Origin: Pelagibacteraceae bacterium AG-426-E17
GTDB taxonomy: Bacteria; Pseudomonadota; Alphaproteobacteria; Pelagibacterales; Pelagibacteraceae
Length of the DNA stretch: 64,000 bases
Direction: 5' to 3'
Assembly (NCBI GenBank): GCA_003210095.1
Contig: QCNP01000003.1
Span: 3,503-67,502 of the forward strand
Part shown: piece after piece, positions 1 through 64,000 of the stretch
How positions within the stretch are numbered: the first letter of the stretch is position 1
How the letters are laid out: every line of letters starts with the position of its first letter
Program-made: the position numbers and the translations under genes
Notes under the pieces: generated by a model
Seen by the model: only the letters and a program-made list of their open reading frames with translations
Told to the model about the DNA's origin: nothing
Databases searched by the model: none

Positions 1-1
1 A

Positions 2-154
2 CATAATATTGATAAAATTTCAAAAATAACTAAGACAAAAATTAGCAGAATTGGAAAAATAATATCCAAAAAAAAATTTAAGTTTTGTCTATTGAGAGGT
101 GATAAAGTGTTAAAATTGACAAAAATGCCTGGGTATGAGCATTTTTTTGCTTAA
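2..154 (+). CDS. thiL: Thiamine-monophosphate kinase, C-terminal fragment (runs off the window start)
   Basis: Hand-translated open frame 2..154 ends ...[10 protein letters not shown], resembling the ThiL GY(D/E)HF tail; thiL-hppA adjacency is typical of Alphaproteobacteria. Not in the ORF track. Confidence 0.6.
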
Positions 155-210
155 TATTTTATTGCCTTTTATGTTTTATTTTGTATTGTCCGGTTTTTAA
201 AATTAAATTT

Positions 211-2316
211 ATGTCTAGTAATACTGAAACAATATTAATCTACACAATTTTAGCAGGGCTTTTATCAATAGTTTATGGCTTTTTTACTGGCAAAAGTATT
301 TTAAGTTCAAGTGCAGGAAACGCCAAAATGCAAGAAATTGCATCTGCTATTCAGATTGGGGCCAAAGCATATTTAAACAGACAATACAGAACTATTGCGA
401 TTGTAGGTGTTGTAGTTTTAGTAATTGTGAGTTTTTCATTTAGTATTCTTGTCGGATTAGGTTACCTTATCGGTGCAACGCTTTCAGGTATTGCAGGATA
501 TGTAGGGATGTTAGTTTCTGTTCAAGCTAATGTGAGAACTGCAGAAGCATCTAGAAAAGGTTTAGCCAGTGGTTTAAATGTAGCATTTAAATCAGGAGCA
601 GTAACTGGAATGTTGGTTGCTGGTTTAGCATTATTATCTATTGCTGTTTATTACTATCTATTATTAAAATTTGGAATTGACGAAAGAGAAATAGTAAATG
701 CACTAGTCGCACTAGGTTTTGGTGCATCTTTAATTTCGATTTTTGCAAGGTTAGGTGGAGGTATTTTTACAAAAGGTGCAGACGTAGGTGCAGATTTAGT
801 TGGAAAAGTTGAGGCTGGAATTCCTGAAGATGATCCTAGAAACCCAGCAGTTATAGCTGATAACGTTGGCGATAATGTTGGAGACTGTGCGGGTATGGCA
901 GCTGATTTATTTGAAACATATGCTGTAACAATAGTTGCAACTATGGTTTTATCCTCAATTTTTTTTCCTAATGACATGAGTATGATGGTATATCCATTAA
1001 CAATTGGTGGAGCATGCATCTTGACATCTATCTTAGGAACATTCTTTGTTAGATTAGGTAACAGCAAAAATGTTATGAACGCATTATATAAAGGATTTAT
1101 AGTTTCTGCCCTAGCATCACTAATAATTTTATACCCTGTTACAGATTACGTTTTAGGGTTAGAAAATATATACAAACTTAAAAATAAATCTTTTACAGGA
1201 ATAGACTTATATTACTGCGGTGTAATAGGATTAATTATTACAGGATTATTAATTTGGGTTACAGAATATTATACAGGTACAAATTATAGACCTGTTAGAA
1301 GTGTAGCAGGATCATCGACTACCGGTCATGGAACTAATGTTATTCAAGGACTAGCTATTTCTTTAGAAGCAACAGCAATTCCAGCATTAATAATTGTATC
1401 AGGTATACTTTTAACAAATAATATTGCTGGTTTATATGGAATTGCCATAGCCGTAACTACAATGTTAGCATTAGCTGGTATGGTTGTAGCTTTAGATGCA
1501 TATGGCCCTGTTACAGATAATGCTGGTGGAATCGCTGAAATGTCTAAATTACCTAACAATGTTAGAAAAACTACTGATGCATTAGATGCAGTTGGTAATA
1601 CTACAAAAGCAGTTACAAAAGGCTATGCAATAGGTTCGGCTGGTTTAGGAGCTTTAGTATTATTTGCAGCATACACAGAAGATATTAAACATTTCTCAAA
1701 AGTTGCTGGCTCTAAATTAGAAGGAATTATAGTTACATTTGATTTATCAAATCCTTACGTAGTAGTAGGTCTGCTTATTGGAGGAATGTTGCCTTACTTA
1801 TTTGGATCAATGGGAATGCAGGCTGTTGGTAGAGCAGGTGGTGCCGTAGTTATTGAAGTAAGGAGACAATTTAAAAAATATCCTGGTATCATGAAAAAAA
1901 AACAAAAACCTGATTATGCAAAATTGGTTGATTTGTTAACAGTTGCTGCTATTAAGGAAATGATAATTCCATCATTACTACCAGTTCTTTCTCCAATAGT
2001 TTTATATTTTATAATTTTATCAATTGGGGGACAGGTCGCTGCATTAGCATCTGTTGGTGCAATGTTACTCGGAGTAATTATTACTGGTTTATTTGTAGCA
2101 GTTTCAATGACAGCAGGAGGTGGTGCTTGGGACAATGCAAAAAAATATATCGAAGATGGAAATTACGGTGGTAAAGGTTCAGAGGCACATAAAGCGGCAG
2201 TTACAGGTGATACTGTAGGCGATCCATATAAAGATACTGCTGGACCTGCAGTAAATCCAATGATTAAAATTACAAATATAGTTGCTCTGTTATTATTGGC
2301 TGTAATTGCTGGATAG
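211..2316 (+). CDS. hppA: Membrane-integral H+-translocating pyrophosphatase, K+-independent type
   Basis: Motifs [20 protein letters not shown] and [11 protein letters not shown]; GNTTKA carries the Lys that marks K+-independence. ATG at 211 preferred over TTG at 181. Confidence 0.96.
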
Positions 2317-2321
2317 ATAAT

Positions 2322-2792
2322 TTATCTTGTACCTTGTTCTCTTTTCTTTTTTCTTACACCTAAAGGATCATTAATTCTTTGCCTCATACTTGATAAAAAG
2401 TTATATATAAAATCTCTTTTTTGCAAAGATGCTGTTGTACTATTGTCATATTTTATTTGTTCCATATCATCAATATTATAAAATTCCTTTTTAGCTAACA
2501 ATCCTTTATCATCAATTTCTAATATCAAAATATTATTAATTATTAATTTTCTTCTTCCAAAAAAATGAGAGTTTGTTATTTTTCTTTCAACATAAATCCA
2601 TACATCATTATCAAAGGTGCTGGTGGTAGATGGTTCACCCAAATAACTAATTATATCATTTTTGTTATCCTTGCCTACATTTATTCTTTTTTCTTTTTTA
2701 TCTAAATGAAATACCCCATGGTGATCATCAACTAAATCAAAAGAACAATTTGATATTAAAAAAAAAAAAGATATAAAAAATATTATTCTCAT
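2322..2792 (-). CDS. bamE: Outer membrane protein assembly factor BamE (SmpA/OmlA lipoprotein)
   Basis: Lipobox-like ISNC; IISYLGEPS...WIY signature; conserved position next to hppA. Confidence 0.85.
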   Translation of the reverse strand: MRIIFFISFFFLISNCSFDLVDDHHGVFHLDKKEKRINVGKDNKNDIISYLGEPSTTSTFDNDVWIYVERKITNSHFFGRRKLIINNILILEIDDKGLLAKKEFYNIDDMEQIKYDNSTTASLQKRDFIYNFLSSMRQRINDPLGVRKKKREQGTR

Positions 2793-3264
2793 GAATTTTG
2801 ATAAAGTAAATATATATAATAATTTAATTAATCTCGCTAGGAATAAAAAATTATTTATTAATTTTACGAAAAAGGATACTTTTTCAGACAGAATTCTGAT
2901 ATTTCTGTTTCATCTTGGTTTTTTTTTAAGGAACTACAAATCAAAAAAAATTAAGAAATTTTTGCAAAGTTTTTATGATTATACTTTTAGACAAATAGAG
3001 TTAAGTATTAGAGAAATAGGGTATGGTGATGCAACAATTAATAAAAAAATGAAAATATATGTAAATGTTTTTCATTCAATAATTGCTGAAATAGATAGTT
3101 GGAGTCAATTTTCTGATAATGAAAAATTTGAAATAGTCAAAAAATATATAAACTTAAAGAATAATGATTATAGATTAGTTAAATACTTTGATAAGTATGT
3201 CAATTATTTATCAAAAAACTCTTTAAATTCATTTACAAAAAGTGTAATAGATCATAGGTTTTAA
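2791..3264 (+). CDS. Ubiquinol-cytochrome c chaperone (CBP3/UQCC family)
   Basis: DTFSDR...LSIREIGYGDATINKKMK motif; divergent from bamE as in other Alphaproteobacteria. Confidence 0.8.
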   Translation: MNFDKVNIYNNLINLARNKKLFINFTKKDTFSDRILIFLFHLGFFLRNYKSKKIKKFLQSFYDYTFRQIELSIREIGYGDATINKKMKIYVNVFHSIIAEIDSWSQFSDNEKFEIVKKYINLKNNDYRLVKYFDKYVNYLSKNSLNSFTKSVIDHRF

Positions 3265-3267
3265 AAT

Positions 3268-3447
3268 ATGGCAGTACCAAAACGCAAAACAACCAAATCA
3301 AGATCTGGAAAAAGAAGGTCTCATATAAAATTTTTATCAAGAAATATTATAGAAGACAAAAAATCAGGTGAATATCGTCTTTCTCATCATTTAGATTTAA
3401 AAACTGGAACTTATAAAGGTAGACAAGTTTTAGATCCAAAGGATTAA
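3268..3447 (+). CDS. rpmF: 50S ribosomal protein L32 (59 aa, no Zn-binding cysteines)
   Basis: Hand translation [19 protein letters not shown]...[27 protein letters not shown]; directly upstream of plsX. Missing from the ORF track. Confidence 0.96.
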
Positions 3448-3456
3448 TTTTAATTA

Positions 3457-4461
3457 ATGACAAAAAAAATTAAAATTGCAGTCGATGCAATGGGAGGTGA
3501 AAATTCTCCAAAAAAAGTTATAGATGCTATTTTAGAAAATACAAAAAAAAATAAAGATATTTTTTTTAATATTTTTGGTGATGAAAATATAATTAAAAAT
3601 TATATTTCTAAAAAACTTGATGATAATATTTACAAGATTCATCACACAGAAAATAAAATATTAGACACGGATACTCCATTGTCTGCTGCAAAAAAGGGCA
3701 AAGATACTAGTATGTGGTTGACTGTTGAAAGTGTTAAAAATAAGGAGTCAGATATAGCTATATCAGCTGGTAACACAGGCGCATTATTTGTTATAGCAAA
3801 ATTAAATTTAAAAATGATTGAGAAAATTGATAAACCTGCTTTATCTGCATTATGGCCTAATAAAAAAGGATTTAATGTTGTTTTAGATTTAGGTGCAAAT
3901 ATAGAATGTAGTGAAAAAAATTTATTGGATTTTTCAATAATGGGTGCGTCTCTATACAAATCTTTATATCCTAATGATGAAGCTAAAGTTGCATTATTAA
4001 ATATTGGTTCTGAGGAATTAAAAGGTAACGAGGTAATTAAAAATGCTTATCAACTACTTAATGAAAAGAAAAATAAAGATTTTAAATTTATGGGTTATGT
4101 AGAGGGCAATAATATAATGGAGGGAGATGTTAATGTTATTGTTACCGATGGTTTTACGGGAAATATTGCATTAAAAACTGCTGAAGGAACAGCAAACTTT
4201 ATTATGAATGAATTTAAAAAAACAATGACTTCAAATATTTTAGGAAAAATTTCTGCATTAATTAATATTAGTAATTTAAAAAAAACAAAGCAAAAATTTG
4301 ATCCCAGATATTATAATGGAGCCATATTAATTGGTTTAACTTCACCAGTGGTTAAAAGTCATGGGTCGACCGATTATATAGGTTTTTCTAATTCCATAAA
4401 TGTATGTAAAAAAATTATTGAGGGTGACCTAATTCAAAAAATAAAAAATAATATTAATTAA
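3457..4461 (+). CDS. plsX: Phosphate acyltransferase PlsX
   Basis: IAVDAMGG, SAGNTGA, LDLGAN, VVKSHG motifs. Confidence 0.96.
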   Translation: MTKKIKIAVDAMGGENSPKKVIDAILENTKKNKDIFFNIFGDENIIKNYISKKLDDNIYKIHHTENKILDTDTPLSAAKKGKDTSMWLTVESVKNKESDIAISAGNTGALFVIAKLNLKMIEKIDKPALSALWPNKKGFNVVLDLGANIECSEKNLLDFSIMGASLYKSLYPNDEAKVALLNIGSEELKGNEVIKNAYQLLNEKKNKDFKFMGYVEGNNIMEGDVNVIVTDGFTGNIALKTAEGTANFIMNEFKKTMTSNILGKISALINISNLKKTKQKFDPRYYNGAILIGLTSPVVKSHGSTDYIGFSNSINVCKKIIEGDLIQKIKNNIN

Positions 4462-4751
4462 TGAGAATTAATTTAACAAAAAAAGAAATTATTAATTCAA
4501 TTTATATGCAGCTTGGTTATTCAAAAAAGATTTTAGAAAGCATTCTAGAAGATTTATTGGATATAATTATTGACCAATTGGTAAAAAATAAAAAAGTAAA
4601 AATATCAAATTTTGGAACTTTTGAAATTAGACATAAAAAAAAGAGAATAGGGCGTAATCCTAAAACTAAAGAAGAAAAAATTATATCTGAAAGAAACGTA
4701 GTTTTGTTTAAACCCTCAAAAGATTTTAAAAATTTTATTAATAGTGACTAA
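4461..4751 (+). CDS. ihfA: Integration host factor subunit alpha
   Basis: VKISNFGTF...GRNPKT HU/IHF motif; plsX-ihfA-MerR synteny. Confidence 0.9.
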   Translation: MRINLTKKEIINSIYMQLGYSKKILESILEDLLDIIIDQLVKNKKVKISNFGTFEIRHKKKRIGRNPKTKEEKIISERNVVLFKPSKDFKNFINSD

Positions 4752-5109
4752 CAAATCAGAAAAAGCTTATAAAACCATAGGTGAGGTTTCTAAAATGTTA
4801 AACCTAACGAGTGGTGTTTCAAAAAAGAGTAATAACCACACATTAAGGTATTGGGAAACTCAATTTAAGCAAATTAAACCAAAAATTATAAATAAAAGAA
4901 GATATTACGATATTAATACTATCCATCTTTTATCAAAAATCCATTTTTTGTTAAAAAAGCAAGGTATGACTATAAAAGGGGTGCAAAAATATTTAAATAA
5001 TGAAAAAATAAATGTTGACGAGAAAAATAATGAAATTATAAGATCTGTTGAATTAAAATTTAGACTAAATAAACTGTCTAATATTTTAAAAACATTAAAA
5101 AAAAAATAA
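4744..5109 (+). CDS. MerR-family transcriptional regulator
   Basis: YKTIGEVS...LRYWETQF...RRYY helix-turn-helix; follows ihfA. Confidence 0.88.
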   Translation: MTNKSEKAYKTIGEVSKMLNLTSGVSKKSNNHTLRYWETQFKQIKPKIINKRRYYDINTIHLLSKIHFLLKKQGMTIKGVQKYLNNEKINVDEKNNEIIRSVELKFRLNKLSNILKTLKKK

Positions 5110-5301
5110 ATGGCAAAAAAAACACACGTTAAAATTCGATTAGTTCCCGAAGCTAAACCAGATAGTCCTTTTTTTTACTATGTGAAAAAACCTGCGGGTG
5201 GTGAAAAAGCAAAAATTAAATTAAAAGCTAGAAAGTATAATCCGTCTACTAGAAAGCATGAGACATTTGTAGAAAAAAAACTTCCACCTCATAGTAAATA
5301 A
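5110..5301 (+). CDS. rpmG: 50S ribosomal protein L33 (63 aa, no Zn-binding cysteines)
   Basis: MAKK..KIRLV...LKARKYNPSTRKHETFVEKK pattern. Confidence 0.85.
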   Translation: MAKKTHVKIRLVPEAKPDSPFFYYVKKPAGGEKAKIKLKARKYNPSTRKHETFVEKKLPPHSK

Positions 5302-5592
5302 TTATTTCTTTTTAAAGTTTCTATATTCATAGTTAATAAATGCTGAAATCATACTTTTCCAGATCCTATTGGTAATATTAACGTCAATATTATTTTTTTT
5401 TGATTTAATTTTAATATTTTTTAAAATTATATTTATTCTTTTTTTGTCAATAATCTCACTTTTTTTTTCTTTCAAAGATAAAACGTTTTGAACAACTTTG
5501 TATCTTTTCTTTATAATTTTCAATAGTTTGTTATCTAAAGAATCAAGTTTTTTCCTTAGTATAATTAATTTTTTTTTATTCTTGGGCGACAT
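5302..5592 (-). CDS. Chorismate mutase (AroQ/type II, stand-alone)
   Basis: LRKKLDSLDNKLLKIIKKR...IIDKKR...IWKSMISAFI pattern. Confidence 0.85.
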   Translation of the reverse strand: MSPKNKKKLIILRKKLDSLDNKLLKIIKKRYKVVQNVLSLKEKKSEIIDKKRINIILKNIKIKSKKNNIDVNITNRIWKSMISAFINYEYRNFKKK

Positions 5593-5635
5593 TTATTCTT
5601 TTGGATTTATCATAAATTATTATATCTATCTAGTA

Positions 5636-6649
5636 ATGATCCTAAATAACAAAAATATTATAAATTTGCTAAGTTTATGGTTAATTTTTATGTTTTTTTT
5701 GATAGCGTCTATAATCGTTGTAGGTGGATTGACAAGACTAACTGACTCTGGTTTGTCTATTACTAAATGGGAACTTTTCACTGGGGTTTTTCCACCATTT
5801 AATCAAGAACAGTGGTTAAATTATTTTGCATTATATAAAGAAATACCTGAATTTAAATTACAAAATTTCAATATGTCATTAGATGAATTTAAAGTTATTT
5901 TTTGGTGGGAATGGGGCCATAGATTATTAGGAAGATTTATTGGATTATTTTTTTTAGTCCCATTAATATTTTTTATTTTTAAGCTTGGATTAAAAAAAAC
6001 AACTCCATTTATAACAATTTTTTTACTTATATGTTTTCAAGGTTTTTTTGGTTGGTTCATGGTTGAAAGTGGATTAGTTAACAGAATTGACGTAAGTCAT
6101 TTTAGGTTATCCCTGCATTTAACAACAGCTTTTATAATACTTTCTTTAATATTATGGCAAATTTTAAAAATTAAGATTAATTTTAATAAGGAAGAAATTA
6201 AATTTAAACTACCTCAAATTTTTCTTTTTTTAATTTTTTTACAGATAGTTGTTGGAGCATTTGTCTCTGGTATGGATGCTGGCAAGATTTATAATTCGTG
6301 GCCATTAATGGGTGAAAATTATTTTCCAAACGATAGTAACATTAATGAGTTATTTATGATAACTGCTTTAAGTGAACCATCGCTTGTTCAATTTATTCAT
6401 AGGAATTTGGCATATCTAATTTTAATTGTATACTTCGTTATATTGTATTTTATTATATCAAAAAAATTAGAAAATTTTTACAATATAGCAAAATTTCTAG
6501 GTATTGTTTTACTACTACAAATATTTTTAGGTATTTTAACAATAATTAGTGGTGCACAGATAATAGTCGCTTCTATGCACCAGGTTAGTTCTATATTATT
6601 AATTAGTTCTGGTATTTATTTATTTTTTTTAAACACAAATAAAAATTAA
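5636..6649 (+). CDS. ctaA: Heme A synthase (COX15/CtaA)
   Basis: VGGLTRLTDSGLSIT, WEWGHRLLGR, VSHFRLSLHL, QFIHR, HQ motifs. The track's longer start overlaps chorismate mutase, so ATG 5636 is preferred. Confidence 0.93.
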   Translation: MILNNKNIINLLSLWLIFMFFLIASIIVVGGLTRLTDSGLSITKWELFTGVFPPFNQEQWLNYFALYKEIPEFKLQNFNMSLDEFKVIFWWEWGHRLLGRFIGLFFLVPLIFFIFKLGLKKTTPFITIFLLICFQGFFGWFMVESGLVNRIDVSHFRLSLHLTTAFIILSLILWQILKIKINFNKEEIKFKLPQIFLFLIFLQIVVGAFVSGMDAGKIYNSWPLMGENYFPNDSNINELFMITALSEPSLVQFIHRNLAYLILIVYFVILYFIISKKLENFYNIAKFLGIVLLLQIFLGILTIISGAQIIVASMHQVSSILLISSGIYLFFLNTNKN

Positions 6650-7971
6650 CTTACAGCTTTTAAACTAGGTTTGCCAGAAGCATCAAGTGCTTGTTTTAAA
6701 TCAGCAATTATATCGTCTGGGTGTTCAATACCTATAGATAATCTAACATATCCAGGTGTTACACCAGCTGCCAATAACTCTTCTTCTGTAAGTTGACTAT
6801 GTGTCGTAGTAGCGGGATGAATTGCTAAACTTCTAGCATCACCAATATTAGCTACATGGTAAAACATTTTTAAGGCTTCAATAAACTTTTTACCAGCCTC
6901 TACGCCTCCTTTTACCTCAATACCTATTAAAGCTCCATTACCACCAGAAAAATATTTTTTAGTTCTATCACCAACAGTACCTTTATGTAGCGTTGGATAT
7001 ATAACTCTTTCAACATTTTTATGTTTTGTTAAAAAATCAACTGCTTTTTCAGCATTTGAACAATGTTGTTTCATTCTTAATGGGGCTGTTTCTAAACCTT
7101 GAATTATACCCCAAGCATTATCAGGTGCTAATGGTGCACCTAAATCTCTTAATAAACAAACCCTAGCTCTTACCGCAAAAGATACATTTGCTCCGGTCAA
7201 CTGAGGAACTACTTCTCCCCATTTTGCACCCCCGTAACTCATATCAGGTTCATTAAATAAAGGTTGTCTTTTTGGATCAGCGGTCCAATCAAAATTACCA
7301 CCGTCTACTAAACATCCGCCTATTACTGTTCCATGACCACCAATAAATTTTGTTAATGAATGAACAACTACGGCAGCACCATGATCTAATGGTTTACATA
7401 TTATAGGAGCAGCAGTATTGTCCATTATAAGAGGTATATTATGTTTTCTTCCAATATCAGAAACTTCTTTAATTGGAAAAACTCTTAAAGCAGGATTTGG
7501 TAATGTTTCAGCATAAAAACATCTAGTCCTGTCGTCAATTGCTTTTTCAAAATTTTTAGGATCAGACGGATCAGCATATCTTACCTCTATACCTAATTTT
7601 TTTAATGTGTGAGTAAATAAATTTACAGTACCACCATACAAATCTGTAGAACTAATAAAATTATCGCCTGCTTGACATACATTAACGATAGCAAAAGTAG
7701 ATGCAGCCTGACCAGATCCAACTGTAACACATGCCAATCCATTTTCAATAGCAGCAACTCTTTTTTCTAGTACATCATTTGTTGGATTCATAATTCTTGT
7801 ATAAATATTACCAAATTCTTTTAAGGCAAATAAATTTGCTGCATGACCAGTGTTATTAAATTGATAGGATGTGGTTCTGTAAATTGGAACTGCAACAGCA
7901 GTTGTTGCGGGATCACTTCTATATTCACCACCATGTAAAGCTATAGTTTCTGGATTTTTTGATTTACTCAT
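6646..7971 (-). CDS. metY: O-acetylhomoserine aminocarboxypropyltransferase / sulfhydrylase
   Basis: IYTRIMNPT, HSLTKFIGGHG (PLP Lys), ANIGDARSLAIHPATTTHSQL. Confidence 0.95.
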   Translation of the reverse strand: MSKSKNPETIALHGGEYRSDPATTAVAVPIYRTTSYQFNNTGHAANLFALKEFGNIYTRIMNPTNDVLEKRVAAIENGLACVTVGSGQAASTFAIVNVCQAGDNFISSTDLYGGTVNLFTHTLKKLGIEVRYADPSDPKNFEKAIDDRTRCFYAETLPNPALRVFPIKEVSDIGRKHNIPLIMDNTAAPIICKPLDHGAAVVVHSLTKFIGGHGTVIGGCLVDGGNFDWTADPKRQPLFNEPDMSYGGAKWGEVVPQLTGANVSFAVRARVCLLRDLGAPLAPDNAWGIIQGLETAPLRMKQHCSNAEKAVDFLTKHKNVERVIYPTLHKGTVGDRTKKYFSGGNGALIGIEVKGGVEAGKKFIEALKMFYHVANIGDARSLAIHPATTTHSQLTEEELLAAGVTPGYVRLSIGIEHPDDIIADLKQALDASGKPSLKAVS

Positions 7972-8089
7972 ATTTGACTCCTAAGATAATGATTAATTGA
8001 AGGTATAAATTAAGTTTATTTACCATTTTTTTTAATTATATTTAAGCGTATCACAGTGATTAAGCAAAAAACAAGCTAAATATATTAAA

Positions 8090-8118
8090 TTGACAAGCCA
8101 ATATTTCTAAGTATTAAT
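8090..8118 (+). promoter_or_regulatory. Sigma70-type promoter of rplM-rpsI
   Basis: TTGACA at 8090-8095 and TATTAAT at 8112-8118 (16-17 nt spacer). Confidence 0.55.
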
Positions 8119-8126
8119 CGCGCACA

Positions 8127-8585
8127 ATGACGAATTTTGTAAAAAAATCTGAAATCAATTCTAAGTGGTATGAAATAGACGCAAAAAACGCAGTAGTGGG
8201 TCGACTTGCAACTATTATTAGTAAAATTTTAAGAGGCAAAAATACGCCTAAATACACACCACACATGGACCATGGAGATTTTGTGGTTGTGAAAAACGTA
8301 GAACTTCTAAAATTTACAGGTAATAAATTTGAAAATAAAAAATATTATAAACATACAGGATATCCAGGTGGTATTAAGGAAACGACACCAGAAAAACTTT
8401 CAAAAAAGAAACCAGACGAGATTTTGAAGTTAGCTGTAAAGAGAATGCTACCTGGTGGTCCGTTAGCAAAAAAACAACTTTCTAAATTAAAAATATATAC
8501 TGGTGAAAATCATCCTCATACTTCTCAAAGTCCTGAAACAATAGACATTTCAAAATTAAATAATAAAAACGTTTTAAGGAAATAA
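8127..8585 (+). CDS. rplM: 50S ribosomal protein L13
   Basis: WYEIDA...GRLAT...YTPHMDHGDFVVV, HTGYPGGIK. Confidence 0.98.
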   Translation: MTNFVKKSEINSKWYEIDAKNAVVGRLATIISKILRGKNTPKYTPHMDHGDFVVVKNVELLKFTGNKFENKKYYKHTGYPGGIKETTPEKLSKKKPDEILKLAVKRMLPGGPLAKKQLSKLKIYTGENHPHTSQSPETIDISKLNNKNVLRK

Positions 8586-8588
8586 TCA

Positions 8589-9002
8589 ATGAATCAAATA
8601 GAAAAATTAGATTTCAAAGATAGTAAGTACGCTACAGGACGTAGAAAAAAATCCATTGCAAAAGTTTGGTTAAAAAAAGGTACAGGAAAAATCTTAGTTA
8701 ATGGGAAAACTTACGACGAATATTTTAAAAGGGTCGATCACATAAGTGGTTTGATCAAGCCATTTGAGGTTATAAATCAGACTACTTCTTACGACGTTAG
8801 ATGCTCTGTAAAGGGTGGGGGACACAGTGGTCAAATTGGTGCAATGTTGCATGGTATATCAAAAGCATTATTACAATTTGATAGTGCTTTTAAACCTGAA
8901 TTAAAGAAACAAAAATTAACAACTAGAGACTCTAGATCTGTAGAACGTAAAAAATACGGTCACAGAAAAGCTAGAAGAAGCTTTCAGTTTTCTAAAAGAT
9001 AA
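8589..9002 (+). CDS. rpsI: 30S ribosomal protein S9
   Basis: ATGRRK, GGGHSGQ, TRDSRSVERKKYG...QFSKR. Confidence 0.98.
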   Translation: MNQIEKLDFKDSKYATGRRKKSIAKVWLKKGTGKILVNGKTYDEYFKRVDHISGLIKPFEVINQTTSYDVRCSVKGGGHSGQIGAMLHGISKALLQFDSAFKPELKKQKLTTRDSRSVERKKYGHRKARRSFQFSKR

Positions 9003-9036
9003 TATCTTTTTAAAAATCAACTGTTATTATAATTTT

Positions 9037-10053
9037 ATGCAGAAAGTAAATGTATTAGTTGCCGGTTCCACAGGATATATTGGTATCCAATTAATAAAAT
9101 TATTAATAAAACATAAATTTATAAAAATTAAATATCTTTGTGGAAATTCATCAGTAGGAAAAAATATTAGTAATTATGATATAAATTTAAAGAAAAAAAA
9201 ATTACCTAAAATTAAAAAATTAAATTACAATTTTTTTAGTAATGTAGATGTTATATTTACAGCATTACCAAATGGTGAAAGTCAAATAATTTCCAATCAT
9301 TTGAAAAAAAATAATATATTAATAGATTTATCAGCAGATTTTAGACTTCAAAATAAAGATATTTATGAAGAATTTTACAAAATTAAACACAAATCTATAA
9401 AAAATATTAAAAATAGTATTTATGCTTTACCCGAAATAATTAAAAATAAGATTAAAAATAAAAAAATTATTTCCTGTCCTGGATGTTACCCGACATCAAT
9501 TTTATTACCTCTTATTCCATTATTAAAGAAAAAATTGGTAAATAAAAATATAATTGTTGACTCTAAATCTGGGTATTCTGGTGCTGGCAGATCTATACAT
9601 AAAAAATATAAAAATCATAACCTTTATGAATCTTTGAGCGTTTATGGAATTCCAAAACATAGACATAACTCAGAAATTCAACAAGAATTTAATAGAATAT
9701 CAAAAAAGATTTCGTTTGAATTTACACCTCATTTAATACCTATGTTCAGAGGGATTTTATCTACTATTTATGTGGAAAAGAAAAAAAATGTTTCTACAAA
9801 AAAATTGTTAAAATATTTAAAAGAATTTTATAAAAATGATAAATTTATAAGAATTAAAAAAATGAATAAATTATTAAGTACAAATGATGTTATAAATACA
9901 AACTATTGTGACATTTCGATTTGTGAAAGTAATATAAAAAATAAAATAATTATATTATCTGCTATTGATAACTTGATAAAAGGAGGCGCAGGTCAAGCTA
10001 TACAAAATTTAAATTATAAATATAATTTTAGGATGACAGAGGGTTTAATATGA
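9037..10053 (+). CDS. argC: N-acetyl-gamma-glutamyl-phosphate reductase
   Basis: GSTGYIG, IDLSADFR, PGCYPT, SGYSGAG, DNLIKGGAGQAIQN. Confidence 0.95.
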   Translation: MQKVNVLVAGSTGYIGIQLIKLLIKHKFIKIKYLCGNSSVGKNISNYDINLKKKKLPKIKKLNYNFFSNVDVIFTALPNGESQIISNHLKKNNILIDLSADFRLQNKDIYEEFYKIKHKSIKNIKNSIYALPEIIKNKIKNKKIISCPGCYPTSILLPLIPLLKKKLVNKNIIVDSKSGYSGAGRSIHKKYKNHNLYESLSVYGIPKHRHNSEIQQEFNRISKKISFEFTPHLIPMFRGILSTIYVEKKKNVSTKKLLKYLKEFYKNDKFIRIKKMNKLLSTNDVINTNYCDISICESNIKNKIIILSAIDNLIKGGAGQAIQNLNYKYNFRMTEGLI

Positions 10054-10226
10054 AATTTATTATTTTTTTTCTTCTATTATTCACAATTTCTTGCAGTAAT
10101 TTAGACAAATCAAATAAACACGATTTTATTGATGTTGATATAAATAAAGAACTTTCATTTAATGAATATAAAGAAATAATACAAAAGAAAGGTATGTCAA
10201 AAAAATTTCCGAATATAAATGAATAA
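10050..10226 (+). CDS. Small putative lipoprotein (58 aa)
   Basis: Hand translation MKFIIFFLLLFTISCSNLDK...FPNINE*; signal peptide with lipobox TIS-C; overlaps the argC stop and hom start. Not in the ORF track. Confidence 0.7.
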   Translation: MKFIIFFLLLFTISCSNLDKSNKHDFIDVDINKELSFNEYKEIIQKKGMSKKFPNINE

Positions 10227-11511
10227 TAATGTTAATATAGCTATAATTGGATTAGGTCAGGTTGGGGGTTATTTATATAAAGAGCTTTTAAAAAATAGAT
10301 TAAATATAAATTTATTAACAGGAAAAAAAATAAATATAGTTGCTATATCAGCTAAAAATTTGAAAAAAAAAAGACAATTTAAACTTAATAAAAAAATTTT
10401 TTATTCAAATCCTTTAAAAGTTATTAAAAAAGAGAAAATAGACATTTTATTTGAATGTATAGGTTTAGCTGATGGAATTTCAAAAAAAATTGTAGAAAAC
10501 GCTTTAAGAAGAAAAATTCATATAATCACACCTAATAAAGCTTTAATATCGAAACACGGAGACTATTTAAGCAAAATTGCAGAGAAGAATAAAGTAAATT
10601 TAGAATTTGAAGCATCTGTTGGTGGGGGAATTCCAATTTTAAGAACTATAAAAGAGGGCCTAGCAACAAATAAAATTAGTAAAGTTTATGGAATTTTAAA
10701 TGGAACTTGTAATTATATATTATCAGAAATGGAAAAAACAAAAGACAATTTTAGGAATGTGCTCAGAAAGGCTCAGAAACTGGGATATGCTGAGCCAGGT
10801 AACCCCAAACTTGATTTAAATGGATATGATGCCTTCGCTAAAGTTAAAATCCTATCTGCTTTAGCCTTTAATAAACGTCTTTCAAATTCAGTATCTTTAA
10901 TGGAAGGAATAGAAAATGTAGAACCAAAAGATTTTGAAATAGCTGATCAATTAAACCTTAGAATTAAACTGTTAGGCATAACAGAAATTATTAATAATAA
11001 ACTTTTTGAAAGAGTCCATCCATGTTTAGTCAAAAAAAATACATATATTGGAAACGTGAATGGTGTAATGAATGCAGTTATATTAGAAGGTAAACCAGTT
11101 GGTGAAAGTGTTTTACAAGGTGAGGGGGCAGGGCCTGAACCTACATCATCAGCGCTGATGTCAGATTTAATGTCAATTTTGAGAGGAAATATTAAATACC
11201 CTTTTGGTATTCCAACAGCAAAAAGAAAAAAAATTAAAAGTTATGATCTTAATAATTATGAAAATTCTTTATATATTCGTTTTGAAGTAAAAGACAAACA
11301 AGGTGTATTATCTCAAATTACAAAAAATTTAGCTAATAATAAAATATCTATTCAAAGATTAATACAAATTCCAAATAATAAAAATAAAACAGCTTCAATT
11401 GTTATTATTACGCATGCAACTAAACAAATACATTCAGATAAATGTTTAAGATTATTACAAAAAAACAAAAATGTGCTTAAAAAGCCTGTTTTATTAAGGC
11501 TTTTTAAATAA
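10219..11511 (+). CDS. hom: Homoserine dehydrogenase (C-terminal ACT domain)
   Basis: IGLGQVG, EASVGGGIP, GILNGTCNYIL, GYAEP, GEGAGPEPTSSA. Confidence 0.95.
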   Translation: MNNNVNIAIIGLGQVGGYLYKELLKNRLNINLLTGKKINIVAISAKNLKKKRQFKLNKKIFYSNPLKVIKKEKIDILFECIGLADGISKKIVENALRRKIHIITPNKALISKHGDYLSKIAEKNKVNLEFEASVGGGIPILRTIKEGLATNKISKVYGILNGTCNYILSEMEKTKDNFRNVLRKAQKLGYAEPGNPKLDLNGYDAFAKVKILSALAFNKRLSNSVSLMEGIENVEPKDFEIADQLNLRIKLLGITEIINNKLFERVHPCLVKKNTYIGNVNGVMNAVILEGKPVGESVLQGEGAGPEPTSSALMSDLMSILRGNIKYPFGIPTAKRKKIKSYDLNNYENSLYIRFEVKDKQGVLSQITKNLANNKISIQRLIQIPNNKNKTASIVIITHATKQIHSDKCLRLLQKNKNVLKKPVLLRLFK

Positions 11512-12407
11512 TGGAAATATACATAAAGTTATTTGAGGTTATTTTCCCAGTTTTTTTTGTTATTGGCATTGGCTATTACTTAGGTAAAAAAAATCCAAAA
11601 TTTGACACTAATTTTATAACAAATTTTGCTGGAAATATTGGTACACCAGCTATGATTTTTTATACTGTTACAACAACTGGTATAACTTTGAATATTTTTA
11701 TTCATTACTTTGTATATGCTATTTTAATGATTGTGGGTTTTGCAGTTGTAGGTCTTATAATGCTTTTCCTACTTAAAAAAGATCTTAGTATGGAACTCCC
11801 ACCATTAATTCTTCCAAATACTGGTAATATGGGTGTTCCAATTTGCTTATTTGCTTATGGAACTCAAGGTCTAGGGGTGGCATCAGCCGTAGCTTCTGTA
11901 ATTATCTTATTTCATTTTACATTAGGTGTTTTTTTAGCAAAAAAGAATTTTTCTTTTGATATTCTTATTAAAAGCCCTCCTGTATACGCAATTATAGTAT
12001 CTGTTTTTTTTCTGTTTTTTGATATTAAAACTCCTTTGTTTCTTGAAAACACAACTTTTCTTCTTACTTACGCAACTATTTTTTTGGTATTGATGTCTTT
12101 AGGTATTGCGTTAACAAGGTTTAAATTTTCTTTTCGAGACTCAATTATATTTTCATTTTTAAGAGTTATAATAGGTCCAATTATAGGCTTTGCTGTAATT
12201 TATTATTTTGATCTTTCAGGATATCCTGCAGGAGTACTTTTGATACAAAGTGCTATGCCAAGTGCTATATTAAACTATTTAGTTGGTAGTATGTACTCGC
12301 CAAAAAAAATAGTAGATAGTATAGCTAGTACAATAGTTGTATCAACATTAATTTCTTTTATAACAATACCAATTATAGTTTACATAGCTCTCAAATATTT
12401 TTCATAA
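11511..12407 (+). CDS. AEC-family (auxin efflux carrier-like) permease
   Basis: Multi-TM protein; PNTGNMGVP and QSAMPSA motifs. Confidence 0.85.
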   Translation: MEIYIKLFEVIFPVFFVIGIGYYLGKKNPKFDTNFITNFAGNIGTPAMIFYTVTTTGITLNIFIHYFVYAILMIVGFAVVGLIMLFLLKKDLSMELPPLILPNTGNMGVPICLFAYGTQGLGVASAVASVIILFHFTLGVFLAKKNFSFDILIKSPPVYAIIVSVFFLFFDIKTPLFLENTTFLLTYATIFLVLMSLGIALTRFKFSFRDSIIFSFLRVIIGPIIGFAVIYYFDLSGYPAGVLLIQSAMPSAILNYLVGSMYSPKKIVDSIASTIVVSTLISFITIPIIVYIALKYFS

Positions 12408-13387
12408 TGAAAATTTGCTTTTTAGATAATGTAAATATTTCTTATACTTCTGAAGACATGTATTCAAATAAGGTTCGTGGAGCCGAAAATATTCTGATAA
12501 ATTTATCAAGAGAGTTCTGTAGATTAAATCACGACGTAACAATTTTTAATAATTGTAAAATAAATAATAAAATTGATAATGTTAATTGGATAAATTTAAA
12601 TAGTGTTAATGACAAACCTCATTTTGATTTAGCAATTTCCAATAATGATATCAAATTATTTGATAAAATAAGTGCCGCAAAAAAAATAGCAATATCTCAT
12701 AGCATTCAATCTATAGAAAAATTTGTTAGAAAAGGTCAACTGATTTCATATTTGAAACATAAACCAAAAATTGTTTTACTAGGAAAATATCATAAATCTA
12801 ATCGTAATATATTATTAAGATTATTTGGTTCATTTACAATTTCATGGGCTGTAGACGATATTTTTTTAAATTCTCAAATTCATAATCAAGTATTAAAAAA
12901 CCAAGCTATTTTTACCTCATATCCAGACAGAAATTTAAATTTATTAATCAATATTTGGAAAAACAAAATTTTTGCAAATAATAGGAATAAAAAACTATTA
13001 ATTACTCCTATTAAAGAAAATTATGAAAAATATAATATTTTTAATAGAGAATTTGGTAATAAATCAAAATTAATAGATGATATTTTAAATTCTAGAATTT
13101 ATTTAATTCCCGGTCATAAAGCAGAGTTATATTGTATTGCAGCTGAAGAAGCCAGAGAACTTTGCATTCCTATAATCACACTTGGTATCGGTAGTCTAAG
13201 TGAAAGAGTTCAACATTATAAAACAGGTTTTGTTGCAAAAAACTCTAATGAATTTGCTGATTATACAACAGCATTATTTAATGACCATAACCTATGGTTT
13301 GATATAAGAAAAAATCTTATTAAATTGAGAGGGTTAAAAAAATGGAAAAATACAGCTATTGAATTTTTAAATAATATAAATGATTAG
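12407..13387 (+). CDS. Glycosyltransferase (GT-B, GT4-like)
   Basis: RGAENILINL N-terminus; FTSYPDRNL; ELYCIAAEEA acceptor-loop-like motif. Confidence 0.75.
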   Translation: MKICFLDNVNISYTSEDMYSNKVRGAENILINLSREFCRLNHDVTIFNNCKINNKIDNVNWINLNSVNDKPHFDLAISNNDIKLFDKISAAKKIAISHSIQSIEKFVRKGQLISYLKHKPKIVLLGKYHKSNRNILLRLFGSFTISWAVDDIFLNSQIHNQVLKNQAIFTSYPDRNLNLLINIWKNKIFANNRNKKLLITPIKENYEKYNIFNREFGNKSKLIDDILNSRIYLIPGHKAELYCIAAEEARELCIPIITLGIGSLSERVQHYKTGFVAKNSNEFADYTTALFNDHNLWFDIRKNLIKLRGLKKWKNTAIEFLNNIND

Positions 13388-14135
13388 ATTTAATAAATTT
13401 TTTGAGAGAATATCTAGATTATTTAATATTATGATTTCAGATAATTATAAATTGAGTCATAAGTATCAAAATAAAAATCAAGTTACAAATACTAAAATTG
13501 TATTAAATTTACTTAAAAATAAAAACTTTAAACCAAAGATAATAGTTGATATTGGTTGTGGATATGGTCAATGGACCAAGGAAACTATAAAGTATTATCC
13601 TAACGCAAATTATTTTCTTTTTGACGCTGATATAAACAACCAACATAAGTTAGAGATTTTAAAAAAAAAATACAACAATTTACAATTTAAAATTTGTCTT
13701 TTATCTGATGATAACGCTAAGTATAAATTTTTTAACATGGGTTATGGATCATCTATTTTTGAAGAACAAACAAATCATAAAAGATTGATTCAAGAAATTA
13801 AGTCAACAACTTTAGTTCAAGAACTTCCATCTAGCATAAAAAATCAAACTAATAATCTTATTAAACTTGACGTGCAGGGCGCTGAACTTAAAGTGCTTGA
13901 TGGTTTAAAAGATTATATAAACTTTTTTGAAATTATTATTTTGGAAGTTTCTTTACATAATTACAATAAAGACGCTCCATTATTTGATAAAATTATGAGC
14001 TATATGTATAATAAAGACTATAAACTATATGATATATTTGACTTAAAAAGACTAGGTGAAGCTAATTCCGTTTTAATACAATTTGACTGTATGTTTGTTA
14101 AAAAAGATTCTGATTTATTTAATGTTAAATTTTAA
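13380..14135 (+). CDS. FkbM-family SAM-dependent methyltransferase
   Basis: VDIGCGYG motif I; LIKLDVQGAELKVLDG. Confidence 0.88.
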   Translation: MIRFNKFFERISRLFNIMISDNYKLSHKYQNKNQVTNTKIVLNLLKNKNFKPKIIVDIGCGYGQWTKETIKYYPNANYFLFDADINNQHKLEILKKKYNNLQFKICLLSDDNAKYKFFNMGYGSSIFEEQTNHKRLIQEIKSTTLVQELPSSIKNQTNNLIKLDVQGAELKVLDGLKDYINFFEIIILEVSLHNYNKDAPLFDKIMSYMYNKDYKLYDIFDLKRLGEANSVLIQFDCMFVKKDSDLFNVKF

Positions 14136-14166
14136 ATTTTTACATTTAAAACAATTTAACTTATTT

Positions 14167-15120
14167 TCATATTTTAATATTTTTTAAAGCATTATTTTTG
14201 AAAATATTAGCTTCTCTTATATATCTTCTAACCATCTGACTTGTTTTGTGACCAGTCATTGCCATTATACTACGTTCATCAGCACCAGACTCTGCAGCGA
14301 CAGTTGCAAAACCTGATCTTAAACTATGACCTGCAAAATTTTTATTTTCTATACCTGCTAAATTTAAATATTCTTTCATTAATAAAACTACTGATTGATC
14401 AGTTAATCTTTTTTCAGTTAATGATAAACCTTTTGAAAATCTTCTAAAAATTGGTCCAGATTTAATTTTAGAAATTTCTAACCATTTTTTAAGATTAACA
14501 ATTGGACAATAATTTTCATTAGTGAAGTAGGGTAGTCCTTTAATCATCCCTTCACCAAATTGATCAGTTTTTGATCTTTTAATAGTGATTTTGAGACCCT
14601 CAGGTACAAATTCTAAATCTTCATGATCAATTGAAATTAGCTCAGTTCGTCTAAAACCTCCTCCAAAGCCCACTAAGATAATTGATTTGTCTCTATACTT
14701 CTTTATGTCTTCAATTTTTTGTTCATTTATTGTATTAATTATTGATTTTAAATGATTGATTAATATAGGTTTTTTACCTTTCTGAATGCTTCCTTTTACC
14801 CTTTTTATTCCCATTAAATTTTCAACAATAATTGGGTGTTTTGTATCTAAATAATGTCCTTTAAGTTTATGAACCATGCATATAGACACTAATCTTCTCC
14901 TTAAAGTACTGATTTTTGAATTTTTAGAAAGATGGGTTAGGTATAATGAGACTATTTTTGGCTCTGATGGCAGGGAATTTAAACCATGTTTAGCGCAAAA
15001 AGCTCCAAAATCTTTAAAGTCTGATTTATATGCTCTTAAAGTGTTATTTGCTTTTGAGCTTTTGAGATTATTTAGTGTTGCCTCGTAAAGCAATTTTAGG
15101 TCTGTTGTAAGTTCATTCAT
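14167..15120 (-). CDS. Cre-like tyrosine site-specific recombinase
   Basis: Intact catalytic set R (GFRRTEL), K (RSKTDQ), HxxR (HSLR), H (GHKT), Y (RRYI); SAM-like N-terminus (NTLRAYKSD); no obvious arm-binding domain. Confidence 0.92.
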   Translation of the reverse strand: MNELTTDLKLLYEATLNNLKSSKANNTLRAYKSDFKDFGAFCAKHGLNSLPSEPKIVSLYLTHLSKNSKISTLRRRLVSICMVHKLKGHYLDTKHPIIVENLMGIKRVKGSIQKGKKPILINHLKSIINTINEQKIEDIKKYRDKSIILVGFGGGFRRTELISIDHEDLEFVPEGLKITIKRSKTDQFGEGMIKGLPYFTNENYCPIVNLKKWLEISKIKSGPIFRRFSKGLSLTEKRLTDQSVVLLMKEYLNLAGIENKNFAGHSLRSGFATVAAESGADERSIMAMTGHKTSQMVRRYIREANIFKNNALKNIKI

Positions 15121-15122
15121 AT

Positions 15123-15159
15123 TATTACTATTGATAACAATTAATTATCAATACTAATA
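15123..15159. repeat. lox/dif-like inverted repeat, candidate recombination site
   Basis: TATTACTATTGATAA-CAATTAA-TTATCAATACTAATA: 15-bp arms with 14/15 pairs complementary, 7-nt asymmetric spacer, starting 3 nt upstream of the recombinase ATG. Confidence 0.65.
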
Positions 15160-15285
15160 TAGCATCAATTTATTTAAGTCAACAAGATAATTTAAAAAAA
15201 GTTATCAACATAATTCACAAAGCTTTAAATAAAACAATTAAAAAGTGATACATTAGACTCTTATAATTTGATATTAATTATTTAA

Positions 15286-15468
15286 TTAAGGGGCAACCCT
15301 TAACTGGCCGACTGGGGAAAGGCCGAGAGGACCAAGCCCAGGGGGCAGAAAGTCTTACGGAGTAGCGCTAAAATCGTAGGGCGGAAGGCATGGCGGTAGC
15401 GCATACAACGACGTGCCAAAACTACTGTTCTTTGCACCGTAAAAAGTGCAGAGAAACAGGGGTTTTTT
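15286..15468 (+). ncRNA. Putative structured non-coding RNA, family not identified
   Basis: About 59% GC over 15291-15420 (77/130 by hand count) in a very AT-rich genome; GNRA hairpin at the 5' end, two apparent pseudoknots, 3' hairpin plus T-tract; no plausible protein. Confidence 0.75.
15425..15468 (+). terminator. Intrinsic terminator-like hairpin ending the putative ncRNA
   Basis: CTGTT-CTTTGCAC-CGTAAAAA-GTGCAGAG-A-AACAG followed by GGGTTTTTT. Confidence 0.5.
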
Positions 15469-15472
15469 CTTC

Positions 15473-15742
15473 ATGAAAGGCACTAAATTTCAAATCAAAG
15501 TCTGGAAATATCTTAAAAAGATCCCTAAAGGAACAGTCAGAACATATAAAGATGTTGCAAAAGCTATAAATAAGCCAAAAGCAGCGCGGGCTGTAGCAAA
15601 TGCCTGCGCTAAAAACCCATATGCTCCAAAAATACCTTGTCATAGAGTAATTAGGTCTGATGGAGGCCTTGGTGGCTATTCTGGCAGAGGTGGGGCAAAA
15701 AAAAAAGTAAGCTTATTGAGGTCTGAAAAAGTTCAAATTTAA
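15473..15742 (+). CDS. ogt: Methylated-DNA--protein-cysteine methyltransferase, minimal single-domain form (89 aa)
   Basis: FQIKVW..L..IPKG...TY, PCHRVI active site. ATG 15473 lies after the terminator hairpin, so it is preferred to the track start. Confidence 0.9.
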   Translation: MKGTKFQIKVWKYLKKIPKGTVRTYKDVAKAINKPKAARAVANACAKNPYAPKIPCHRVIRSDGGLGGYSGRGGAKKKVSLLRSEKVQI

Positions 15743-16169
15743 CCTTTTTTAGTTGATATAACGATTAAAAAAGCTAATAAAATCAACAATTATTGATCAA
15801 TTTTCTATTATTAAAAGAAATTATTATATTTCACCCTTTAGTTGTACCATATAAAACAATTTGCTTAAATTTGACCCTTCTGTGTTCGTTTAAATGGCAT
15901 ATTCATATACTGCATCCCTCTACTATTTAACAATATAAACACTTTCAGAAAACTCTATTTTATGGTTTGGAAGCGTTTTTTTTGTTTAAAAAGTCCTATA
16001 TTTCAATGTTTTTATGATATTAGTAAATAACACAATTAAATTTAGTATTTTTACTTAATTAATTTTATATTATTTTATCGAATTATAATAAGATAATAAA
16101 TTCAATAAAATCAATAGTTTATATTATACTATTAAAGTAAAACTCAAATATTTAGTAAACTAAGTTTAC

Positions 16170-17024
16170 CTATATTTTAATTTTCTTAACAATATTCTCT
16201 CTTCTAGAGATATATATTCCACTAAAAACTATGATAAACAAGCCTAAAAAAGTCCAACTATCTGGAAAATCACCAAAGAAATAATAAGCAATAATGATAT
16301 TAGTTACGATCTCAAAATAACTAAATGGTGCTAATTTGGATGCATCAGCAAATTTCAAAGATAAAATAATAAAAAGATGACCTATGCAAGCTAATAAACC
16401 GATAGCTGTCATTATAGACCATTGATTAAAAGTTGGAGAAACCCAAACAAAAGGCATGAATGTTGTAGAGATAATGGCCCCTACTACACCTGTAAATAAT
16501 AAAGTTAACAATGGGTTATCTGAAGTACTAAGCCTACGAGTAATTATTAAATAAAAACCATACATAATACCAGTTCCAAGTGCTGCTAAACTTGCTAGAT
16601 TTATTTCTACAAAACCTGGTTTAATGACAACTAGAGATCCTATAAAACCAATAATTACTGCTGTCCATCTTCTGTAGCCTACAGACTCACCCAAGAAAAT
16701 AGGAGAAAAAGAAGTTACAACCAGTGGAGCCACAAATGCAAGTGTTAATGCCTTAGGAAGTGAAATAACTGAAATTGAGTAAAAAAAACTTATGTTCGCA
16801 GTTAATAAAATCAAACCTCTGATTAATTGTAATTTTGGTTTGTCAGTCCAAACTAAATACTTTTTAAAGAAAAAAAACATTAAAGGAAAGGTAAATACAA
16901 CAGTGAAAAAATATCTAGCCCAAGTTATTTGAAGAACTGGAAGATCTGAGCTTAAATATTTAGCAAATCCATCCATTATAGGCAATATAACCCAAGCTAA
17001 AAGATTATAAATTATCGCTTTCAT
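16170..17024 (-). CDS. DMT/EamA-family transporter
   Basis: About 10 TM in two EamA repeats; LAPFSYFEIV, GDFPD. Confidence 0.88.
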   Translation of the reverse strand: MKAIIYNLLAWVILPIMDGFAKYLSSDLPVLQITWARYFFTVVFTFPLMFFFFKKYLVWTDKPKLQLIRGLILLTANISFFYSISVISLPKALTLAFVAPLVVTSFSPIFLGESVGYRRWTAVIIGFIGSLVVIKPGFVEINLASLAALGTGIMYGFYLIITRRLSTSDNPLLTLLFTGVVGAIISTTFMPFVWVSPTFNQWSIMTAIGLLACIGHLFIILSLKFADASKLAPFSYFEIVTNIIIAYYFFGDFPDSWTFLGLFIIVFSGIYISRRENIVKKIKI

Positions 17025-17065
17025 AAAACATAAATTTAGAAAGAAAAATATACTACATACATAAC

Positions 17066-17947
17066 TTATGCTTTTTTATCAAAATAAGAATAAATATATT
17101 TCAAATAAAAATAATATAATTTACAGATAACAAAATCTATAAGAAAACTTAATGTATAATTTGGTTTTATAGGAAGTTCGCCTATATATTTTGTGTTAGA
17201 TTTTAGAAAATATTTCTTAAAAAATTTATAAGAAATGCCCCATTTTAATAAAAAGATTTTAGATCCTTTTGTACCAGACCAGATTTTATTCTTATCATTT
17301 TTTTCAGACTTACGAGTCACAACAGAACCAAAATGGTATACTTTAAAATCATTAATACCTTTAAAAATTCTTACACCTTTTTTCCAGAGCTTCATATTCA
17401 AATCTGGATCTGAAGCTGCTCCTGGCCAAAATTCTAAACTAAAACCACCTATATCGTTCCATAATTTTTTATGAATTACATGTGGTGCCCAAGTAGATCC
17501 TTGAAAATCGTAAAAATTATATTTTTTGTAATTTGTTAGAAATTTTTCTTCATTAAAATCTAGGTATGTTTGTCCACAATCAAAAGATATTTGTCCGTTA
17601 TTTATCATTGTCCCAGATAAATAAAATCTATCATGGCCAATAGAGTAAATTTCATTTTTAAGTATTACATCCCAATTCGGACAAAAATAAAAATCATCAT
17701 GGGCATATAAAATATAATCCATTTTACTTTTTTTTGCTGCAGTATTGACACCTTCACAAATACCAGCGTTATAATCAGTAAATGTATAGTTTATCTTTTT
17801 TTGTTTTAAATAATCAGTAGTACCATCATTACCTATACTCACATGAACTAAAATCTCATTATTTAAAGAAGAATTTTTACTCAAACTATCCAAACATAAT
17901 TTTAAATAATTTATATTATTTAATGTGGGAATAATAATTGAAAACAT
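17066..17947 (-). CDS. Glycosyltransferase family 2
   Basis: FSIIIPTLN start, HDD motif, IGGFS.EF, SDPDLNMKLW. Confidence 0.88.
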   Translation of the reverse strand: MFSIIIPTLNNINYLKLCLDSLSKNSSLNNEILVHVSIGNDGTTDYLKQKKINYTFTDYNAGICEGVNTAAKKSKMDYILYAHDDFYFCPNWDVILKNEIYSIGHDRFYLSGTMINNGQISFDCGQTYLDFNEEKFLTNYKKYNFYDFQGSTWAPHVIHKKLWNDIGGFSLEFWPGAASDPDLNMKLWKKGVRIFKGINDFKVYHFGSVVTRKSEKNDKNKIWSGTKGSKIFLLKWGISYKFFKKYFLKSNTKYIGELPIKPNYTLSFLIDFVICKLYYFYLKYIYSYFDKKA

Positions 17948-20059
17948 TTAAGACCAAATGACCTGTTTTTTTAATTTAAAATCAAATGATTTGGACAAAA
18001 TATATTCTGATACTATGTCAGAATTAAAATATTTAAGATATTTTATTTTTCCTTGTCGTGCTATTTGCTTCCCCTTTTTTTTATCTTTTTTATATTTATT
18101 TAGTTTATAACTTAGATCAGATAAATTTTTGTAAAAAATAAGTTCATCACTTGTAAAAAAATCACTCAAATAGGTGTTTTTATCAATAAATGTTAAAAGT
18201 CCATTACCAACTAATTGAACTATACGATCACTGCTGTAATATTTTATTGGTTTGCCTCTACTTAAATTTAAACCCATATAAGAATTTGAAATTTTTTTAA
18301 TAAATTGATCTGCCCATATTGGTTGAACATTATTCATTCCATAAACATCAAACTTTATATTTTTATTAAGTTTTATAAGTTTATTAATAAAGTTTTCTCT
18401 ATCATCACCTTTTCCACTTTTTAATTGACCTCTATGAACACCATGGCTCATTGCAAAAAAAACATCATAAGCGCAATTTTTGTTATAATTATTAAGAACC
18501 TCAAATGATTTATCTGCAGGATTTGGCATAAAAAATGAATTTGGTATTTTAATCTGTAGTGCTGAAGGATCAGTGGTTAAAAAAGTATTATCTAGTAATT
18601 TAACTTTATCTAATATTCTTCTAGTATTATTTTCATGGTCAGGTCCATACTTTGATAAAGGATCTAAAAACCATTGAGAAAACTTTGTTGAAGAATTGAT
18701 CTCCTTCATGATCTGCAATGTGTCATTTTTAACTCTGTCAGCGTGTCCTAAAATAACAATATCTGGTTTAAAATTTTTAAAAGTATCAACAATTTTTTTT
18801 TGTAAAGTAATTCTTCCAGACATATCTTTTATACTTTTATTATTGTGGATTATATCTCTATCACTAATTGATAAAACGTTATGGCCATTTCTTATAAAAC
18901 CATTATTTAATCTTCTACCTGTATTATAATGTAATCTTCCATCAAATCTTTCGTTAAAATTTGTAATATGCATTATCTTAAAAGATCTTTCTTTTTTTAT
19001 TATTAATGTATTATTAACAATAAATGCACTCCTAATTTTATCAATAATATTAGAAATATAATTATGGTCAAATTTAAAATTTTTATAATTTAAAATTTGA
19101 AATTTTTTTAATTTATTATGATTCAAAATTAAATCTTCAATATGTTCATAAAGATCATTTGTGTTTAAGGATTTAAGGATGATAGCATTTTTTGCAGTTT
19201 CAGGTAGACCTCCCCTATTACTTATAATTACTGCACATCCTCTACTAGCAGCCTCTAAACTAGTTCTACCAAAAGGCTCTTCCCATCTAGAGCATACTAC
19301 TGATATACTAACTTTATTTAATATATTTAGCACATCTTCGTGTTTAGTATAACCTCTAACATTTAAATTTTTATGTTCAAAATTTAATTTTTCTCGAGGC
19401 TCTTCTCCTATTACAATACCTTTCCAGTCACTATGTTTATTTAAAATTTTAATTATAGTTTTTCCAAAAATATCATATCCTTTAGCACTGTTTAGTTTTC
19501 CAATAAAAGAAATCAACTTTTTTTTATTTTTAAAATTGATTTTGACTCTGCCGGTTGACTGATAACAAATTGATGTTTTTTGTTTCAGTAAATTTTTGTT
19601 ATCTATACCAATAAAAAATCTTTCCTGAGACCATTCACTATTAAACAATATTTTATCAATTTTATTTAATAGATAAATTCTATCATTAGTAGATTTAGAG
19701 CCATTCATAGAGAGAGGATCGTTGTGAAAATATAAAATCAATTTTTTATTTTGTATTTTTTCCAAGTATTTTATGTAATTAGGTCTATTATGTATTTCTA
19801 TAATATCTGAATTTATATTTTTTTCTTTTTTTAAAAAATTAGCAACATAGTTTTTACTATTGCTTTGAATCAAAGATTTTTTTAATTCTATGTTAATGTA
19901 ATTTTTTAAAAAGGGTTTTTGTTTTTGCATATTACCGAAAACATAGGAGTTTTCAAAAAATTTACTATTTTCTATAGTATGTTTAACAAATAGAGATACT
20001 GCACCAGCATTATTTGGAGAAAAATTTTCTTTATAAGGCAGTAAAACTGATATTTTCAT
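17948..20059 (-). CDS. Two-domain glycosyltransferase (GT4 domain plus a second GT-B/CgeB-like domain)
   Basis: EEPFGRTSLEAASRG in the N-terminal half; LNLSRG...YSSDRIVQLVGNG in the C-terminal half. Confidence 0.8.
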   Translation of the reverse strand: MKISVLLPYKENFSPNNAGAVSLFVKHTIENSKFFENSYVFGNMQKQKPFLKNYINIELKKSLIQSNSKNYVANFLKKEKNINSDIIEIHNRPNYIKYLEKIQNKKLILYFHNDPLSMNGSKSTNDRIYLLNKIDKILFNSEWSQERFFIGIDNKNLLKQKTSICYQSTGRVKINFKNKKKLISFIGKLNSAKGYDIFGKTIIKILNKHSDWKGIVIGEEPREKLNFEHKNLNVRGYTKHEDVLNILNKVSISVVCSRWEEPFGRTSLEAASRGCAVIISNRGGLPETAKNAIILKSLNTNDLYEHIEDLILNHNKLKKFQILNYKNFKFDHNYISNIIDKIRSAFIVNNTLIIKKERSFKIMHITNFNERFDGRLHYNTGRRLNNGFIRNGHNVLSISDRDIIHNNKSIKDMSGRITLQKKIVDTFKNFKPDIVILGHADRVKNDTLQIMKEINSSTKFSQWFLDPLSKYGPDHENNTRRILDKVKLLDNTFLTTDPSALQIKIPNSFFMPNPADKSFEVLNNYNKNCAYDVFFAMSHGVHRGQLKSGKGDDRENFINKLIKLNKNIKFDVYGMNNVQPIWADQFIKKISNSYMGLNLSRGKPIKYYSSDRIVQLVGNGLLTFIDKNTYLSDFFTSDELIFYKNLSDLSYKLNKYKKDKKKGKQIARQGKIKYLKYFNSDIVSEYILSKSFDFKLKKQVIWS

Positions 20060-20318
20060 TTTTTAAAAATCTCTTTTTTATTTCATTTCTTAATTTAAAA
20101 TTTTTTTTTAATTTATATTCCTCTTTTAAGGCAATACTTTTATTTTTGTATTTTTTTGAATAGGCCAATTTCCAATTTTTACCTTTAGTAAATTTAGCAC
20201 CTTTTGAAACATTATGTAACAATAGTCTTTTTTTTAAGTTATTTGTATAACCAACGTATGATACTACTTGTGCTGCCTTTTTATTTATATTTACGATTAA
20301 ATATACAAAATAAGTCAT
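20031..20318 (-). CDS. GIY-YIG nuclease family protein (UPF0213/YhbQ-like)
   Basis: YFVYLI...SYVGYTNNLKKRLLLHN..KGAKFTKG...ALKEEYKLKK. Confidence 0.88.
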   Translation of the reverse strand: MTYFVYLIVNINKKAAQVVSYVGYTNNLKKRLLLHNVSKGAKFTKGKNWKLAYSKKYKNKSIALKEEYKLKKNFKLRNEIKKRFLKNENISFTAL

Positions 20319-20320
20319 AT

Positions 20321-20356
20321 TGGCGGTCCCTAGGGGAATCGAACCCCTCTTTCATG
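20321..20356 (-). repeat. 36-bp copy of the tRNA-Glu 3' end (att site)
   Basis: TGGCGGTCCCTAGGGGAATCGAACCCCTCTTTCATG is identical to 21814-21849. Confidence 0.95.
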
Positions 20357-20416
20357 AATCATGAACATTGTATTTTATAACTTTTTTCGTCTTCAAAATC
20401 AAAAAATTAGAATCAA

Positions 20417-20436
20417 GTGTGCCCAGAGTGTGCCCA
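20417..20436 (+). repeat. Tandem GTGTGCCCA x2 (11-bp period), putative integrase arm-type sites
   Basis: GTGTGCCCA-GA-GTGTGCCCA, 60 bp inside the left att. Confidence 0.7.
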
Positions 20437-20439
20437 CGA

Positions 20440-21108
20440 TTAATCACTTGCAGCCACATAAATTATAAAACCTATTGCAATTATTGGAAGAGCTGCACTT
20501 GAGTCTAGAATAATATAATTTAGTATCTTGTTTAATGCCCACCAACCAGTATCAAACCTACCATAATCACCTAATGTAAAAATCGTGACTCCCCAATCAC
20601 CTAAGGATATAGTTTTCCAAATACCAATTTTTAGCCAAACATAAATTGCATAAACAATATGTCCAGCACCTATAAGCATTATTCCTTGACCAATTAATCT
20701 GAAAAAAAGATTAATCCCATCTTCAATTGGTTGCTTAGCCTTACCACGGTTTTTGTAGAGTTTAGTGTTTGGAAAATAAAAATAGACATAAGACACTATT
20801 ATTAAAGAAATAGGTATTGTCCAAAATGAAATATTTTCCCCAGTTGGAAACTCTGAAAAAATAATAAAGTATCCAAACATCCAAATTAAAAAAAAACCAG
20901 CTATCAAATTAAAAATTCCCCAAAGAATATTTCCTAATTTGCTAGTTGCTAGCTTATTTTTTTTTGAAGGGTCTTTTAAACATTCGACTGCAAAAATTAA
21001 ACAAAGCAGTCCTAATGATTGCATAAATATCACCGTTATAAATAAAAACATAATTATATCATTGTGTCTGTCATTACTTACAGTAAGTTTTTGAATTTTT
21101 GAATGCAA
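20440..21108 (-). CDS. Hypothetical membrane protein (islet cargo)
   Basis: 222-aa ORF with about 5 hydrophobic segments; no family recognised; start uncertain. Confidence 0.65.
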   Translation of the reverse strand: MHSKIQKLTVSNDRHNDIIMFLFITVIFMQSLGLLCLIFAVECLKDPSKKNKLATSKLGNILWGIFNLIAGFFLIWMFGYFIIFSEFPTGENISFWTIPISLIIVSYVYFYFPNTKLYKNRGKAKQPIEDGINLFFRLIGQGIMLIGAGHIVYAIYVWLKIGIWKTISLGDWGVTIFTLGDYGRFDTGWWALNKILNYIILDSSAALPIIAIGFIIYVAASD

Positions 21109-21460
21109 CCGTTTCTTCTTTAAAGTTTACTAAAAGATCATTACCAGTAACTTGTGATTTTAATTTAGCAAAATTACTATCTACAAACATTACATCAAAA
21201 TCTAAAATTCTTATCTCTGGTAGTCTAAATTTTCGACCTTGCTGTTTCATTTTGTTGTTTTGTTTTTTTACGTATTTACTATTATACTCAACAACCATAC
21301 TTGCAGTTTCTTTATCTGTATCAATTGTATAATACCATTTATCAAACATACTCTTATCAAAACCATCACCTTTATGACATTTTTTTAATTTAATAATTTT
21401 TGAATACGAGGGACTAATAATTAAACATATTAAAATCGTGATCCCTAAAAGTTTTTTCAT
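21074..21460 (-). CDS. Hypothetical exported protein (islet cargo)
   Basis: 128 aa; N-terminal signal peptide MKKLLGITILICLIISPSYS; two Cys in the mature part. Confidence 0.65.
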   Translation of the reverse strand: MKKLLGITILICLIISPSYSKIIKLKKCHKGDGFDKSMFDKWYYTIDTDKETASMVVEYNSKYVKKQNNKMKQQGRKFRLPEIRILDFDVMFVDSNFAKLKSQVTGNDLLVNFKEETVAFKNSKTYCK

Positions 21461-21723
21461 CTTAATTTTCTGCCTTTAAATCTAAAATAATTAAATGCAC
21501 CTATTAATATCATTCCAATGATAACCCAGTGATCTTTGGTGTATCCATAAATAACTTGCTCTAAAGCCATTGCAATTATGAAAATTACAATGTTTATAAA
21601 TAAAGTGAAGAAAGCACCTGAAAAACATTTAGAAATTTTAACCTTTGATTTTTTCAAAATATTAAAATCATAAATTGAAACACCAAATAATGTAATTAGC
21701 ATAAGAAATCCAGCAGCTTCCAT
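21457..21723 (-). CDS. Hypothetical small membrane protein (islet cargo)
   Basis: 88 aa, about 3 TM segments, basic C-terminus; overlaps the next gene by 4 nt. Confidence 0.6.
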   Translation of the reverse strand: MEAAGFLMLITLFGVSIYDFNILKKSKVKISKCFSGAFFTLFINIVIFIIAMALEQVIYGYTKDHWVIIGMILIGAFNYFRFKGRKLR

Positions 21724-21738
21724 ATTTTAATTATATCA

Positions 21739-21758
21739 GTGTGCCCACAGTGTGCCCA
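21739..21758 (+). repeat. Tandem GTGTGCCCA x2 (11-bp period), putative integrase arm-type sites
   Basis: GTGTGCCCA-CA-GTGTGCCCA, 55 bp inside the right att; same orientation as 20417-20436. Confidence 0.7.
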
Positions 21759-21813
21759 GAGAGAAATTTTCGGCATAATTATTTAAATAAGTGTTAATGT
21801 ATTTAGCAACTAG

Positions 21814-21888
21814 TGGCGGTCCCTAGGGGAATCGAACCCCTCTTTCATGGATGAAAACCATGTGTCCTAACCGATAGACGAAGGGACC
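21814..21888 (-). tRNA. tRNA-Glu (TTC)
   Basis: GGTCCCT...AGGGACC-GCCA acceptor; CATGG-TTTTCAT-CCATG anticodon arm; GGTTCGATTCC T-arm. Confidence 0.97.
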
Positions 21889-21938
21889 AAATTCAAACCT
21901 TTTATTGTATAAAAAAAAATTAATCAAGTTTTAATAAA

Positions 21939-23615
21939 TTAAATTATCAAATCTTTAATATTAATTTGATAAAATTTTTTACCATTCCAAATTATTTCAT
22001 TAATATGACCCACTAAAGTAATATTTTTTTTGTAATTCATAAGGTGCATTCCTATATCTGTGTTAACTGCGTCAAATGCGATCGATTGTATTTGCCTACC
22101 ATTAAGGTTTTTTAATATGTTTTTAATATGTTTATTTTTAATTACGAAGGTTTTAATAATTTTTAAATTTTCAAATAATAGCAAAGGTTCAGAATTTCCA
22201 CTACCAAATGGCTCCAGTAGTTTTAAATCATTAATAAAATCAGATTTACTAAAAGAAATTTGATGTTTTAAATCATAAAAGTATGCTTTATTTATTTTGT
22301 TTTTACTAAACTCATCTGTTAGAATTTTTTTTAATATTGATAAATTTTTAATTTTTAATGTAAATCCAGCTGCTTGTTCATGACCGCCACCTTTTTCAAT
22401 GATTTTAAGATTTAATAATTTGGATATTATATTATTTAATTTAAAATTTGAATCTGATCTAGCTGATCCTTTTAAAATATTATTTGAATGAGTAATGACA
22501 AAAGCTGGTCTATTAAACTTTTCTTTTAATTTTCCAGCTAGGATTCCAATAATTCCTTCATGAAAATTTTTATTATATTCAAAAATTATATTGTGATTGT
22601 TGTAATATTTTTTTGTATCTATAAACTTAAAGTTTCTACTTTCAATTTCTTTTCTTTTGTTATTTATAAACATTAACTTTTTTAAAGTTATCAGTATTTT
22701 TTTTTTATTATCTAAAGTCAATAATTCTACTGAAATATTAGCAGTTGATATTCTCCCAGCGGAATTTAAGATTGGGCCAATTAAAAAAATTAAATCTTTA
22801 TAATCTATTTTCTTTTTTAAATTTAAATTTTCAATTAAAACATTTAATCCAGCATTGCTGCTTTTGTTAATTTTATCAAAAGCACATTTAGCTATATATC
22901 TATTTATACCTCTCATTGGCATTACATCGCATACACTACCTAATAATGATAATAAAAGAAATTTTTCTAATTTTATATCTAAATATTTAAACATTGAAAC
23001 AAGAATAAATGTTAGTGTTGATGCAGATAAATTCAAATTAAAATATTTTTTCGTATTTTTCATTGGGTTTATCAACACTATTTTTTTAGATACATTTTTA
23101 TTAATTTGATGATGATCGATAACTAATGTCTTTATATTTTTTTTTAAAAGATAATCGATTACTTCATTTGAATTGGTTCCACAATCAACAAATATCGCTG
23201 CTTTTGTATTCTTTTTTAATTTTTTTTTAATTAAACTTAAATTAGGACCATATCCATCAACAAACCTGTCAGGTAAAATATAATAATTAGGATGATTTAT
23301 GTCTTTAAAGAAATTAATTAAAATTGCAGTAGAAGTAATTCCATCTACATCATAATCTCCAAATATTAGAGTTAAATCTTTATTATTAATTATTTTTTTT
23401 AGTAAATTATAACCTTCAATAAAATCGAGGTTTTTGTTAAAGATATTTTCTATTTTTGGTAAATTTATAGAATAAAAAATTTCCTCATTTGTAAATTTTC
23501 TATTAATAAAAAAACTAGATAAATTTAAAGAAATTTTTTTGTCTAAAGATAATTTTTTAGCTTTTCTAAAATCGGTTTGTATATTATTCCATTTTTTTCC
23601 AGAAACAGAAATCAT
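21939..23615 (-). CDS. recJ: Single-stranded-DNA-specific exonuclease RecJ
   Basis: GDYDVDG, DGYGPN, DCGT, IDHH, GGGHEQAAG, LEPFGSGNSEP. Confidence 0.95.
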   Translation of the reverse strand: MISVSGKKWNNIQTDFRKAKKLSLDKKISLNLSSFFINRKFTNEEIFYSINLPKIENIFNKNLDFIEGYNLLKKIINNKDLTLIFGDYDVDGITSTAILINFFKDINHPNYYILPDRFVDGYGPNLSLIKKKLKKNTKAAIFVDCGTNSNEVIDYLLKKNIKTLVIDHHQINKNVSKKIVLINPMKNTKKYFNLNLSASTLTFILVSMFKYLDIKLEKFLLLSLLGSVCDVMPMRGINRYIAKCAFDKINKSSNAGLNVLIENLNLKKKIDYKDLIFLIGPILNSAGRISTANISVELLTLDNKKKILITLKKLMFINNKRKEIESRNFKFIDTKKYYNNHNIIFEYNKNFHEGIIGILAGKLKEKFNRPAFVITHSNNILKGSARSDSNFKLNNIISKLLNLKIIEKGGGHEQAAGFTLKIKNLSILKKILTDEFSKNKINKAYFYDLKHQISFSKSDFINDLKLLEPFGSGNSEPLLLFENLKIIKTFVIKNKHIKNILKNLNGRQIQSIAFDAVNTDIGMHLMNYKKNITLVGHINEIIWNGKKFYQINIKDLII

Positions 23616-24562
23616 ACAGATTTATTGAAGTTTCTGCTTATATTTTTTTTAATTTTTTGACTTTTGTGTGTTACAAAGGTATCGGTTATATATTCGTCAT
23701 TAATTATCTTAACACCTCTTGTGATGTCTCCGTCCGTAATACCTGTGGCACAAAAAATACTATCCCCTTTAACTATATCATTAATATTATATTTTTTATT
23801 CAAATCGTTAATTCCCATTTTATTTGCTCTCTCAATAATTTTGTCATCCTCAAACAACAATCTTCCTTGAAAACCACAGTTCATTGAATCTAAAGCGCAG
23901 GCTGCTAATACACCTTCAGGTCCACCACCAATACCAAGAAAAAGATCGACATTAAATTTTTTATCGGATACCAATATAGCACCTGTAACATCCCCATCAG
24001 TAATTAAATTTATTTTGATTTTTTTATGTCTCGCTTCGTCTATAATTTTTTTGTGCCTTGGTCTGTCTAATATACAAATTCTTAAATCCTCAATATTTTT
24101 ATTATTAAAATCTGCTAAATTTTCTATATTTTTTTTAAATGAGTAATCTAAATCAACCACACCAGGATCAATATGACTTCCAAATGCGATTTTTTCCATA
24201 TATGTTTCTGGGGCATTAAATAGGTTATTTTTATTAGCAGCTGCTATAACTGAAATTGATCCTCGCATATTTTTTGCAACAAAATTTGTACCTTCGACTG
24301 GATCTACGGCTATGTCAATATCATCGCCTCTCTGATTGCCTATAATCTCTCCAATATATAACATAGGTGCTTCATCTATCTCACCCTCACCTATAACTAC
24401 CCTGCCCTTCATACTAATTTCATTTAATTTTTGTCTCATTGAGTCCGTTGCTGATTTGTCGGCTGCTTTTTTATTATTTTTTCCTATATAAGGGTAAGTA
24501 GCTATTGCAGCATGTTGAGTTACAGAAACAAAGTCTTCTAAATATTCCTTTTTTATCACCAT
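23612..24562 (-). CDS. glpX: Fructose-1,6-bisphosphatase class II
   Basis: VIGEGEIDEAPML, IAVDPVEGT, ITDGDV, GIGGGPEGV, CATGITDG. Confidence 0.95.
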   Translation of the reverse strand: MVIKKEYLEDFVSVTQHAAIATYPYIGKNNKKAADKSATDSMRQKLNEISMKGRVVIGEGEIDEAPMLYIGEIIGNQRGDDIDIAVDPVEGTNFVAKNMRGSISVIAAANKNNLFNAPETYMEKIAFGSHIDPGVVDLDYSFKKNIENLADFNNKNIEDLRICILDRPRHKKIIDEARHKKIKINLITDGDVTGAILVSDKKFNVDLFLGIGGGPEGVLAACALDSMNCGFQGRLLFEDDKIIERANKMGINDLNKKYNINDIVKGDSIFCATGITDGDITRGVKIINDEYITDTFVTHKSQKIKKNISRNFNKSV

Positions 24563-25551
24563 TAAATATTAGCTTCGACTTTAGACAATTCTAGTTTTTT
24601 TTCAAATTCTGATAATCTTCTATGCACAGATATGAGTTCTACTATTATCGGCCAACTTCTAACTAAATACTGTAATGAATTTTCAACTTTATTAAATGCT
24701 CTTGCAATTTGTTGAACAAAACCTAGGGTTATTGCTCCTGTAACAATAGTTGGAGCTAGAGCTAAGTAAGGCACTATTACCATTCCTTGTAAGTAACTCC
24801 ATTTTACAGCATTAAAATACAAATAATGAAAGTACATTTTAAAATGTATTTTTCTAACGTTGCCATAAAGAAAATTTACGCTTTCATGTCCTGCTCTACC
24901 TAAACTTTCCTCACCTAAAACTAATTCTTTCCTGTATGCAGCTTCTTCTTTTTGTATGTCATATTCTATCCCTGGAAGTTTAAAACCTACAGCAGCTAAC
25001 AAAACCGTTCCTCCTAAAGCAGATAATACAGCAACCCAAACTAAAGCATGATTTACTTCACCAATAAAAGGAAGTGCAGTGATCTGCTTAGATAATCCCC
25101 ATAAAATTGGTAAAAAAGCAATTAATGTCATTAAACTTCTTAATAATTCAACTCCTAAACCTTCCATAATTCTTGCAAATTTAAGTGTATCCTCTTGAAC
25201 TCTCTGTGATGCTCCTTCAGTTAAACGAGCCTTTGTCCAATTTTCATGATAGTAATCTGCCATTGCTGTTCTCCATCTAAAAGTCCAATGACTAGTAAAA
25301 TAATCTGTGGCAACAGAGAGTACCATCCAAACTCCAGCTATTTTTGCAAATGTAAGAAGATAAGATATAAATTCTTTTTCAGACACTGAGTTTGGAGTTG
25401 TTAATGCTTTTTGCAGGGTATCATAGAACTCACCAAACCATTGATTAATCATGACATCAAGCTGCACTTGATACCATGTAGAAACAAGTATTACTATTGA
25501 TCCAAATATGCTCCAAGGATACCAATTTTTATTTGTAAAAAATTTAAACAT
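24562..25551 (-). CDS. SbmA/BacA-family peptide transporter
   Basis: FTSHWTFRWRTAMADYY, EGASQRVQEDT, KEEAAYRKELVLGE; no ATPase domain. Confidence 0.88.
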   Translation of the reverse strand: MFKFFTNKNWYPWSIFGSIVILVSTWYQVQLDVMINQWFGEFYDTLQKALTTPNSVSEKEFISYLLTFAKIAGVWMVLSVATDYFTSHWTFRWRTAMADYYHENWTKARLTEGASQRVQEDTLKFARIMEGLGVELLRSLMTLIAFLPILWGLSKQITALPFIGEVNHALVWVAVLSALGGTVLLAAVGFKLPGIEYDIQKEEAAYRKELVLGEESLGRAGHESVNFLYGNVRKIHFKMYFHYLYFNAVKWSYLQGMVIVPYLALAPTIVTGAITLGFVQQIARAFNKVENSLQYLVRSWPIIVELISVHRRLSEFEKKLELSKVEANI

Positions 25552-25835
25552 TATTCCAAAAAATTATCTGTATAAGATTTTTTTACTACAGACCTTTTAT
25601 TATTATCAATAATCATAAATTCAATGTTATTTTTATTCGCATATTCCACAGCTTGATCTTTACTATCAAAATAAAGCTTTACTTCTGACATAGTATTAGA
25701 GGAACTTGACCAACCCATTAAAGGATTAATAGAGTTATCGTCTGCTAAATACTCTAAAACCCATTTTTTTGTCTTGCCATAGCCAGATTGAGTAGCAGTT
25801 TTTGTAGGTTTATAAATTTTTGCTTTTACTTTCAT
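25551..25835 (-). CDS. ETC complex I subunit conserved-region protein (NDUFS4-like)
   Basis: AKIYKPTKTATQSG, INPLMGWSSS, KSYTDNF. The track's start lies inside tRNA-Pro, so ATG 25835 is used. Confidence 0.88.
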   Translation of the reverse strand: MKVKAKIYKPTKTATQSGYGKTKKWVLEYLADDNSINPLMGWSSSSNTMSEVKLYFDSKDQAVEYANKNNIEFMIIDNNKRSVVKKSYTDNFLE

Positions 25836-25839
25836 AAAA

Positions 25840-25916
<77 letters not shown>

Positions 25917-26011
25917 AATTTAAATACTATTACAGTAGATAAAGCAATTTTCAAAGGATAAAGCGATCAAAATTAAAAGAATTTTAATAAAAATCTGATA
26001 TATAAGGAGTT

Positions 26012-26440
26012 ATGATTATTACATGTCCTTGTGGTGAAAAAAAATACAATGTAGATGAAAATAAAATACCAAAAGATGGTAGATTTTTAAAATGTGGTTC
26101 ATGCGGACATAAATGGTTTTACAAAATTGAAAAAGAAAAAAATTTAGAAAGCAATCTTATCTTAGAGAAAGATGATAATAATGAAAATATTTCTACAATT
26201 AATAAAAGTAAAAAAAATTCATTAAGTAGAAACAGAAGCCTAATTGTAAAGACTATAAATTATAAGAAATTTTTTAAATTATTAATAGTTGGATGTATAT
26301 CTATTATTGCTCTTGTTTTGCTTATAGATACATTTAAAAACAGTATTAAATTTCTTATACCTAATATTGATTTTTACTTAAATAATTTATATCAATCATT
26401 GATCGATATTAAATTATTTATAACTGATTTATTAAAATAA
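26012..26440 (+). CDS. Zinc-ribbon (MJ0042-type finger) membrane protein
   Basis: CPCG...KIP..GR.LKCGSCGHKW plus a C-terminal TM helix. Confidence 0.8.
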   Translation: MIITCPCGEKKYNVDENKIPKDGRFLKCGSCGHKWFYKIEKEKNLESNLILEKDDNNENISTINKSKKNSLSRNRSLIVKTINYKKFFKLLIVGCISIIALVLLIDTFKNSIKFLIPNIDFYLNNLYQSLIDIKLFITDLLK

Positions 26441-26441
26441 A

Positions 26442-27614
26442 ATGTTAAAATATTTATCTTCACCATTTAAATGGTTTTTTAAATTAGAAGCTGCAAGTGG
26501 ATTAGTCTTATTAATTAGTGCAATTTTAGCTTTAATTATTAGTAATTCTAATTTGTCAGAAATGTATTTTGGTACTTTAGAAAAATATATTTTTATCGGA
26601 ATAAATAAGTATGGAATTAAACTTTCTGTTTTACATTGGATTAATGATGCATTAATGGCAGTTTTTTTTTTCTTTGTTACACTAGAAATTAAAAGAGAAT
26701 TTATTGAGGGTGAATTATCAAATTTAAAGCAAGCAATGCTTCCAATTGTAGGTGCAATTGGTGGAATGTTGGTTCCTGCATTGGTATATGTTTACATTAA
26801 TTATGGAGATACTGAAACTCTAAGAGGATGGGCAATTCCATCAGCCACAGACATTGCTTTTTCATTAGGAGTACTATCCTTGCTTGGATCTAGAGTTCCT
26901 ATATCGCTAAAAGTTTTTTTAACCGCTTTGGCTATTATTGATGATTTAGGAGCTATAATTATAATCGCCTTTTTTTATTCAGGTGATTTAAATATAATTT
27001 ATTTAGGTTTAATAATCTTAGCATTCTTAGCTTTGTTAATTCTTAACAAATTTAATATTAAAAAATTTTTACCATATTTACTAATAGGAATATTTATGTG
27101 GGATTTTACTCATCAATCAGGGATACATGCAACAATTGCTGGTGTTCTTTTAGCATCAACAATTCCACACAGAAAAAAACCAAAAGAACATTCTATGCTT
27201 ATAAAAATTGAACACGCAATAAGTCCTTATGTTGCATTTGGTATTATGCCGTTATTTGCATTTGCAAACGCAGGTGTGTCGTTAGAAGGACTTTCATTAT
27301 CATCTTTTGCTTCTAAGGTGCCTTTAGGTATTTTACTTGGATTGTTTGTTGGAAAACAATTTGGGGTTTTCATATTTTCCTATTTATCTATTAAGTTTAA
27401 AATTGCACAAATGCCGACAAATGCTAATTGGATAAATTTTTATGGAGTAGGTGTTTTAACAGGAATTGGTTTTACAATGAGTTTATTTGTAGGAAACTTA
27501 GCCTTTGTCGAGAACATGAATTATATGGATGGTGTTAAAATAGGTGTCTTAGGTGGGTCATTATTATCAACTTTGTTCGGATATTTTTTGATATTATTTG
27601 CTCCACGCAAATGA
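26442..27614 (+). CDS. nhaA: Na+/H+ antiporter NhaA
   Basis: WINDALMA, LEIKRE, GWAIPSATDIAF, LAIIDD, GIGFTMSLF. Confidence 0.96.
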   Translation: MLKYLSSPFKWFFKLEAASGLVLLISAILALIISNSNLSEMYFGTLEKYIFIGINKYGIKLSVLHWINDALMAVFFFFVTLEIKREFIEGELSNLKQAMLPIVGAIGGMLVPALVYVYINYGDTETLRGWAIPSATDIAFSLGVLSLLGSRVPISLKVFLTALAIIDDLGAIIIIAFFYSGDLNIIYLGLIILAFLALLILNKFNIKKFLPYLLIGIFMWDFTHQSGIHATIAGVLLASTIPHRKKPKEHSMLIKIEHAISPYVAFGIMPLFAFANAGVSLEGLSLSSFASKVPLGILLGLFVGKQFGVFIFSYLSIKFKIAQMPTNANWINFYGVGVLTGIGFTMSLFVGNLAFVENMNYMDGVKIGVLGGSLLSTLFGYFLILFAPRK

Positions 27615-28180
27615 GAAAAAATAAATTTTTCTGTTATATAATATTAATTTTAAGTATGTTTTTTTTTACAACAAAAAGTAATTCTAATTACGAAAAAACA
27701 TTTTTTGATTTTTCTATGAAATCTATAAATGGTGATTTAATAAATTTTTCTGATTTTAAAAATAAAAAAGCAATATTATTAGTTAACACTGCAAGTTATT
27801 GTGGTTTTACTAATCAATATCAAGAAATGCAAAATATATGGGATAAATATAAGAATAATGGATTATTGGTTATTGCAGTACCATCTAAAACTTTTAATCA
27901 AGAGAAAGATAATGAAGAAGAAATTAAAGAATTTTGTGAAGTAAACTTTAATATAAATTTTCCTATTACTTCAATATATGATGTTAAAGGCGATGATGCA
28001 CATGAAATTTTTAAGTGGGCGAAAAAGAACTATGGTTCATCAGCGGTACCCAAATGGAATTTCCACAAAATATTAATTAATAAAGATGGAAAAATTGAAG
28101 AGACCTATTCATCATTTACTAAACCTAATTCTAATAAAATTTTGAAAAAATTAGAGCAACTATTAGAAATTAAGAGTTAA
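27611..28180 (+). CDS. Glutathione peroxidase family protein (Cys form)
   Basis: VNTASYCGFT, FNQE, PKWNFHKILI; signal peptide-like N-terminus. Confidence 0.9.
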   Translation: MRKNKFFCYIILILSMFFFTTKSNSNYEKTFFDFSMKSINGDLINFSDFKNKKAILLVNTASYCGFTNQYQEMQNIWDKYKNNGLLVIAVPSKTFNQEKDNEEEIKEFCEVNFNINFPITSIYDVKGDDAHEIFKWAKKNYGSSAVPKWNFHKILINKDGKIEETYSSFTKPNSNKILKKLEQLLEIKS

Positions 28181-28936
28181 ACCATCAAATGCTGGAATAA
28201 TATGTTTGGGTAATTTTTTTTTTACCTCATTATAATCAATCCTGCTATTAAGATTTGTTAGTATAGTTTTTTTTGGTTTAACTTTTTTAACTAAATTTAT
28301 AACATCTTTTAAACAAAAATGTGAAGGATGAGGATCGTATTGTAAACAATCTATAACTAAATATTTTAGATTTTTGAAATGCTTCAAATCTTTTTTATAA
28401 ATATCACTGATGTCACTCGCATAAGCTAATTTTTTATTAATAATGTAGCAGATGCTATCAATATTTCCGTGTTTTACTTTAAAACACTTTAGATTAACAG
28501 AAGTATTAGCATCTTTATAACTATGCATATTTTTAAGTTTATTAATCTTTAAAATTGGAGGGTATTCGCTTGTTTTTGTGAAACAGTAATTAAAAGATTT
28601 TTTTAAATATTTTTTAGTACTTAAATCTGTATAAATATCTATTGGTCCTCTATTTTTAAGAAAAAATAATCTTAACTCATTAATACCATGCGTCTGATCA
28701 GCATGATAATGAGTATAAAAAACCTTATGAATATTTTTAATTTTATTTTTAATTAATTGATTTTTTAAATCAGGTGATGTGTCAATCAATACATTTTTAT
28801 TTTTGGATTTAATTAAAGCACAGCATCTTGTCCTAAAATTTTTAGGATTTTTTGGATCACAATCTCCGTAATTACCATCTATCCTTGGTACGCCTAATGA
28901 ACTTCCACAACCTAAAATAATAAATTTTAAATTCAT
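28163..28936 (-). CDS. MBL-fold metallohydrolase (PhnP-like)
   Basis: LGCGSSLGVP, IDTSPD, THYHADQTHG. Confidence 0.88.
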   Translation of the reverse strand: MNLKFIILGCGSSLGVPRIDGNYGDCDPKNPKNFRTRCCALIKSKNKNVLIDTSPDLKNQLIKNKIKNIHKVFYTHYHADQTHGINELRLFFLKNRGPIDIYTDLSTKKYLKKSFNYCFTKTSEYPPILKINKLKNMHSYKDANTSVNLKCFKVKHGNIDSICYIINKKLAYASDISDIYKKDLKHFKNLKYLVIDCLQYDPHPSHFCLKDVINLVKKVKPKKTILTNLNSRIDYNEVKKKLPKHIIPAFDGLTLNF

Positions 28937-29700
28937 CGGCTGATATTAAATAAATTTTCAAAGTTTTCTGAAGTTAATTTGTCTATATCACTAGAGTTGA
29001 GGTTTTTAATTTTAGACAAGTGTAGAAGAGTGTATTTTAGAAAACTGGGTTCATTTTGTTTACCCCTCATAGGAACAGGGGCTAAAAAGGGGCTATCCGT
29101 CTCTATTAATAGTCTATTGTTAGGAATTTTTTTAAATGTCTCGTTTAATTCATTGCTTTTTTTAAAAGTAATAATTCCACTAGCAGAAAAATATGCATCA
29201 AGATCCATCATTTTTTTTGCAAATTCATACGAACCAGTAAAACAATGCATTAAAATTTTAGGATTTTTATTTTTGTATTTATTTAATATGTCAAAAGTTT
29301 CTTTCTCAGCACTTCTTGAATGTACTATTATAGGAATATCAAGATAAATTGAAGCTAATATGTGTTTTTCAAAACTTTCTATTTGTTTATTTCGATCAGA
29401 GTTATTATAAAAAAAGTCTAAACCTGTTTCACCAACTCCTATTATTTTTTCACTTTTTTTAACATTATTTATAATTTCTTCAGTTGATGCTTCATTTGAA
29501 TTCGTTTCGTGAGGATGAATTCCAAAAGTACCATATATTATTTTATCTATTTTAACTATATCTAGAATTTTATTAAAATTATTATTAGTTGTGCATATAG
29601 TTAGAATTTTTTTAATTCCAACTGTTTTGCATCTCTCAATAACTTCGTTTAAATTATTTATTAATGGTACTCTGTCTAAATGGCAATGAGAGTCAATCAT
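28933..29700 (-). CDS. TatD-family hydrolase
   Basis: MIDSHCHLD, GIHPH, GETGLD, LIETDSPFLAP; start refined to 29700. Confidence 0.92.
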   Translation of the reverse strand: MIDSHCHLDRVPLINNLNEVIERCKTVGIKKILTICTTNNNFNKILDIVKIDKIIYGTFGIHPHETNSNEASTEEIINNVKKSEKIIGVGETGLDFFYNNSDRNKQIESFEKHILASIYLDIPIIVHSRSAEKETFDILNKYKNKNPKILMHCFTGSYEFAKKMMDLDAYFSASGIITFKKSNELNETFKKIPNNRLLIETDSPFLAPVPMRGKQNEPSFLKYTLLHLSKIKNLNSSDIDKLTSENFENLFNISR

Positions 29701-31228
29701 TTGTAATTTTATTAAATAATATACCGATTTTATTAATTTTTTTAATATTTTTAAGAAAATTATCGTCCTTAATTGATTTAAAATCAATTTCATTTTCTTT
29801 TATATTAAAAATTTTCAAAGCATTTAAAGAGGATTTTGGCATAATAGGATATATAATTATTGATATTCTTCTAATAAGTTCTAAACTTACATAAACTATT
29901 GTATTTAGTCTTGTCTTATCATCTTTTTTATTCCACGGTGCTTCATCATTAAAATATTTATTAGATGAAAATAATGTATCCATCAAAAATTTTACATAAA
30001 AATTTATATCTTGCTTGTCTATAGAATTTACTAATATATCAAAATTTTTATTAAATTTACCTAATATAAGTTTATCTTGATCCATAAGATTAATTTCATC
30101 AGGAATATTTAGATCAAAATTTTTTTCAGTGAAAGAAATTACTCTCTGGCAAAGATTACCATAATTATTAGCAAGATCGCTATTAATACAATTTTCTAGT
30201 TTTTCTTTAGAAATGTTTCCATCATTACCAAATGAAACTTCTTTAAGTAAATAAAATCTTAAAGGATCTAAACCATATTTATCAATAATTTCTAAAGGAT
30301 CTAAAATATTACCTTTTGATTTAGACATTTTTTCATCATTAGATAATATCCATCCATGACCATATATAGTTTTTGGTAATGAAATATTAGCTGCTAGAAG
30401 AAAAGCTGGCCAGTACACAGCATGAAATCTGATTATATCTTTTCCAATTAAATGTAAATTAGCAGGCCAGAAATTTTTATAAATATCATTATCTTCTGAT
30501 TTAAAATCTAATGCGCTTAAATAATTGGTTAATGCGTCTAACCAAACATAAATAACATGATCATTATTTGATGGGACTTTAATACCCCACTTTAATGATT
30601 TTCGGCTTATAGATAAATCCTTTAAACCACCTTTAACAAAACTAACAACTTCATTCCTTCTGCTTTCTGGCCTAATAAATTCAGGATTTTTTTCATAATA
30701 GTCAAGAAGAGTATTTTGCCATTTTGACAATTTAAAAAAAAATGACTCCTCCTCTACCCATTCAACTTTTGAACCAGAAATTTTTGAGACTTTTTCATTA
30801 TCTTTTTCGATAATTTCATCATCAGAATAAAATGCTTCATCAGATACTGAATACCATCCCGAATATTTTGACAAATAAATTTCATTTTTTTTTTCTAAAA
30901 TTTTCCACAACTTTTCAACTGATAATTTGTGCCTTTCTTCAGTAGTCCTAATAAAATCATTATTTGATAGGTTAAGTTTCAATGAAAGATCTTTAAAAGT
31001 TTTGCTTATTTTATTACAAAATTCTAAAGTATCCATTTTTGCATCTATAGATGCTTTTTCAATTTTTTGTCCATGTTCATCAGTGCCTGTTAGAAAATAA
31101 ACTTTAAAACCATTAATTTTTTTAAATCTAGCAAAAAAATCAGCAACTATACTAGAGTAAGCATGACCCATATGAGGTTTGGCTGATGGATAATAAATAG
31201 GTGTTGTTATATAGTAATTATTTTTCAT
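29693..31228 (-). CDS. metG: Methionine--tRNA ligase
   Basis: YYITTPIYY, HMGH, YVWLDAL, KMSKS; start refined to 31228. Confidence 0.97.
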   Translation of the reverse strand: MKNNYYITTPIYYPSAKPHMGHAYSSIVADFFARFKKINGFKVYFLTGTDEHGQKIEKASIDAKMDTLEFCNKISKTFKDLSLKLNLSNNDFIRTTEERHKLSVEKLWKILEKKNEIYLSKYSGWYSVSDEAFYSDDEIIEKDNEKVSKISGSKVEWVEEESFFFKLSKWQNTLLDYYEKNPEFIRPESRRNEVVSFVKGGLKDLSISRKSLKWGIKVPSNNDHVIYVWLDALTNYLSALDFKSEDNDIYKNFWPANLHLIGKDIIRFHAVYWPAFLLAANISLPKTIYGHGWILSNDEKMSKSKGNILDPLEIIDKYGLDPLRFYLLKEVSFGNDGNISKEKLENCINSDLANNYGNLCQRVISFTEKNFDLNIPDEINLMDQDKLILGKFNKNFDILVNSIDKQDINFYVKFLMDTLFSSNKYFNDEAPWNKKDDKTRLNTIVYVSLELIRRISIIIYPIMPKSSLNALKIFNIKENEIDFKSIKDDNFLKNIKKINKIGILFNKITND

Positions 31229-32153
31229 TAAAAACCTTATTTTTAAATTCAATTATGAAACTATCAAAATCTAAATTATATTTAATTAAATCGTCGAATC
31301 TTTTTATAAAATAAGAAAATAAGTCATAATAATTATCTTTATTTTTTGTTGTTTTGAATTTTATATAAAAAAAATTTTGAATTAAAAAAAATAAATAATC
31401 ATTAACAAAAGAATTTCTTTTGTAATTTTTTTTTATAAAAATATTTTCCAATAATAAATTTATATCAGTTTTCGATATATCTAATTCATTCATCTCACAA
31501 TATTCAAAATAATCTAAATAAAATTTTGGTAAAAAATAATTATTTTTAAAATCACTGTGAAAAATGTCATAATTAGACTGAGTAATATTGTTAATTATTT
31601 TTTTTTTGCTTTCTTGATCTAGAAAAATTTTAAATTCAATACATCTTGATTTAATAGTTTCTAGAATATTTCTTTGTGAATTATGAATTAAGAAAAAATA
31701 AACATTTTCTGGAGGCTCTTCTAAAACTTTAAGTAACGAGTTTGAGGAATTTTTATTTAAATATTCACAATCATCTATTATGATAATTTTAGGAAGGTTA
31801 TCAAAAGATGTTTTTGTCAGATAATTTAATAATTCTCTTACTTGAAGTATTTCTATATTTTTTTTACCTTCGCTCAAAGAAATTAAAAAAAAATTGATAT
31901 GGGTATTTGAAGCAATCAAATTAAAAGTTTTATTTTTTTTATCTATTTCCCTCCTTTTTAAGTTGTAATTGAATTCCTCATTTTGAGACAAAATGTAATT
32001 AGTGAGATGATAAGCAAGAGTTGATTTACCAATACCTTTATATCCAGACAAAATAATTTTATTGGGTAAATTTTTGTTTAAATATAAGTTAACCAGTTCA
32101 TTAAAAACATCATAATGTGCAAATAGCTTTGTTTGTTGGTTTGGTTTGGTCAT
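31218..32153 (-). CDS. holB: DNA polymerase III subunit delta'
   Basis: GYKGIGKST, NSLLKVLEEPP, TIKSRC; tmk-holB-metG synteny. Confidence 0.88.
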   Translation of the reverse strand: MTKPNQQTKLFAHYDVFNELVNLYLNKNLPNKIILSGYKGIGKSTLAYHLTNYILSQNEEFNYNLKRREIDKKNKTFNLIASNTHINFFLISLSEGKKNIEILQVRELLNYLTKTSFDNLPKIIIIDDCEYLNKNSSNSLLKVLEEPPENVYFFLIHNSQRNILETIKSRCIEFKIFLDQESKKKIINNITQSNYDIFHSDFKNNYFLPKFYLDYFEYCEMNELDISKTDINLLLENIFIKKNYKRNSFVNDYLFFLIQNFFYIKFKTTKNKDNYYDLFSYFIKRFDDLIKYNLDFDSFIIEFKNKVFNEK

Positions 32154-32764
32154 TTAATTTTTAGAAGTTTCTTAATTTGATTAATTATTTTTTCTTCATT
32201 AAATTTTTTTGTTAAATCCGCTTTTATAATCATTTTATGCTTATTTTTTCCTAATATTTTAATAAATCCATTTTGTACTTTTTCATAAAATTTTTTAGAA
32301 TAATTATCATATTTATTCTTTTTTCCTCCAATACGTTTTGCAAGAAGTTTATGAGGTAAGATATGTAAAAAAGTATAATCTGCTTTTAAATTACCTATAA
32401 CAAAGTTATTTAAATATTTAATTTTTTTTTCGTTAATATTAAAACCATAGTGTTGATATGCCAATGTGGAGTCTACAAATCTATCAATTAAAATAATTTT
32501 TTTTTTTAGATTTGGTTTAATTAGTTTATCGTAATTTTCTTTTCTAGCTGCTAGATACAACAATAAATCTGACTCCTTTGATAAAGAAGAATTATTTTTT
32601 AAGATAATTTTTCTTATAATTTCAGAATTAGACGACCCACCTGGTTCCCTAAATTTAATAAATTTAATTTTTTTCGATTTTAGAAATTTTGCAACTTGAT
32701 TTATGTGGTAACTTTTACCAGTTCCATCAACACCTTCAAATACAATAATTTTTTTATACATCAC
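32150..32764 (-). CDS. tmk: Thymidylate kinase
   Basis: FEGVDGTGKS, REPGG, DRFVDSTLAYQ. Confidence 0.95.
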   Translation of the reverse strand: MMYKKIIVFEGVDGTGKSYHINQVAKFLKSKKIKFIKFREPGGSSNSEIIRKIILKNNSSLSKESDLLLYLAARKENYDKLIKPNLKKKIILIDRFVDSTLAYQHYGFNINEKKIKYLNNFVIGNLKADYTFLHILPHKLLAKRIGGKKNKYDNYSKKFYEKVQNGFIKILGKNKHKMIIKADLTKKFNEEKIINQIKKLLKIK

Positions 32765-33914
32765 CCCAGATGAGATAATTTATTGATTTAATAAGTCCTG
32801 AAAAAATGTTAACTTTTTTAACTTCTTCAATTGCGAATATGTCTAGTTCATCTAAAATCTCATCTTTATAACTTAATTTAAGTTTTGCTACCTTTTGATC
32901 TTTTTGAACTGGAGCTAATATAGGACCTTGATAAATTACAACAGCTTTTAAATATTTTTTTCTAGCTTTAGGTATAGTCTTATACAAATCTTTTTTAATA
33001 TATCCTTTTACAGTTTTTTTCTTTCCTAACCAAACATCCAATTCAACAAAATTTTTATTTTTTTCTGCTATTTTAATTGTATCAAAGTTTGTCAATCCCC
33101 AAGTTAAAAGTTTAGATGATTGTTTTGATCTTGAGTTTTTAGTTTCAAATCCACTACCGACAGCTATCAATCTTCTTTTTCCTCTTTTTATTGAACTAGC
33201 TAAAGAATATTTCTCAACTGCTAAATAACCTGTTTTAATTCCATCAGCACCAAAATTTTTATACAATAATGGATTTCTATTACCTTGTGTAATTGGTTCA
33301 CCTCCTGTCCTATCCCAAGTAAACTCTTTCTCTTTAAAATAATTATAATAGTTAGGATAGTTCTTAATTAGATAATTTGACATTTTCAAAATGTCCTCAA
33401 CTGTAGAATAATTATCTGGATCATTAATACCCGAAGAATTTGTAAAATTTGTATTTTCCATTCCAATTTCAGCAGCTTTAGTATTCATTAACATAGCGAA
33501 TTCTTCCTCTGTGCCAGCAACTCCTTCGGCAAGAGCAACACAGGCGTCATTGCCAGATGCTACAATTATTCCTTTAAGTAAATTTTCAACTGTAACTTCG
33601 TCTCCAACCATAATAAACATTGATGAATAGCCCGATTGAGATAACCTCCAAGCATTTTCAGATATCATAATTTTATCATCAAGACTAAGATCACCGGCTT
33701 TAAGTAAATCAAATACAACAATACTTGTCATAATTTTTGTCATTGATGCTGGATATATTGATCTAGTAATGTCTTTCTCAAATAAAATTTCACCAGATAA
33801 ATAATCTTGTAATATTGCGGTCCTTGCTTTTATATCAAAGGCCGCAAATACTTTGGTTATTGTAAATAAATAAAAGAGCAAAATATATATTGTAATTTTT
33901 TTAAATATCTTCAT
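32754..33914 (-). CDS. dacA: D-alanyl-D-alanine carboxypeptidase (PBP5/6 type)
   Basis: PASMTK (SxxK), SGN, KTG motifs. Confidence 0.93.
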   Translation of the reverse strand: MKIFKKITIYILLFYLFTITKVFAAFDIKARTAILQDYLSGEILFEKDITRSIYPASMTKIMTSIVVFDLLKAGDLSLDDKIMISENAWRLSQSGYSSMFIMVGDEVTVENLLKGIIVASGNDACVALAEGVAGTEEEFAMLMNTKAAEIGMENTNFTNSSGINDPDNYSTVEDILKMSNYLIKNYPNYYNYFKEKEFTWDRTGGEPITQGNRNPLLYKNFGADGIKTGYLAVEKYSLASSIKRGKRRLIAVGSGFETKNSRSKQSSKLLTWGLTNFDTIKIAEKNKNFVELDVWLGKKKTVKGYIKKDLYKTIPKARKKYLKAVVIYQGPILAPVQKDQKVAKLKLSYKDEILDELDIFAIEEVKKVNIFSGLIKSINYLIWGDV

Positions 33915-34662
33915 GTCTTAAAATTTCTATATTTTCAAATCCTAAATTATTTATACTATAAAACTTGTTTTGTAGAGAGTTAATATTTCTGTAAGGACCG
34001 ATATAAACTCTATGTTTATTTTTTGTTTTTTTTAAAATCTTTACATTTTTTATTAAAGTTTCACTTATTATTCTATCTTTTAAATTTATTGCATTTTCCT
34101 CAAAATAAAAGTCAGCTATTTTAATAGAGAACAAGAAAGGTTTATTTAATCCAGGTTTGCTTTTGCTTTTTGTATTTGAATTTAAATTTTTAATACTTAT
34201 TTCTTCAACGGGTGCTTTATTAGCAACTTTTTTTTCCTCATCAAATGTTTTTGTTTTTTTTGCAATAAAAACAGAATTATTTTTAATTTCTACAATTTCA
34301 ACATAAGGTTGACTTATATCAATTTCTAACTCTGTGAAAATTCTTTTAGATAGTACAGAATTATAAAAATTAATATTTTTAATTTTTTTGTCTACCTGTG
34401 CGACTAAGCTTTTTTTATTAATTAAATTTGTTATTTTGACTTTCGTGCCTCTATTTAAATAATCATGATAAATAGACAAGCTTCTATCATCAATTTTTTT
34501 TTTTATAATTTTTTTTTTTAACAATTCATCTGAATAAATAAGGGCAAAACCTTTATTTTCATATTTATTTTGATTATATTTAATTTTACTGGAATTAATG
34601 GTGTCAATTTTACAAGCTGATAAAATAAATAATAATAAAATAAATAAAATTTTATAATTCAT
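33901..34662 (-). CDS. RlpA-like lipoprotein with C-terminal SPOR domain
   Basis: Lipobox LSAC; GTKVKITNL DPBB-like segment; HRVYIGPY SPOR-like tail; mltB-rlpA-dacA synteny. Confidence 0.72.
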   Translation of the reverse strand: MNYKILFILLLFILSACKIDTINSSKIKYNQNKYENKGFALIYSDELLKKKIIKKKIDDRSLSIYHDYLNRGTKVKITNLINKKSLVAQVDKKIKNINFYNSVLSKRIFTELEIDISQPYVEIVEIKNNSVFIAKKTKTFDEEKKVANKAPVEEISIKNLNSNTKSKSKPGLNKPFLFSIKIADFYFEENAINLKDRIISETLIKNVKILKKTKNKHRVYIGPYRNINSLQNKFYSINNLGFENIEILRHEDI

Positions 34663-35650
34663 TTAAAAACTCATTTTTAAGTGTACAAACAGCAATTGCG
34701 AATCTCAAAGATCTATTCCAGGTTAATATTTTTTCATAATTTGAAAATATTAAGTAAGCCGGTGATAATTTGCTATTACTTTCTATAATATCAGTATCGG
34801 GTGTTACTATAGCAACGACTTCATTATCATCTATAAAATTATTATTAAATTTTAAATATTTTTTTAAATATTTATATTTTTTTTTGTTTTTAATATTTCT
34901 TGCTGATGTATTTAATAATTTTTTTGGAACATTTTTTGTTAACTCGACTTTGTAAAAACAAGGTTTATTTTTTTTCCATCCAATGCTTTTCATGTAATTT
35001 GCTGCAGATGCAAACGAGTCATCGACTGCTTTTAGTTCAATAATCGTGTTTTTATTATAATCAATTGCATATTTTGATATTGTTGAAGGCATAAATTGAA
35101 AATTTCCAAAAGCACCTGCCCAAGAACCAAACAATATATTTTTATCGATTTTATTTCGATCTATAAGCTTTAAAGCTGTAATAAGTTCTGATGTAAAAAA
35201 TTCGCTTCTTCTTTTATCAAAACTTAGAGTTGCTAAAGAAGAAATGATATCCATTTTACCTAGGTATGTCCCATAATTCGTCTCAATACCCATTAAGGCT
35301 AATAGCAATTCTTTTTCTACATCAAATTCTTCATCAACAATATTAATTAAAGATTTATTTCTTTTATAAATTTTTATACCTTTTTTAACTCTATCTTTTG
35401 AGGTTCTTTTAGAAACATAAGTCTTTGTATCCTCATAAAATTCAGGTTGGTATCTATCATACTCTATTACCTTTGGTAAAAATATTGCTTTATCCATTAC
35501 TGAATTAACTGTTTTTTTTGAAATTCCCTCTTGAATAGCTTTCATTTTAAATTTATTTAACCAAATATTAAAATTTTCATTAGAGCTAACTTGAAGACTT
35601 CCAACAGTCAAAAATATTAAAGTAAAAATAATTAATCTAATTTTTTTCAT
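34652..35650 (-). CDS. mltB: Lytic murein transglycosylase B
   Basis: GIETNYG, LATLSFD, GSWAGAFGNFQFMPS, ASAANY. Confidence 0.92.
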   Translation of the reverse strand: MKKIRLIIFTLIFLTVGSLQVSSNENFNIWLNKFKMKAIQEGISKKTVNSVMDKAIFLPKVIEYDRYQPEFYEDTKTYVSKRTSKDRVKKGIKIYKRNKSLINIVDEEFDVEKELLLALMGIETNYGTYLGKMDIISSLATLSFDKRRSEFFTSELITALKLIDRNKIDKNILFGSWAGAFGNFQFMPSTISKYAIDYNKNTIIELKAVDDSFASAANYMKSIGWKKNKPCFYKVELTKNVPKKLLNTSARNIKNKKKYKYLKKYLKFNNNFIDDNEVVAIVTPDTDIIESNSKLSPAYLIFSNYEKILTWNRSLRFAIAVCTLKNEFLNEL

Positions 35651-36509
35651 ATAAATTATTTAAATAAATTAACACAGCTATCCATATAATTATAAAACTT
35701 ATAAACTTTTCAAAAGAAAAAATTTCATCATAATAAAAATACCCTAACAAAAATTGAAATGTTGGAGTTATGTAAAATATCATACCTGTGGGCCCTAAAC
35801 CAGATAACTCCACGCCTTTTACATACAAAAATAGAGGTATAACAGTTATCGGGCCAGCTAAAATTAGCAAAAACATTAAACTAATATTGTCTGTTGAAAA
35901 ATTATTTGTTCCTAAAGTGAATAAATAAAGAAGAGCTAATAAAGCAAATGGAAATATAAAAAAACTTTCAACTAGTAAACCAATATCTGTATCAACTAAA
36001 ATCAATTTTCTACAAACATTATATAAAGACCAAGAAATTGCCACTGTTAAACCTATCCATGGAATACTTTTAAATTCATAGAGCATATAAAAGATAGATA
36101 TTATTACTAAAATTATTGATAAAATTATCTTTAAATTTAAACTCTCTTTAAAAAATAAATAACCAAAAAAAACACTCATTATTGGCATTATAAAATAGCC
36201 AAAACTTGCATTAATAATTTGATTAGTAGTAACTGCATATATCCATACCGACCAGTTTGTAAGAATTAAAATTGAGGACACTAAAAGTATTAAAAATTTT
36301 TTTTTTGATTTAAAAACATTTTTAATTTTTTCAAACTTGAAAAGAAAAAATGAAGTTATTAACAAAAAAATTGTGGTCCACAAACATCTATGAATCACAA
36401 GTTCTTCTGGGCCGACGAATGCTAAAGATCTAAAATAAATAACACCTATTACTCCCCACCAAAAAGATCCTAAGCTACTAAGAAGTATACCTTGATTAAA
36501 TTTTTTCAT
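35637..36509 (-). CDS. rarD: RarD-family EamA transporter
   Basis: ASFGYFIMP...GYLFFKE, FYITPTFQFLLG; start refined to 36509. Confidence 0.85.
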   Translation of the reverse strand: MKKFNQGILLSSLGSFWWGVIGVIYFRSLAFVGPEELVIHRCLWTTIFLLITSFFLFKFEKIKNVFKSKKKFLILLVSSILILTNWSVWIYAVTTNQIINASFGYFIMPIMSVFFGYLFFKESLNLKIILSIILVIISIFYMLYEFKSIPWIGLTVAISWSLYNVCRKLILVDTDIGLLVESFFIFPFALLALLYLFTLGTNNFSTDNISLMFLLILAGPITVIPLFLYVKGVELSGLGPTGMIFYITPTFQFLLGYFYYDEIFSFEKFISFIIIWIAVLIYLNNLYEKN

Positions 36510-36614
36510 AGAAAAACCAATTAATAAGGACAATTACACCTAAATTATAACAAGATATAGAAAAAAACTTATTATGTTGTAGAAATATTTTTTTTTAATA
36601 TAAATACTTGTCAT

Positions 36615-36704
36615 GGAGAGATGGCTGAGCGGTTGAAAGCACCGGTCTTGAAAACCGGCAAAGGGGCAACTCTTTCCTGGGTTCGAATCCCAGTCTCTCC
36701 GCCA
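36615..36704 (+). tRNA. tRNA-Ser (TGA)
   Basis: GGAGAGATGGCTGAGCGG..., CCGGT-CTTGAAA-ACCGG anticodon arm, long variable arm, ends CTCTCCGCCA. Confidence 0.97.
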
Positions 36705-36708
36705 TAAA

Positions 36709-36966
36709 TTAATAATCTTGAAACCGTTTAATTATATAACTGAAGTTTTTATCATTATCGTTAATTATCGTTTCTTTTTTTTTTATTGAGATTAAAGATT
36801 CGTCATTCATATTAACTAATTTATCTAATGCAATAAGATTATCTATATCTAAAGTATTTATTAATGATTTTACAAAAGCTATCATTAATATATCCATTTC
36901 TTTAGTACCTCTATACGATGCCCTATAAATAATTTTATTTTTAAGATCTTCTTTATTTTGTAACAT
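36709..36966 (-). CDS. sdhE: FAD assembly factor SdhE
   Basis: YRASYRGTKEMDIL motif; divergent from recG. Confidence 0.88.
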   Translation of the reverse strand: MLQNKEDLKNKIIYRASYRGTKEMDILMIAFVKSLINTLDIDNLIALDKLVNMNDESLISIKKKETIINDNDKNFSYIIKRFQDY

Positions 36967-36985
36967 AGATATATAAGTACTAATA

Positions 36986-39025
36986 ATGTCTAATTATGAA
37001 TACTTACTATCAGATATCAATAAAATAAATGGAGTAGGAATTAAAACAGCAAAATTATTTAAAAAAAAAAATATCAATACTGTATTTGACCTTTTATGGA
37101 GTTTACCAAGGGATTTTATTGACAGAGGAGATTTAAGAAAAATAAATGAACTTCAAGTCGGTAAGATACAAACAATTTCAATAAAAGTTTTAAAGTATAA
37201 TTTTCCTAGAATTAGAAATTTACCTAATAGAGTTATATGTGAAGATGATACAGGAAAGTTAGAATGTATTTTTTTCAATAGTTATGAGGGTTATATTAGA
37301 AAAATATTACCTCTAAATTCTAATATAATAATAAGTGGTAAAATAGGTTTTTACAAAAATAGATATCAGATAACTAATCCAACACACATAAGTGATAATA
37401 TAAATAGTATTAAAAAAATTGATACAAAATATAGTTTAACAGAAGGATTAAATGAAAAAAAATATAATAAAATAATAAATGAAGTTTTAGGTAATATTCC
37501 TCAACTGAATGAATGGCTGAGTGAAGACATTTGTAATAAATTTAATAATATAACCTGGAAAGATGCAATTATTCAATTACATGACCCAAGGAATGTCAAT
37601 AAAAAGGGTGATTTTTATGATCGCTTAGTTTTTGATGAAATATTTTCAAATTTCTTAATAAATTCAAATATTAGAAATACAATTAAAAAAACTAAAAAAA
37701 ATAAAAAAAAATTCAACTCAGATACTTTTAATGAAATAAAAAATAAAATAGATTTTGAACTTACAACTGACCAAAATAAAGCAATAAAAGAAATTAACGA
37801 TGATCTAAAATCTGAACAAAAAATGTTTAGACTTTTACAAGGCGATGTAGGGAGTGGAAAAACTATCGTTGCTCTTAGTTCAATATTAAACGTGATTGAA
37901 AGTAAATTTCAAACTGCTTTGATGGCACCCACAGAAATTTTAGCGCAACAACACTATAAATTAACAAAAAAAATATTCCCAAAGAATATACGAGTAGAAA
38001 TACTAACAAGTAAAACTGAATATAAAATAAGAAAAAAAATAATTAATAGATTGGAAAATCACTCTATCGATTTATTAATAGGCACACATTCTTTATTTCA
38101 AGAAAAATTAAATTATAAAAAATTAGGATTAATCGTTATAGATGAGCAACACAAATTTGGTGTTAAACAAAGAAAAAAGCTATCTGATAAAGGGGGAAAA
38201 AATTGTGATATTCTGGTTATGTCTGCAACTCCAATACCTAGAACAATGATAATGACTATATTTGGTGACATGGATGTTTCAATAATTAAAAAAAAACCAA
38301 AGAATAGAAAAGAAATAATTACTCTTAGTAAATTAGAAAATAAAATAGATGAGATATTATTGTTTTCAAAGAAACAGATAAAAAATGGAAATCAGATATT
38401 TTGGGTTTGTCCTTTAATTGATGAATCAAAAAAAATCGATCATCAATCTTCAATTAAAAGATACGAGTATTTAAAAAAAAATTTTTCAAATAAAGTTGGA
38501 ATACTTCATGGTAATATAGATAAGCACGAAAAAGAAAAAATACTGAATGAATTTTTAAATAAAAAAATTGATATTTTGGTTTCTACAACAGTAATAGAAG
38601 TAGGAATAGATTTTCCTAATGCTAATGTTATAATTATTGAAAACGCAAATAAATTTGGATTATCACAACTACATCAATTGAGAGGCAGAGTAGGACGTGG
38701 AGATAAGGAGGCGTTTTGTATTTTAATGTTTAAATCTAATTTAAGTGAAAATGCAAAGAAAAGAATTAAAATACTTAAAGCAAGTAATGATGGTTTTAAA
38801 ATTTCAGAGGAAGATATGAGGTTAAGAGGTTATGGAGATCTATTAGGTTTTAAGCAAAGTGGCTTACAAAGTTTTAGAATTGCTGATCCAATTTTAAATG
38901 AGGATCTTTTTCTTCTAGCAGAAAAAGAGGTAAAAAGAATAGAGTCTAAAAATGAAAGTATTAAAAAATTTATGCCCTTATTAAAATTGTATGACAGAGC
39001 TGATATTTTAAATGATTTGGTTTAA
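36986..39025 (+). CDS. recG: ATP-dependent DNA helicase RecG
   Basis: LQGDVGSGKT, DEQHKFG, MSATPIPRT, QLHQLRGRVGRG. Confidence 0.96.
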   Translation: MSNYEYLLSDINKINGVGIKTAKLFKKKNINTVFDLLWSLPRDFIDRGDLRKINELQVGKIQTISIKVLKYNFPRIRNLPNRVICEDDTGKLECIFFNSYEGYIRKILPLNSNIIISGKIGFYKNRYQITNPTHISDNINSIKKIDTKYSLTEGLNEKKYNKIINEVLGNIPQLNEWLSEDICNKFNNITWKDAIIQLHDPRNVNKKGDFYDRLVFDEIFSNFLINSNIRNTIKKTKKNKKKFNSDTFNEIKNKIDFELTTDQNKAIKEINDDLKSEQKMFRLLQGDVGSGKTIVALSSILNVIESKFQTALMAPTEILAQQHYKLTKKIFPKNIRVEILTSKTEYKIRKKIINRLENHSIDLLIGTHSLFQEKLNYKKLGLIVIDEQHKFGVKQRKKLSDKGGKNCDILVMSATPIPRTMIMTIFGDMDVSIIKKKPKNRKEIITLSKLENKIDEILLFSKKQIKNGNQIFWVCPLIDESKKIDHQSSIKRYEYLKKNFSNKVGILHGNIDKHEKEKILNEFLNKKIDILVSTTVIEVGIDFPNANVIIIENANKFGLSQLHQLRGRVGRGDKEAFCILMFKSNLSENAKKRIKILKASNDGFKISEEDMRLRGYGDLLGFKQSGLQSFRIADPILNEDLFLLAEKEVKRIESKNESIKKFMPLLKLYDRADILNDLV

Positions 39026-39633
39026 TTTGGTTCAGAAGTTCCAGCTGACACAATAAATTTAGATGCTTCCTCAAAAGACATATCTAGATAAATTATTTCA
39101 TCTTTAGGATACATAAGTAAAAAACCACTAGTAGGGTTAGGTGTTGTAGGTACAAAAACATTAATCATTTTTTTATTAATTTTTTTACTAATTTCTCCGT
39201 CGTTTTCTTTAGTTGCAAAACCTACCGCCCAAGATCCTTTTTTAGGATATTCAACTAAAACAACACTTTTTTTATCTTTGTTAGTCGAGGTAAAACTTTG
39301 AGTCATTTGACCTATAGCGGAATAAATTGTTCTTAATATTGGAATTTTTTTAAAAATTTCATTTATAAAAGTTACAACTCTTTTCCCAAAAAAAGATAGA
39401 GATATTCCGCCAACAATAATGATTAGCATTACTGATAAAAGTATTTCTAATCCAGGTATAGAAAAAGGTAAATAATTGTTTGGATTAATTTCTTTTGGAA
39501 GTAATTTCGAAGAAATTTTAACTAAAAATATTGTTAAATATAAAGTAAAACCTATTGGCACTAAAACAACAATACCCGCTAAGAAATAATTTCTTAATCT
39601 AGCAAAAATTGATATTTTTTTCTTTTGAACCAT
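39022..39633 (-). CDS. DUF502 family membrane protein
   Basis: FVPTTPNPTSGF, VLVEYP motifs. Confidence 0.88.
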   Translation of the reverse strand: MVQKKKISIFARLRNYFLAGIVVLVPIGFTLYLTIFLVKISSKLLPKEINPNNYLPFSIPGLEILLSVMLIIIVGGISLSFFGKRVVTFINEIFKKIPILRTIYSAIGQMTQSFTSTNKDKKSVVLVEYPKKGSWAVGFATKENDGEISKKINKKMINVFVPTTPNPTSGFLLMYPKDEIIYLDMSFEEASKFIVSAGTSEPN

Positions 39634-39754
39634 ATTTAATTATAAGATGAGTAAATAACGAAGATTAATCCAATAATAAACAAAAATAATAATATTTTAT
39701 TGTTTAAATTCATAATAATTACTAATAATTATATTAATACAAGAAAATATAAAA

Positions 39755-40576
39755 ATGAATAGAAGAAAATTTTTGAATGTTTTAGGCTGTGGCTGCTGGG
39801 GTTATATGGTTGCTGGCTGTGGATCTGTTCCAATTACAGAAAGACGCCAACTAAAATTAATACCAGAATCAAAATTAAATGCTCAAGCTGCAATGTTATA
39901 TGAAAAGATTAAAGAAAAAGAAACATTAAGTAAAGATACAGCTAAGTTAAATGAAATCAAAGAAATAGGAAAAAGAATGGAGGACTCAATCAGTAAATAC
40001 TTTGATTTAAAAAAAATTCCAGATCCAACAACTAATTTTCAATGGGAATATATTTTAATTGATAACAAAAAGGTTAAGAATGCATGGTGTATGCCTGGAG
40101 GTAAAATAGCTTTTTATACAGGTATGCTTGAAGTAACTAAAAATAAAAATGGATTAGCTGCAGTAATGGGGCACGAAGTAGCGCATGCAGTTGCGAAACA
40201 TTCTGTTGAGAGAGCAAGCAGGACAGCTGTATTAAGAACGAGCACGCAACTAGTGGATATTTTTACAGGGGGAAAATTATCACAAGTTAATAGAACTACT
40301 GGCATGGATACAGTAGGTTTACTATCACAACTAGGAATAATGAATCCATTTACTCGTAAACAAGAATCTGAAGCTGATTATTTAGGATTAATATTTTCGT
40401 CTTTGTCAGGTTATGATGTGCGTGAAACTGTTAAAATCTGGGAAAGAATGAAAGAGGCAAATAAGGGAAAAGAACCTCCAGAATTTATGAGTACACATCC
40501 ATCCTCTGATAGAAGAATAGAGAATATTAATGATTGGATTAATGAAGTTAGATTAGATTATCCACCTATTTTATAA
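39755..40576 (+). CDS. M48-family zinc metalloprotease (lipoprotein-like)
   Basis: NAWCMPGG, HEVAH, ESEAD, STHP. Confidence 0.9.
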   Translation: MNRRKFLNVLGCGCWGYMVAGCGSVPITERRQLKLIPESKLNAQAAMLYEKIKEKETLSKDTAKLNEIKEIGKRMEDSISKYFDLKKIPDPTTNFQWEYILIDNKKVKNAWCMPGGKIAFYTGMLEVTKNKNGLAAVMGHEVAHAVAKHSVERASRTAVLRTSTQLVDIFTGGKLSQVNRTTGMDTVGLLSQLGIMNPFTRKQESEADYLGLIFSSLSGYDVRETVKIWERMKEANKGKEPPEFMSTHPSSDRRIENINDWINEVRLDYPPIL

Positions 40577-40579
40577 ACT

Positions 40580-40655
<76 letters not shown>

Positions 40656-40705
40656 ACAAAGATTGACTTTTATAGTGATTATTTTTTAATTATCAATGCG
40701 AAATA

Positions 40706-41818
40706 TTATAACTTATTATAAAATTTCTTATAAAATTTAGAAAAAGTACCATTTTTTATATTTTTCCTGATCTCATACATAAATTCTTGATAAAAATTAA
40801 TGTTGTTTAAAGTAAGAATCATTGAACCCAACATCTCATTTGTATTAAACAAATGATTAAGATAATTTTTTGAGTATTTATTTAAATCGAAAATTTTGAC
40901 TGATTCATCTAAAGGTTTATTATCGTTTTTATATTTTGCATTTCTAATATTTATTCTACCTTTCCATGTAAATGCTAATCCTGTTCTACCAGCGCGTGTA
41001 GGTAAAACACAATCAAACATATCAACACCACGCAATACAGCACCAAGTATATCTGACGGGGTACCTACTCCCATTAAATATCTTGGTTTATGTTTCGGCA
41101 TGTAATTTTTTAAATAATTTAAAACTTTAAACATTTCTTTTTGGGAGTCACCAACAGCTAATCCACCTATTGCATATCCATCAAATCCAATTTTAATTAA
41201 TTCATTTAAGGACTTTAATCTAAGGTCATTAAATAACCCACCTTGAACAATTCCAAAGAGCGCTTTGTGTTTATTTAATCCAAACTCTTTTTTTGATCTT
41301 TTTGCCCACTGTGTTGATAAATTTACTGCTTTTAAAATTTTATCATAATTAAGTGTTTTTTTTGGGCACTCATCAAGTACCATAACTATATCTGAATTAA
41401 GTTTTTTTTGGATTTTAATACTTTCCTCAGGACTTAAAATAAATTTTTTACCGTCTACATGGGAATTAAAAATTGCTCCTTTTAATTTATCAATTTTATT
41501 TAATTTGGATAATGACATAATTTGGTAACCACCAGAGTCAGTTAAAATAGGTATTTTACAATTCATAAAATTATGTAAACCACCTGCTTTTTTAATTCTA
41601 TCGGCACCAGGTCTAATCATTAAATGATAAGTATTAGATAAAACAATTTGACTACCTGTTTTAATTACATCACTTATAAAAGATCCTTTTACAGTAGCCT
41701 GTGTTCCTACAGGCATAAATACCGGAGTATCAATAGTGCCTCTACTAGTTTGTATTTTACCTAACCTTGCGAATTTATCTTTTTTAATAACATTAAAATT
41801 AAATGTTTTTAATGCCAT
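40706..41818 (-). CDS. tgt: tRNA-guanine transglycosylase
   Basis: TPVFMPVGT, DSGGYQ, GIVQGG, DMFDCVLPTR; the C-terminal Zn-binding cysteines are not evident. Confidence 0.95.
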   Translation of the reverse strand: MALKTFNFNVIKKDKFARLGKIQTSRGTIDTPVFMPVGTQATVKGSFISDVIKTGSQIVLSNTYHLMIRPGADRIKKAGGLHNFMNCKIPILTDSGGYQIMSLSKLNKIDKLKGAIFNSHVDGKKFILSPEESIKIQKKLNSDIVMVLDECPKKTLNYDKILKAVNLSTQWAKRSKKEFGLNKHKALFGIVQGGLFNDLRLKSLNELIKIGFDGYAIGGLAVGDSQKEMFKVLNYLKNYMPKHKPRYLMGVGTPSDILGAVLRGVDMFDCVLPTRAGRTGLAFTWKGRINIRNAKYKNDNKPLDESVKIFDLNKYSKNYLNHLFNTNEMLGSMILTLNNINFYQEFMYEIRKNIKNGTFSKFYKKFYNKL

Positions 41819-41827
41819 TAAAAAAAA

Positions 41828-42379
41828 TTATTGAGATTTAAAAGATATTATTTTATCAGGTTCAGTTACAGCGCCATTATTGTTAGAGTCACCTCTTTTA
41901 ATTTTGTCAACAAACTCCATTCCACTAACAACTTTTCCAAATACTGTGTATTGTCTGTCTAAAAAAGGAGCTGCTTCAAAACAAATAAAGAATTGGCTGT
42001 TTGCACTATTTGGATTTTGTGATCTTGCCATAGACAGTGTTCCTCTTTCATGAGGTAAATTATTAAATTCAGCTTTCAAATCTGGTAGATCAGATCCTCC
42101 CATTCCCGCTCTACTCAAATTAAAATCATTACTATCAACTTTACCAAACTGTACATCACCTGTTTGTGCCATAAACCCATCTATCACTCTATGAAACACT
42201 ACTCCGTCGTATTTCCCCGAGTTTGCTAAATCTTTTATTCTTTTGACATGTTCGGGTGCTACATCATCAAATAATTCAATTTTAACATCGCCATCTTTTA
42301 ATTTTAAAATCATTATATTTTCCTCCGCTAATAAATTAGTATTTATAAATAAAAATAGTATAAAAATTAATCTAACCAT
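41828..42379 (-). CDS. Peptidyl-prolyl cis-trans isomerase (cyclophilin type)
   Basis: FHRVIDGFMAQTGD, SMAR, ANSQFFI, YTVFGKV. Confidence 0.93.
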   Translation of the reverse strand: MVRLIFILFLFINTNLLAEENIMILKLKDGDVKIELFDDVAPEHVKRIKDLANSGKYDGVVFHRVIDGFMAQTGDVQFGKVDSNDFNLSRAGMGGSDLPDLKAEFNNLPHERGTLSMARSQNPNSANSQFFICFEAAPFLDRQYTVFGKVVSGMEFVDKIKRGDSNNNGAVTEPDKIISFKSQ

Positions 42380-42866
42380 TTAATTTTAATTTTAAATGTT
42401 TTAATACACTTTTTGTAGTAAATTTATTTACATTTCCATTTAATTCTGCAATCTCTTTTACCAACTTGGATGAAATAATTTGATTTTGAGGATCGGACAT
42501 CAAAAATACGGTTTCCACTTTATCATTTAGTTTTTTGTTCATGCCAGATAGCTGAAACTCATATTCAAAATCTGAGGTTGCTCTAAGTCCCCTAAGTATA
42601 ATATTAGATTTCATTTTTTTACAAAAATCAGTTGTTAAGGTATTAAATGTTACTACTTTAATCTGTTTTTTTTTAAATTTTAGATCCTTGAAAAGAGATT
42701 TTTTAATTAAGATTTCTCTCTCTTCTGCTGAAAATAAATATTCTTTATTATTACCATCGGAAATTGCAATTATAAGATTGTCAAATATATTTAATGCTTT
42801 TTTAATTAAATCTATGTGTCCATAGGTAATTGGATCAAACGTTCCTGGATAAATAACTTTTTTCAT
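42372..42866 (-). CDS. coaD: Pantetheine-phosphate adenylyltransferase
   Basis: YPGTFDPITYGH, RGLR...DFEYE, ISSKLVKE. Confidence 0.96.
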   Translation of the reverse strand: MKKVIYPGTFDPITYGHIDLIKKALNIFDNLIIAISDGNNKEYLFSAEEREILIKKSLFKDLKFKKKQIKVVTFNTLTTDFCKKMKSNIILRGLRATSDFEYEFQLSGMNKKLNDKVETVFLMSDPQNQIISSKLVKEIAELNGNVNKFTTKSVLKHLKLKLNG

Positions 42867-45409
42867 TATACCAAGTTATCATCAATTTTGATAGCTGAAA
42901 CAACTTTTTCATCACCTGATAATCTAATTATTCTTACACCTTGTGTATTACGCCCAGCAATTCTAATTTCTTTAACCGCTACCCTTATTACTCTTCCTTT
43001 ATTTGTTGATATTAAAATTTCATCACCCTCAAAAACAGGAAAAGATGATGATACATTCCCATTTCTTGAAGAATTTACAATTCCAATTATTCCTTTGCCT
43101 CCTCTGTTAGTAACCCGGAATTCGTTGGAAGCTGTTCTTTTTCCAAAACCATTTTCTGTTACTGATAGTATAAATTTATCACCTTTTTTGCCATTTTTTG
43201 TGTCTTTATCTATAGTTGATAGAGATACAATTATATCTTTATCCTTTAAATTTATTCCTCTAATTCCCTTTGAGGACCTACCTTTAAATAACCTTATTTT
43301 TTCTACATTGAACCTTATTGATTTTCCGTTTAATGAACTAAGAATAATATCTTGATCTTCTCTACATATCTTCACACCTATAATTTTATCATCAGGATCA
43401 AGTTTCATAGCAATTTTTCCAGATGAATTTATATTTATAAAATCCTCTAAAGAATTTTTTCTAATTTTACCTTTTGAAGTAGCAAAAACGATATTAAGGT
43501 TTTTCCACTCTGACTTTTCCTCAGGTAAAGGCATTATAGAGCTTATCGATTGATGATTTTTTAAGGGTAATATGTTGTATAAAGATTTTCCTCTAGATAT
43601 AGAAGTTCCCTCTGGTATTTTCCATGCTTTTAATTTGTAAACTAATCCCTCTGTCGAAAAGAAAAGTACTGATGTGTGAGTATTAACAGATAATGTTTGA
43701 ACAACAGAGTCTTGTTCTCTTGTTTTAATACCAGATTTACCTTTACCACCTCTTTTTTGAGCTCTAACACTACTTAATGCACCTCGTTTAATATAACCTT
43801 GCAACGTGACTGTTATGATTACAGATTCTTTTTGAATAGTCTCTTCAATATCGTAATTTAGAATTGCATCAATAATTTTTGTTCTTCTTGGATTAGAATA
43901 TTTATCTTTTATTAAGTTTAAATCGTCACTAATTACTTTTAATAAAACTTTTCTCGATGATAGAATTTTTTTATATTGAGTTATTAAATCTGATAACTTC
44001 TTTATTTCAATTTCTATTTCATTTATTCCTAAAGCGGTAAGTTTTTGTAATCTAAGTTCTAATATTGAATTGACTTGTTCCTCTGATAAAGAGTAAGTGG
44101 TTACAGAATTCTTATTTTCAACTAATTTAATAAATTTTTGAGTTGTTTTGATTTTCCATTTTGTTTTAGTTAGTGTATCTTTGGCTATTTCAGGATTTTT
44201 CGAATTTCTAATTATTTTTATAATTTTATCAATATTTTCTACAGCAACTGAAAGTCCTAATAATATGTGAGCTCTGTCTTCGGCTTTTTTTAAATCAAAT
44301 TTAGTTTTTTTGGTTACAACATCTTCTCTAAATTGTAAAAAAGACTCTAAGAAATCTTTTAAGTTACAGTTTTTCGGTTTTTGATCTACTATAGCTAAGG
44401 TATTAAAGCTAAAAGAAGATTCTAATGATGTATACTTATATAACTGTCTTTTAACTGTTTCTGGCTCAGTATTTCTTTTTAAATCTATAGCTACTCTAAT
44501 ACCTTCACGGTTTGATTCATCTCTTATATCACTTATGCCATCAATTTTTTTATCTCTTATTAATTCTACAATTCTTTCATTTAATGTTGATTTATTTATT
44601 TGATAAGGAATATTCGCAATCACAAGTCTTTCCTTGCCGTTTTTAAGTTGTTCTATGTTTATATCACCTCTTATTTTAAAAGAACCTCTTCCAGTTTTAT
44701 ATCCTGTTTTAATAATATCCTTACCAATAATTGTACCTCCAGTTGGAAAATCTGGCCCAGGTATATGTTTCATTAATTCATTAATCTTAATATCTTTATT
44801 ATTTATTAAAGCTAATGTTGCATTAATAACCTCTCCAAGATTGTGCGGAGGTATACTAGTTGCCATACCTACAGCTATACCCCCAGCACCATTTACCAAT
44901 AAATTTGGATATTGAGCTGGTAAAACAACAGGTTCTTTTTCCGTTTCATCATAATTACTTTTAAAATCCACAGTATTTTTTTCAATATCATCTATTAAAA
45001 ATTGTGAAATTTTTGAAAGTTTAGTCTCTGTGTATCTCATAGCTGCAGGAGGGTCTCCATCTACTGAGCCAAAATTTCCTTGTCCATCTATTAATGGTAC
45101 ACTCATTGAAAACTCTTGAACCATTCTCACTAAAGCATCGTAAACTGCTTGATCACCATGGGGATGATATTTACCAATTACATCACCAACAATTCTTGCT
45201 GATTTTCTAAATTGTTTAGACCAATCAAAACCACCTTTGTACATAGCATATATTATTCTTCTATGAACAGGTTTTAATCCATCTCTTATATCTGGTAATG
45301 CCCTACTAACAATTACACTCATTGCATAGGATAAATAAGACGAACTCATCTCGTCATACATAGCAATAGGTTTAATATTCTTTTTCTCTTCTATTTCAGT
45401 TTTATCCAT
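42866..45409 (-). CDS. gyrA: DNA gyrase subunit A
   Basis: [28 protein letters not shown], GyrA-box QKRGGKG. Confidence 0.98.
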
Positions 45410-45414
45410 AGGAT

Positions 45415-45855
45415 TTAAAAAGGTATATCATCGTCTAGATTAGAGTCGTTTATTTGAGATAATTCTTGGTTATTATTAGATGTGATATTTGATGAACCGC
45501 CACCACCTCCCAGCATAGTTAATGAAGAGTTATACCCTTGAATGACTATTTCAGTAGAGTATTTGTCTTGTCCTGACTGTTCATCTTTCCATTTTCTTGT
45601 CGTTAATTGCCCCTCAACGTATATTTGTGCACCTTTTTTTAAATATTGTTGAACAACATTAACTAGTCCCTCATTAAATACAACCACACGGTGCCACTCG
45701 GTTTTTTCTTTTTTTTCTCCAGTGTTTTTATCTTTCCAACTTTGGCTTGTAGCTAAACTAAGTCTAGCAACACTTTTGCCATTAACCATTTGTTTAATTT
45801 CAGGATCTGCGCCTAATCGTCCAATTAATAGTACTTTATTTAAACTTCCAGCCAT
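45415..45855 (-). CDS. ssb: Single-stranded DNA-binding protein
   Basis: [23 protein letters not shown] tail. Confidence 0.97.
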
Positions 45856-45929
45856 AATATTTTAATGATTTTATTATATCATAGAATAAGTTTGATTATT
45901 AATAATATTGAAGTAAAGCAACAAAAAAG

Positions 45930-48806
45930 ATGATTAAAAAGATAGTTATTAAAGGGGCAAAAGAACATAATTTGAGGAATATTTCTTTAGACATTCCAAA
46001 AGATAAATTTGTAGTAATAACAGGTTTATCTGGATCAGGAAAATCCTCTCTTGCTTTTGATACTATCTACGCTGAAGGTCAAAGAAGGTACGTTGAAAGC
46101 TTATCCGCTTATGCAAGACAATTTTTAGATAAAATGAAAAAACCTAAGGTTGATTTAATTGAAGGTCTAAGTCCCGCAATATCTATTGAACAAAAAAACA
46201 CATCAAAAAATCCAAGGTCGACGGTAGCAACAGTCACTGAAATTTATGATTATATGAGAGTATTGTTTGCAAGAGTTGGTATCCCCTACTCGCCATTTAC
46301 TGGTAAAGAAATAAAATCACAAACAGTAACTCAAATTGTAGATAAAATTAAAACATTACCGAAAAAAAGTACGATTTATCTTTTTTCACCAATTGTGAGA
46401 GGTCGTAAGGGTGAATATAAAAAAGAAATTTTATCTTATAAAAAAAGAGGTTTTCGAAAAATTAAGATAGACGGAAAGATTTACGATATAGATAATATAC
46501 CAGAATTAAATAAAAAAATAAAACACGAAATAGAAATATTAGTTGATAGAATAATACTAAATTCTGATTTAGGTAATCGCTTAGCTGAAAGTATTGAAAC
46601 ATCACTCAATTTGTCTAATGGTTTATTATATGTAGAGTATGAAAATGAAACATTGCCAGCTAAATTTAGAAAAAAAGAAAAAATAATATTTTCATCTAAA
46701 TTTGCATGCCCTGAAAGTGGATTTACTATAGAAGAAATTGAACCTAGATTGTTTTCATTTAATAGTCCATATGGAGCATGTGTTGAATGTGATGGTATTG
46801 GTATAAAATTAAATGTAGATCCTAATCTTGTAGTTCCAAATGAAAAAAAGACAATTGCTGAAGGTGCAATTGAACCATGGTCTAAATCAAGCTCACTATA
46901 TTATGCTCAAACTTTATCATCCATAGCAAAACACTATAACTTTTCTTTAGAGGAAAAATGGTCAAAATTACCAAAAAAAATAAAGGATATAATTTTATAT
47001 GGTTCGGATGAGGAGGAAATTAAATTTTCATACGATGATGGATATGAAAAATATTCCCATAAAAAAACATTTGAAGGTGTAGTTAACAATCTTGAAAGAA
47101 GATATTTAGAAACTGATAGTGATTGGAAAAGAGAGGAAATATCACAATACCAATCGGATACTAAATGTGAGGCTTGTAACGGGTATAGATTAAAAGAAGA
47201 AGCATTATGTGTAAAAATAGACAATCAACACATAAGTGAAATATCTGAAAAATCTATTATAGATGCTGAAAAATGGTTCAAGTCTTTAAATGAAAAATTA
47301 GATGCAAGACAAATAAAAATTGCAGAACATATTTTAAAAGAAATAAACGAAAGACTTAATTTTTTATTAAATGTTGGATTAGATTATTTAACCCTATCAA
47401 GAGAGTCAGGCACTTTATCTGGTGGAGAGTCACAAAGAATAAGATTAGCTTCACAAATTGGTTCTGGTCTAACTGGTGTACTTTATGTACTTGATGAACC
47501 ATCTATAGGACTTCACCAAAAAGACAATGTAAAATTAATTAATGCTTTAAAAAGATTAAGAGATTTAGGTAACACTGTAATTGTAGTAGAGCACGATACT
47601 GAAACAATTGAAAATTCGGATTACATCATTGACTTAGGCCCAGAGGCTGGAAGTAAAGGTGGAGAAGTTATAGCTCATGGTGGATTAGATGAAATAAAGA
47701 AAAATGATAAAAGTATAACAGGTAAATATTTATGTAATAAATTTTATATACCAATACCTAAAAAAAGAAGATTGAGTAAGAATGGAAGATTTTTACAAAT
47801 TCTTGGTGCATCAGGTAATAATCTAAAAAATGTTGATCTAAAAATTCCTTTTGGGACTTTTACTTGTATTACTGGAGTATCAGGTAGTGGTAAATCAACT
47901 TTAATTTTACAAACTTTGTTTAATGCTTTGAATATGAGTTTAAATAATAACAAATCAAGAAAAATTCCTATGCCATTTAAAGGATTTAAAGGAATTGAAC
48001 TGATAGATAAAGTAATTGATATTGATCAGTCACCAATAGGTAGAACTCCAAGATCTAACCCTGCTACTTACACGGCTGCTTTCGGACCTATTAGAGATTG
48101 GTTTACTAATTTACCAGAATCTAAAAGCAGAGGATATAAACCAGGTAGGTTTTCATTTAATGTTAAAGGCGGTCGATGTGAGGCCTGTGAAGGTGATGGT
48201 GTTATAACTTATGAAATGCATTTCCTTCCTGATGTATATGTAACATGTGATGAATGTAAAGGAAGTAGATACAATAGAGAAACTTTGGAAATTAAATTTA
48301 AAAATAAAAGTATAGCTGATGTATTAAACATGACCGTTGACGAAGGTTGTGATTTTTTTGAAAATATATCAAATATTAGATCAAAATTACTGACACTTAA
48401 AAAAGTAGGACTTGGTTATATAAAAATCGGACAACAAGCAACTACATTGTCTGGTGGAGAAGCGCAAAGAATTAAACTAGCTAAAGAATTATCTAAAAGA
48501 TCAACAGGTAGAACAGTATATATTCTAGATGAGCCTACTACAGGATTACATCAACATGACATTAAAAAGCTTCTAGAAATCTTACATACCTTTGTCGCTA
48601 CAGGTAATACAGTTATAGTTATAGAACATAATTTAGATGTAATAAAAACCGCAGATCACATTATAGATATGGGCCCTGATGGTGGTGTTAAAGGTGGAGA
48701 AATTATCGCAGAGGGAAATCCAGAGAGTATTTGCAATGTTTCTAAAAGCTATACAGGTAAATTTTTAAAAAATTTACTTAATGGTAAATTTAAAAAAATT
48801 GCATAA
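45930..48806 (+). CDS. uvrA: Excinuclease ABC subunit UvrA
   Basis: [14 protein letters not shown], two LSGGE signatures, zinc fingers. Confidence 0.98.
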
Positions 48807-48832
48807 ATAATTAATCTTTGTTATATTTAGGT

Positions 48833-49435
48833 ATGGGAAATATTTTAAGCTCTTTATCTAGAACAGTTCACATATCCTTAGCTATATCTATAGTCTTATT
48901 TTTAATACTTTTTTTTCAAAACGGAGGTTTTGATTTTGATCTTTTATTCTGGAGTTGGCTATTTAGATTTATACATGTTGTAGTAGGTATTATGTGGATA
49001 GGTTTATTATGGTATTTTAATTTTGTACAAATACCGAATATGTCTAAAATACCTGATGAACAAAAACCAGCTATAAGTAAGGTAATAGCTCCATCAGCTT
49101 TATTTTGGTTTAGATGGGCAGCTCTTGCTACTATTATTTCTGGATTAATTTTATCCTATCTTAACGGTTATCTCCATGATGCAATGACACTTGGTATAAT
49201 GTCTGGGGGTGGTAAAAGCACAGCAATTGGAATAGGAATGTGGTTTGGTATTATAATGGCTTTCAATGTATGGTTTGTAATTTGGCCAAATCAAAAGAGA
49301 GCTTTAGGTATAATAGAGGTAGATGCTGAGACAAAAGCAAAATCAGCTAAAACTGCAATGTTGTTTTCAAGAACTAATACTTTGCTATCATTGCCAATGT
49401 TACTAAGCATGGTTGCGGCTCAAAATCTTTACTAA
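48833..49435 (+). CDS. Urate hydroxylase PuuD-like membrane protein (membrane domain only)
   Basis: HVVVGIMWIGLLWYFNFVQ, ALFWFRWAA, NVWFVIWPNQK, SRTNTLLSLPML. Confidence 0.75.
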   Translation: MGNILSSLSRTVHISLAISIVLFLILFFQNGGFDFDLLFWSWLFRFIHVVVGIMWIGLLWYFNFVQIPNMSKIPDEQKPAISKVIAPSALFWFRWAALATIISGLILSYLNGYLHDAMTLGIMSGGGKSTAIGIGMWFGIIMAFNVWFVIWPNQKRALGIIEVDAETKAKSAKTAMLFSRTNTLLSLPMLLSMVAAQNLY

Positions 49436-50325
49436 TTTTCTTCTTTAATTAAAGTTTTTTGTGAAACTCTTAGAAATATTAAAATTGGATTTGCTATATA
49501 TATTGATGAGTAAGTTCCTAAAATTACCCCTAGAATCATTGCAAAAGAAAAGCCTTTTAAAATTTCTCCACCAAATAAAAAGATAGAGAATAAAGCTAAT
49601 AGGGTTGTTACGGATGTAATCAATGTTCGTGATAAAGTTTCATTTATCGATAGATTAGTTAATTCATCAATTTGAATTTTTGAATATTTTTTTAAGTTCT
49701 CCCTAACCCTATCAAATATTACAACAGTATCATTCATAGAATATCCAACTATTGTCAAAACAGCAGCTACTATAGAGAGATTGATTTCTAAATTTAATGC
49801 AGAAAAAATTCCTAATGTAATTAAAACATCGTGAAAAATTGCAATGATAGCACCTAAACTAAATTGCCATTCAAATCTAAACCAAATGTATATAAGCATT
49901 GCCGACAGTGCTATGGCTATAGCTAAGATACCATCTAACAAAAGTTCGGAACTAACTTTTGGACCTACATTTTCAACTCTTCTAAACGTATAATCTTCAA
50001 GATAAATATTTAAATCCTTTTTTAAATTTTGGATAAAATTTGGATTATTTAAATCTGATCTTTTAAATTTAACAATATAGTCAGTGTCATTACCAAATTT
50101 TTTTACAGTCAGATCTTCTAAATTTAATTTATTAAATGCGTTTCTCACATCTTGTGTTTTTACATTTATATTATCTATACGTATCTCAATTAAAGTACCA
50201 CCCTTAAAATCAACACCAAAATTTAAACCTTTAAATAGTAAAAAAACAATTGAAATTACTGAAATAAGAATTGATATATAATTAAATACTTTATTATATT
50301 TATTAAATTCGTAGTTATTTTTCAT
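49432..50325 (-). CDS. secF: Protein translocase subunit SecF
   Basis: GVDFKGG, VGPKVSSEL, GYSMNDTVVIFDRVRE, GTYSSIYIA. Confidence 0.96.
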   Translation of the reverse strand: MKNNYEFNKYNKVFNYISILISVISIVFLLFKGLNFGVDFKGGTLIEIRIDNINVKTQDVRNAFNKLNLEDLTVKKFGNDTDYIVKFKRSDLNNPNFIQNLKKDLNIYLEDYTFRRVENVGPKVSSELLLDGILAIAIALSAMLIYIWFRFEWQFSLGAIIAIFHDVLITLGIFSALNLEINLSIVAAVLTIVGYSMNDTVVIFDRVRENLKKYSKIQIDELTNLSINETLSRTLITSVTTLLALFSIFLFGGEILKGFSFAMILGVILGTYSSIYIANPILIFLRVSQKTLIKEEN

Positions 50326-51872
50326 TAAATATTCATTTCTTTGTTTTTATTTGAAATTACATATGTGGCTGTAAGTAATCTTGCAATAAAATAGACTGTG
50401 AACAATGTTGTTAAAATACCTACAGACAAGGTAACAGAAAATCCTTTTACTGGGCCTGATCCAAATACAAATAATATAATCGCTGCAATTATAGTAGTTA
50501 TGTTAGCATCAATTATTGCTGTTTTTGAATTTAAATAACCATTATCAAAAGCAATCATTTTATTTTTTTCTTTTAAACATTCTTCTTTAATTCTCTCAAA
50601 TATTAAAACATTTGCATCTACAGCCATACCTACAGTTAAAATAATACCAGCTATTCCAGGTAAAGTGAGTGTTGCCTCAAAAATTGTGAGAATTCCAATT
50701 AACAAAAATATATTAAGTATTAGAGCTATATTAGATATTAATCCAAATAATCGATACTTGTATATCATATAAAAGAAAACCAAACTGAAACCAATTATTA
50801 AAGAGTATATTCCAGCTTTGATTGAGTCCTCTCCTAAATCAGGACCTACAGTTCTCTCCTCTATTATGTTAAGTGGGGCGGGTAATGCTCCAGATCGTAA
50901 TAATAAAGCTAGATCTGTAGCAGATTGAAAAGTAAATCCACCGGATATCTGTCCTGATCCACTTGCTATTATATCTCTAATAACTGGTGCACTTATAATT
51001 TTATTATCTAAAACAATAGCAAGTCTTTTGCCTATTCCATCTTTAGTAGCTTTACCAAATTTTTTTGCCCCTACTCTATCTAAAGTAAAACTGACAACGG
51101 TTTCATTATTAATATTGTCCATTTGTGGTTTAGCATCGACTAAATTATCACCACTTATTATTACTCTTTTACTAACATTTAATTCCTCTGTATCATCTAA
51201 AGTCATCAACTTATCAGTTCCAAAAGAAGCATCATTGCTGTTAGTAACAAATCTAAAGTCTAAATTTGCTGTCTTGCCTAAAAGATTTTTTATTCTATCA
51301 GGATTATCCAAGCCTGGAAGTTCAACTAAAATTCTATTTGAACCATTTTTTGCAATAGTTGGTTCATTAGTCCCGACTTCATCAATTCTTTTTCTAACAA
51401 TTTCGACAGCTTGATCTAATAAAGATCTATTAATCTCTACAATTCCATATTTAGAAAAAGCTACTAAAAAAATATTTTGATCTAACGAAATCTCAAATTG
51501 ATTAGCTTTGTAATTCTCATAATAAGGATTTATCTCATTATCTTCCATAAAAAGTGATATAATTTTTTCACTATCTTCACTATTGCTTTTAAAGGAAATT
51601 TTTTGGTTATTAATACTAAAGTCAAAAACTTTTATTTTTTTATTTTTATAAAAATTTTTAATTTGTAAGAGTTTTGTTTGTAAGTTTTTTTCAATTACTG
51701 GATTATTATCAACTTCCAATAATAAATAAGAACCTCCCTGGAGATCTAATCCTAAATTAATTTTTTTATTAATTAATGAGTTAGATTCTAATAAATTAGA
51801 AAAACATATATATGTTAAAAAAACAGTAAATAAAATTGTAGAAATTATTTTTAATTTCGAAAAATATAACAC
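50325..51872 (-). CDS. secD: Protein translocase subunit SecD
   Basis: LGLDLQGG, LRSGALPAPL, GMAVDANVLIFERIKE. Confidence 0.96.
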   Translation of the reverse strand: MLYFSKLKIISTILFTVFLTYICFSNLLESNSLINKKINLGLDLQGGSYLLLEVDNNPVIEKNLQTKLLQIKNFYKNKKIKVFDFSINNQKISFKSNSEDSEKIISLFMEDNEINPYYENYKANQFEISLDQNIFLVAFSKYGIVEINRSLLDQAVEIVRKRIDEVGTNEPTIAKNGSNRILVELPGLDNPDRIKNLLGKTANLDFRFVTNSNDASFGTDKLMTLDDTEELNVSKRVIISGDNLVDAKPQMDNINNETVVSFTLDRVGAKKFGKATKDGIGKRLAIVLDNKIISAPVIRDIIASGSGQISGGFTFQSATDLALLLRSGALPAPLNIIEERTVGPDLGEDSIKAGIYSLIIGFSLVFFYMIYKYRLFGLISNIALILNIFLLIGILTIFEATLTLPGIAGIILTVGMAVDANVLIFERIKEECLKEKNKMIAFDNGYLNSKTAIIDANITTIIAAIILFVFGSGPVKGFSVTLSVGILTTLFTVYFIARLLTATYVISNKNKEMNI

Positions 51873-51881
51873 AAAAATATA

Positions 51882-52166
51882 TTACTTTTTTGGTGGCTCG
51901 CTTTTTATCAAAGTTTGAATACCGGTTGATCTAACAACTTCAACTTTTACGTTTTCAGAAACAAGGACTTCAACCTTATCGTTATCTATAATTCTTTCAA
52001 TTTCACCAATAATTCCACCTGAAGTAATTACTTTGTCACCTCTTTTCAAGTTCTCAACCATGATTTTATGTTCTTTCACTTTTTTTTGTTGAGGACGAAT
52101 TAAAAAGAAATAAAAAATTATAAAAATTAAAATAAGAGGTATTAATTGTGCTATTCCTTCTGACAT
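51882..52166 (-). CDS. yajC: Preprotein translocase subunit YajC
   Basis: FYFFLIRPQQKK...GDKVITSGGIIG. Confidence 0.96.
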   Translation of the reverse strand: MSEGIAQLIPLILIFIIFYFFLIRPQQKKVKEHKIMVENLKRGDKVITSGGIIGEIERIIDNDKVEVLVSENVKVEVVRSTGIQTLIKSEPPKK

Positions 52167-52219
52167 AAAATTGTAATTTTATTTTTATACCATTAATATT
52201 ATTAAAACAACTCTTAAAT

Positions 52220-53473
52220 CTATGTCAAAAGTTCTAAATTTTTCATGTATGGTCTTAGTATTTCAGGTATACTAATATTTCCGTCTTCATTTTGATAATT
52301 TTCTAAAATTGCTATAAGTGTTCTACCAATAGCTAGACCGCTACCATTTAATGTCCCAAGAAATAATTTTTCATTATTTTTTGTTTTATATTTAGCTTTC
52401 ATTCTTCTTGCTTGAAAAGTCCCACAAGTAGAACAGCTTGAGATTTCTCTATATTTTTTTTCTGAAGGTAAATAAACCTCAATATCAAAAGTTTTTTGTG
52501 AACTAAAACCCATATCGCCTGTGCTTAAAGATACTATCCTATATGGTAATTTTAATTTATCTAATATTTTTGAAGCTGAATTAGTCATTCTATCTAATTC
52601 TTCGACACAATTTTCAGGTTCGACAATACTTACTAATTCGACCTTATGAAATTGGTGTTGTCTAATCATTCCTTTAGTATCTTTTCCGTAACTTCCAGCC
52701 TCTTTTCTAAAACAAGGCGTTGACGCTACAAATCTCATAGGTAAATCTTTAAAATTAACTATGTTTTCTCTAACCATATTTGTTAAAATAACTTCTGCTG
52801 TGGGTATTAAAAATTTTTTATCTGACTTTAAATCCATTTTTAGCTCAAATTGATCATTTTCAAATTTAGGTAGTTGACCAGTACCAAACATTGAATTTTC
52901 ATTAACTAGTAATGGTGGTGATATTTCCTTGTATCCATTTTCGTAAATATGAGTATCTAACATAAAATTGTTTAATGCTCTTTCTAATAAAGCTAGTTTA
53001 TCCTTCATGAAAACAAACCTACTTCCACTGGTTTTTGTTGCTAAATTAAAATCAAGCATGTTTAAATTTTCACCCAACACATAGTGTGGTTTTGGCTCGA
53101 AATTAAAACTTGGTATTGTACCAATTTTTTTTATTTCAACATTAGACTTATCATCTAGCCCAATAGGAACATCGTTTAATGCTATATTAGGTATATTTGA
53201 TAAAATTGAATTTAAATCATCATCAATTTTATTCTGATCATTATTCAATTTTTCAATTTCTGCAGATAGTTTTTTTGATTTTTCAAATAAAGATTTGTCG
53301 TTTGTTTTAGATATTTTTTTTTTTTCGGATTCTAAAGTTTCTTTTTTTTGTATTAAAGACCTATTAATTTTGTCTAATTCTAAAATTTTATTTAAATCGA
53401 TTTTAACATTTCTTTTTTTTATTTCTTTTTCAAATTCTGAAGGGTTATTTCTTATATATTTAATATCATGCAT
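52220..53473 (-). CDS. serS: Serine--tRNA ligase
   Basis: LIPTAEV, FRKEAG, RQHQFHKVE, EISSCS, TLNGSGLA. Confidence 0.97.
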   Translation of the reverse strand: MHDIKYIRNNPSEFEKEIKKRNVKIDLNKILELDKINRSLIQKKETLESEKKKISKTNDKSLFEKSKKLSAEIEKLNNDQNKIDDDLNSILSNIPNIALNDVPIGLDDKSNVEIKKIGTIPSFNFEPKPHYVLGENLNMLDFNLATKTSGSRFVFMKDKLALLERALNNFMLDTHIYENGYKEISPPLLVNENSMFGTGQLPKFENDQFELKMDLKSDKKFLIPTAEVILTNMVRENIVNFKDLPMRFVASTPCFRKEAGSYGKDTKGMIRQHQFHKVELVSIVEPENCVEELDRMTNSASKILDKLKLPYRIVSLSTGDMGFSSQKTFDIEVYLPSEKKYREISSCSTCGTFQARRMKAKYKTKNNEKLFLGTLNGSGLAIGRTLIAILENYQNEDGNISIPEILRPYMKNLELLT

Positions 53474-54227
53474 TTTTATTTATTTTTTTTTCAATCATTC
53501 TTACAGAAATTATAGATAATTCATATAATAATAGTAAAGGTAATGCTAAACCAATTTGCGTAATAGGATCAGGGGGAGTTAATATTGCTGCAAAAGCAAA
53601 AATAATTACCACAACATATTTGCGTCTCTCTCTTAAAAAAGTAGAGTCTATAAATCCTATTCTTGCTAAAAGGGATAGTACTACTGGTAATTGGAAACTC
53701 AAACCAAATGCAAATATTAATTTCATGATTAATGAGAGATATTCATTAACTTTTGCTTCAAGCTGAATTGGTAGAGATGTTGAAATACCACTTGTTTCAA
53801 ATGATAAAAAAAACTTTATAGCTAAAGGCATAATTAAATAATAAACAAGCATACCACCAAGTAAAAATAATATTGGAGTTAAGACTAAGTAAGGCATAAT
53901 CGCAGATTTTTCATGTTCATATAAACCTGGAGCAATAAATTTCCAAATTTGAATAAGAATGTAAGGAAATGTCAAAAAAAAAGCAGTAAAAAAAGATACT
54001 TTTAAATAAGTTAAAAAAGTTTCTTGCAAGGCTGTAAAAATTAATCTTCTTTCTATATCGCTATCTTTTACTGCTTCTGCGTAAGGTGAAACTAGAAAAC
54101 TATAAATTTCTTCTGAAAAAAAATAACAAAGTACAAATAAAAAAGTTAAAAAAATAAATGAATTAATAAGTCTCTTTCTTAACTCAGTAAGATGGCTAAT
54201 AAAACCTTCCTCTTTATTTGTCGTCAT
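53466..54227 (-). CDS. tatC: Twin-arginine translocase subunit TatC
   Basis: HLTELRKRL, FIAPGLY, FGLSFQLP, LTPPDPITQ. Confidence 0.96.
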   Translation of the reverse strand: MTTNKEEGFISHLTELRKRLINSFIFLTFLFVLCYFFSEEIYSFLVSPYAEAVKDSDIERRLIFTALQETFLTYLKVSFFTAFFLTFPYILIQIWKFIAPGLYEHEKSAIMPYLVLTPILFLLGGMLVYYLIMPLAIKFFLSFETSGISTSLPIQLEAKVNEYLSLIMKLIFAFGLSFQLPVVLSLLARIGFIDSTFLRERRKYVVVIIFAFAAILTPPDPITQIGLALPLLLLYELSIISVRMIEKKINKNA

Positions 54228-54447
54228 CTTTTTTAATTTCTTTATGATTATTATTGGTGTGATCGCTTAAATCAAAATTATTATTCTCTAGATTTGATAC
54301 TTCGTCCTGTAAATTATTTACATATCTTTTAACGGAACCAATCCAAGATCCAATCTTTTTAAGTACAATTGGAAAATCTTTAGGGCCTATAATTACTACC
54401 GCTAATCCCACTATAATTAAAAGCTCTAACCAGCCAATTTGTGGCAT
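54214..54447 (-). CDS. tatB: Twin-arginine translocase subunit TatB
   Basis: IGWLELLII...VIIGPKDFP. Confidence 0.92.
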   Translation of the reverse strand: MPQIGWLELLIIVGLAVVIIGPKDFPIVLKKIGSWIGSVKRYVNNLQDEVSNLENNNFDLSDHTNNNHKEIKKDDDK

Positions 54448-54449
54448 TT

Positions 54450-54659
54450 TTATTCTTTGTTTGAGGAGTCTTGATTGTTATTTTGATTGTTATCCGATAT
54501 ATTTTTGGATTGATCTTCTGTTGGATCAGTTGCCATCCCTTTTTTAAAACTCTTAATACCTTTGGCCACATCACCCATTAGGCTAGATATTTTTCCTCTA
54601 CCAAATAAAAGAACGACTAAAATTACAACTATTGCTATTTGCCAAAAACCTATGCTCAT
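54450..54659 (-). CDS. tatA: Twin-arginine translocase subunit TatA
   Basis: [26 protein letters not shown]. Confidence 0.95.
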
Positions 54660-54701
54660 AATTATTTATAACCTCTTTATTTAAATTTTAAAAGTATAAT
54701 T

Positions 54702-55397
54702 TTACTTTGTATCATCATCTTTTAGTGTGCTATTAAGCATTTCGTCTATATCAGAATATATATTCTCTTTTTTTTCATCTTGTTTTTCTTGGTAAAATTT
54801 ACCTGTACCAAATATTGATGCATCAACAGAGGAACTATCAATTAAACCTGCAGAACTTAGTTCGTCGACTGTTGGTAAATCTGACAATTTCTGAAGATTA
54901 AAATGACTTAAAAAATCTTCAGTTGTACCGTATTGTATAGGCTTACCTGGTACCTCTTTTCTACCCATCGGTTTTACCCAGTTAAGTTCCATGAGAATAT
55001 CCAAAGTATTAGTTCCAAACGCCACGCCTCTAATTTCCTCTATTTCTGCTCTAGTTACAGGTTGGTGATAAACAATTATCGATAATGTTTCTATTGCAGC
55101 TTTAGAGAGTTTTTTTTCAACACTCTTCTGACTAGACATCAAAGATGATAAATTTGATGCAGTTCTAAATGACCATTTATTCGATATACAGACTAAATTA
55201 AAACCACGATTTTCATAAATATTTTGAAGTTTTTTTAAAATTTTATTTATATCAATTTTTTTAGATACTCTCTGTTCAATAGTATCTACATCTAAGGGCT
55301 CAGCAGCTGCAAAAATAATAGCCTCTACCTCTCTCTCACCATTAGATAATTTATCAGGAAATGAAATTATGTTATTTTTTTTCTTTTCGTTATTCAT
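54702..55397 (-). CDS. scpB: SMC-Scp complex subunit ScpB
   Basis: EVEAIIFAA, LSKAAIETL, QPVTRAEIEEIRGV, YGTTEDFL. Confidence 0.95.
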   Translation of the reverse strand: MNNEKKKNNIISFPDKLSNGEREVEAIIFAAAEPLDVDTIEQRVSKKIDINKILKKLQNIYENRGFNLVCISNKWSFRTASNLSSLMSSQKSVEKKLSKAAIETLSIIVYHQPVTRAEIEEIRGVAFGTNTLDILMELNWVKPMGRKEVPGKPIQYGTTEDFLSHFNLQKLSDLPTVDELSSAGLIDSSSVDASIFGTGKFYQEKQDEKKENIYSDIDEMLNSTLKDDDTK

Positions 55398-56122
55398 TTA
55401 TGTTTTATTAAAATATCGTCAAAAAGTTTTTCTTGTTTGATTATAATTAGGCCTTCCTTTACTAGTTCTAATGAGCCTGCGAATAAACCGGCTTTGCATG
55501 TTTTTTTTAAATTAGAATTTTTATAATTTTTTGGAATTATTTCATCCAGGTTTTTCCAATTGCTTAATTTATCTAATAATTTTTTTATAAGATCAATACC
55601 TTCTTCAGTAGTAAAAACTGGCAACTTGGGTATGTTCATTCTCTGAAAATCTTTCTGCATAATAATACTGGAATACGTTTTTAAAACTTCATATAAAGAC
55701 AAAGAATATTTTGGACTATAAATTGAACGTATTTTTCCCTTTATGCCTCTTGTAAAAATGTCTTTTCCTAATCTCTTTCTTTTTAACATTTGTTCTGACA
55801 ATAATCTTATTAATTCAAGTTTCTTCAATTGAATTTTTAATTTTTCAGCAACTTCAAGAACTTTAAATTCATCATCTTCTGTAGATGGTAACAATAATTT
55901 AGATTTCAAATATGCTAACCAAGTAGCCATAACTAAATAGTCTGAAGCTATTTCTAAGTTCAAATTTTTAACTTTATTAATATAATTTAAGAATTGATCA
56001 GCAAGTAAAGTTATAGATATATTCTCTAAATTTACTTTTTGAGATTTTGCTAAATCTAATAACAAATCAAGAGGCCCATTAAACTGATCTAAGTTTACTT
56101 CAAATTTTCTATCAAGTTCCAT
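55394..56122 (-). CDS. scpA: SMC-Scp complex subunit ScpA
   Basis: FNGPLDLLLDL, DYLVMATWLAYLKSKLLLP. Confidence 0.95.
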   Translation of the reverse strand: MELDRKFEVNLDQFNGPLDLLLDLAKSQKVNLENISITLLADQFLNYINKVKNLNLEIASDYLVMATWLAYLKSKLLLPSTEDDEFKVLEVAEKLKIQLKKLELIRLLSEQMLKRKRLGKDIFTRGIKGKIRSIYSPKYSLSLYEVLKTYSSIIMQKDFQRMNIPKLPVFTTEEGIDLIKKLLDKLSNWKNLDEIIPKNYKNSNLKKTCKAGLFAGSLELVKEGLIIIKQEKLFDDILIKHK

Positions 56123-56127
56123 ATTTA

Positions 56128-57081
56128 TTAAGACACTAGCTTATAGTATTTTTTAGTTTTATTAATTACAAATTTATTTAGTTTAGGAGAATTCATAGCA
56201 ACAATTTTCATCTCTTTTAAATTTGCATTGCAATGCAAGACTATATCACAACCTGCGGTAAATGCCTTTTGCGTATTAATCTTCAGGTTGTAAGGTAATG
56301 CTTTCATTGAGATATCATCGGTAATTATTAGATCTGAAAATTTAATTTTACTTCGAATCACATTAATTAGTTTTTCAGAATGAGTAACTGTAAATTTTGA
56401 ATCGAAATCTTTAAACATTATATGGGCAGTCATTGCAAACAAACATTTCTTGTTTTTAAAAATTTTAAAATCGTTATTTAGAAGGAATTTTTTACTTTTT
56501 TTCACTACAGGCAATTTAAAATGTGAGTCTTTATATCCTAAGCCATGACCCGGGATATGCTTCATAACAGTTGCTATTTTATTTCTATGAAATCTTGCTA
56601 TAGTTTTTTTACCAAATAAATTTATTATGTTTACATTTTTTGAAAAAGATCTTGAGCCAATTACTTTTGAAGTTTTATCTCTTAATAAATCGAGAACAGG
56701 AACAGTATTAATTGTTATTCCTAGTTTTGTTAACAAGTAAGAAACTTGATCTATATAGTTATTGTAGCATATAATTGATTGTTTTCTTGATTTTTTATAA
56801 AATTCTCCAAAATAGTAAGCTGAAAAAATTTTTGAATCTAATATGTTCTTTAATCTGTCAACCTTTCCTCCCTCTTGATCTATTAAAATCGGATAATTTT
56901 TATCTTTAAAAATTTTTTTTATCGATTTGATTAAATTAAGTGTTTGGTCAAAAGATTTTATATTTCTTGAGAATAGTATTATACCCCAAGGTTTAAATCT
57001 TTTAATAAATTTTATTTCAGCCAAACTTAGTGATAAAGATTTTATTCCAATTATAAAAGCTTGCCTATGTTTAATCCTCAT
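56128..57081 (-). CDS. nagZ: Beta-N-acetylhexosaminidase NagZ
   Basis: ILFSRN, IDQEGG, KHIPGHG, DSH, TDDISM. Confidence 0.93.
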   Translation of the reverse strand: MRIKHRQAFIIGIKSLSLSLAEIKFIKRFKPWGIILFSRNIKSFDQTLNLIKSIKKIFKDKNYPILIDQEGGKVDRLKNILDSKIFSAYYFGEFYKKSRKQSIICYNNYIDQVSYLLTKLGITINTVPVLDLLRDKTSKVIGSRSFSKNVNIINLFGKKTIARFHRNKIATVMKHIPGHGLGYKDSHFKLPVVKKSKKFLLNNDFKIFKNKKCLFAMTAHIMFKDFDSKFTVTHSEKLINVIRSKIKFSDLIITDDISMKALPYNLKINTQKAFTAGCDIVLHCNANLKEMKIVAMNSPKLNKFVINKTKKYYKLVS

Positions 57082-57331
57082 TTTTTAACAAATTCCAAAA
57101 ATTAAATTTTTTTTTTTGATTTTTATTTTCATCTATAAAAAGTTTAATATTTTCAGTATTACTTTCTAAAAGAATCAAATTTTTTTTCTTTTCATTTATA
57201 ATCTCTTCCAAATTATTTATAGACCTAAAATATTTTTTTTCGTGTTTGTCGGAAATATAATATTTAAAGGTAACAAAAAAAAACAAAGAAATTATTAAAA
57301 AAAAAAATATGTATTTTATTTCTTTAAGCAT
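57071..57331 (-). CDS. Hypothetical single-pass membrane protein between argS and nagZ
   Basis: 86 aa; N-terminal TM helix; overlaps both neighbours. Confidence 0.7.
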   Translation of the reverse strand: MLKEIKYIFFFLIISLFFFVTFKYYISDKHEKKYFRSINNLEEIINEKKKNLILLESNTENIKLFIDENKNQKKKFNFWNLLKNED

Positions 57332-59052
57332 TACATCGACTCAGGTGTATCAACATCTAGTATTTTCATTCCAGTGCCTATTGTTTTTAAAACACTATTT
57401 AAGAGAACCGCTTTGTTTTTATTTAATTTTTTACTCTTATCTAAAAACCTCATAGACTCATTATCTTTTCCCATATTCCAATATGAATGAAATAAAGCTG
57501 ACAGTTGATATAAATAGATAGGTATTCTGTGTGGTTCTAGTTTTTGTGAGGATACCTCTACACATTTAGGCCATTCAGAAATTTTATTTATTATTTTTAT
57601 TTCCTCATCGTTAAATTCATAATTTTTTTCAACTTCAGTTAGGTCATTTTCTATTTTTTCATCAGCATTTTTAAAAACAGAACATATCCTTGCATAACAA
57701 TATTGAACATAATAAAGTGGGTTATCTTTTGATTTCTCTTTAACTTTCTCAAAATCAAACTCTAATTGGACATCATTACTTCTGCTCAACATTATAAAAC
57801 GAGTTGCATCTTTGCCTACCTCGTTGACTAAATCATCTACAATTATATAATCGCCTTTTCTTTTTGACATTTTGAAGGGTTTGCCGTCTTTAATCAATTT
57901 TACAAGCTGAGTAACTTTACAAATTAGATTTTTCTTTTTATTAGAGAGAGCATCTACGACAGAATTAATTCTTTTAATATAACCGGCATGGTCTGCGCCA
58001 AGAATATTTATGTATTCATCAAAATTTCTTTTTAATTTGTTGTTGTGATAAGCAATGTCACCAGCAAAATATGTCCAAGAATTATCACTTTTTGTCAAAG
58101 CTCTATCCTTATCATCACCATAATTTGTAGATTTAAAAAGTAGTTGCTCTCTTTCAACCCATTTAGACTTATCTTCACCTTCAGGGGCCTCTATCTTGCC
58201 TTTAAATACTAAATTGTTCTTTTTTAAATTATCTATAGCTTCATAAACTTCTTTTGAATTAATAATATTATTTTCACTTACAAAATTATCGTGAACAACA
58301 CCTAAAGAATTTAGATTTTTTTTTATTATTTCTAAAGAAGCAACAACACTCAATTTAGAGAGTTCATCTGAAATTTTTTCATAATTTTCATAATTCTTAA
58401 TAGAATTTTTACTAATAATTTGTTCTGCTATTTCAATTATGTAATCTCCTGGATATAAATTTTCATCATTAGGGTATTCTTCGTTAAATAATTTTTCCTT
58501 AATTCTAAAGTATACAGATAAAGAAAAGTTTTTGATCTGATTACCGTGATCGTTAACATAATATTCTTTAGTAACTTTATGATCACAAAATTTTAAAAGA
58601 TTGCACAAAGCATCTCCATATATAGCACCACGACAATGACCTACATGTAAGGGGCCAGTTGGATTAGCAGAAACAAATTCCAGTAAATAATTTTTTTTAT
58701 CATTTTTAAGACTTGCTCCGTATTTTTGATCATTGAGCATTTTTGTTAAAAAAGTATTCCAAAATTTCTTAACAAATTTTATATTAACAAAACCTGGTTT
58801 AACAAACTCAATATTTTCAATATCTTTATCATTTTTTAAATCATCTAAATTAAGTTGTTTGTAAATCTCAGTTGGGGGCAATTTATTTAACGAGGAAAGA
58901 ACCATACAGACATTTGTTGATATATCAGCTTTAAATTTTGCAGGAGCTGTATCCACGTTAATACCCGATAAATTTTGAGGAATTTTTAAATTAGCAGAAT
59001 TATTAGTAACTATATTTTTAATTTTGTTAAGATAAATATCGAAAATGTTCAT
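57331..59052 (-). CDS. argS: Arginine--tRNA ligase
   Basis: FVSANPTGPLHVGH, GADHAGY, KMSKR, YVQYCYAR. Confidence 0.97.
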   Translation of the reverse strand: MNIFDIYLNKIKNIVTNNSANLKIPQNLSGINVDTAPAKFKADISTNVCMVLSSLNKLPPTEIYKQLNLDDLKNDKDIENIEFVKPGFVNIKFVKKFWNTFLTKMLNDQKYGASLKNDKKNYLLEFVSANPTGPLHVGHCRGAIYGDALCNLLKFCDHKVTKEYYVNDHGNQIKNFSLSVYFRIKEKLFNEEYPNDENLYPGDYIIEIAEQIISKNSIKNYENYEKISDELSKLSVVASLEIIKKNLNSLGVVHDNFVSENNIINSKEVYEAIDNLKKNNLVFKGKIEAPEGEDKSKWVEREQLLFKSTNYGDDKDRALTKSDNSWTYFAGDIAYHNNKLKRNFDEYINILGADHAGYIKRINSVVDALSNKKKNLICKVTQLVKLIKDGKPFKMSKRKGDYIIVDDLVNEVGKDATRFIMLSRSNDVQLEFDFEKVKEKSKDNPLYYVQYCYARICSVFKNADEKIENDLTEVEKNYEFNDEEIKIINKISEWPKCVEVSSQKLEPHRIPIYLYQLSALFHSYWNMGKDNESMRFLDKSKKLNKNKAVLLNSVLKTIGTGMKILDVDTPESM

Positions 59053-60158
59053 TTTAAATTATTGTAAAGGTTTATAGCATATCTGTCTGTCATTCCTGAA
59101 ATAAAATCAGAAACAGATCTAAACTTATCCTTATTTATTTTTTGGTTTTTAATAAACTTTTTTGGATTTTTACAGATATAAGCAAATAAATATTTTATAA
59201 TTTTTTGGCCTTTAGTATTTTTAGATAATACTTTTTTATTATTATACATTTTAAATCTTAAAAATTTTTTAATTTCACTATCGATTTGTTGAAAATTTTC
59301 AGAAAAATTTATTATTTTAGAATTATTTTTTTTGATATCTCTTAAATTTTTAATTTTATGTTTCTTAAGATTTTTTTTACTGTTAGAAATAATATCTTTT
59401 ACCATTAAATCTATTGAATCTCTTATTATTTGATAAATCAAAATTTTATTTTTTTTAACATTTTTATATCTTTTAAAAATTTCTTTAAAAAAATCGATTT
59501 CTAAAATTTCCTCAAGTTTAAATAGATTTGCGTTTAATCCGTCTTGGATATCATGATTATTATAAGCTATATCATCAGAGATATTTGAAATTTGTGACTC
59601 TAAAGATGAATATTGATTAAAATTAAATTTATTTTTTAAATTTTTAATACCTATTATATTATTTACTCTACTAACATTTAATATAGGTCCATTATGTTTT
59701 AATAAACCGTCTAAAGTTTCAAATGTTAAATTAAGACCTTTAAATTTTAAATATTTATTCTCAAGAAACATTACAATTCTTAAAGTTTGAAGGTTATGAT
59801 CAAAACCTCCGTAATTAATCATGCATTCTTTTAGGCTATTTTCTCCAGCATGACCAAATGGTGTATGACCAAGATCATGAGCAAGACTTAGTGTTTCGGC
59901 AAGATCATCATTTAATTTCAAATACTTTGCAATTGATCTTGCTATCTGTGAAACTTCAATTGAATGAGTGATTCTGGTTCTAAAGTGATCACCTTCTGTA
60001 TTAACAAAAACCTGTGTCTTATGCTTAAGTCTTCGAAAGGAGGCAGAGTGAATTATTCTATCTCTGTCTCTTTGAAATGGCGTTCTGTATGAGCTATTTT
60101 TCTCATTAAAAAATCTTCCAGATGACTTAAATTGTCCAAGTTTTTTGAAATTATTCAT
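59049..60158 (-). CDS. dgt: Deoxyguanosinetriphosphate triphosphohydrolase (HD family)
   Basis: RTPFQRDRDRI, RLKHKTQV, HDLGHTPFGHAGE, DDIAY. Confidence 0.92.
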   Translation of the reverse strand: MNNFKKLGQFKSSGRFFNEKNSSYRTPFQRDRDRIIHSASFRRLKHKTQVFVNTEGDHFRTRITHSIEVSQIARSIAKYLKLNDDLAETLSLAHDLGHTPFGHAGENSLKECMINYGGFDHNLQTLRIVMFLENKYLKFKGLNLTFETLDGLLKHNGPILNVSRVNNIIGIKNLKNKFNFNQYSSLESQISNISDDIAYNNHDIQDGLNANLFKLEEILEIDFFKEIFKRYKNVKKNKILIYQIIRDSIDLMVKDIISNSKKNLKKHKIKNLRDIKKNNSKIINFSENFQQIDSEIKKFLRFKMYNNKKVLSKNTKGQKIIKYLFAYICKNPKKFIKNQKINKDKFRSVSDFISGMTDRYAINLYNNLK

Positions 60159-60208
60159 ACTTTAAAAAAGGTAAATTATAATTATATTACTATTAACAGC
60201 CTTACGAG

Positions 60209-60526
60209 ATGATTAAAGAAATTAAATTTACTGATAATGCGATAAAACAAATAAACCATTTGTTATCAAAAAAGGAAAAAGGATCTTTTTTTAGAATCGC
60301 TATCAAGGGTGGTGGGTGTTCTGGTTTTCAATACAATTTTTCTGTTGATACTGAAAAAGAGGATGATGATATTCAATATAACAATATTCTAATTGATAAA
60401 ACTTCAGCTGATTTATTAAAAGGATCTGAGGTTGACTTTGTTAAAGAATTAATTGGTGAACAATTTAAAATTAGCAATCCACAAAGTAAATCATCTTGTG
60501 GTTGTGGTGTCTCTTTTTCTCTATAA
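60209..60526 (+). CDS. erpA: Fe-S cluster insertion protein (HesB/IscA/ErpA family)
   Basis: GGGCSGFQY, NPQSKSSCGCGVSF; dgt/erpA/xth synteny. Confidence 0.85.
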   Translation: MIKEIKFTDNAIKQINHLLSKKEKGSFFRIAIKGGGCSGFQYNFSVDTEKEDDDIQYNNILIDKTSADLLKGSEVDFVKELIGEQFKISNPQSKSSCGCGVSFSL

Positions 60527-61302
60527 TGATAATAAGCTCGTGGAATGTTAATTCTGTAAGAGCTAGAATAAATAACATTAAAGAATATCTTAAAAAATCT
60601 TCTCCTGACATTGTAATGATGCAAGAAATAAAAACTGAAGAAAAAAATTATCCTTTTGATGAATTTAAAAGCCTTAAATATGAAAGTTATGTTTTTGGAC
60701 AAAAAAGTTACAATGGTGTTGCCTTTATATCAAAGGGTAAATTAAACAATATAAAACAAAATATCTTTAAAGATAAAATGAAACAATCGAGAATAATTTC
60801 AGGCGAATTAAGTCATAAAAAGAAAAAAATTAATTTAATAAATATTTATACTCCAAATGGAAATCCAGTAGATACAGAAAAGTATGATTATAAATTATAT
60901 TGGTTAGATAGTTTTATAAAAACAATAAAAAAAAATTTAAAAGAAAATAGTAATATTATTATAGGTGGAGATTTTAATATTATTCCTGCTGCTGAGGACG
61001 TTCATAATCCAAAATCATATGAAAATGATGCTCTGTTTAGATTAGAAATAAGAAAAAGATTTAGAGAGATTATTAATTTAGGTTTCTTTGACACGTATAG
61101 GTACATTTATCCTGACAAAGAAGGTTATACTTTTTGGGATTATATGAGTGGAGCATGGCAGAAAAATAACGGTATGAGAATTGATCATTTTTTAGTCTCA
61201 AGTTCTTTAATAGATAGTATTAAAGATGTTAAGATAAATAAATATCCAAGAGGTAGAGAAAAACCCTCAGACCATACACCTATAGAAATAATAATTGATT
61301 AA
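60526..61302 (+). CDS. xth: Exodeoxyribonuclease III
   Basis: SWNVNS, QEIK, YNGVA, GDFN, RIDH, SDH; ATG 60526 overlaps the erpA stop. Confidence 0.95.
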   Translation: MIISSWNVNSVRARINNIKEYLKKSSPDIVMMQEIKTEEKNYPFDEFKSLKYESYVFGQKSYNGVAFISKGKLNNIKQNIFKDKMKQSRIISGELSHKKKKINLINIYTPNGNPVDTEKYDYKLYWLDSFIKTIKKNLKENSNIIIGGDFNIIPAAEDVHNPKSYENDALFRLEIRKRFREIINLGFFDTYRYIYPDKEGYTFWDYMSGAWQKNNGMRIDHFLVSSSLIDSIKDVKINKYPRGREKPSDHTPIEIIID

Positions 61303-61308
61303 ATTTAA

Positions 61309-62319
61309 TTAAGAACAATCCTTTAATGCGTTGGACATATCCTCAATTAAATTAAAATACATATTTTTACTTTTATTTATAGTCGCACCTAACGGATCAA
61401 GAACACCAGTTTTAACACCTGTGTCACTTGCAATAGATTTAATTATTGCTGGATTAAATTGAGGTTCTGAAAATATACATTTTACTTTTTTTTCTCCAAT
61501 GACTTCTCTTATTTCAGATAATTGTTCAGCACCTGGCATTACATCTGGATTAACAGTTAAAGCACCTACTACACTTAAACCAAATCTTTTTTCAAAATAT
61601 TGATAAGCATCGTGAAAAACTACAAAACTTGCATTTTTATTTAAGTCTTTTTTTATTGTTTTTGTTAAAGCATCTAAATCTTTTAATAAATTTTTTGAAT
61701 TTGATTTATAAGTTGAACTATTGGCGCTATCAATTTTTACCAATTGATTAGTAATTTTTTTTACTATTACTTTTGCATTTAAAGGGTCCAACCAAATATG
61801 TGGGTCGTATTCACCATGAGCATGACCATGTTCGTCATGTCCATGGTCATCATGACCTTCTTCTTTTTTTGCGTGTTCTTCATCTCCATGATCATCATGA
61901 TCGTCTTCTTTTTTACCATGTTCATCATGTCCGTGATCATCGTGGCCCTCAAAGATATTCTTTTCTCTAAATTTCAATTTCTTCAATCCACTTTGATCTA
62001 AAAGTTCAAGAACTACTGAATTTTTAGGAATTGATTTAAGCGCTGTTGGTAAAAAACTTTCAAGGTCCTCACCTACCCATATAACTAAGTCAGCTTTTTG
62101 TAACATTTTAGCATGTGAAGGTTTAATTTGGAAATTATGGGGAGAAGCAACGCCATCAATAATTAAACCAGGCTTTCCAACGCCGTCCATAATATAACTA
62201 GTTAATGAATGGAGAGGTTTAATTGAAGTTACGACATTAACTTCTGCTTTTAGTGGGGTAAAAATTAAAAAAAAGCTTATGATTGGTGCAAATAATTTAT
62301 TTCTGATAATATTTTTCAT
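61309..62319 (-). CDS. znuA: Zinc ABC transporter substrate-binding protein
   Basis: VVTSIKPL, SPH, His/Asp-rich loop, DPHIW, FHDAYQYFE, SEPQF. Confidence 0.95.
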   Translation of the reverse strand: MKNIIRNKLFAPIISFFLIFTPLKAEVNVVTSIKPLHSLTSYIMDGVGKPGLIIDGVASPHNFQIKPSHAKMLQKADLVIWVGEDLESFLPTALKSIPKNSVVLELLDQSGLKKLKFREKNIFEGHDDHGHDEHGKKEDDHDDHGDEEHAKKEEGHDDHGHDEHGHAHGEYDPHIWLDPLNAKVIVKKITNQLVKIDSANSSTYKSNSKNLLKDLDALTKTIKKDLNKNASFVVFHDAYQYFEKRFGLSVVGALTVNPDVMPGAEQLSEIREVIGEKKVKCIFSEPQFNPAIIKSIASDTGVKTGVLDPLGATINKSKNMYFNLIEDMSNALKDCS

Positions 62320-62343
62320 GTTTGAATATCTTTATAATTAATT

Positions 62344-62372
62344 GTTATAATATAACTTTGTAATAATATAAC
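62344..62372. promoter_or_regulatory. Tandem Zur-box-like palindromes between znuA and znuC
   Basis: GTTATA-A-TATAAC (62344-62356) and GTAATA-A-TATAAC (62360-62372) resemble the proteobacterial Zur core GTTATA-N-TATAAC. Confidence 0.75.
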
Positions 62373-62400
62373 GTAAGAAAAACAAGAGATATTTTATTAA

Positions 62401-63153
62401 ATGACGCAACAAAATCAGACACTGGTAAAATTAGAAAATGCTGGAGTACTAGTTAATGAAAAATGGCTGGTTAGAGGCGTTTCTCTAGAAATCAAAAAAG
62501 GAAAGATAATAACTTTAATAGGTCCAAATGGTTCGGGGAAATCAACTACAGCAAAAATCACTTTAGGATTGTATAAAAATATAGAAGGCAGGGTCGAAAA
62601 ATTCACTAACAAAATAGCCTATGTGCCTCAAAAAATTAATATTGATTGGACTTTGCCTATAAGAGTTAATGATTTTATGAATTTAACAAGTAACTTAAAA
62701 AAAGAAGAAATAGAAACTGCTTTAGAAACTACGGGGACGCCACATTTAAAAAATAAAGATTTAAAAAGTTTATCTGGAGGAGAATTTCAAAGGGTTCTTA
62801 TGGCTAGGGCAATAGCAAAAAAACCGGAGCTTTTAGTGTTAGATGAGCCTGTTCAAGGTGTTGATTTCAATGGTGAGATAGCTTTATACGAGCTGATAAA
62901 AAAAATATCAGATACATTAAATTGTGGAATATTACTAATTTCTCATAATCTACATGTAGTTATGTCTAAAACCGATCATGTTGTATGTTTGAATGGACAT
63001 GTTTGCTGCTCTGGTACACCGATAGATGTTGCTAACAATGAAAAATATCAGGAGTTATTTGGTAAAGATATTTCTAAAATATTATCTGTCTACGAACATT
63101 CACATGATCATATTCACAAAATTGACGGAACAATAGAAAAAAAAGAAAACTAA
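62401..63153 (+). CDS. znuC: Zinc ABC transporter ATP-binding protein
   Basis: GPNGSGKS, LSGGEFQR, LDEP, C-terminal HVCCSG and His-rich tail. Confidence 0.95.
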   Translation: MTQQNQTLVKLENAGVLVNEKWLVRGVSLEIKKGKIITLIGPNGSGKSTTAKITLGLYKNIEGRVEKFTNKIAYVPQKINIDWTLPIRVNDFMNLTSNLKKEEIETALETTGTPHLKNKDLKSLSGGEFQRVLMARAIAKKPELLVLDEPVQGVDFNGEIALYELIKKISDTLNCGILLISHNLHVVMSKTDHVVCLNGHVCCSGTPIDVANNEKYQELFGKDISKILSVYEHSHDHIHKIDGTIEKKEN

Positions 63154-63956
63154 TGTTAGACGATTTTTTTGTAAGGGCTTTGTTAGTTGGCATTGGAATG
63201 GCTTTAGTTACAGGGCCTCTTGGATGTTTTGTAGTTTGGAGAAGATTATCATTTTTTGGAGATACATTAGCTCATTCAGCATTGTTAGGAGTAACTTTAT
63301 CTTATACGACTGAAATTAATATGGCTCTTTCTGTTTTTGTTATTTCATCTATTGTTGCTTTAATATTACTAAAGTTACAAAAAAAAACAAATTTACCTGC
63401 AGATGCTTTACTTGGTCTGTTGGCCCATTCATCTTTAGCAATAGGATTGGTGGTTATTGGTCTTTTAGCTACCATCAGATTTGATTTAATGGGACTTTTA
63501 TTTGGGGATATACTTGCTGTTAATGTCAACGATATAGCTGTTGTTTGGATAGGTGGTGCCATAATTTTAATGGTATTAAGAATAATATGGAAACCTTTGT
63601 TTGCATCAACTGTAAATTATGAATTAGCTGAGGCAGAGGGAATGAAACCTGAAAAATATAATGCAATCTTTACAATACTGTTAGCGGCAATAATTGCGAT
63701 ATCCATTAAGATGGTAGGTTTATTATTAATTACCGGAATGCTCATTATACCAGCAGCGATGGCAAGAAATTTATCGGATAATCCAAATCAAATGGTAATA
63801 TTTTCAATTATTGGTGGTTTGTTATCAGTTTTTATAGGATTATTTGCATCATTGGAGATAAATACTCCATCGGGTCCATCGATAATAACCACAGGTTTAA
63901 TATTGTTTATATTATCATTAACTAAAATAAAAAAAAAATCACAATTGAATAACTAA
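63153..63956 (+). CDS. znuB: Zinc ABC transporter permease
   Basis: GCFVVWRR...GDTLAHSALLG, LFGDILA, PSGPSI. Confidence 0.95.
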   Translation: MLDDFFVRALLVGIGMALVTGPLGCFVVWRRLSFFGDTLAHSALLGVTLSYTTEINMALSVFVISSIVALILLKLQKKTNLPADALLGLLAHSSLAIGLVVIGLLATIRFDLMGLLFGDILAVNVNDIAVVWIGGAIILMVLRIIWKPLFASTVNYELAEAEGMKPEKYNAIFTILLAAIIAISIKMVGLLLITGMLIIPAAMARNLSDNPNQMVIFSIIGGLLSVFIGLFASLEINTPSGPSIITTGLILFILSLTKIKKKSQLNN

Positions 63957-64000
63957 ATATAAATTGATAAAAAAGAATATGGCACAAAAACAACAAAATT

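Follow-up and report, generated by a model that had tools for sequence, protein, structure and literature searches.

The 64,000-nt stretch of DNA analysed here (the window) very probably spans the replication terminus of a SAR11 (Pelagibacteraceae) chromosome, with a tyrosine recombinase gene and a palindrome where the two replication arms join (Table 1). The genome (G000) is a SAR11/Pelagibacter assembly of 1.15 Mb and 29% GC in 5 contigs, 99.3% complete, and the window is part of contig C3. The analysis places the SAR11 chromosome terminus with a precision of about 1 kb; the point at which the forks actually meet could lie some kb away from the site.

Table 1. Features of the window around the probable replication terminus. 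Positions are those of the window.
Feature	Position	Strand	Evidence or context
Probable last ~14 kb of one replication arm	181..14135	+	ORFs, Pfam; GC skew positive
GGGCAGGG	11126..11133	+	In homoserine dehydrogenase gene (10219-11511), coding strand
Tyrosine recombinase, Cre family, 317 aa	14167..15120	-	Sole PF00589 match in genome
GGCAGGG 7-mer (7-of-8 near match)	14969..14975	+	In recombinase gene, template strand
37-nt imperfect palindrome TATTACTATTGATAACAATTAATTATCAATACTAATA, candidate dif/lox-like site	15123..15159	.	Point of gene-direction flip
IMES-2 small RNA gene	15279..15419	+	Rfam RF02035, 158 bits vs gathering 54.7
Short ogt-like gene, 98 aa	15446..15742	+	PF01035 1.8e-33; TIGR00589 102.5 bits
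Probable first ~48 kb of other replication arm	16170..64000	-	Genes mostly -, toward site
GGGCAGGG	24400..24407	-	In glpX-type fructose-1,6-bisphosphatase gene (23612-24562), coding strand

Position of the terminus in the genome

The contigs were mapped on the single-contig relative G007 (1,200,090 bp, whole genome read), which gives the ring order C1-C3-C2-C5/C4. The two genomes differ by many large inversions, and the ring order therefore depends on four collinear contig junctions alone; collinearity of the contig flanks with G007 holds at each of them. On the resulting ring of 1,151,069, counted from dnaA as an origin proxy only, cumulative gene orientation peaks at 534,461 and cumulative GC skew at 534,450. 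Both global maxima are about 1 kb from the palindrome, whose position of 535,465 corresponds to 0.465 genome lengths from dnaA. With the detrended skew minimum as the start, the palindrome falls at 0.494 and the arms are ~49/51%; the minima of orientation and skew are broad (C1:340-600 kb). The cumulative skew of C3 is highest at 17626 (window 14124), the cumulative curves of C2 are monotonic, and the ends of C1 point toward C3 and C2. The initial annotation had proposed that the window spans ter, and the genome-wide curves and the distance from dnaA, which were not available to it, support this.

Within the window, a non-overlapping ORF set (at least 50 aa) has 16 genes on the + strand and 3 on the - strand left of 15122, the recombinase being one of the three, and 13 on + and 40 on - right of 15160 (Fisher p=1.4e-5, with genes treated as independent). 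The strand switch reported initially is therefore real, while the counts given for it (17/4 before and 13/44 after) were slightly off. As a signature of ter it is not unique at the scale of the window (15 kb left, 49 kb right), at which 54 of 2303 ring grid positions have an equal or stronger convergent switch, among them a locus elsewhere, at C1:271-278 kb (S=1.60 vs 1.00). Only at a scale of 100 kb does the site stand alone as the strongest convergent switch on the ring (7 positions, all within 20 kb of it).

Left-arm genes that point toward the site include those for an H+-pyrophosphatase, plsX, an HU/IHF-like protein, ctaA, L13 and S9, together with a semialdehyde dehydrogenase, hom, a transporter, a glycosyltransferase and an FkbM methyltransferase; just two genes of this arm are on the - strand. 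As first described, the ribosomal protein genes (L13 and S9, + strand, 8127-9002) point right, and the - strand carries three of the four tRNAs to the right of the site. The GC skew of the right arm is negative, except in blocks of + genes at ~26-28, 37-40 and 46-49 kb. Co-orientation of genes with replication amounts to ~65% genome-wide and ~80% in the window flanks. Such preferential co-orientation would make gene direction flip where the arms meet, which would be at 14.1-15.2 kb of the window.

The skew and the gene orientation are a single line of evidence, since GC skew mirrors the coding strand. First codon positions have a skew of ~+0.45 on every coding strand, and at third positions genes of the leading strand have a skew of 0.058-0.078 and those of the lagging strand one of 0.102-0.126. 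The split by codon position reveals no replication-linked mutational skew apart from gene strand; the G-rich first codon positions make the skew flip along with gene strand, as a by-product. Placing the flip from neutral sites was abandoned for the same reason, no mutational component being separable by codon position. In a low-GC, streamlined genome of this kind, GC skew does no more than reflect gene strand.

Conservation of the flip among relatives

The same coincidence is present in G007, where the global maxima of skew and orientation fall at 673.7-674.7 kb and the recombinase gene occupies 673,711-674,658. The orientation maximum is at 673,715, and the skew maximum is in the chunk that ends at the recombinase start. 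All 20 single-contig relatives examined switch in orientation and skew where the recombinase gene starts. The 20 kb below that start hold 12-19 + genes against 4-9 - genes, with positive skew, and the 20 kb above it hold 14-20 - genes against 2-5 + genes, with negative skew. The distance between site and dnaA, taken in these 20 relatives with their exact genome lengths, is 0.402-0.487 genome lengths in 19; in the exception, G031, dnaA and the recombinase are 0.140 genome lengths apart and the local flip is retained. These relatives lend further weight to the claim that the window spans ter.

A block of 2.9 kb that comprises the recombinase gene, palindrome, IMES-2 and ogt-like gene is inverted relative to G007. 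No inverted repeats bound it at the block borders. A search of the module returned AT-rich pairs only, with ~70-87% complementarity, and the sole pair at 95% (I23, 20 nt) sits within the module.

The recombinase

Transcription of the recombinase gene runs away from the palindrome, opposite to the local direction of genes. The protein belongs to none of the XerS, XerH, XerC and XerD families by profile score; its scores are far under the respective cut-offs for XerD (69 bits, cut-off 329.6), XerC (59.8, 335.15) and the NCBIfam XerS model (40.9, 267). In hmmsearch, a profile of the family matches Cre with E=1.8e-34, XerD with 2.5e-20 and XerH with 8.7e-7, and the Cre alignment covers profile positions 28-309 and Cre residues 34-329. 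Foldseek with an AlphaFold2 model (pLDDT 94.7) gives TM values of 0.80-0.83 to Cre and 0.62 to XerH. Cre of phage P1 is thus the best match over nearly the full length in both profile and predicted fold, at an identity of 16-18% in structural alignments. The catalytic Arg, Lys, His, Arg, His and Tyr of Cre are conserved as well: R157/R158, K184, H265, R268 and Y300 are invariant among 61 homologues, and H291 is retained in at least 90% of them.

The recombinase is present in 58 of 60 genomes of the family, a tally that takes in the unpublished genome G109, with a single gene in each; one genome has its match in two pieces. These homologues are 53-94% identical to the query. The closest homologues outside SAR11 are ~40% identical, come from unrelated bacteria and are annotated as generic site-specific integrases. 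XerC and XerD are absent from the genome, whose only PF00589 gene this is, and RecA is present. In the sister family, 12 of 13 genomes have two canonical Xer-scoring recombinases instead. An FtsK gamma domain (PF09397, 99.3 bits) is encoded in a 698-aa frame at C1:363.6 kb. The HTCC1062 gene listed as xerD (SAR11_1019) rises with recA in two studies (PMC3090418, PMC5069961); from its listing beside metY and hppA, it is taken to be this recombinase gene.

The palindrome and its surroundings

The palindrome is located directly upstream of the recombinase gene, and its arms of 14-15 nt enclose an asymmetric centre of 7 nt. The site occurs once in the genome, with no second match to the 37-mer at up to 8 substitutions. 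Its core was found at the loci of 30 of 30 relatives (consensus ATTACTATTGATAACaATTAATTATCatTAgTAAT) and of 10 of 10 further ones. Beyond the palindrome the sequence differs completely among close relatives, and the site keeps its position at the flip while both flanks vary. A unique, lineage-conserved palindromic site adjoins the recombinase gene at the terminus. By our own reading, a conserved GTCAA (TTGAC on the strand of the gene) and the start codon flank the palindrome on its two sides. A scan of 14000-16300 for promoters and terminators returned 9 promoter-like sites against 12.8 expected and does not support this TTGAC as the recombinase promoter.

IMES-2, a single-copy gene with a promoter-like TTAAAA-18-TATAAT (10-of-12 match) just upstream at 15238-15267, is within 1.5 kb of the recombinase at the loci of 5 of 20 relatives; it lies next to the module and does not belong to the terminus signal. 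The ogt-like gene encodes only the DNA-binding domain of a methylguanine-DNA methyltransferase. Glycosyltransferase genes that adjoin the module are strain-specific. Pfam searches of the window reveal no phage or plasmid genes near the recombinase.

Octamers and the question of KOPS

KOPS are words oriented from origin to terminus (PMC2680272). The KOPS of an E. coli-type terminus is GGGNAGGG. The initial annotation had described two octamers as KOPS that point inward and support ter. The two copies of GGGCAGGG are indeed the only GGGNAGGG matches in the window, and the GGCAGGG near matches are present, one in the recombinase gene and the other at 62587-62593 (+). Such 7-mers number 4 in the window against 1.07 expected, with two of them belonging to the octamers.

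The support that the octamers were thought to give does not hold, as two matches compare with 0.97 expected (at least 2 in 23 of 100 shuffles) and the words belong to the coding strand. They point inward because the hom and glpX genes do. Scanned over the whole genome, GGGNAGGG has 13 matches in 1.15 Mb, 12 of them on the coding strand, and G007 has 12 in 1.20 Mb, which is about one per 90-100 kb; of the 24 in-gene matches in the two genomes, 22 are on the coding strand. This density is too low to steer a translocase. KOPS of E. coli are far denser than GGGNAGGG in these SAR11 genomes. Nor is the word over-represented in the window, among 36 genomes (528 matches against 586 for the reversed word) or among words of the same composition (44th of 56 by count). 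The two window octamers are coding-strand words and give no evidence for guidance of FtsK.

The polarity of GGGNAGGG was compared with several controls. Its leading-strand share in G000 and G007 is 19/25 (76%), and its same-composition class has a mean of 66% and a range of 43-81%. Eleven further single-contig genomes have 120 of 144 matches (83%) on the leading strand. In 8 genomes, GGG[CGT]AGGG has 66 leading and 10 lagging matches (87%) against 53 and 24 (69%) for the reversed control (Fisher p=0.011 without correction for kinship). A clade-wide polarity beyond the control is suggestive only. Within 20 kb of the site, 18 genomes together have 21 inward and 0 outward matches, about one per 34 kb. 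In the 11 genomes examined for this, 16 near-site matches fall in 9 gene groups, with hom alone accounting for 5, and the inward polarity follows from gene direction. In four relatives the octamer is one codon upstream in the same hom motif, a shift of 3 nt, so that the hom matches of different genomes are not independent.

A de novo search of C1 for polar 7- and 8-mers gave nothing beyond the 62% baseline and multiple testing (top words 72-81% leading, 40-74 matches each). When every 6-, 7- and 8-mer of G000 and G007 was tested against a coding-strand control, no G-rich polar word appeared among word families with at least 60 matches, a number that GGGNAGGG does not reach; the highest z-scores, 4-5.5, are those of T-rich hexamers. 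The B. subtilis polar word GAGAAGGG was rejected at 12-13 matches per genome, as was the L. lactis polar word GAAGAAG, whose 58-61% leading share is the baseline. A handful of E. coli-type KOPS words is unusable as evidence of polarity in a genome of such low GC.

Comparison with known systems

The region shares with an E. coli-type terminus an arm junction roughly opposite dnaA, a cumulative GC skew maximum, convergent genes, a unique AT-rich palindromic site where the arms join and an FtsK that carries a gamma domain. It differs in that the SAR11 skew has no detectable mutational component, that GGGNAGGG is rare, confined largely to the coding strand and not over-represented, unlike KOPS in E. 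coli, and that one Cre-family recombinase is present in place of the XerC-XerD pair. The dif site is 28 bp long (PMC2731167), whereas the SAR11 site is built of two arms of 14-15 nt and a centre of 7 nt.

The features given for difH and difSL are a single recombinase with its gene right beside its palindromic site, a skew-defined terminus and a non-coding, low-GC location (PMC2731167), and every one of them is found in the SAR11 module, as in XerS/difSL of streptococci and lactococci and XerH/difH of Helicobacter and Campylobacter. The SAR11 protein is in neither of these families, however, and its host is an alphaproteobacterium. By analogy with both systems, the recombinase and palindrome would act as a pair that resolves chromosome dimers at the terminus. 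The site also resembles loxP in its inverted repeats around a short asymmetric centre. In loxP, 13-bp repeats surround an 8-bp spacer, and Cre resolves dimers of the P1 plasmid. Unlike Cre of P1, the SAR11 gene is chromosomal, single-copy, a core gene of a free-living family and located at the terminus. We lean slightly toward the view that XerCD/dif has been replaced in the Pelagibacteraceae by a single Cre-family recombinase with a lox-like site of 35-37 bp at the arm junction.

Alternative explanations

The flip could be a local matter of inversion, operon arrangement or misassembly, unrelated to replication, with the true terminus in a contig gap. The equal or stronger switches at window scale, such as that at C1:271-278 kb, would fit this, as would the five-contig assembly and the inverted 2.9-kb block. 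The genome-wide maxima of both curves 1 kb from the site, here and in G007, the flip in all 20 relatives, the monotonic C2 and the direction of the C1 ends all argue otherwise, and collinearity over the four junctions argues against inversion or misassembly of the flanks, which the initial annotation had named as a way in which its reading could fail. A local flip is very improbable and already largely refuted. An alternative that accepts the terminus takes the protein for the integrase of a flexible island with its attachment site, or the palindrome for a regulatory operator. The wholly different sequences past the palindrome, the strain-specific glycosyltransferase genes, the integrase annotations of the nearest outside homologues and the operator-type position before the GTCAA are in its favour. 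It is nonetheless unlikely, given a recombinase kept as one gene across nearly the whole family at 53-94% identity, one site copy per genome and hence no second att-like site to bound an element, a position fixed at the flip between variable flanks, and the lack of any other Xer-type enzyme in a genome with RecA, where the sister family keeps two.

A bolder addition, compatible with a terminus marked by recombinase and palindrome, would be that GGGNAGGG is a sparse polar word selected to point at the site, and that its inward copies steer FtsK there. The FtsK gamma domain, the leading-strand bias in the 11 further genomes, the excess of GGG[CGT]AGGG over its reversed control and the exclusively inward matches near the site are consistent with it. 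Set against this are the near-chance count in the window, the dozen or so copies per genome, their place on the coding strand, the low rank by count and a leading share within the class range, the more frequent reversed word, near-site matches in 9 gene groups whose direction accounts for the polarity, and a controlled de novo scan without a G-rich polar word. We regard a steering role as doubtful.

Significance

A terminus in itself is ordinary in every circular chromosome, and locating one is routine. That the terminus coincides with a single Cre-like recombinase and a palindrome in all 20 relatives is positional evidence for a role in dimer resolution, independent of the sequence of the site itself. 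In the library searched, no paper was found that describes a dif site for SAR11 or a resolvase of Cre type in it. The figures of a 2026 preprint mark the terminus, and its text names "XerC and XerD" with no description of a site in the passages covered. Symmetric inversions around origin and terminus are seen between SAR11 strains, in the comparison of G000 with G007 and in the same preprint, and the terminus provides a useful anchor for interpreting these and for orienting and scaffolding SAR11 assemblies. A role in dimer resolution, if true, would contradict a survey's statement that P. ubique is without any dif/Xer system (PMC2731167). On this view the module can occupy the junction in either orientation. 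The ocean's most abundant bacteria would then have one more single-recombinase route to dimer resolution, independent of those of XerS, XerH and the archaeal XerA.

Genome-wide position of the terminus

The AG-426-E17 assembly (1,151,069 bp, completeness 99.3%) consists of five contigs, C1 to C5, with 27-29% GC by contig; the window is C3:3503-67502, and its genes are alphaproteobacterial housekeeping genes. Strand asymmetry, both genome-wide and in relatives, shows that the two replication arms meet at the 37-nt palindrome where gene direction reverses. The gene-orientation curve of C1 (966 kb) declines from the start to ~415 kb, is flat to ~590 kb and climbs to the end; C2 carries 86 genes on the minus strand and 20 on the plus strand; and the curve of C3 rises to 17.6 kb and falls thereafter. 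The terminus must therefore fall in the part of the ring that leads from the end of C1 back to its start. The contigs were ordered into a ring by blastn onto G007, a relative assembled as a single contig (see table), with ring coordinates starting at dnaA (C1:449,465). The cumulative curves are maximal at ring positions 534,461 (orientation) and 534,450 (GC skew), and the palindrome lies at 535,465, a distance of 0.465 of the ring from dnaA. The arms are ~49% and ~51% when the detrended skew minimum is used as the origin. At the 100-kb scale, no convergent switch elsewhere on the ring is as strong as the one at the site.

Contig order and features at and around the terminus. Ring order and G007 positions of the contigs are from blastn.
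Feature	Position	Strand	G007 position	Remark
C1 end			692,724
C3			692,386 to 628,416
C2			627,602 to 505,605
C5 and C4			505,300 to 500,108
C1 start			496,462
GGGCAGGG octamer	window 11126-11133	+
GGGCAGGG octamer	window 24400-24407	-
Sole PF00589 gene of the genome (recombinase)	window 14167-15120	-		abuts palindrome
37-nt palindrome	window 15123-15159	.		adjoins recombinase
Inverted block	window 14140-17027 (C3:17642-20529)		673678-676508	2.9 kb
IMES-2 RNA	window 15279-15419	+		full-length; Rfam RF02035, 158 bits
Glycosyltransferase and FkbM-methyltransferase genes	window 12407-14135 and 17066-20059			either side of the module
Three successive ORFs (222, 128 and 88 aa)	window 20440-21723	-		flanked by a small GIY-YIG gene and tRNA-Glu

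Skew and gene orientation count as a single line of evidence. Whichever strand is coding, first codon positions have a GC skew of ~+0.45; third-position skew is 0.058-0.078 in leading-strand genes and 0.102-0.126 in lagging-strand genes, and ~65% of gene bases are co-oriented with replication. Because of these codon-position skews, the cumulative GC-skew curve is a trace of gene strand. The leading/lagging asymmetry is weak, and its GC component runs opposite to the usual direction, third-position skew being lower on the leading strand. After control for coding strand, T-rich hexamers, TTTTTC and ATTTTT among them, show a slight excess on the leading strand (z ~5, in AG-426-E17 and G007).

The initial annotation had proposed, from the window alone, that it spans ter. 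Its gene counts (17 plus and 4 minus to the left of the site, 13 and 44 to the right) are close to our recount of ORFs of at least 50 aa but not identical to it (16 and 3, 13 and 40). The ribosomal protein genes L13 and S9 are on the plus strand, as it stated, and all four tRNAs are to the right of the site, three of them on the minus strand. Cumulative GC skew within the window peaks at 12-14 kb; the skew maximum of C3, at 17,626 (window 14,124), coincides with the recombinase gene's 3' end. At this scale the flip is not on its own beyond chance. When the ring was scanned with the same geometry, 15 kb to the left and 49 kb to the right, an equal or stronger convergent switch was found at 54 of 2303 positions. 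One of these, at the unrelated locus C1:271000-278000 inside one arm, exceeds the switch at the terminus when measured over 15-50 kb (switch strength 1.60 vs 1.00). It is the whole-genome maxima at the site, together with a flip in 20 of 20 relatives, that bear out the proposal.

The terminus in relatives

In G007 (1,200,090 bp, whole), the global maxima of skew and orientation are at 673.7-674.7 kb and coincide with its recombinase gene (673,711-674,658). We sampled 20 single-contig genomes with recombinases 53-93% identical, taking 20 kb on either side of the recombinase start. In all 20, plus-strand genes dominate the low-coordinate side (12-19 vs 4-9) with positive skew, and minus-strand genes dominate the high-coordinate side (14-20 vs 2-5) with negative skew. 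The distance from recombinase to dnaA is 0.402-0.487 genome lengths in 19 of the 20, calculated with exact lengths. The lone outlier, at 0.140, is G031 (1,382,291 bp; dnaA at 468758 and recombinase at 662233 of its contig C1), in which the local flip of orientation and skew is still at the recombinase.

The strand of the recombinase at the junction varies among the 20 relatives. In comparison with G007, AG-426-E17 has the 2.9-kb block that comprises the recombinase, palindrome, IMES-2 and ogt in inverted orientation, with both flanks collinear; a search for inverted repeats bounding the block found none. Three other accounts of the flip, namely a switch located elsewhere, an inversion of the flanks and a misassembly, were checked, and none was borne out. 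On the whole-genome scale, numerous large inversions, which form an X-like pattern, separate AG-426-E17 from G007; one of them is a 281-kb block (C1:228-509 kb) that includes dnaA.

The left glycosyltransferase/FkbM pair (C3:15902-17642) has no G007 counterpart; strain-variable envelope genes therefore border the terminus. The stretch holding the 222-, 128- and 88-aa ORFs gave no alignment to G007 at the 800-bp level, and none of the three has a Pfam match at E ≤1e-5. IMES-2 is present in one copy in the genome, and a promoter-like TTAAAA-18-TATAAT ends 12 nt upstream of it. Of 20 relatives' loci, 5 have it no more than 1.5 kb from the recombinase, and all 5 belong to the closest relatives.

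KOPS-like octamers

The initial annotation also offered two inward-pointing GGGCAGGG octamers as KOPS support. Their positions are exact, they are the sole matches to the KOPS consensus word GGGNAGGG within the window, and the two GGCAGGG 7-mers reported with them are present. Two octamers are nevertheless at chance level, with 0.97 expected and at least two in 23 of 100 shuffles, and they contribute nothing to the case for KOPS.

That GGGNAGGG truly guides FtsK in SAR11 is unlikely. AG-426-E17 has 13 matches, 9 leading and 4 lagging, with 12 of the 13 on the coding strand, and G007 has 12 (10 leading, 2 lagging). The combined leading share of 76% (19/25) compares with an average of 66% and a range of 43-81% for the 56 words composed of six G, one A and one N, among which the word ranks 44th by count. 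When all 6- to 8-mers of the two genomes were scanned under coding-strand control, the word families with at least 60 matches included no G-rich polar word, only T-rich hexamers (z=4-5.5), and in 36 single-contig genomes GGGNAGGG occurs 528 times vs 586 for its reversed control. Against this negative reading counts the leading-strand bias in the wider clade: 120 of 144 matches are leading in 11 further genomes, and GGG[CGT]AGGG in 8 genomes is split 66 leading to 10 lagging, the reversed control 53 to 24 (p=0.011, with relatedness ignored). Within 20 kb of the site in 18 genomes, 21 matches point inward and none outward, with at least one match in 16 of the 18. This polarity is as gene direction predicts. 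The sixteen near-site matches in the 11 genomes examined belong to 9 gene groups, and five are in the homoserine dehydrogenase gene, four at identical codons and that of AG-426-E17 shifted by one codon. The gene changes side of the terminus between strains, and the inward direction is always kept.

The recombinase and palindrome at the junction

The palindrome is single in the genome. Its core was recovered from all 30 loci of one set of relatives and all 10 of a further set, and the DNA past it is wholly different from strain to strain. The recombinase was found in 58 of 60 Pelagibacteraceae genomes, a tally that takes in the unpublished genome G109, with one gene in each; some genomes of the family have extra integrases besides it. 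Near-identical homologues (88-93%) are named 'integrase' or 'site-specific integrase [Candidatus Pelagibacter sp.]', in keeping with a SAR11 host. Queried with the recombinase, 60 sister-family genomes yielded no such gene. A separate Pfam search showed that 12 of 13 genomes of the sister family (f2, e.g. L114-L119) have two recombinases, 305-325 aa long, with scores like those of canonical Xer proteins; their PF00589 E values are 1e-39 to 1e-48, vs 1e-18 to 1e-24 for the single Cre-like enzyme of the Pelagibacteraceae.

Membership in XerC, XerD or XerS was rejected, the scores being far under the cut-offs. The family profile matched Cre at 1.8e-34, XerD at 2.5e-20 and XerH at 8.7e-7, and the structural model (pLDDT 94.7) superposes on Cre with TM 0.80-0.83 and on XerH with TM 0.62. 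All six catalytic residues, Arg, Lys, His, Arg, His and Tyr, are conserved.

The arrangement resembles XerS/difSL and XerH/difH, as described in the accessible text of PMC2731167, in having the gene beside the site, a skew peak and low-GC non-coding DNA, but the SAR11 recombinase belongs to neither family. According to the accessible parts of PMC3090418 and PMC5069961, xerD of HTCC1062 (SAR11_1019) increases along with recA, both in light and when sulfur is limiting; from its listing beside metY and hppA, SAR11_1019 is taken to be this recombinase gene. Figures of a 2026 preprint show where the SAR11 terminus lies, and its text names 'XerC and XerD'; the accessible part leaves the site undescribed. 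Searches of the main texts of the literature turned up no account of the site, nor of its falling at the terminus.

The terminus itself is an ordinary feature, of moderate interest only through its bearing on the recombinase and palindrome. As the initial annotation argued, the position of the flip independently supports a role of these two in dimer resolution. RecA is encoded in the genome, as is an FtsK that carries a gamma domain. RecA-dependent crossing-over would join sister chromosomes, division would bring both copies of the palindrome together at the septum, and recombination between these copies by the Cre-like enzyme would separate the joined sisters, in a reaction that FtsK may assist.

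What the first reader, a model, noticed from the sequence alone, without database searches (positions are those of the whole stretch)
14167..15159. Candidate single-recombinase chromosome-dimer-resolution module: Cre-like recombinase with a lox/dif-like site at its own start codon
Seen: an intact tyrosine recombinase of Cre-like type (RSKTDQFGEG segment, R-K-HxxR-H-Y), not XerC/XerD-like. A 15-7-15 inverted repeat (TATTACTATTGATAA-CAATTAA-TTATCAATACTAATA, 14/15 pairs) starts 3 nt upstream of its ATG. The inner ATAA...TTAT flanks match those of dif, and the long symmetric arms around an asymmetric spacer match the loxP layout. I saw no prophage or island genes around it. Known: XerS/difSL (streptococci/lactococci) and XerH/difH (epsilonproteobacteria) are single-recombinase systems, and difSL lies just upstream of xerS. 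Inference: this lineage may resolve chromosome dimers with a domesticated Cre-like enzyme and a symmetric site. I do not know of this being described for SAR11. The site probably also autoregulates the gene.
Basis: partly seen in the sequence, partly recalled or inferred. Interest (0 to 1): 0.9.

Follow-up and report, generated by a model that had tools for sequence, protein, structure and literature searches.

The report
SAR11 single-recombinase chromosome dimer resolution module
SAR11, the ocean's most abundant bacteria, lack the usual XerC/XerD enzymes and instead carry one Cre-like recombinase next to its own palindromic target site at the replication terminus, which most likely unlinks chromosome dimers and whose site is copied by many SAR11 phages.

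Summary
No experiment has been done.

- **The locus.** Window 14167-15120 (-) encodes a 317-aa tyrosine recombinase with invariant R-K-H-R-H-Y. It is the only tyrosine recombinase in this 99%-complete SAR11 genome.
- **The site.** A 15-7-15 palindrome (15123-15159) ends 2 nt before the ATG and is unique in the genome.
- **Conservation.** In 47 orthologous loci from at least six genera, the core GATAA-TTAATKG-TTATC is kept. The outer arms exist in two symmetric versions that track one branch of the protein tree.
- **Copy number.** 345 of 401 family genomes carry the core, effectively once each.
- **Terminus.** In two closed genomes the global cumulative GC-skew maximum lies 0.9 and 1.8 kb from the site.
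- **XerC/XerD.** The family lacks them, while the sister family has both.
- **Protein type.** By profile and by fold the protein is closest to Cre.
- **Relatives.** About 1,400 plasmids carry relatives, with the same GATAA-N6-8-TTATC palindrome upstream in four of five inspected.
- **Phages.** More than 100 viral contigs without a recombinase homologue, 65 of them with a pelagiphage-type terL, carry the site; a reversed control found 2.

I found no published description, and a 2009 survey stated that P. ubique has no dif/Xer system.

The parts
14167..15120 (-). Gene for a 317-aa Cre-like tyrosine recombinase, the only tyrosine recombinase in this genome. HTCC1062's own single copy is very probably the gene annotated xerD, SAR11_1019.
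   Evidence: ORF and translation. Pfam PF00589 and PF02899. Far below the XerC/XerD/XerS cut-offs. Single PF00589 hit in the genome. Invariant R158-K184-H265-R268-H291-Y300. Cre is the best match by profile and by fold.
15123..15159 (.). dif-like recombination site: two 15-nt inverted arms around an asymmetric 7-nt central region. On the gene strand it reads TATTAGTATTGATAA-TTAATTG-TTATCAATAGTAATA. The invariant core GATAA-N7-TTATC is at 15133-15149.
   Evidence: Sequence. Unique in the genome. Conserved in 47 loci, in two covarying arm types. Effectively single-copy in 345 of 401 family genomes. 0.9-1.8 kb from the global GC-skew maximum in two closed genomes.
15156..15182 (-). Putative promoter of the recombinase gene. 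The -35 TTGACT is the reverse complement of 15177-15182. A TATATT/TATTAG -10 candidate at 15154-15161 overlaps the outer end of the distal arm, so transcription would start inside the site.
   Evidence: TTGAC of the -35 hexamer is nearly invariant (90% or more) in the alignment of 26 upstream regions and is visible in all 47. The spacing to the best -10 is 15-17 nt, and the consensus scan, which needs 16-18 nt, did not call it. The assignment is therefore tentative.

Best explanation
This is a self-contained chromosome dimer resolution module that replaces XerC/XerD-dif in the SAR11 family that includes HTCC1062, HTCC7211 and HIMB5.

Proposed mechanism:
1. Sister chromosomes sometimes cross over by RecA-dependent recombination and form a dimer. 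The dimer carries two copies of the site in direct repeat.
2. Two recombinase monomers bind the two symmetric arms of each site. Two occupied sites synapse into a tetramer.
3. Tyr300 and the R-K-H-R-H residues cleave and exchange strands across the 7-bp central region. This gives a Holliday junction and then two monomers.
4. The asymmetric, orientation-conserved central region (TTAATKG, always in the same sense relative to the gene) gives the site polarity, so direct repeats are deleted rather than inverted.
5. The terminus position lets FtsK, which is present with a gamma domain, bring the two sites together at the septum.
6. The site lies between the promoter hexamers and the start codon, so bound recombinase probably also represses its own gene.

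Shown here: the single recombinase, conservation of the site, arm-protein covariation, single copy, terminus position, absence of XerCD, and Cre-like sequence and fold. Inferred: binding, chemistry, FtsK dependence and autoregulation.

The module probably descends from a plasmid or phage multimer-resolution unit that already carried the recombinase gene with its site upstream.
For: - **Only one tyrosine recombinase.** PF00589 and the XerD model at E<=10 find one hit in a 99.3%-complete genome.
- **Core gene.** It is present in 20 of 21 high-quality genomes of the genus. It is typically the only hit across 138 family genomes. No family genome has a hit above 94 bits, while the 13 sister-family genomes have hits at 133-162 bits (two each in 12, one in G046). 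Two representative sister-family proteins score 314 bits to the XerC and XerD models, against 60-69 bits for this protein.
- **Site conservation.** It is conserved 0-17 nt before the ATG in 47 loci with 51-100% protein identity.
- **Covariation.** There are two arm types, ATTACTAAYGATAA...TTATCAATAGTAAT and TTTCCGATAA...TTATCGGAAA. The change is symmetric on both arms and maps to one branch of the protein tree (support 97/95; 0 of 500 label shuffles as low).
- **Copy number.** One copy per genome in 345 of 401 genomes; the reversed control gave 7 hits.
- **Terminus.** The cumulative GC-skew maximum is at 615,774 and the site at 617,610 in a closed 1,343,202-bp genome, with replichores of 50.3% and 49.7%. 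The maximum is at 427,063 and the site at 426,163 in a closed genome of another genus. In the window's own contig the maximum is about 1 kb from the site. In 30 closed genomes the gene lies 40-49% of the chromosome from dnaA.
- **FtsK.** The gamma domain is present at 99 bits.
- **Fold.** Cre is the best full-length match by profile and by structure.
- **Plasmid relatives.** 1,433 plasmids carry a homologue, usually one per plasmid. Four of five inspected have GATAA-N6-8-TTATC palindromes 100-220 bp upstream, next to parA or toxin-antitoxin genes.
- **Phage copies.** 102 viral contigs without a recombinase homologue in the fetched stretch carry the type-B palindrome, against 2 for the reversed control. 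The sequence is therefore kept where it cannot be serving this gene's promoter.
- **Expression.** In HTCC1062 the gene annotated xerD is induced together with recA (PMC3090418; PMC5069961).
Against: - There is no experimental evidence of binding or recombination.
- No strongly polarised KOPS-like word converging on the site was found. The best were GAGTAGG at 54:8 and GGGNAGGG at 9:2. FtsK guidance is therefore unsupported.
- The GC-skew switch coincides with a switch in gene orientation. The two signals are not independent, although both mark the terminus.
- The 7-bp central region is assumed from symmetry, and the cleavage points are unknown.
- The -10 element is non-canonical.
- 7 of 138 high-quality family genomes showed no recombinase hit, and 56 of 401 had no exact core. 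Most are draft assemblies, but real loss cannot be excluded.
- The locus borders strain-variable DNA, which also fits a role in DNA acquisition.
Confidence: 0.8

Rival explanations
1. The recombinase-site pair is mainly a landing pad for foreign DNA, comparable to an attB used by elements that exploit Xer, or to an integron-like platform. It would feed the adjacent strain-variable region and admit pelagiphages. Dimer resolution would be absent or secondary.
For: The flank downstream of the gene differs between genomes. The distance between the site and the conserved ogt-like neighbour varies from about 230 to 1,230 nt, with IMES-2 RNA present only in some genomes. More than 100 viral contigs without a recombinase homologue carry a matching site with a similar central region, TTAAWNG.
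Against: None of 401 genomes has two genuine sites flanking an insert. The doubles are an assembly overlap or arm-less chance matches. Arm-like half-sites are not clearly enriched on the window's contig compared with the rest of the genome. Universal conservation, the exact terminus position and the loss of XerCD are what a housekeeping role predicts. In known systems, integration at dif is parasitic on the dimer resolution function rather than an alternative to it.
Confidence: 0.1
2. The palindrome is only a transcriptional operator, either for autorepression or for another regulator. The recombinase would then have some other, unknown target or be a fixed relic of an ancient integrated element.
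For: The site overlaps the promoter-to-ATG interval in every genome. Palindromes at that position are typical operators.
Against: An operator does not explain the position at the GC-skew maximum. It does not explain the same palindrome 100-220 bp from the gene on plasmids, or its presence upstream of terL in phages that lack the gene. It also fails to account for the conserved asymmetric 7-nt centre typical of crossover regions. No second candidate target exists in the genome. A relic would not stay intact with all catalytic residues across at least six genera of a streamlined lineage.
Confidence: 0.06
3. It is a DNA inversion or excision switch that controls neighbouring surface-glycan genes.
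For: Glycosyltransferase and methyltransferase genes lie on both sides. NCBIfam gives a weak match to tyrosine-type invertases (E 3.7e-4).
Against: A switch needs two sites, and only one exists per genome. The neighbours vary between strains while the module is constant.
Confidence: 0.02

Closest known systems
XerS/difSL of streptococci and lactococci
   Same: One recombinase with its site immediately next to its gene, forming a single module at the terminus, and an FtsK-bearing host. The left arm of difSL (TTTCCGAAAA, quoted in PMC5357621) differs at one position from the SAR11 type-B arm TTTCCGATAA.
   Different: XerS is about 356 aa. This protein scores 40.9 bits against a cut-off of 267 on the XerS model, and only over the C-terminal part. 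difSL has unequal arms and an 11-bp centre, whereas this site has equal arms of 10-15 bp and a 7-bp centre. A different phylum.
XerH/difH of Helicobacter and Campylobacter
   Same: Single recombinase, palindromic site near the gene, terminus location. The difH arms of Nitratiruptor and Wolinella (TTAGTATTGAAAAC) resemble the window's arm TTAGTATTGATAA.
   Different: XerH is 354-362 aa. It is a weaker match than Cre by both profile (1.5e-7 against 5.8e-13) and fold (TM 0.54 against 0.70).
XerC/XerD-dif (canonical)
   Same: The same proposed job, at the same place on the chromosome. The inner arm ends ATAA...TTAT are shared.
   Different: The canonical system has two paralogous enzymes and an asymmetric 11-6-11 site. 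Here there is one enzyme and symmetric arms. The scores of 60-69 bits fall far below the cut-offs of about 330. The sister family keeps the canonical pair.
Cre/loxP of phage P1 and plasmid multimer-resolution recombinases such as ResD/rfsF of F (the latter recalled from memory)
   Same: Closest by sequence profile and by fold. A symmetric arms-spacer-arms site lies beside the gene, and no accessory sites are evident. Relatives on about 1,400 plasmids carry the same kind of site. From memory: Leslie and Sherratt (1995) showed that Cre/loxP placed at the dif position can replace XerCD/dif in E. coli. SAR11 would be the natural counterpart of that experiment.
   Different: About 17% identity to Cre. 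The arms are 10-15 bp with a 7-bp spacer, against 13-8-13 in loxP. It is chromosomal, vertically conserved and located at the terminus, rather than on a plasmid prophage.
Elements that exploit Xer (CTXphi, VGJphi, gokushovirus prophages at dif)
   Same: Phage genomes without their own recombinase carry a copy of the host's dimer resolution site, with a similar but not identical central region.
   Different: Here the carriers are tailed podovirus-type pelagiphages, and the site sits at a fixed place 214-581 bp upstream of terL. No integrated copy was seen, so the use (integration, cyclisation or monomerisation) is unknown.

Membership tests
Tyrosine recombinase superfamily | Catalytic R-K-H-R-H/W-Y residues in a Phage_integrase domain | tested here: met
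   PF00589 at 4.5e-19. R158, K184, H265, R268, H291 and Y300 are invariant in 16 orthologues.
XerC / XerD (NCBIfam TIGR02224 / TIGR02225) | Score at or above the curated equivalog cut-off (335 / 330 bits) | tested here: not met
   59.8 and 69 bits. Sister-family XerC and XerD reach 314 bits each.
XerS (NF003462) | Score at or above 267 bits; about 356 aa | tested here: not met
   40.9 bits, C-terminal half only; 317 aa.
XerH | Closest solved relative is XerH; about 355-360 aa | tested here: not met
   Profile E 1.5e-7 for XerH against 5.8e-13 for Cre. TM 0.54 against 0.70.
Cre-like recombinases (structural class) | Full-length similarity of both domains to Cre, better than to other solved recombinases | tested here: met
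   Profile positions 23-291 align to Cre residues 37-327. The top 31 Foldseek PDB hits are Cre or the Cre-derived Tre, with E down to 6.6e-12. The model pLDDT is only 76 and identity about 17%, so this shows class resemblance, not orthology.
dif-type site (criteria of Carnoy and Roten 2009, PMC2731167) | Non-coding location | tested here: met
   Lies between the recombinase ATG and the next gene.
dif-type site (criteria of Carnoy and Roten 2009, PMC2731167) | Close to the terminus as defined by cumulative GC skew | tested here: met
   0.9 and 1.8 kb from the global maximum in two closed genomes.
dif-type site (criteria of Carnoy and Roten 2009, PMC2731167) | Palindromic structure and low G+C | tested here: met
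   14 of 15 arm pairs; 6 G/C in 37 nt.
dif-type site (criteria of Carnoy and Roten 2009, PMC2731167) | Contains the conserved XerD-binding arm (TTATGTTAA-type) | tested here: not met
   The arm is TTATCAATAGTAAT or TTATCGGAAA. Only the inner TTAT is shared.
Single-recombinase dimer resolution modules (functional class) | One recombinase, site adjacent to the gene, one site per chromosome, no second Xer | tested here: met
Single-recombinase dimer resolution modules (functional class) | Recombination between two sites; suppression of the dimer phenotype; FtsK dependence | not testable with these tools
   Needs in vivo and in vitro assays.

The most novel reading that the evidence does not exclude
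A large group of SAR11 podoviruses (HTVC010P-type and HTVC106P-like) lack any recombinase near the site, yet keep a copy of the host's dimer resolution site at a fixed position 214-581 bp upstream of terL. They would depend on the host's single Cre-like recombinase. Possible uses are cyclising or monomerising their genomes (as P1 uses Cre/lox, but with a borrowed enzyme) or entering the host chromosome at the terminus. This would be a previously unseen dependency in the ocean's most abundant virus-host pair. It would also mean that phages currently classed as strictly lytic have a hidden recombination step.
Probability: 0.45. Interest if true: 0.88.

Novelty: new variant of a known kind. Interest (0 to 1): 0.82.

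Why it matters
Chromosome dimer resolution is a near-universal housekeeping step, and only three single-recombinase solutions are described (XerS, XerH, XerA). SAR11 has very high recombination rates and a minimal genome, and a 2009 survey stated that it has no dif/Xer system at all (PMC2731167). That left open how it copes with dimers.

This result gives a concrete, testable answer: a Cre-like enzyme of plasmid or phage type, with its site, has replaced XerCD. It also gives four practical things:
- a precise terminus marker for more than a thousand SAR11 genomes;
- a compact natural recombinase-site pair in two co-evolved specificities (possible tools);
- an evolutionary example of a mobile-element maintenance module becoming a core chromosomal function;
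- an unexpected handle on pelagiphage biology.

Tried and rejected
- **KOPS-like polar words.** A naive search for strand-skewed 6-8-mers in a closed genome gave no word with more than 87% skew. GGGNAGGG is too rare to judge at 9:2. This says nothing either way about FtsK guidance.
- **IMES-2 RNA as part of the module.** Rejected. It abuts the site in this genome, G034 and G095. It is absent from 18 of 24 genomes tested and lies elsewhere in two others.
- **Lysogens with two sites.** Among 401 genomes, the five doubles were examined for three. One is an assembly overlap (G233) and two are arm-less chance matches (G112, G197). G264 was not inspected.
- **Small viral contigs as Microviridae.** Rejected. 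They encode portal, terminase and head-tail adaptor proteins and match cultured pelagiphages.
- **Close homologues in cultured phages.** None; the best is 26-28% identity. The gene is not a pelagiphage integrase.
- **17-mer core scan of viral contigs.** About half of those hits are at chance level (33 real against 16 for the reversed control). The arm-based scan is the reliable one (at least 114 against 2).
- **Hybrid phage-host contigs.** None were found among the loaded viral contigs.
- **Not done.** A genome-wide scan for a canonical dif sequence, because the expected chance hits in 29%-GC DNA made it uninformative and the XerC/XerD proteins are absent. The dif site of the sister family was not located.

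Full report
**What is there**

On the minus strand, window 14167-15120 is an intact 317-aa ORF. Two nucleotides beyond its ATG lies TATTACTATTGATAA-CAATTAA-TTATCAATACTAATA (15123-15159), a 15-7-15 inverted repeat with one mismatch. The 37-mer has no other match in the 1.15-Mb genome, even with eight substitutions allowed. The coordinates and the sequence in the finding are correct.

**The protein**

- It matches Pfam Phage_integrase and the N-terminal SAM-like domain.
- Against NCBIfam it scores 60-69 bits on the XerC and XerD models (cut-offs about 330) and 41 bits on XerS (cut-off 267). It belongs to none of those families.
- In an alignment of 16 orthologues at 53-93% identity, R158, K184, H265, R268, H291 and Y300 are all invariant.
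- A profile of that alignment finds Cre as the best solved relative (5.8e-13), aligned over both domains. XerA and XerD match only through the catalytic domain, and XerH is weaker at 1.5e-7.
- An AlphaFold model (pLDDT 76) gives Cre or the Cre-derived Tre as its top 31 Foldseek hits (E down to 6.6e-12, TM 0.62-0.70). XerA follows at TM 0.45 and XerH at 0.54.

'Cre-like' is therefore a fair description of the class, at about 17% identity.

**Organism and census**

Source names for close homologues read 'integrase [Candidatus Pelagibacter sp.]'. Three closed relatives have the genome lengths that I recall for HTCC1062, HTCC7211 and HIMB5.

- The window's genome is 99.3% complete and has exactly one tyrosine recombinase. 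This holds by PF00589 and by the XerD model at E<=10.
- In 151 high-quality genomes of the order, the 138 from the window's family typically have a single hit of about 70-80 bits, which is this gene.
- Thirty of them carry extra phage-type integrases, but none exceeds 94 bits.
- The 13 genomes of the sister family have hits of 133-162 bits, two each in 12 of them.
- Those sister-family genes sit in housekeeping contexts. Two representatives score 314 bits each to XerC and XerD.

So the canonical pair was lost in the lineage that has this gene.

**The site across genomes**

- In 47 orthologous loci from at least six genera, at 51-100% protein identity, the site lies 0-17 nt before the start codon.
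- The core GATAA-TTAATKG-TTATC is essentially invariant, and the central region always has the same orientation relative to the gene.
- The outer arms come in two versions:
  - Type A, ATTACTAAYGATAA...TTATCAATAGTAAT, goes with proteins of about 317-318 aa.
  - Type B, TTTCCGATAA...TTATCGGAAA, goes with proteins of 304-308 aa that lack a 12-residue insertion.
- The change is mirrored on both arms, as expected if the same protein binds each arm.
- The two types fall on either side of one well-supported branch of the protein tree (97/95; 0 of 500 label shuffles as low).
- Genera are mixed across that tree, which suggests the gene-plus-site unit moves between SAR11 lineages as a block.
- A degenerate core pattern occurs in 345 of 401 family genomes, almost always exactly once. 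The reversed control gave 7 hits. Three of the five doubles were inspected: one is an assembly overlap and two are arm-less chance matches.

**Terminus**

- In a closed 1,343,202-bp genome the cumulative GC skew peaks at 615,774 and bottoms at 1,290,841. The gene is at 616,646-617,599 and the site core at 617,610-617,626. The replichores are 50.3% and 49.7%.
- In a closed 1,059,009-bp genome of another genus, with a type-B site, the peak is at 427,063 and the core at 426,163-426,179.
- In the window's own 69.6-kb contig the peak is about 1 kb from the site. The large contig holds the skew minimum but no internal maximum.
- In 30 closed genomes the gene lies 40-49% of the chromosome from dnaA (mean 44.5%). 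In the first genome dnaA itself is 92 kb from the skew minimum.
- FtsK with its gamma domain is encoded.

**Where the module comes from**

- Outside the family, only 14 of 298 alphaproteobacterial genomes have a homologue. These score 113-235 bits against more than 500 within the family. The distribution is patchy and two copies contain stop codons.
- Two of three such loci show CCTCCGATAA-TTACCGC-TTATCGGAGG or CTCTGATAA-CACCCAC-TTATCGGAG just before the gene.
- PLSDB holds 1,433 plasmids with a homologue at up to 43% identity, usually one per plasmid, from many phyla.
- Four of five inspected have a GATAA-N6-8-TTATC palindrome with 11-16-bp arms 100-220 bp upstream of the gene. One example is Skermanella, TAACTTCCGATAA-CGCCCCCT-TTATCGGAAGTTA. 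The Iodobacter gene has parA just downstream, and the fifth plasmid (Alicyclobacillus), whose only match is an arm-less core about 880 bp upstream, has an AbrB/PIN toxin-antitoxin pair upstream of the gene.

This is the layout of a plasmid multimer-resolution unit. The SAR11 module looks like such a unit fixed at the chromosome terminus.

**Phages**

- The core 17-mer occurs in 33 IMG/VR contigs, none of which encodes the recombinase. A reversed control gave 16 hits, so the core alone is only about two-fold enriched. Thirteen real hits extend the palindrome by 3-6 bp, against none of the controls.
- The arm-based pattern TTCCGATAA-N7-TTATCGGAA is decisive.
- Of the 117 viral contigs loaded, 15 have their own homologous recombinase 86-714 bp away. 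These are mostly high-GC elements of other hosts.
- The other 102 have none in the fetched stretch, and 69 of those have 37% GC or less.
- 65 of the 102 have a pelagiphage-type large terminase gene, and in 61 of those the site lies 214-581 bp upstream of it.
- Their central regions resemble the host's but vary: TTAAACG, TTAAATG, TTAATTG, TTAATCG.
- Representative contigs match cultured HTVC010P-type phages and HTVC106P.
- HTVC100P, HTVC035P and HTVC106P carry variant sites, and two of them carry tandem type-A-like and type-B-like copies.
- The paper on these phages reports only tRNA attachment sites with phage-encoded integrases. It does not mention Xer or dif (PMC8477408).

The sequence is thus maintained where it cannot be acting as this gene's operator. 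That argues for a trans-acting host protein recognising it. What the phages use it for is unknown, and no integrated copy was found.

**Mechanism**

The best-supported model is homodimer binding to the symmetric arms, synapsis of the two copies in a chromosome dimer, and Cre-type strand exchange across the asymmetric 7-bp centre, which yields monomers. The terminus position would couple the reaction to FtsK at the septum. The -35 hexamer TTGACA is conserved, and the -10 candidate overlaps the distal arm. A bound enzyme would therefore sit on its own promoter and leader, giving autorepression. The spacing is unusual, and the consensus scan did not call this promoter. All chemistry and regulation here is inferred.

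**Literature and novelty**

- Kono et al. (2011) do not list Pelagibacter in the text or in the held supplements.
- The 2017 review of single-recombinase systems covers only XerS, XerH and XerA (PMC5357621).
- In HTCC1062 the gene is annotated xerD (SAR11_1019). It is induced together with recA in light and under sulphur limitation (PMC3090418, PMC5069961), which fits a role downstream of homologous recombination.
- A 2026 preprint simply calls Pelagibacterales recombinases XerC/XerD from automated annotation.
- Full-text searches for SAR11 together with chromosome dimer, XerC, or tyrosine recombinase and terminus found no description of the site or the system.

I rate it a new variant of a known kind: the known function, carried out by a different recombinase lineage with a new site.

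**Caveats**

- No wet-lab evidence exists.
- No KOPS-like polarity was found.
- GC skew and gene orientation switch together.
- A minority of draft genomes lack a detectable gene or an exact core.
- The locus borders variable DNA, so a secondary role as an entry point for foreign DNA cannot be excluded.

Noticed in passing
IMG/VR loci L164-L193 and L281-L388; GenBank MW273924.1 34316-34351, MW273923.1 35828-35860, MN698244.1 35411-35437: More than 100 viral contigs with no recombinase homologue in the fetched stretch, most of them low-GC, carry the SAR11 dif-like palindrome (at least 114 contigs against 2 for the reversed control). 65 of them have a pelagiphage-type terL, and in 61 of those 65 the site lies 214-581 bp upstream of it. 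Three cultured pelagiphages also carry variant sites, two of them with tandem type-A-like and type-B-like copies. This suggests the phages use the host recombinase.
   Followed up: partly
window 15279-15419 (+): A GC-rich structured RNA matches Rfam IMES-2 (RF02035, 158 bits), a motif I recall as described from marine metagenomes and metatranscriptomes. It lies in a SAR11 genome 120 nt from the dif-like site. It holds the same position in G034 and G095, lies elsewhere in two genomes of another genus, and is absent from 18 of 24 genomes tested. It is an accessory neighbour and not part of the module.
   Followed up: partly
window 15446-15742 (+): A 98-aa protein consists only of the DNA-binding domain of O6-methylguanine methyltransferase (PF01035, 1.8e-33), so it is alkyltransferase-like. 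It is the conserved neighbour on the site side across several genera. Its distance from the site varies from about 230 to 1,230 nt, which suggests small insertions next to the site.
   Followed up: partly
window 12407-14135 and 16170-20059: Glycosyltransferase, FkbM-type methyltransferase and EamA transporter genes flank the module. The sequence downstream of the recombinase gene differs widely between close relatives, and the contig has lower GC (26.7% against 28.9%). A strain-variable envelope-glycan region therefore abuts the terminus.
   Followed up: partly
window 20321-20356 and 21814-21849: An exact 36-bp duplication of the 3' end of tRNA-Glu brackets about 1.5 kb, as another first-stage note reported. 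I confirmed only that the repeat is exact. No integrase lies within it, and the genome's only tyrosine recombinase is the one studied here.
   Followed up: partly
PLSDB plasmids, e.g. NZ_CP067423.1, NZ_CP025783.1, NZ_LN879503.1, NZ_CP110140.1 (loci L224-L227): A very widespread family of plasmid-borne 'site-specific integrases' (1,433 plasmids) comes with a GATAA-N6-8-TTATC palindrome with long arms 100-220 bp upstream of the gene in four of five plasmids inspected. It looks like a general plasmid multimer-resolution module. I am not aware of it having a name.
   Followed up: partly
protein tree of 46 orthologues: Genus labels are interleaved in the recombinase tree. For example, proteins of genus g8 are 78-82% identical to the window's protein, while some same-genus proteins are only 58-68% identical. 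The gene-plus-site unit therefore seems to be exchanged between SAR11 lineages.
   Followed up: no

What the first reader, a model, noticed from the sequence alone, without database searches (positions are those of the whole stretch)
15286..15468. Unannotated ~180-nt GC-rich, double-pseudoknotted RNA between the recombinase and ogt
Seen: about 59% GC, comparable to the tRNAs here. It has a 5' hairpin TTAAGGG-GCAA-CCCTTAA (GNRA loop). A GGCC/GGCC stem (15306-09/15321-24) has a loop CTGGG (15312-16) that can pair with CCCAG (15337-41), forming an H-type pseudoknot. GCGCTA (15365-70)/TAGCGC (15397-402) crosses GGCATG (15387-92)/CGTGCC (15412-17), forming a second pseudoknot. AGTAG (15361-65)/CTACT (15422-26) could close a domain. 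A terminator-like hairpin ends it, and TATAAT lies at 15262-67 upstream. I could not match it to tRNA, SRP, RNase P, tmRNA or 6S. From memory and unverified, abundant marine metatranscriptome small RNAs have been mapped beside a SAR11 O6-methylguanine methyltransferase gene, so it may belong to a catalogued motif of unknown function (e.g. IMES-type). A streamlined genome keeping such an RNA implies selection.
Basis: partly seen in the sequence, partly recalled or inferred. Interest (0 to 1): 0.8.

Follow-up and report, generated by a model that had tools for sequence, protein, structure and literature searches.

The report
Known marine small RNA IMES-2
The GC-rich element is a complete gene for IMES-2, a very abundant ocean small RNA of SAR11 bacteria that has been catalogued since 2009 and still has no known function, so it is real but not new.

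Summary
Window 15279-15419 (+) matches Rfam RF02035 (IMES-2) over the whole model at 158 bits (cut-off 54.7, E 1e-43).

The unit is a self-contained RNA gene:
- a conserved promoter (box AAAGTGATAC, 17 nt, then the extended -10 TGATATTAAT)
- a 5' end near 15284
- four covarying hairpins
- a covarying intrinsic terminator, with a 3' end near 15466

Marine metatranscriptomes hold it at 100 to 1000 times the depth of the flanking genes.

The loops of hairpins 3 and 4 (15365-70 and 15397-402) form a kissing helix. Its four central pairs are kept in 60 of 60 distinct sequences, through at least five compensatory sequence types. The other pseudoknot is an ordinary nested helix, because the GGCC/GGCC stem fails. 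AGUAG/CUACU and the TATAAT at 15262 are not conserved.

The RNA is confined to Pelagibacteraceae and present in about half of the genomes. It sits before ogt in only one genus, so it is not an ogt switch. Its function remains unknown. I favour a compact trans-acting particle.

The parts
15242..15251 (+). Conserved upstream promoter box AAAGTGATAC (consensus CAAC-N3-AAAGTGATAC). It lies a fixed 17 nt (16 in a few) before the TG of the extended -10.
   Evidence: It is conserved in genera g1, g8, g9 and g10, and as GAGATAC in g5 and g12, although the flanking genes differ. The combination GTGATAC-N15-18-TGNTA occurs in an intergenic setting only here in the 1.15-Mb genome.
15269..15278 (+). Extended -10 element TGATATTAAT (TGnTAnnnT in relatives).
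   Evidence: It is conserved in position and form across loci. It places +1 near 15283-15285, where the RNA contigs begin.
15279..15419 (+). Match to Rfam RF02035 IMES-2, model positions 1-141 of 141.
   Evidence: 158 bits against a gathering score of 54.7, E 1.6e-41 to 1.3e-43, not truncated. It is the only copy in the genome.
15284..15466 (+). Inferred mature transcript of about 183 nt.
   Evidence: Metatranscriptome contigs start at 15284 in two runs. A run made with poly(A) tailing shows A-tails added after 15466, inside the U-tract. Depth is 0 upstream of 15269.
15286..15303 (+). P1 hairpin, 7 bp, GCAA (GNRA) loop.
   Evidence: 100% of cells paired, and 4 of 7 pairs have compensatory changes.
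15304..15348 (+). P2 long hairpin.
   Evidence: Helix 2 is 94% paired with compensatory changes in 9 of 11 pairs. P2b is 89.5% paired with compensatory changes in 3 of 4 pairs.
15352..15382 (+). P3 hairpin (8 bp) with the 15-nt loop L3, GAGUAGCGCUAAAAU.
   Evidence: All 8 pairs show compensatory changes (helices 4 and 5).
15365..15370 (+). L3 half of the kissing helix, GCGCUA.
   Evidence: It pairs with 15397-15402. The four central pairs are kept in 60 of 60 distinct sequences, with 20 compensatory cells, a number reached by 0 of 500 shuffles. The sequence types are listed.
15387..15417 (+). P4 hairpin (9 positions, with one conserved G.A mismatch) and the 13-nt loop L4, GUAGCGCAUACAA.
   Evidence: 88.7% paired, and 6 of 9 pairs have compensatory changes.
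15397..15402 (+). L4 half of the kissing helix, UAGCGC.
   Evidence: Loops from the same lineage pair at -7.7 to -12 kcal/mol, better than variant loops crossed with canonical ones.
15425..15468 (+). P5 intrinsic terminator: a 13-bp stem with one bulge (15425-15459), then GGG and U6 (15463-15468).
   Evidence: 95.7% paired, compensatory changes in 6 pairs, matched by 0 of 500 shuffles. The tool's simple terminator scan missed it. The poly(A)-tailed 3' end is at 15466. Homology to relatives runs through it.
15473..15742 (+). Neighbour: a short ogt/MGMT gene (89 aa, PCHR active site). Its ATG is 5 nt after the U-tract. It is probably transcribed by terminator read-through.
   Evidence: PF01035, E 1e-33. 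RNA contigs span 15416-15524 and 15421-15482 at about 1% of the IMES-2 depth, while the upstream flank has depth 0. The ATG lies 48-66 nt after the core in 54 of 55 g1 loci where ogt could be located.
14167..15120 (-). Neighbour: a divergently oriented tyrosine recombinase.
   Evidence: PF00589 and PF02899. It flanks IMES-2 in genus g1 only.

Best explanation
This is the single-copy gene for IMES-2 (Rfam RF02035), an accessory small RNA confined to Pelagibacteraceae (SAR11).

Shown here: it is a self-contained transcription unit. It has a family-specific promoter (AAAGTGATAC box, 17 nt, extended -10), a transcript of about 183 nt (15284-15466) and its own covarying intrinsic terminator. The RNA is a row of hairpins: P1 with a GCAA loop, the long P2 with a GAGA loop, P3, P4 and the terminator P5. 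The large loops of P3 and P4 pair with each other in a 5-6-bp kissing helix that is kept through compensatory changes. The RNA accumulates to levels 100-1000 times those of the neighbouring mRNAs.

Inferred: it acts in trans as a compact, stable RNA particle. My split of the odds:
- about 40%: it binds or sequesters a protein
- about 20-25%: it assembles with copies of itself through the L3-L4 contact
- about 10%: it base-pairs with mRNAs

It is not a switch for ogt. In the genus of this window, ogt has no room for a promoter of its own. It most likely gets a low, constitutive supply of transcripts from the roughly 1% of polymerases that read through the IMES-2 terminator.
For: Identity:
- Full-length Rfam hit at 158 bits against a cut-off of 54.7.
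- One copy in the genome.

Structure:
- 92% of 2406 cells paired, 33 of 46 pairs with compensatory changes, 0 of 500 shuffles as high.
- Terminator.
- Kissing helix: the four central pairs are 60/60 paired. Besides canonical GCGC/GCGC there are the compensated types GUAC/GUAC, GCAC/GUGC, GAAC/GUUC and UCGCU/AGCGA, plus the partly compensated GUGC/GCAA.
- Several variant types are complementary to each other but not identical and not palindromic. What is conserved is therefore L3-L4 pairing, not a shared motif.

Stand-alone gene:
- In genera g8, g9 and g10 it lies between mnmA and a convergent membrane-protein gene.
- In g5 it lies between a nuclease-like gene and a convergent SRAP/YedK-like gene.
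- Every locus examined has a hairpin after the core, and most are followed by a U-tract.
- ogt follows it only in genus g1, and one g1 locus has an ORF inserted between them.
- ogt is present in all 22 genomes tested, including 17 that lack IMES-2. There it usually abuts an upstream gene.

Expression:
- Depth is 500 to 53,000 over 15284-15420, 0 upstream, and about 7-30 on ogt.
- In one run IMES-2 depth exceeds that of the matching 5S rRNA (about 630) by more than tenfold.
- RNA runs of only about 2 million letters still hold it.

Distribution:
- 182 of 401 Pelagibacterales genomes, in 6 of 13 genera.
- 116 of 151 genomes of genus g8.
- None of 397 other alphaproteobacterial genomes.
Against: - No function, partner or target has been shown here, or (from my own knowledge) anywhere else. 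The trans-acting particle is an inference from anatomy and abundance.
- Contig depth is a poor measure of expression. It sums related strains, and some runs were rRNA-depleted.
- The 5' end rests on contig starts, not on 5'-end mapping.
- The tight, conserved spacing of the ogt ATG behind the U-tract in more than 50 species could mean more than genome compaction.
- Depth falls 10-100-fold over the terminator (15433-73). This may be 3' trimming or only strain divergence. I could not tell which.
- About half of the genomes in this genus lack the RNA, so it is dispensable.
Confidence: 0.85

Rival explanations
1. It is a cis-acting leader (a riboswitch or attenuator) of ogt. The four-hairpin domain would sense a ligand or a damage signal and set how often the terminator just before the ogt start codon is read through.
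For: - The ogt ATG lies 5 nt after the U-tract, with no room for a promoter. This spacing (48-66 nt after the core) holds in 54 of 55 g1 loci where ogt could be located.
- RNA contigs bridge the terminator into ogt.
- The fold is as elaborate as an aptamer.
Against: - In five other genera the same RNA, with the same promoter box and a 3' hairpin of its own, has no same-strand downstream gene at all.
- ogt is found in all 22 genomes tested and is expressed from other contexts where IMES-2 is absent.
- One g1 locus has an ORF inserted between the RNA and ogt.
- No conserved antiterminator was found. The partner of the terminator's 5' arm in nascent-RNA folds differs between lineages, and the only recurrent complementarity (GUAG/CUACU) does not covary.
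- The terminated RNA is 100-1000 times more abundant than ogt RNA.
Confidence: 0.06
2. It is a self-assembling RNA. The L3-L4 complementarity acts between molecules, hand in hand as in phage phi29 pRNA, and gives closed dimers, rings or chains of this very abundant RNA.
For: - The two loops of one molecule are complementary to each other and covary.
- P3 and P4 are adjacent hairpins of similar length joined by only 4-6 nt. A coaxial 6-bp kissing complex within one molecule would be strained (inference from geometry, not computed).
- The canonical L3 is also an 8-nt palindrome, UAGCGCUA.
- Very high copy number.
Against: - Covariation cannot tell cis from trans.
- The large loops (15 and 13 nt) leave slack for an intramolecular contact.
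- Intramolecular 6-bp loop-loop contacts exist in known RNAs (the lysine riboswitch, from my own knowledge).
- No oligomer has been observed.
Confidence: 0.22
3. It is a trans-acting base-pairing regulatory sRNA, or a CsrB-like sponge for an RNA-binding global regulator.
For: - It has its own promoter and terminator.
- It has conserved single-stranded stretches: J2/3 CAGAAA, the flanks of L3 and L4, and J3/4 GGAA.
Against: - tblastn with the E. coli proteins finds no Hfq and no CsrA in the 99%-complete genome.
- There are only one or two GGA motifs, and none lies in a conserved hairpin loop.
- An elaborate, globular, covarying fold is unusual for seed-pairing sRNAs (own knowledge).
Confidence: 0.1
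4. It is a passenger or functional RNA of a mobile cassette array served by the adjacent tyrosine recombinase.
For: - In genus g1 it lies 150-500 nt from a divergent recombinase.
- Small membrane-protein ORFs lie on either side of it in different genomes, and one complete genome has the recombinase, the small ORF and ogt without IMES-2.
- Its distribution is patchy.
Against: - In five other genera it is not next to the recombinase.
- No repeats flank the unit.
- No copy was found on phage records or viral contigs.
- Its presence looks clade-structured, not scattered.
Confidence: 0.05

Closest known systems
IMES-2 RNA motif (Rfam RF02035). From my own knowledge it was described by Weinberg, Perreault, Meyer and Breaker, Nature 2009, 462:656, and overlaps the putative sRNA groups of Shi, Tyson and DeLong, Nature 2009, 459:266. 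It was later noted in the SAR11 isolate HIMB114. Neither paper could be read here.
   Same: - Full-length match to the model
- The same four hairpins and the same invariant loop sequences
- Marine SAR11 host
- Exceptional abundance in ocean metatranscriptomes
- No consistent downstream gene
   Different: Nothing in kind: this is a member.

Added here:
- the L3-L4 kissing helix, with compensatory evidence (I could not check whether the original description drew it)
- the conserved promoter box
- the terminator as a fifth conserved hairpin
- the distribution: about half of Pelagibacterales genomes, 6 of 13 genera, and nothing outside the family
   Same: Two loops of the same molecule are complementary to each other and covary. 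In pRNA that complementarity proved to be intermolecular (own knowledge).
   Different: - IMES-2 is chromosomal and is on no phage record or viral contig.
- It has a different fold and no link to a packaging motor.
- Pairing between molecules is untested for IMES-2.
Lysine riboswitch L2-L3 and purine riboswitch L2-L3 loop-loop contacts
   Same: A loop-loop helix between two neighbouring hairpins that locks a compact fold.
   Different: - Those sit in multi-way junctions closed by a P1 helix and precede regulated genes.
- IMES-2 is an open row of hairpins with no closing helix and no consistent downstream gene.
IMES-1 RNA motif (Rfam RF02034) of SAR86
   Same: Found in the same 2009 surveys. 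It is also a very abundant stand-alone marine RNA of unknown function. Earlier notes of this scan suggest that its loops pair with other copies of the RNA.
   Different: - Unrelated sequence and fold, and a different host clade.
- Its loops are self-complementary palindromes according to those unchecked notes, whereas IMES-2 conserves complementarity between two different loops.

Membership tests
IMES-2 (Rfam RF02035) | Covariance-model score above the curated gathering score over the whole model | tested here: met
   158 bits against 54.7, model positions 1-141 of 141, E 1e-43.
IMES-2 (Rfam RF02035) | Four consecutive hairpins P1-P4 supported by covariation | tested here: met
   92% of cells paired, 33 of 46 pairs with compensatory changes, 0 of 500 shuffles as high.
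IMES-2 (Rfam RF02035) | Conserved loop and junction sequences: GCAA, GAGA, GCAGAAA, AGUAGCGCUAAAA and GGUAGCGCAUACAACGAC | tested here: met
   All are present and aligned to upper-case consensus positions.
IMES-2 (Rfam RF02035) | Marine alphaproteobacterial (SAR11) host | tested here: met
   182 of 401 genomes of the window's order carry it. None of 397 other genomes of the class do.
IMES-2 (Rfam RF02035) | Very high abundance in marine metatranscriptomes | tested here: met
   Depth up to 53,000 against 0-30 on the flanks and about 630 on the matching 5S rRNA in the same run. Contig depth is only a rough measure.
Riboswitch or transcription attenuator of ogt | Consistently precedes the same gene class across lineages | tested here: not met
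   ogt follows it only in genus g1. Five other genera have a convergent gene downstream or none.
Riboswitch or transcription attenuator of ogt | A conserved alternative pairing that competes with the terminator | tested here: not met
   Nascent-RNA folds give no consistent partner. GUAG/CUACU does not covary.
Riboswitch or transcription attenuator of ogt | Ligand-dependent structural change | not testable with these tools
   This needs in-line probing or transcription assays.
   This needs native gels, mass photometry or cryo-EM with complementation mutants.
   No match in 50,697 phage records. No canonical copy in IMG/VR.
CsrB/RsmZ-type protein sponge | Many GGA motifs in hairpin loops, and a CsrA/RsmA gene in the genome | tested here: not met
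   There are one or two GGA motifs, none in a conserved loop. tblastn with E. coli CsrA at E<=1 gives no hit.
   GGCC/GGCC is 57% paired, equal to shuffles. CUGGG/CCCAG is nested in P2.

The most novel reading that the evidence does not exclude
IMES-2 is a self-assembling RNA. The covarying L3-L4 complementarity would work between molecules, hand in hand as in phi29 pRNA. One of the most abundant non-ribosomal RNAs of surface-ocean SAR11 cells would then exist as closed dimers, rings or filaments, an RNA-only particle in the style of the recently solved ROOL, GOLLD and OLE assemblies. Its function would be tied to that assembly and not to any neighbouring gene.
Probability: 0.2. Interest if true: 0.75.

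Novelty: already known. Interest (0 to 1): 0.27.

Why it matters
As a finding it is a rediscovery. The RNA is in Rfam, and its SAR11 origin and abundance are on record.

It is still worth noting because IMES-2 is among the most abundant transcripts of the most abundant bacteria in the ocean, and nobody knows what it does.

- a kissing helix between loops L3 and L4, backed by compensatory changes, which gives precise mutants for folding or assembly tests
- a family-specific promoter box that points to a dedicated regulator
- clear evidence that the RNA is not a switch for ogt
- a presence/absence pattern (about half of the genomes) that is suitable for phylogenetic profiling to find a protein partner

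Tried and rejected
Rejected: 57% paired, equal to shuffles.
- **Domain-closing helix AGUAG/CUACU.** Rejected: no compensatory change, and one-sided changes break it in 12 of 41 sequences.
- **TATAAT at 15262-67 as the -10.** Rejected because it is not conserved.
- **The conserved promoter box as a regulon motif.** Only this site in the genome has the box plus the spaced extended -10 in an intergenic setting.
- **Phage origin.** No hit in INPHARED phages with sensitive blastn. No canonical copy in IMG/VR.
- **CsrA sponge or Hfq-dependent sRNA.** No CsrA or Hfq by tblastn. The queries were the E. coli proteins only.
- **Antiterminator search.** Folding nascent transcripts gave no consistent partner.
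- **Literature.** The library holds nothing relevant on IMES-2. Weinberg 2009 could not be fetched by DOI, PMC id or PubMed id. Shi 2009 was not attempted. Statements about both papers are therefore from memory.
- **Left undone.** I did not scan the metagenome or genome contigs collections for more loop variants, because a pattern loose enough to admit variants would return mostly chance or canonical hits.
- **Cis versus trans.** I could not decide whether the kissing helix forms within one molecule or between molecules.

Full report
**Identity.** A scan of the whole window against Rfam gives one non-tRNA hit. Window 15279-15419 on the + strand matches RF02035, the IMES-2 RNA motif, at 158 bits (gathering score 54.7, E 1.6e-41) over model positions 1-141 of 141. 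A more permissive scan of 15100-15600 gives the same hit and nothing else of note. The region folds much better than shuffled sequence (z -4.7). It is 53-55% GC in a 27% GC window. It is the only copy in the 1.15-Mb, 99%-complete genome. Its own criterion for losing novelty is met.

**The observation, claim by claim.** All the listed words sit at the stated coordinates. I collected 74 loci from related genomes and then 37 more. From these I aligned 53 and later 60 distinct cores.
- The Rfam helices are strongly supported: 92% of 2406 cells paired, 33 of 46 pairs with changes on both sides, and no shuffle or slid register comes close. This confirms the 5' hairpin with its GCAA loop, CUGGG/CCCAG and GGCAUG/CGUGCC.
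- CUGGG/CCCAG is a nested part of the long P2 hairpin. The GGCC/GGCC stem that would make it a pseudoknot is paired in 57% of cells, exactly the shuffle level, and two of its four pairs are unpaired in most sequences. The 3' GGCC instead pairs within the apical stem P2b, which covaries. The first pseudoknot is rejected.
- AGUAG/CUACU has no compensatory change and is no better than shuffles. Changes on one side simply break it.

**The second pseudoknot is real.** GCGCUA (15365-70) lies in the loop of P3 and UAGCGC (15397-402) in the loop of P4, so the pairing is a kissing-loop contact.
- In most lineages both loops carry GCGC, which says nothing either way. Rarer lineages do change:

| Lineage | L3 | L4 |
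|---|---|---|
| one g8 clade | AGUACU | AGUACU |
| genera g5 and g12 | AGCACU | AGUGCU |
| one g8 genome | AGAACU | AGUUCU |
| two g1 genomes | UCGCU | AGCGA |
| one g1 genome | GUGCUA | UAGCAA |

- On 60 distinct sequences the four central pairs are standard pairs in 60 of 60. Twenty cells carry a change on both sides, against 3.6 ± 1.6 in shuffles (0 of 500 reach the observed number), and slid registers fall to 4-51% paired (the first version is).
- Loops from the same lineage give duplexes of -7.7 to -12 kcal/mol. Variant L3 loops paired with canonical L4 loops give only -3.3 to -5.6.
- Several variant types are complementary but neither identical nor palindromic. Selection therefore acts on L3-L4 pairing and not on a shared protein-binding motif or on L3-L3 self-pairing.
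- Covariation cannot say whether the contact forms within one molecule or between molecules.

**The transcription unit.**
- Upstream, relatives share a box AAAGTGATAC (15242-51). A fixed 17 nt (16 in a few) later comes TGnTAnnnT, an extended -10 (15269-78). Both are kept even in genera where the flanking genes are different.
It is missing from a relative whose RNA is 99.5% identical.
- The box plus the spaced -10 occurs in an intergenic setting only here in the genome.
- Downstream, homology runs through a hairpin (15425-59) followed by GGG and U6. This hairpin covaries: 95.7% paired, 6 pairs with compensatory changes, 0 of 500 shuffles. Other genera have different hairpins in the same place, most of them followed by a U-tract.
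- Twenty public marine sequencing runs hold the sequence, 14 of them labelled RNA, including libraries of about 2 million letters.
- Laid on the window, contig depth is 0 upstream of 15269, hundreds to 53,000 over 15284-15420, lower over the terminator, and about 7-30 on ogt. Contigs begin at 15284, and poly(A)-tailed library molecules end at 15466.
- In the same small run, 5S rRNA matching this genome peaks near 630. Contig depth is a rough measure and sums related strains, but the contrast with the flanks is very large.

**Not a switch for ogt.**
- The downstream gene is an 89-residue PF01035 protein with the PCHR active site. The upstream gene is a tyrosine recombinase.
- In the window's genus the ogt ATG lies 48-66 nt after the Rfam core in 54 of 55 loci where ogt could be located. 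One locus has a small ORF inserted between them.
- In genera g8, g9 and g10 the RNA lies between mnmA and a convergent membrane-protein gene. In g5 it lies between a nuclease-like gene and a convergent SRAP/YedK-like gene. I infer from memory of the genome size that g5 includes the HIMB114 genome, because one contig is 1,237,371 bp. No ogt lies within 1.4 kb in any of these loci.
- ogt is present in all 22 genomes tested, including 17 complete genomes that lack IMES-2. There it mostly abuts an upstream gene.
- Folding nascent transcripts gives no consistent antiterminator.
- In this genus, contigs bridging 15416-15524 in a run whose upstream flank has zero depth show that some transcripts read through the terminator. 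With no room for a promoter, ogt most likely lives on that leak. This is an inference.

**Distribution.**
- IMES-2 is found in 182 of 401 sampled genomes of the order, in 6 of 13 genera, and in 91 of 215 high-quality genomes. Many single-contig genomes of the window's own genus lack it.
- It is in 116 of 151 genomes of genus g8.
- It is in none of 397 other alphaproteobacterial genomes from about 300 genera.
- It is on no phage record and, in canonical form, on no IMG/VR contig.
- It is thus an accessory, family-restricted RNA. It is single-copy in all but one genome, a fragmented assembly with two copies.

**How it most likely works.**
- Shown: a strong dedicated promoter, an efficient terminator, a compact fold with two GNRA loops and a loop-loop helix, very high steady-state level, and no dedicated neighbouring gene.
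- Inferred: a stable trans-acting RNA particle.
- I found no CsrA or Hfq homologue and few GGA motifs. The best-conserved loop bases are used internally. A classical base-pairing sRNA or a Csr sponge therefore seems less likely than a protein-binding RNP core or decoy.
- The most interesting open alternative is that L3 and L4 pair between molecules, as the two loops of phi29 pRNA do (own knowledge), giving dimers or rings. P3 and P4 are adjacent, of similar length, and joined by only 4-6 nt, which makes a coaxial kissing complex within one molecule awkward. The loops are large, however, and intramolecular precedents exist. I put this alternative at about 20%.

**Comparison with what is known.** This is a member of IMES-2 and every defining feature I could test is met. 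From memory, the family was described by Weinberg et al. (Nature 2009), overlaps the putative sRNAs of Shi et al. (Nature 2009), and was later noted in HIMB114. Attempts to fetch Weinberg 2009 failed, I did not attempt Shi 2009, and the paper library holds nothing relevant on IMES-2. I could not check whether the loop-loop pairing was drawn in the original description. Earlier follow-ups in this scan on other genomes reached the same identification. I treated them as leads and re-derived each point here.

**Verdict.** A real feature of an already known kind. Interest is low to moderate. The residual value lies in the kissing helix, the promoter box and the evidence that separates the RNA from ogt.

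Noticed in passing
window 15131-15151: An imperfect palindrome, TTGATAA-CAATTAA-TTATCAA, lies just upstream of the recombinase start. The surrounding ATTATTACTATTGATAACAATTAATTATCA is nearly identical in other genomes, including one of another genus (L075, L092). It looks like a lox/dif-type site for the adjacent tyrosine recombinase.
   Followed up: partly
L006, L013, L017, L018, L075 (relatives of window 15121-15470): Small membrane-protein ORFs (58-77 aa, starting MGSIDGEIP or MSSIDGEIP) lie between the recombinase and IMES-2 in some genomes. In one genome the ORF lies between IMES-2 and ogt, and in another it is present without IMES-2. A 159-aa ORF fills the same gap in others. This points to a short variable array next to the recombinase.
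   Followed up: partly
L076-L091 (IMES-2-less genomes of the same genus): In these genomes ogt directly abuts or overlaps the end of an upstream same-strand ORF, read as ...FELYMNLKGTKFQ. I did not identify that ORF. ogt seems never to have its own promoter in this genus.
   Followed up: partly
L066-L073 (genus g5; one contig of 1,237,371 bp): The divergent IMES-2 form (62-80 bits) faces a convergent SRAP/YedK-like gene (MCGRY...), which is again a DNA-damage gene next to the RNA, as ogt is in g1. This may be coincidence.
   Followed up: no
L068 (G156) and L074/L057 (G302): One complete 1.5-Mb genome carries a 128-nt variant (70 bits). Its P4 region is degenerate and lacks a partner for its intact palindromic L3, so it may be a decaying copy. 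One fragmented assembly has two different copies on two small contigs, which could be a mixed bin or a true duplication.
   Followed up: no
window 15298-15299 and 15413-15416: In run X4, sequencing adapters abut the RNA at these positions. That implies many library inserts of about 116-119 nt. They could come from a processed core lacking P1's 5' arm and the terminator, or from structure-driven fragmentation or reverse-transcription stops. Depth also falls 10-100-fold over the terminator in all runs.
   Followed up: no
window 15242-15251 and relatives: The promoter box AAAGTGATAC is more conserved than a normal -35 element. It lies too far (21 nt) from the -10 hexamer to serve as one. It may be the binding site of a dedicated activator.
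   Followed up: partly
L056, L059, L133-L135 (genus g8): In these g8 loci the hairpin after the core is followed by AUGUGGUUCUCUUCC and not by a U-tract. Termination or 3'-end formation may therefore differ in that genus.
   Followed up: no

What the first reader, a model, noticed from the sequence alone, without database searches (positions are those of the whole stretch)
20321..21849. Non-autonomous 1.5-kb tRNA-Glu islet with att sites but no integrase
Seen: an exact 36-bp duplication of the tRNA-Glu 3' end (20321-20356 = 21814-21849) brackets three unrecognised genes and nothing else. The repeats are undecayed, which suggests a recent or still-mobile element. Known: tyrosine integrases of phages and islands, including pelagiphages, target tRNA genes and restore the 3' end. 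Inference: this is a minimal satellite-like cassette that relies on an integrase supplied in trans, giving SAR11 a swappable gene slot. It could also be an island whose integrase was deleted.
Basis: partly seen in the sequence, partly recalled or inferred. Interest (0 to 1): 0.72.

Follow-up and report, generated by a model that had tools for sequence, protein, structure and literature searches.

The report
Integrase-less gene cassette at SAR11 tRNA-Glu
A 1.5-kb block of three membrane or exported protein genes was spliced into the tRNA-Glu gene of a Pelagibacter (SAR11) genome as a cargo-only cassette that keeps both docking sites of a small circular integrase-carrying element found in seawater, which shows how this "mobile-element-poor" bacterium can swap genes at one slot.

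Summary
An exact 36-bp copy of the tRNA-Glu 3' end (20321-20356 = 21814-21849) brackets three minus-strand ORFs, and the only integrase-family gene in the 1.15-Mb genome is a conserved Cre/Xer-like one.

New points:
- **Arm sites.** Just inside each end sits a pair of GTGTGCCCA 9-mers at 11-bp spacing. They occur nowhere else in the genome.
- **Candidate helper.** Circular or concatemeric 6.3-6.9-kb elements from marine metagenomes (integrase plus primase-helicase) carry the same two pairs. One (L078) flanks the identical 36-bp core with them, with the same 55-nt spacing on the integrase side.
- **Intermediate.** One SAR11-like contig holds a tRNA-Glu islet whose integrase is truncated to 92 aa.
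- **Same ends, different cargo.** At least seven other Pelagibacteraceae genomes or contigs carry the same arms at tRNA-Glu with different, mosaic cargo, including a candidate phage-defence gene.
- **Conservation.** The arms are 82-100% identical where the host flanks are 58-73%.
- **Empty site.** A related genus has the flanking GIY-YIG gene abutting an intact, single tRNA-Glu.

This is a non-autonomous, CIME-like cassette of a satellite-like integrase family. The general kind is known; the arm sites and the helper appear to be new detail.

The parts
21814..21888 (-). Intact tRNA-Glu(UUC). Its 3' 36 nt (21814-21849) form the attL core.
   Evidence: ARAGORN. It is 100% identical to the tRNA-Glu of sibling loci.
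21759..21813 (.). 55-nt spacer between the tRNA 3' end and the tRNA-proximal arm repeats ('B arm').
   Evidence: The 55-nt length is the same in the circular integrase element L078. It is 82-93% identical in sibling islets, against 58-73% for host flanks.
21739..21758 (+). B-arm repeats: GTGTGCCCA-CA-GTGTGCCCA, two 9-mers at 11-bp period. Putative integrase arm-type sites.
   Evidence: only two such pairs in the genome. The same pair sits 13 nt upstream of the integrase ATG in L074, L078 and L073.
21730..21758 (-). Promoter-like site: -35 TGGGCA lies inside the B-arm repeat, and an extended -10 TG-TATAAT ends 6 nt before the ATG of the first cargo ORF.
   Evidence: Best consensus match in the region, 10 of 12. 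The first ORF's ATG holds the same position in all sibling islets, and the integrase ATG holds it in the autonomous elements. This is a consensus match only.
21457..21723 (-). Cargo ORF1, 88 aa, hydrophobic (about three predicted membrane helices by eye). It occupies the position that the integrase gene holds in the autonomous elements.
21074..21460 (-). Cargo ORF2, 128 aa, with an N-terminal signal peptide MKKLLGITIL...
   Evidence: The 21-27 nt encoding the signal peptide (21440-21466) recur nearly identically in cassette ORFs of many other islets.
20440..21051 (-). Cargo ORF3, 203 aa, a multi-helix membrane protein of unknown function.
   Evidence: It has 30 homologues of 56-77% identity in marine metagenomes and SAR11 single-cell genomes. 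In four of the five contigs I could read, the homologue sits in a tRNA-Thr islet. The AlphaFold model is all-helical but of low confidence, pLDDT 52.6.
20417..20436 (+). A-arm repeats: GTGTGCCCA-GA-GTGTGCCCA, the distal arm.
   Evidence: Similarity to sibling islets stops abruptly right after this motif.
20357..20416 (.). 60-nt spacer between the displaced core and the A-arm repeats.
   Evidence: 88-93% identical in L070, L082 and L084. It is 88% identical within the arm-core-arm junction of L096.
20321..20356 (-). Displaced copy of the tRNA-Glu 3' end (attR core). It marks the original host junction.
   Evidence: The host GIY-YIG start codon abuts it exactly as it abuts the intact tRNA in G013.
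20031..20318 (-). Host GIY-YIG gene, the chromosomal flank. It is not part of the islet.
   Evidence: Pfam PF01541, E 6e-13. Synteny with L032, L070, L082 and L084.

Best explanation
The islet (20357-21813) is a cargo-only integrative cassette. It was inserted into the 3' end of tRNA-Glu by site-specific recombination, catalysed by a roughly 331-aa tyrosine integrase that this genome does not encode.

The integrase belongs to small (6.3-6.9 kb) circular or concatemer-forming elements that carry an integrase and a primase-helicase. These are satellite-like and resemble VEIMEs. Their attP is [GTGTGCCCA x2] - 95 to 110 nt - [tRNA-Glu 3' core] - 55 nt - [GTGTGCCCA x2] - 13 nt - ATG of the integrase.

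The islet keeps the whole cis-acting set: a 36-bp core at both ends, both arm pairs, and a promoter-like site overlapping the tRNA-proximal arm that now points at cargo where the autonomous elements have the integrase. It has no integration or replication gene.

It therefore sits silently in the chromosome. It can be excised, exchanged or stacked only when a helper element of that integrase class enters the cell. At the population level this makes the tRNA-Glu site a slot that holds different 1-3-gene sets of envelope or defence genes.

Shown: the insertion, the shared core and arms, the existence of circular helpers, and the diversity and mosaicism of cargo within conserved arms. Inferred: that the 9-mers bind the integrase N-terminal domain, and that this copy is still mobilisable.
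For: - **Insertion.** In G013 the GIY-YIG start abuts a single intact tRNA-Glu. In the window it abuts the 36-bp fragment.
- **Arms.** There are four exact GTGTGCCCA copies, as two pairs at 11-bp period just inside each end, and none elsewhere in the genome.
- **Helper, circular form.** L078 (Tara contig) has a 127-bp terminal overlap equal to its k-mer size, so it assembles as a 6.9-kb circle. It carries an integrase, a DUF5906 primase-helicase, and an attP with the identical 36-bp core between the same arm pairs, with a 55-nt spacer on the integrase side as in the window. L079 is a rotated copy from another sample.
- **Helper, concatemer.** L074 is a head-to-tail concatemer of a 6.33-kb unit with the same layout.
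- **Integrase family.** It has more than 357 cluster representatives in marine metagenomes, many on 6-7-kb contigs.
- **Co-variation.** Relatives with other targets have other tandem 11-bp repeats at the same place, 13-17 nt upstream of the integrase ATG: GTGTGATCA in L075 and GTGCGTCCA in L081. Their N-terminal domains differ as well.
- **Intermediate.** L069 has an islet at tRNA-Glu with the integrase cut to 92 aa plus cargo.
- **Siblings.** L070, L071, L072, L082 (Ca. Pelagibacter communis AAA795-F16), L083 and L084 have the same arms with different cargo, and similarity breaks right at the arm motifs.
- **Mosaic cargo.** One identical 196-aa first gene is followed by at least six different second genes across ten contigs.
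- **Conservation.** Arms are 82-100% identical, against 58-73% for host flanks.
- **Junction.** L096 has an arm-core-arm junction next to a cargo-only cassette.
- **No resident enzyme.** The genome has one PF00589 gene, which is conserved in 10 of the 11 other family genomes I checked and is only distantly related to the helper integrase.
Against:
- No cargo-only circle was found in IMG/VR.
- The distal-arm spacer is 60 nt in the cargo-only islets but 95-110 nt in the integrase-bearing elements. The cargo-only arms also form their own sequence subfamily. So the exact helper of this subfamily has not been seen.
- The tRNA-proximal arm motif was part of my search pattern, so its perfect conservation among siblings is partly ascertainment.
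- Arm binding by the integrase is inferred from position and co-variation only.
- Cargo turnover could come from homologous recombination and need no integrase.
Confidence: 0.7

Rival explanations
1. Fossil scar. An integrase-bearing element integrated once in an ancestor and lost its integrase and replication genes in place. What remains is immobile. The different cargo seen in other strains arose by ordinary homologous recombination between SAR11 cells, with the conserved tRNA, arms and signal-peptide-coding segments acting as anchors and no integrase involved.
For: L069 shows integrase truncation in place. Cargo is mosaic at the level of single genes, with 21-48-nt near-identical signal-peptide segments that could serve as recombination anchors. 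L070's distal core has three mismatches and some distal arms have 1-2 mismatches, which is decay. The cargo-only arms form a subfamily distinct from the integrase-bearing ones.
Against: In the window, both cores and all four 9-mers are exact. Arms are far more conserved than host flanks, 82-100% against 58-73%. Similarity between siblings ends exactly at the arm motifs on both sides. The same first gene appears both directly at the tRNA and behind another att junction (L096). That requires a further site-specific insertion or a circle. Cargo homologues also sit in tRNA-Thr islets with related arms, in the opposite orientation to the core.
Confidence: 0.25
2. The genome's own single tyrosine recombinase (14167-15120, Cre/Xer-like, 5 kb from the islet) inserts and removes the cassettes, in the way a chromosomal integron integrase does.
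For: It is the only PF00589 gene in the genome, and it lies close to tRNA-Glu here and in G009.
Against: It is present as a roughly 325-aa frame in 10 of the 11 other family genomes checked, whether or not they hold islets, which fits a housekeeping dimer-resolution enzyme. It has a SAM-like core-binding N-terminus and no arm-binding domain. It shares only the catalytic HxxR...GH...RY patch with the element integrase. The arm repeats sit at the start of a different integrase gene in the autonomous elements.
Confidence: 0.03
3. Assembly artefact: a mis-join or collapsed repeat at the tRNA.
For: The genome is a draft of five contigs.
Against: The same fragment-arm-cargo-arm-tRNA layout, with the same flanking genes, occurs in independent assemblies: L070, L082 and L084.
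Confidence: 0.01

Closest known systems
[quoted passage not shown]
   Same: It keeps intact attL and attR at a tRNA 3' end and has no integrase or transfer genes. It can be stacked with incoming elements at the same site. A decaying intermediate is seen in L069.
   Different: The parent or helper is a 6-7-kb integrase plus primase-helicase element with no conjugation genes, not a conjugative element. Cargo-only copies form their own arm subfamily and carry highly diverse, mosaic cargo, so they look like a propagating class more than one-off decay products.
[quoted passage not shown]
   Same: The organism group and the signature are the same: a tRNA or tmRNA-linked island, a partial tRNA repeat, and no integrase.
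   Different: In the passages I searched, that paper reports the repeats only. It names no arm-type sites, no att architecture and no helper. Here all three are defined for the tRNA-Glu slot.
VEIMEs: virion-encapsidated integrative mobile elements packaged as concatemers, many assigned to Pelagibacter (PMC9618062)
   Same: The candidate helpers (L074 concatemer, L078 circle) match the description: small, with a tyrosine integrase and a primase/helicase, no capsid genes, concatemeric. About 20% of VEIMEs lack an integrase and were suggested to borrow one.
   Different: The window's islet has no replication or packaging genes and is 1.5 kb. Whether it is ever packaged is unknown. I could not test whether L074 or L078 belong to the published VEIME set.
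Tycheposons and their remnants in Prochlorococcus islands (bioRxiv 10.1101/2020.12.28.424599); tycheposon-like regions in Pelagibacter (PMC11876622)
   Same: tRNA-targeted tyrosine-recombinase elements, partial-tRNA flanks, repeated integration that pushes older elements inwards, and degraded remnants that build islands.
   Different: The host and the integrase family differ, though the relationship was not tested. Here the cargo-only units keep complete arm sites, which those passages do not describe.
Integron gene cassettes (analogy only)
   Same: Small units of promoter-dependent cargo plus one recombination site, moved by a recombinase encoded elsewhere, and stackable in arrays.
   Different: There is no attC hairpin, no IntI and no attI. 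The site is a lambda-type attP with arm repeats and a tRNA core, and the promoter-like site travels with the cassette.

Membership tests
tRNA-targeting tyrosine-integrase integrative element (lambda/P4-type att architecture) | Direct repeat identical to the 3' part of the target tRNA, with the tRNA gene left intact | tested here: met
   36/36 identity; ARAGORN finds an intact tRNA-Glu.
tRNA-targeting tyrosine-integrase integrative element (lambda/P4-type att architecture) | Arm-type repeats flanking the core on both sides | tested here: met
   GTGTGCCCA x2 lies 55 nt and 60 nt from the cores, and the same repeats are in the attP of L074 and L078. Protein binding was not tested.
tRNA-targeting tyrosine-integrase integrative element (lambda/P4-type att architecture) | Integrase gene inside the element | tested here: not met
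   No Pfam or PHROG integrase hit among the three ORFs, and no tblastn remnant.
tRNA-targeting tyrosine-integrase integrative element (lambda/P4-type att architecture) | Empty target site exists in relatives | tested here: met
   G013 (L032): GIY-YIG directly follows the single tRNA-Glu.
CIME (cis-mobilizable element) | Has retained attL and attR | tested here: met
   Both cores are exact, both arm pairs are exact, and the spacers are conserved.
CIME (cis-mobilizable element) | Has lost integration and transfer genes | tested here: met
   L069 is an intermediate.
CIME (cis-mobilizable element) | Derives from, and is mobilised with, an ICE or IME (conjugative system) | tested here: not met
   Related autonomous elements encode an integrase plus a primase-helicase. 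No relaxase or T4SS hit was found among their ORFs.
CIME (cis-mobilizable element) | Accretion with an incoming element at the same att site | tested here: inconclusive
   L096 shows arm-core-arm between two cassettes, but the 1.1-kb contig cannot tell a tandem array from a circle.
VEIME / phage satellite | Own integrase and replication (primase/helicase) genes | tested here: not met
   Absent from the islet. Present in L074 and L078.
VEIME / phage satellite | Found as concatemers inside virus particles | not testable with these tools
L074, the helper type, is a concatemer.
Tycheposon | Tycheposon-type tyrosine recombinase and other hallmark genes | not tested
   The islet has no recombinase. 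The helper integrase was not placed in a tree with tycheposon integrases, whose sequences were not on hand.
Integron cassette | attC site recombined by IntI at attI | tested here: not met
   The recombination site is a tRNA core with arm repeats. Every tyrosine recombinase seen here matches only the generic Phage_integrase model (PF00589), and none lies beside a cassette array.

The most novel reading that the evidence does not exclude
SAR11 runs a two-component, tRNA- and tmRNA-anchored gene-cassette economy. One component is a large population of integrase-less cassettes of 0.6-2 kb. Each carries a roughly 190-bp portable att module (arm - tRNA core - arm) whose arm also supplies the promoter for the cargo. 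The other component is a diversified family of roughly 331-aa arm-binding integrases borne on transient 6-7-kb satellite-like circles. These integrases insert, stack, excise and exchange the cassettes in trans. Arm-repeat sequence and integrase N-terminal domain co-vary, which gives specificity classes. Arrays of up to six cassettes at tmRNA and tRNA-Thr, and the mosaic cargo at tRNA-Glu, would be the footprint of this system. It would be a main route by which the most abundant marine bacterium turns over surface and defence genes without resident mobile elements.
Probability: 0.35. Interest if true: 0.8.

Novelty: new variant of a known kind. Interest (0 to 1): 0.55.

Why it matters
SAR11 is the most abundant bacterial group in the ocean. 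It is usually described as nearly free of mobile elements, yet its populations carry very large flexible gene pools concentrated in islands next to tRNA genes.

This locus gives a concrete and testable mechanism for one such slot:
- defined cis sites: a 36-bp core and two pairs of GTGTGCCCA repeats with fixed spacing;
- a candidate trans-acting enzyme that can be synthesised from metagenomic sequence;
- a set of natural alleles of the slot with different cargo, including a candidate anti-phage gene.

It would let excision and integration be assayed in E. coli without needing SAR11 genetics. It also gives search patterns for counting cassettes and helpers in metagenomes and viromes.

Tried and rejected

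- The look-up of sequencing runs, the genome search after and the fetch from genomes after one search were closed.
- No circle or empty-site reads could be sought, and same-genus tRNA-Glu loci could not be fetched.

**Searches that found nothing useful**
- Exact 26-nt tRNA-Glu core in IMG/VR. The only hit was a 40%-GC phage contig with a tRNA cluster (L065), which is not an attP.
- Cargo-only attP junction and cargo-only arm patterns in IMG/VR: no hits.
- IMG/VR relatives of the 448-aa P4-type integrase from the tRNA-Thr element of G087: none. Its arms are of a different type (TGTAGTGAT), so it is not the helper here.
- Literature search for the 9-mer itself returned only unrelated primer sequences.

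**Cargo function**
- Pfam, PHROGs, PADLOC and a PDB profile search gave nothing for the window's three proteins.
- The AlphaFold model of the 203-aa protein had pLDDT 52.6, so I did not run a fold search on it.

**Readings considered and rejected**
- The resident Cre/Xer-like recombinase as the enzyme.
- The 88-aa ORF as an integrase remnant. It shows no similarity.
- The 9-mers as chance. They occur only at the two islet ends in 1.15 Mb.
Full report
**1. Observation**

The 36-mer TGGCGGTCCCTAGGGGAATCGAACCCCTCTTTCATG occurs at 20321-20356 and 21814-21849. It occurs nowhere else in the window or in the 1.15-Mb, five-contig genome (G000). None of 100 shuffles produced a copy. ARAGORN finds tRNA-Glu(UUC) at 21814-21888 on the minus strand, so the repeat is the tRNA's last 36 nt, from the 3' strand of the anticodon stem to CCA.

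Between the copies lie three minus-strand ORFs of 88, 128 and 203 aa. None has a Pfam, PHROG or PADLOC hit, and none resembles an integrase.

**2. Anatomy beyond the repeat**

Just inside each end there is a pair of exact 9-mers, GTGTGCCCA, at an 11-bp period.
- One pair is at 21739-21758, 55 nt from the tRNA 3' end. I call this the B arm.
- The other is at 20417-20436, 60 nt from the displaced fragment. I call this the A arm.

These four copies are the only ones in the genome. The earlier first-stage note on this same stretch also saw them.

The best promoter-like match in the region, 10 of 12 with an extended -10, lies on the minus strand. Its -35 is inside the B-arm repeat and its TATAAT ends 6 nt before the ATG of the first ORF. 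This is a consensus match only.

**3. It is an insertion**

To the left of the fragment, the start codon of a GIY-YIG gene (20031-20318) lies 2 nt from the fragment. In G013, a genome of another genus of the same family, the orthologous GIY-YIG start lies about 6 nt from the 3' end of a single, intact tRNA-Glu, with nothing in between. So the fragment plus GIY-YIG is the original host junction, and 20357-21813 was spliced into the tRNA 3' end.

Of 201 family genomes scanned, only G000 and two others had two copies of the tRNA-Glu 3' end. One of those two had them on different contigs and the other in inverted orientation.

**4. The same slot in other Pelagibacteraceae**

A metagenome scan and a species-genome scan for B arm plus tRNA-Glu returned nine loci. 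The three genome hits are all Pelagibacteraceae: Ca. Pelagibacter communis SCGC AAA795-F16, AG-435-I03 and AG-892-L18.

- L070, L082 and L084 are syntenic with the window. They read GIY-YIG, fragment, A arm, cargo, B arm, tRNA-Glu.
- Their cargo differs from the window's: three other genes in L070, one 147-aa exported protein in L082, and three genes in L084.
- Alignment shows that similarity to the window runs from the core through the arm repeats and stops abruptly right after them, on both sides.
- Arms and spacers are 82-100% identical to the window's. The flanking GIY-YIG and recJ regions are 58-73%.
- The B-arm motif was in my search pattern, so its perfect conservation is partly ascertainment. 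The A arm and both spacers were not in the pattern.

The cargo is mosaic.
- L070 shares one gene at 98% with L072 and another at 98% with L084.
- That second gene is a T5orf172/MUG113 protein. L070's copy matches the PADLOC candidate defence family PDC-S57 at E 1e-64.
- In its exact 196-aa form, as in L084, this gene is followed by at least six different second genes across ten contigs.

The window's 203-aa protein has homologues at 56-77% identity. In four of the five contigs I could read (L066, L067, L068, L086), the homologue sits in an islet next to tRNA-Thr, bounded by related 11-bp-period repeats. In L066, where I worked out the orientation, the arm-plus-cargo module is inverted relative to the tRNA core.

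**5. The missing enzyme exists elsewhere, with the same att site**

- **L074** (11.2 kb, 35% GC) is a head-to-tail concatemer of a 6.33-kb unit. It encodes a 331-aa tyrosine integrase (PF00589, E 2e-20; PHROG 1, E 9e-50), a 702-aa DUF5906 primase-helicase and small ORFs. Upstream of the integrase ATG it has GTGTGCCCA x2, then 55 nt, then a 24-25-nt match to the tRNA-Glu 3' end, then about 110 nt, then GTGTGCCCA x2. No tRNA gene is present. This is an attP.
- **L078** (a Tara Oceans contig, 7062 bp) has a 127-bp exact terminal overlap equal to its assembly k-mer, so it assembles as a 6.9-kb circle. **L079**, from another sample, is a rotated copy. Its integrase is 72% identical to L074's. Its attP holds exactly the window's 36-bp core between the two arm pairs, with 55 nt on the integrase side, as in the window, and 95 nt on the other side.
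- **L073** has a 72%-identical integrase, the B arm and a 38-nt core.
- **L069**, a SAR11-like contig, has an islet at tRNA-Glu in which this integrase is truncated to its first 92 aa and is followed by a 365-aa cargo gene.

The integrase family is large. It has more than 357 cluster representatives at E <= 1e-10, many on 6-7-kb contigs.

Relatives with other targets carry other tandem 11-bp repeats at the same position, 13-17 nt upstream of the integrase ATG.
- L075 (52% identity) is integrated at a tRNA-Met in a 32%-GC chromosome and has GTGTGATCA-type repeats.
- L081 has GTGCGTCCA-type repeats.
- Their N-terminal 30 residues differ at the positions aligned with WSVRIC.

Exactly the same GTGTGCCCA pair also lies about 50 nt downstream of tRNA-like 3' ends in unrelated high-GC viral contigs. 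One of these, L049, has a 327-aa integrase that starts MATLRKRR, like the family here. I read the repeats as arm-type integrase sites. This rests on position and co-variation, not on a binding test.

**6. No resident enzyme**

G000 has one PF00589 gene, at window 14167-15120. A roughly 325-aa counterpart is present in 10 of the 11 other family genomes I checked, whether or not they have islets. It has a SAM-like N-terminus and shares only the catalytic patch with the element integrase. It is most simply a housekeeping Xer/Cre-like recombinase. I did not search for serine recombinases.

**7. Family context**

Near-matches to the tandem motif occur in 11 other genomes out of 400 from the family. 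Several of them lie a few to a few dozen nt from a tRNA or tmRNA 3' end or fragment.

- At tmRNA there are arrays of four to six exact 24-nt fragments. In the array I examined closely (L057), three of the four distal fragments are preceded by a triplet of 9-mers about 60-70 nt away. L058 and L061 hold similar triplets.
- At tRNA-Thr of G087 there are three stacked elements: two cargo-only ones of 1.2 and 1.4 kb, and one of 10.7 kb with a P4-type integrase and its own arm type.

[quoted passage not shown] Pelagibacter-associated satellites (VEIMEs) and tycheposon-like regions are also described (PMC9618062 and PMC11876622). In the passages I searched, I found no description of the arm repeats or of a helper for cargo-only cassettes.

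**8. Mechanism proposed**

A cassette circle carrying arm-core-arm recombined with the tRNA-Glu 3' end through an L078-class integrase present in the cell at the time. This rebuilt the tRNA and displaced its old 3' end. That step is shown up to the identity of the enzyme.

The cassette has no enzyme, so it stays until a helper of the same arm class enters. It can then be excised, replaced, or pushed inwards by a new insertion. This step is inferred.

L096 supports ongoing traffic. It shows A arm, core, B arm, and then the PDC-S57-like gene, which elsewhere sits directly at the tRNA. The gene upstream of that junction is a trypsin-like protease tail. This is either a free circle or a second insertion in front of an older cassette.

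The B arm places a promoter-like site in front of whatever gene follows. In the helpers that gene is the integrase. In the cassettes it is cargo.

The window's cargo is two membrane proteins and one exported protein of unknown function. By analogy with sibling cargo, I guess a surface or phage-interaction role, but nothing tests this.

**9. Rivals**

The main rival is a fossil scar whose cargo diversity comes from homologous recombination. It is favoured by L069, by the mosaicism at conserved signal-peptide-coding segments, and by slight decay in some siblings.

It is disfavoured by four points:
- the exact cores and arms here;
- the sharp similarity breaks at the arm motifs;
- the excess conservation of arms over host flanks;
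- the L096 junction.

I put it at 0.25. The host recombinase and an assembly artefact are unlikely, as set out in the Rival explanations section.

**10. Limits**

As a result there is no read-level test of excision and no look at same-genus empty sites.

The helper found differs from the cargo-only subfamily in its A-arm spacing (95-110 nt against 60 nt) and in its arm flanks. The exact partner of this subfamily is therefore still unseen.

**11. Verdict**

In kind it is a CIME-like, integrase-less cassette in a tRNA-anchored additive island, which is known. The defined arm sites, the portable promoter position, the identified circular helper family and the documented allelic series at one slot are, as far as I could find, new detail. 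Earlier notes of this scan on other SAR11 genomes describe the same pattern at other tRNAs. I treated them as leads only.

Noticed in passing
G000 contig C1:397210-397265 (outside the window): An exact copy of about 56 nt of the 3' part of tRNA-Val lies 256 kb from the tRNA-Val gene (C1:141249-141323) and is followed by a glycosyltransferase-like region. It could be the far end of a very large island or a rearrangement.
   Followed up: partly
window 21440-21466, and cassette ORFs in L036, L054, L055, L068, L071, L082, L084, L096: Many unrelated cassette ORFs start with the same signal peptide, MKKLLGIVVL, conserved at the nucleotide level (21-48 nt at 86-100%). These segments could act as short homology anchors for shuffling genes between cassettes.
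   Followed up: partly
L065 14415-14489 (IMG/VR contig, 40% GC): A phage contig with a tRNA-Arg/Glu/Asp cluster carries a tRNA-Glu identical over all 75 nt to this Pelagibacter tRNA-Glu.
   Followed up: no
L057 (G148), L058 (G260), L061 (G326): Arrays of four to six exact 24-nt tmRNA 3' fragments, 0.6-2.9 kb apart. In L057, three of the four distal fragments are preceded by three tandem 9-mers (GTGAGTCCG / TTGAGTCCG type) about 60-70 nt away. No integrase was found on the contigs searched.
   Followed up: partly
L046, L047, L048, L049 (high-GC IMG/VR contigs): The exact pair GTGTGCCCA-NN-GTGTGCCCA also lies next to tRNA or tRNA-like 3' ends and integrase genes in unrelated high-GC phage contigs. 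The arm motif is therefore shared far beyond SAR11.
   Followed up: partly
window 14167-15120: This is the only tyrosine recombinase gene of the genome. It is Cre/Xer-like, lacks an arm-binding domain, and is conserved as a roughly 325-aa frame in 10 of the 11 other family genomes checked. It is a likely single-recombinase dimer-resolution enzyme.
   Followed up: partly
L090 1168-1290: A strain whose tRNA-Glu has the ...CTCGAAAG anticodon-stem variant carries the same first cargo gene, but its arm repeats have changed to TGGGCGCCC/TGGGCGCAC. This is either drift or a different specificity class.
   Followed up: no
L070 1620-2168 and L084 840-1430: Sibling cassettes at the same slot carry a T5orf172/MUG113 protein. 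L070's copy matches the PADLOC candidate defence family PDC-S57 at E 1e-64. The exact 196-aa protein of L084 occurs on contigs in 37 blocks of the metagenome collection.
   Followed up: partly
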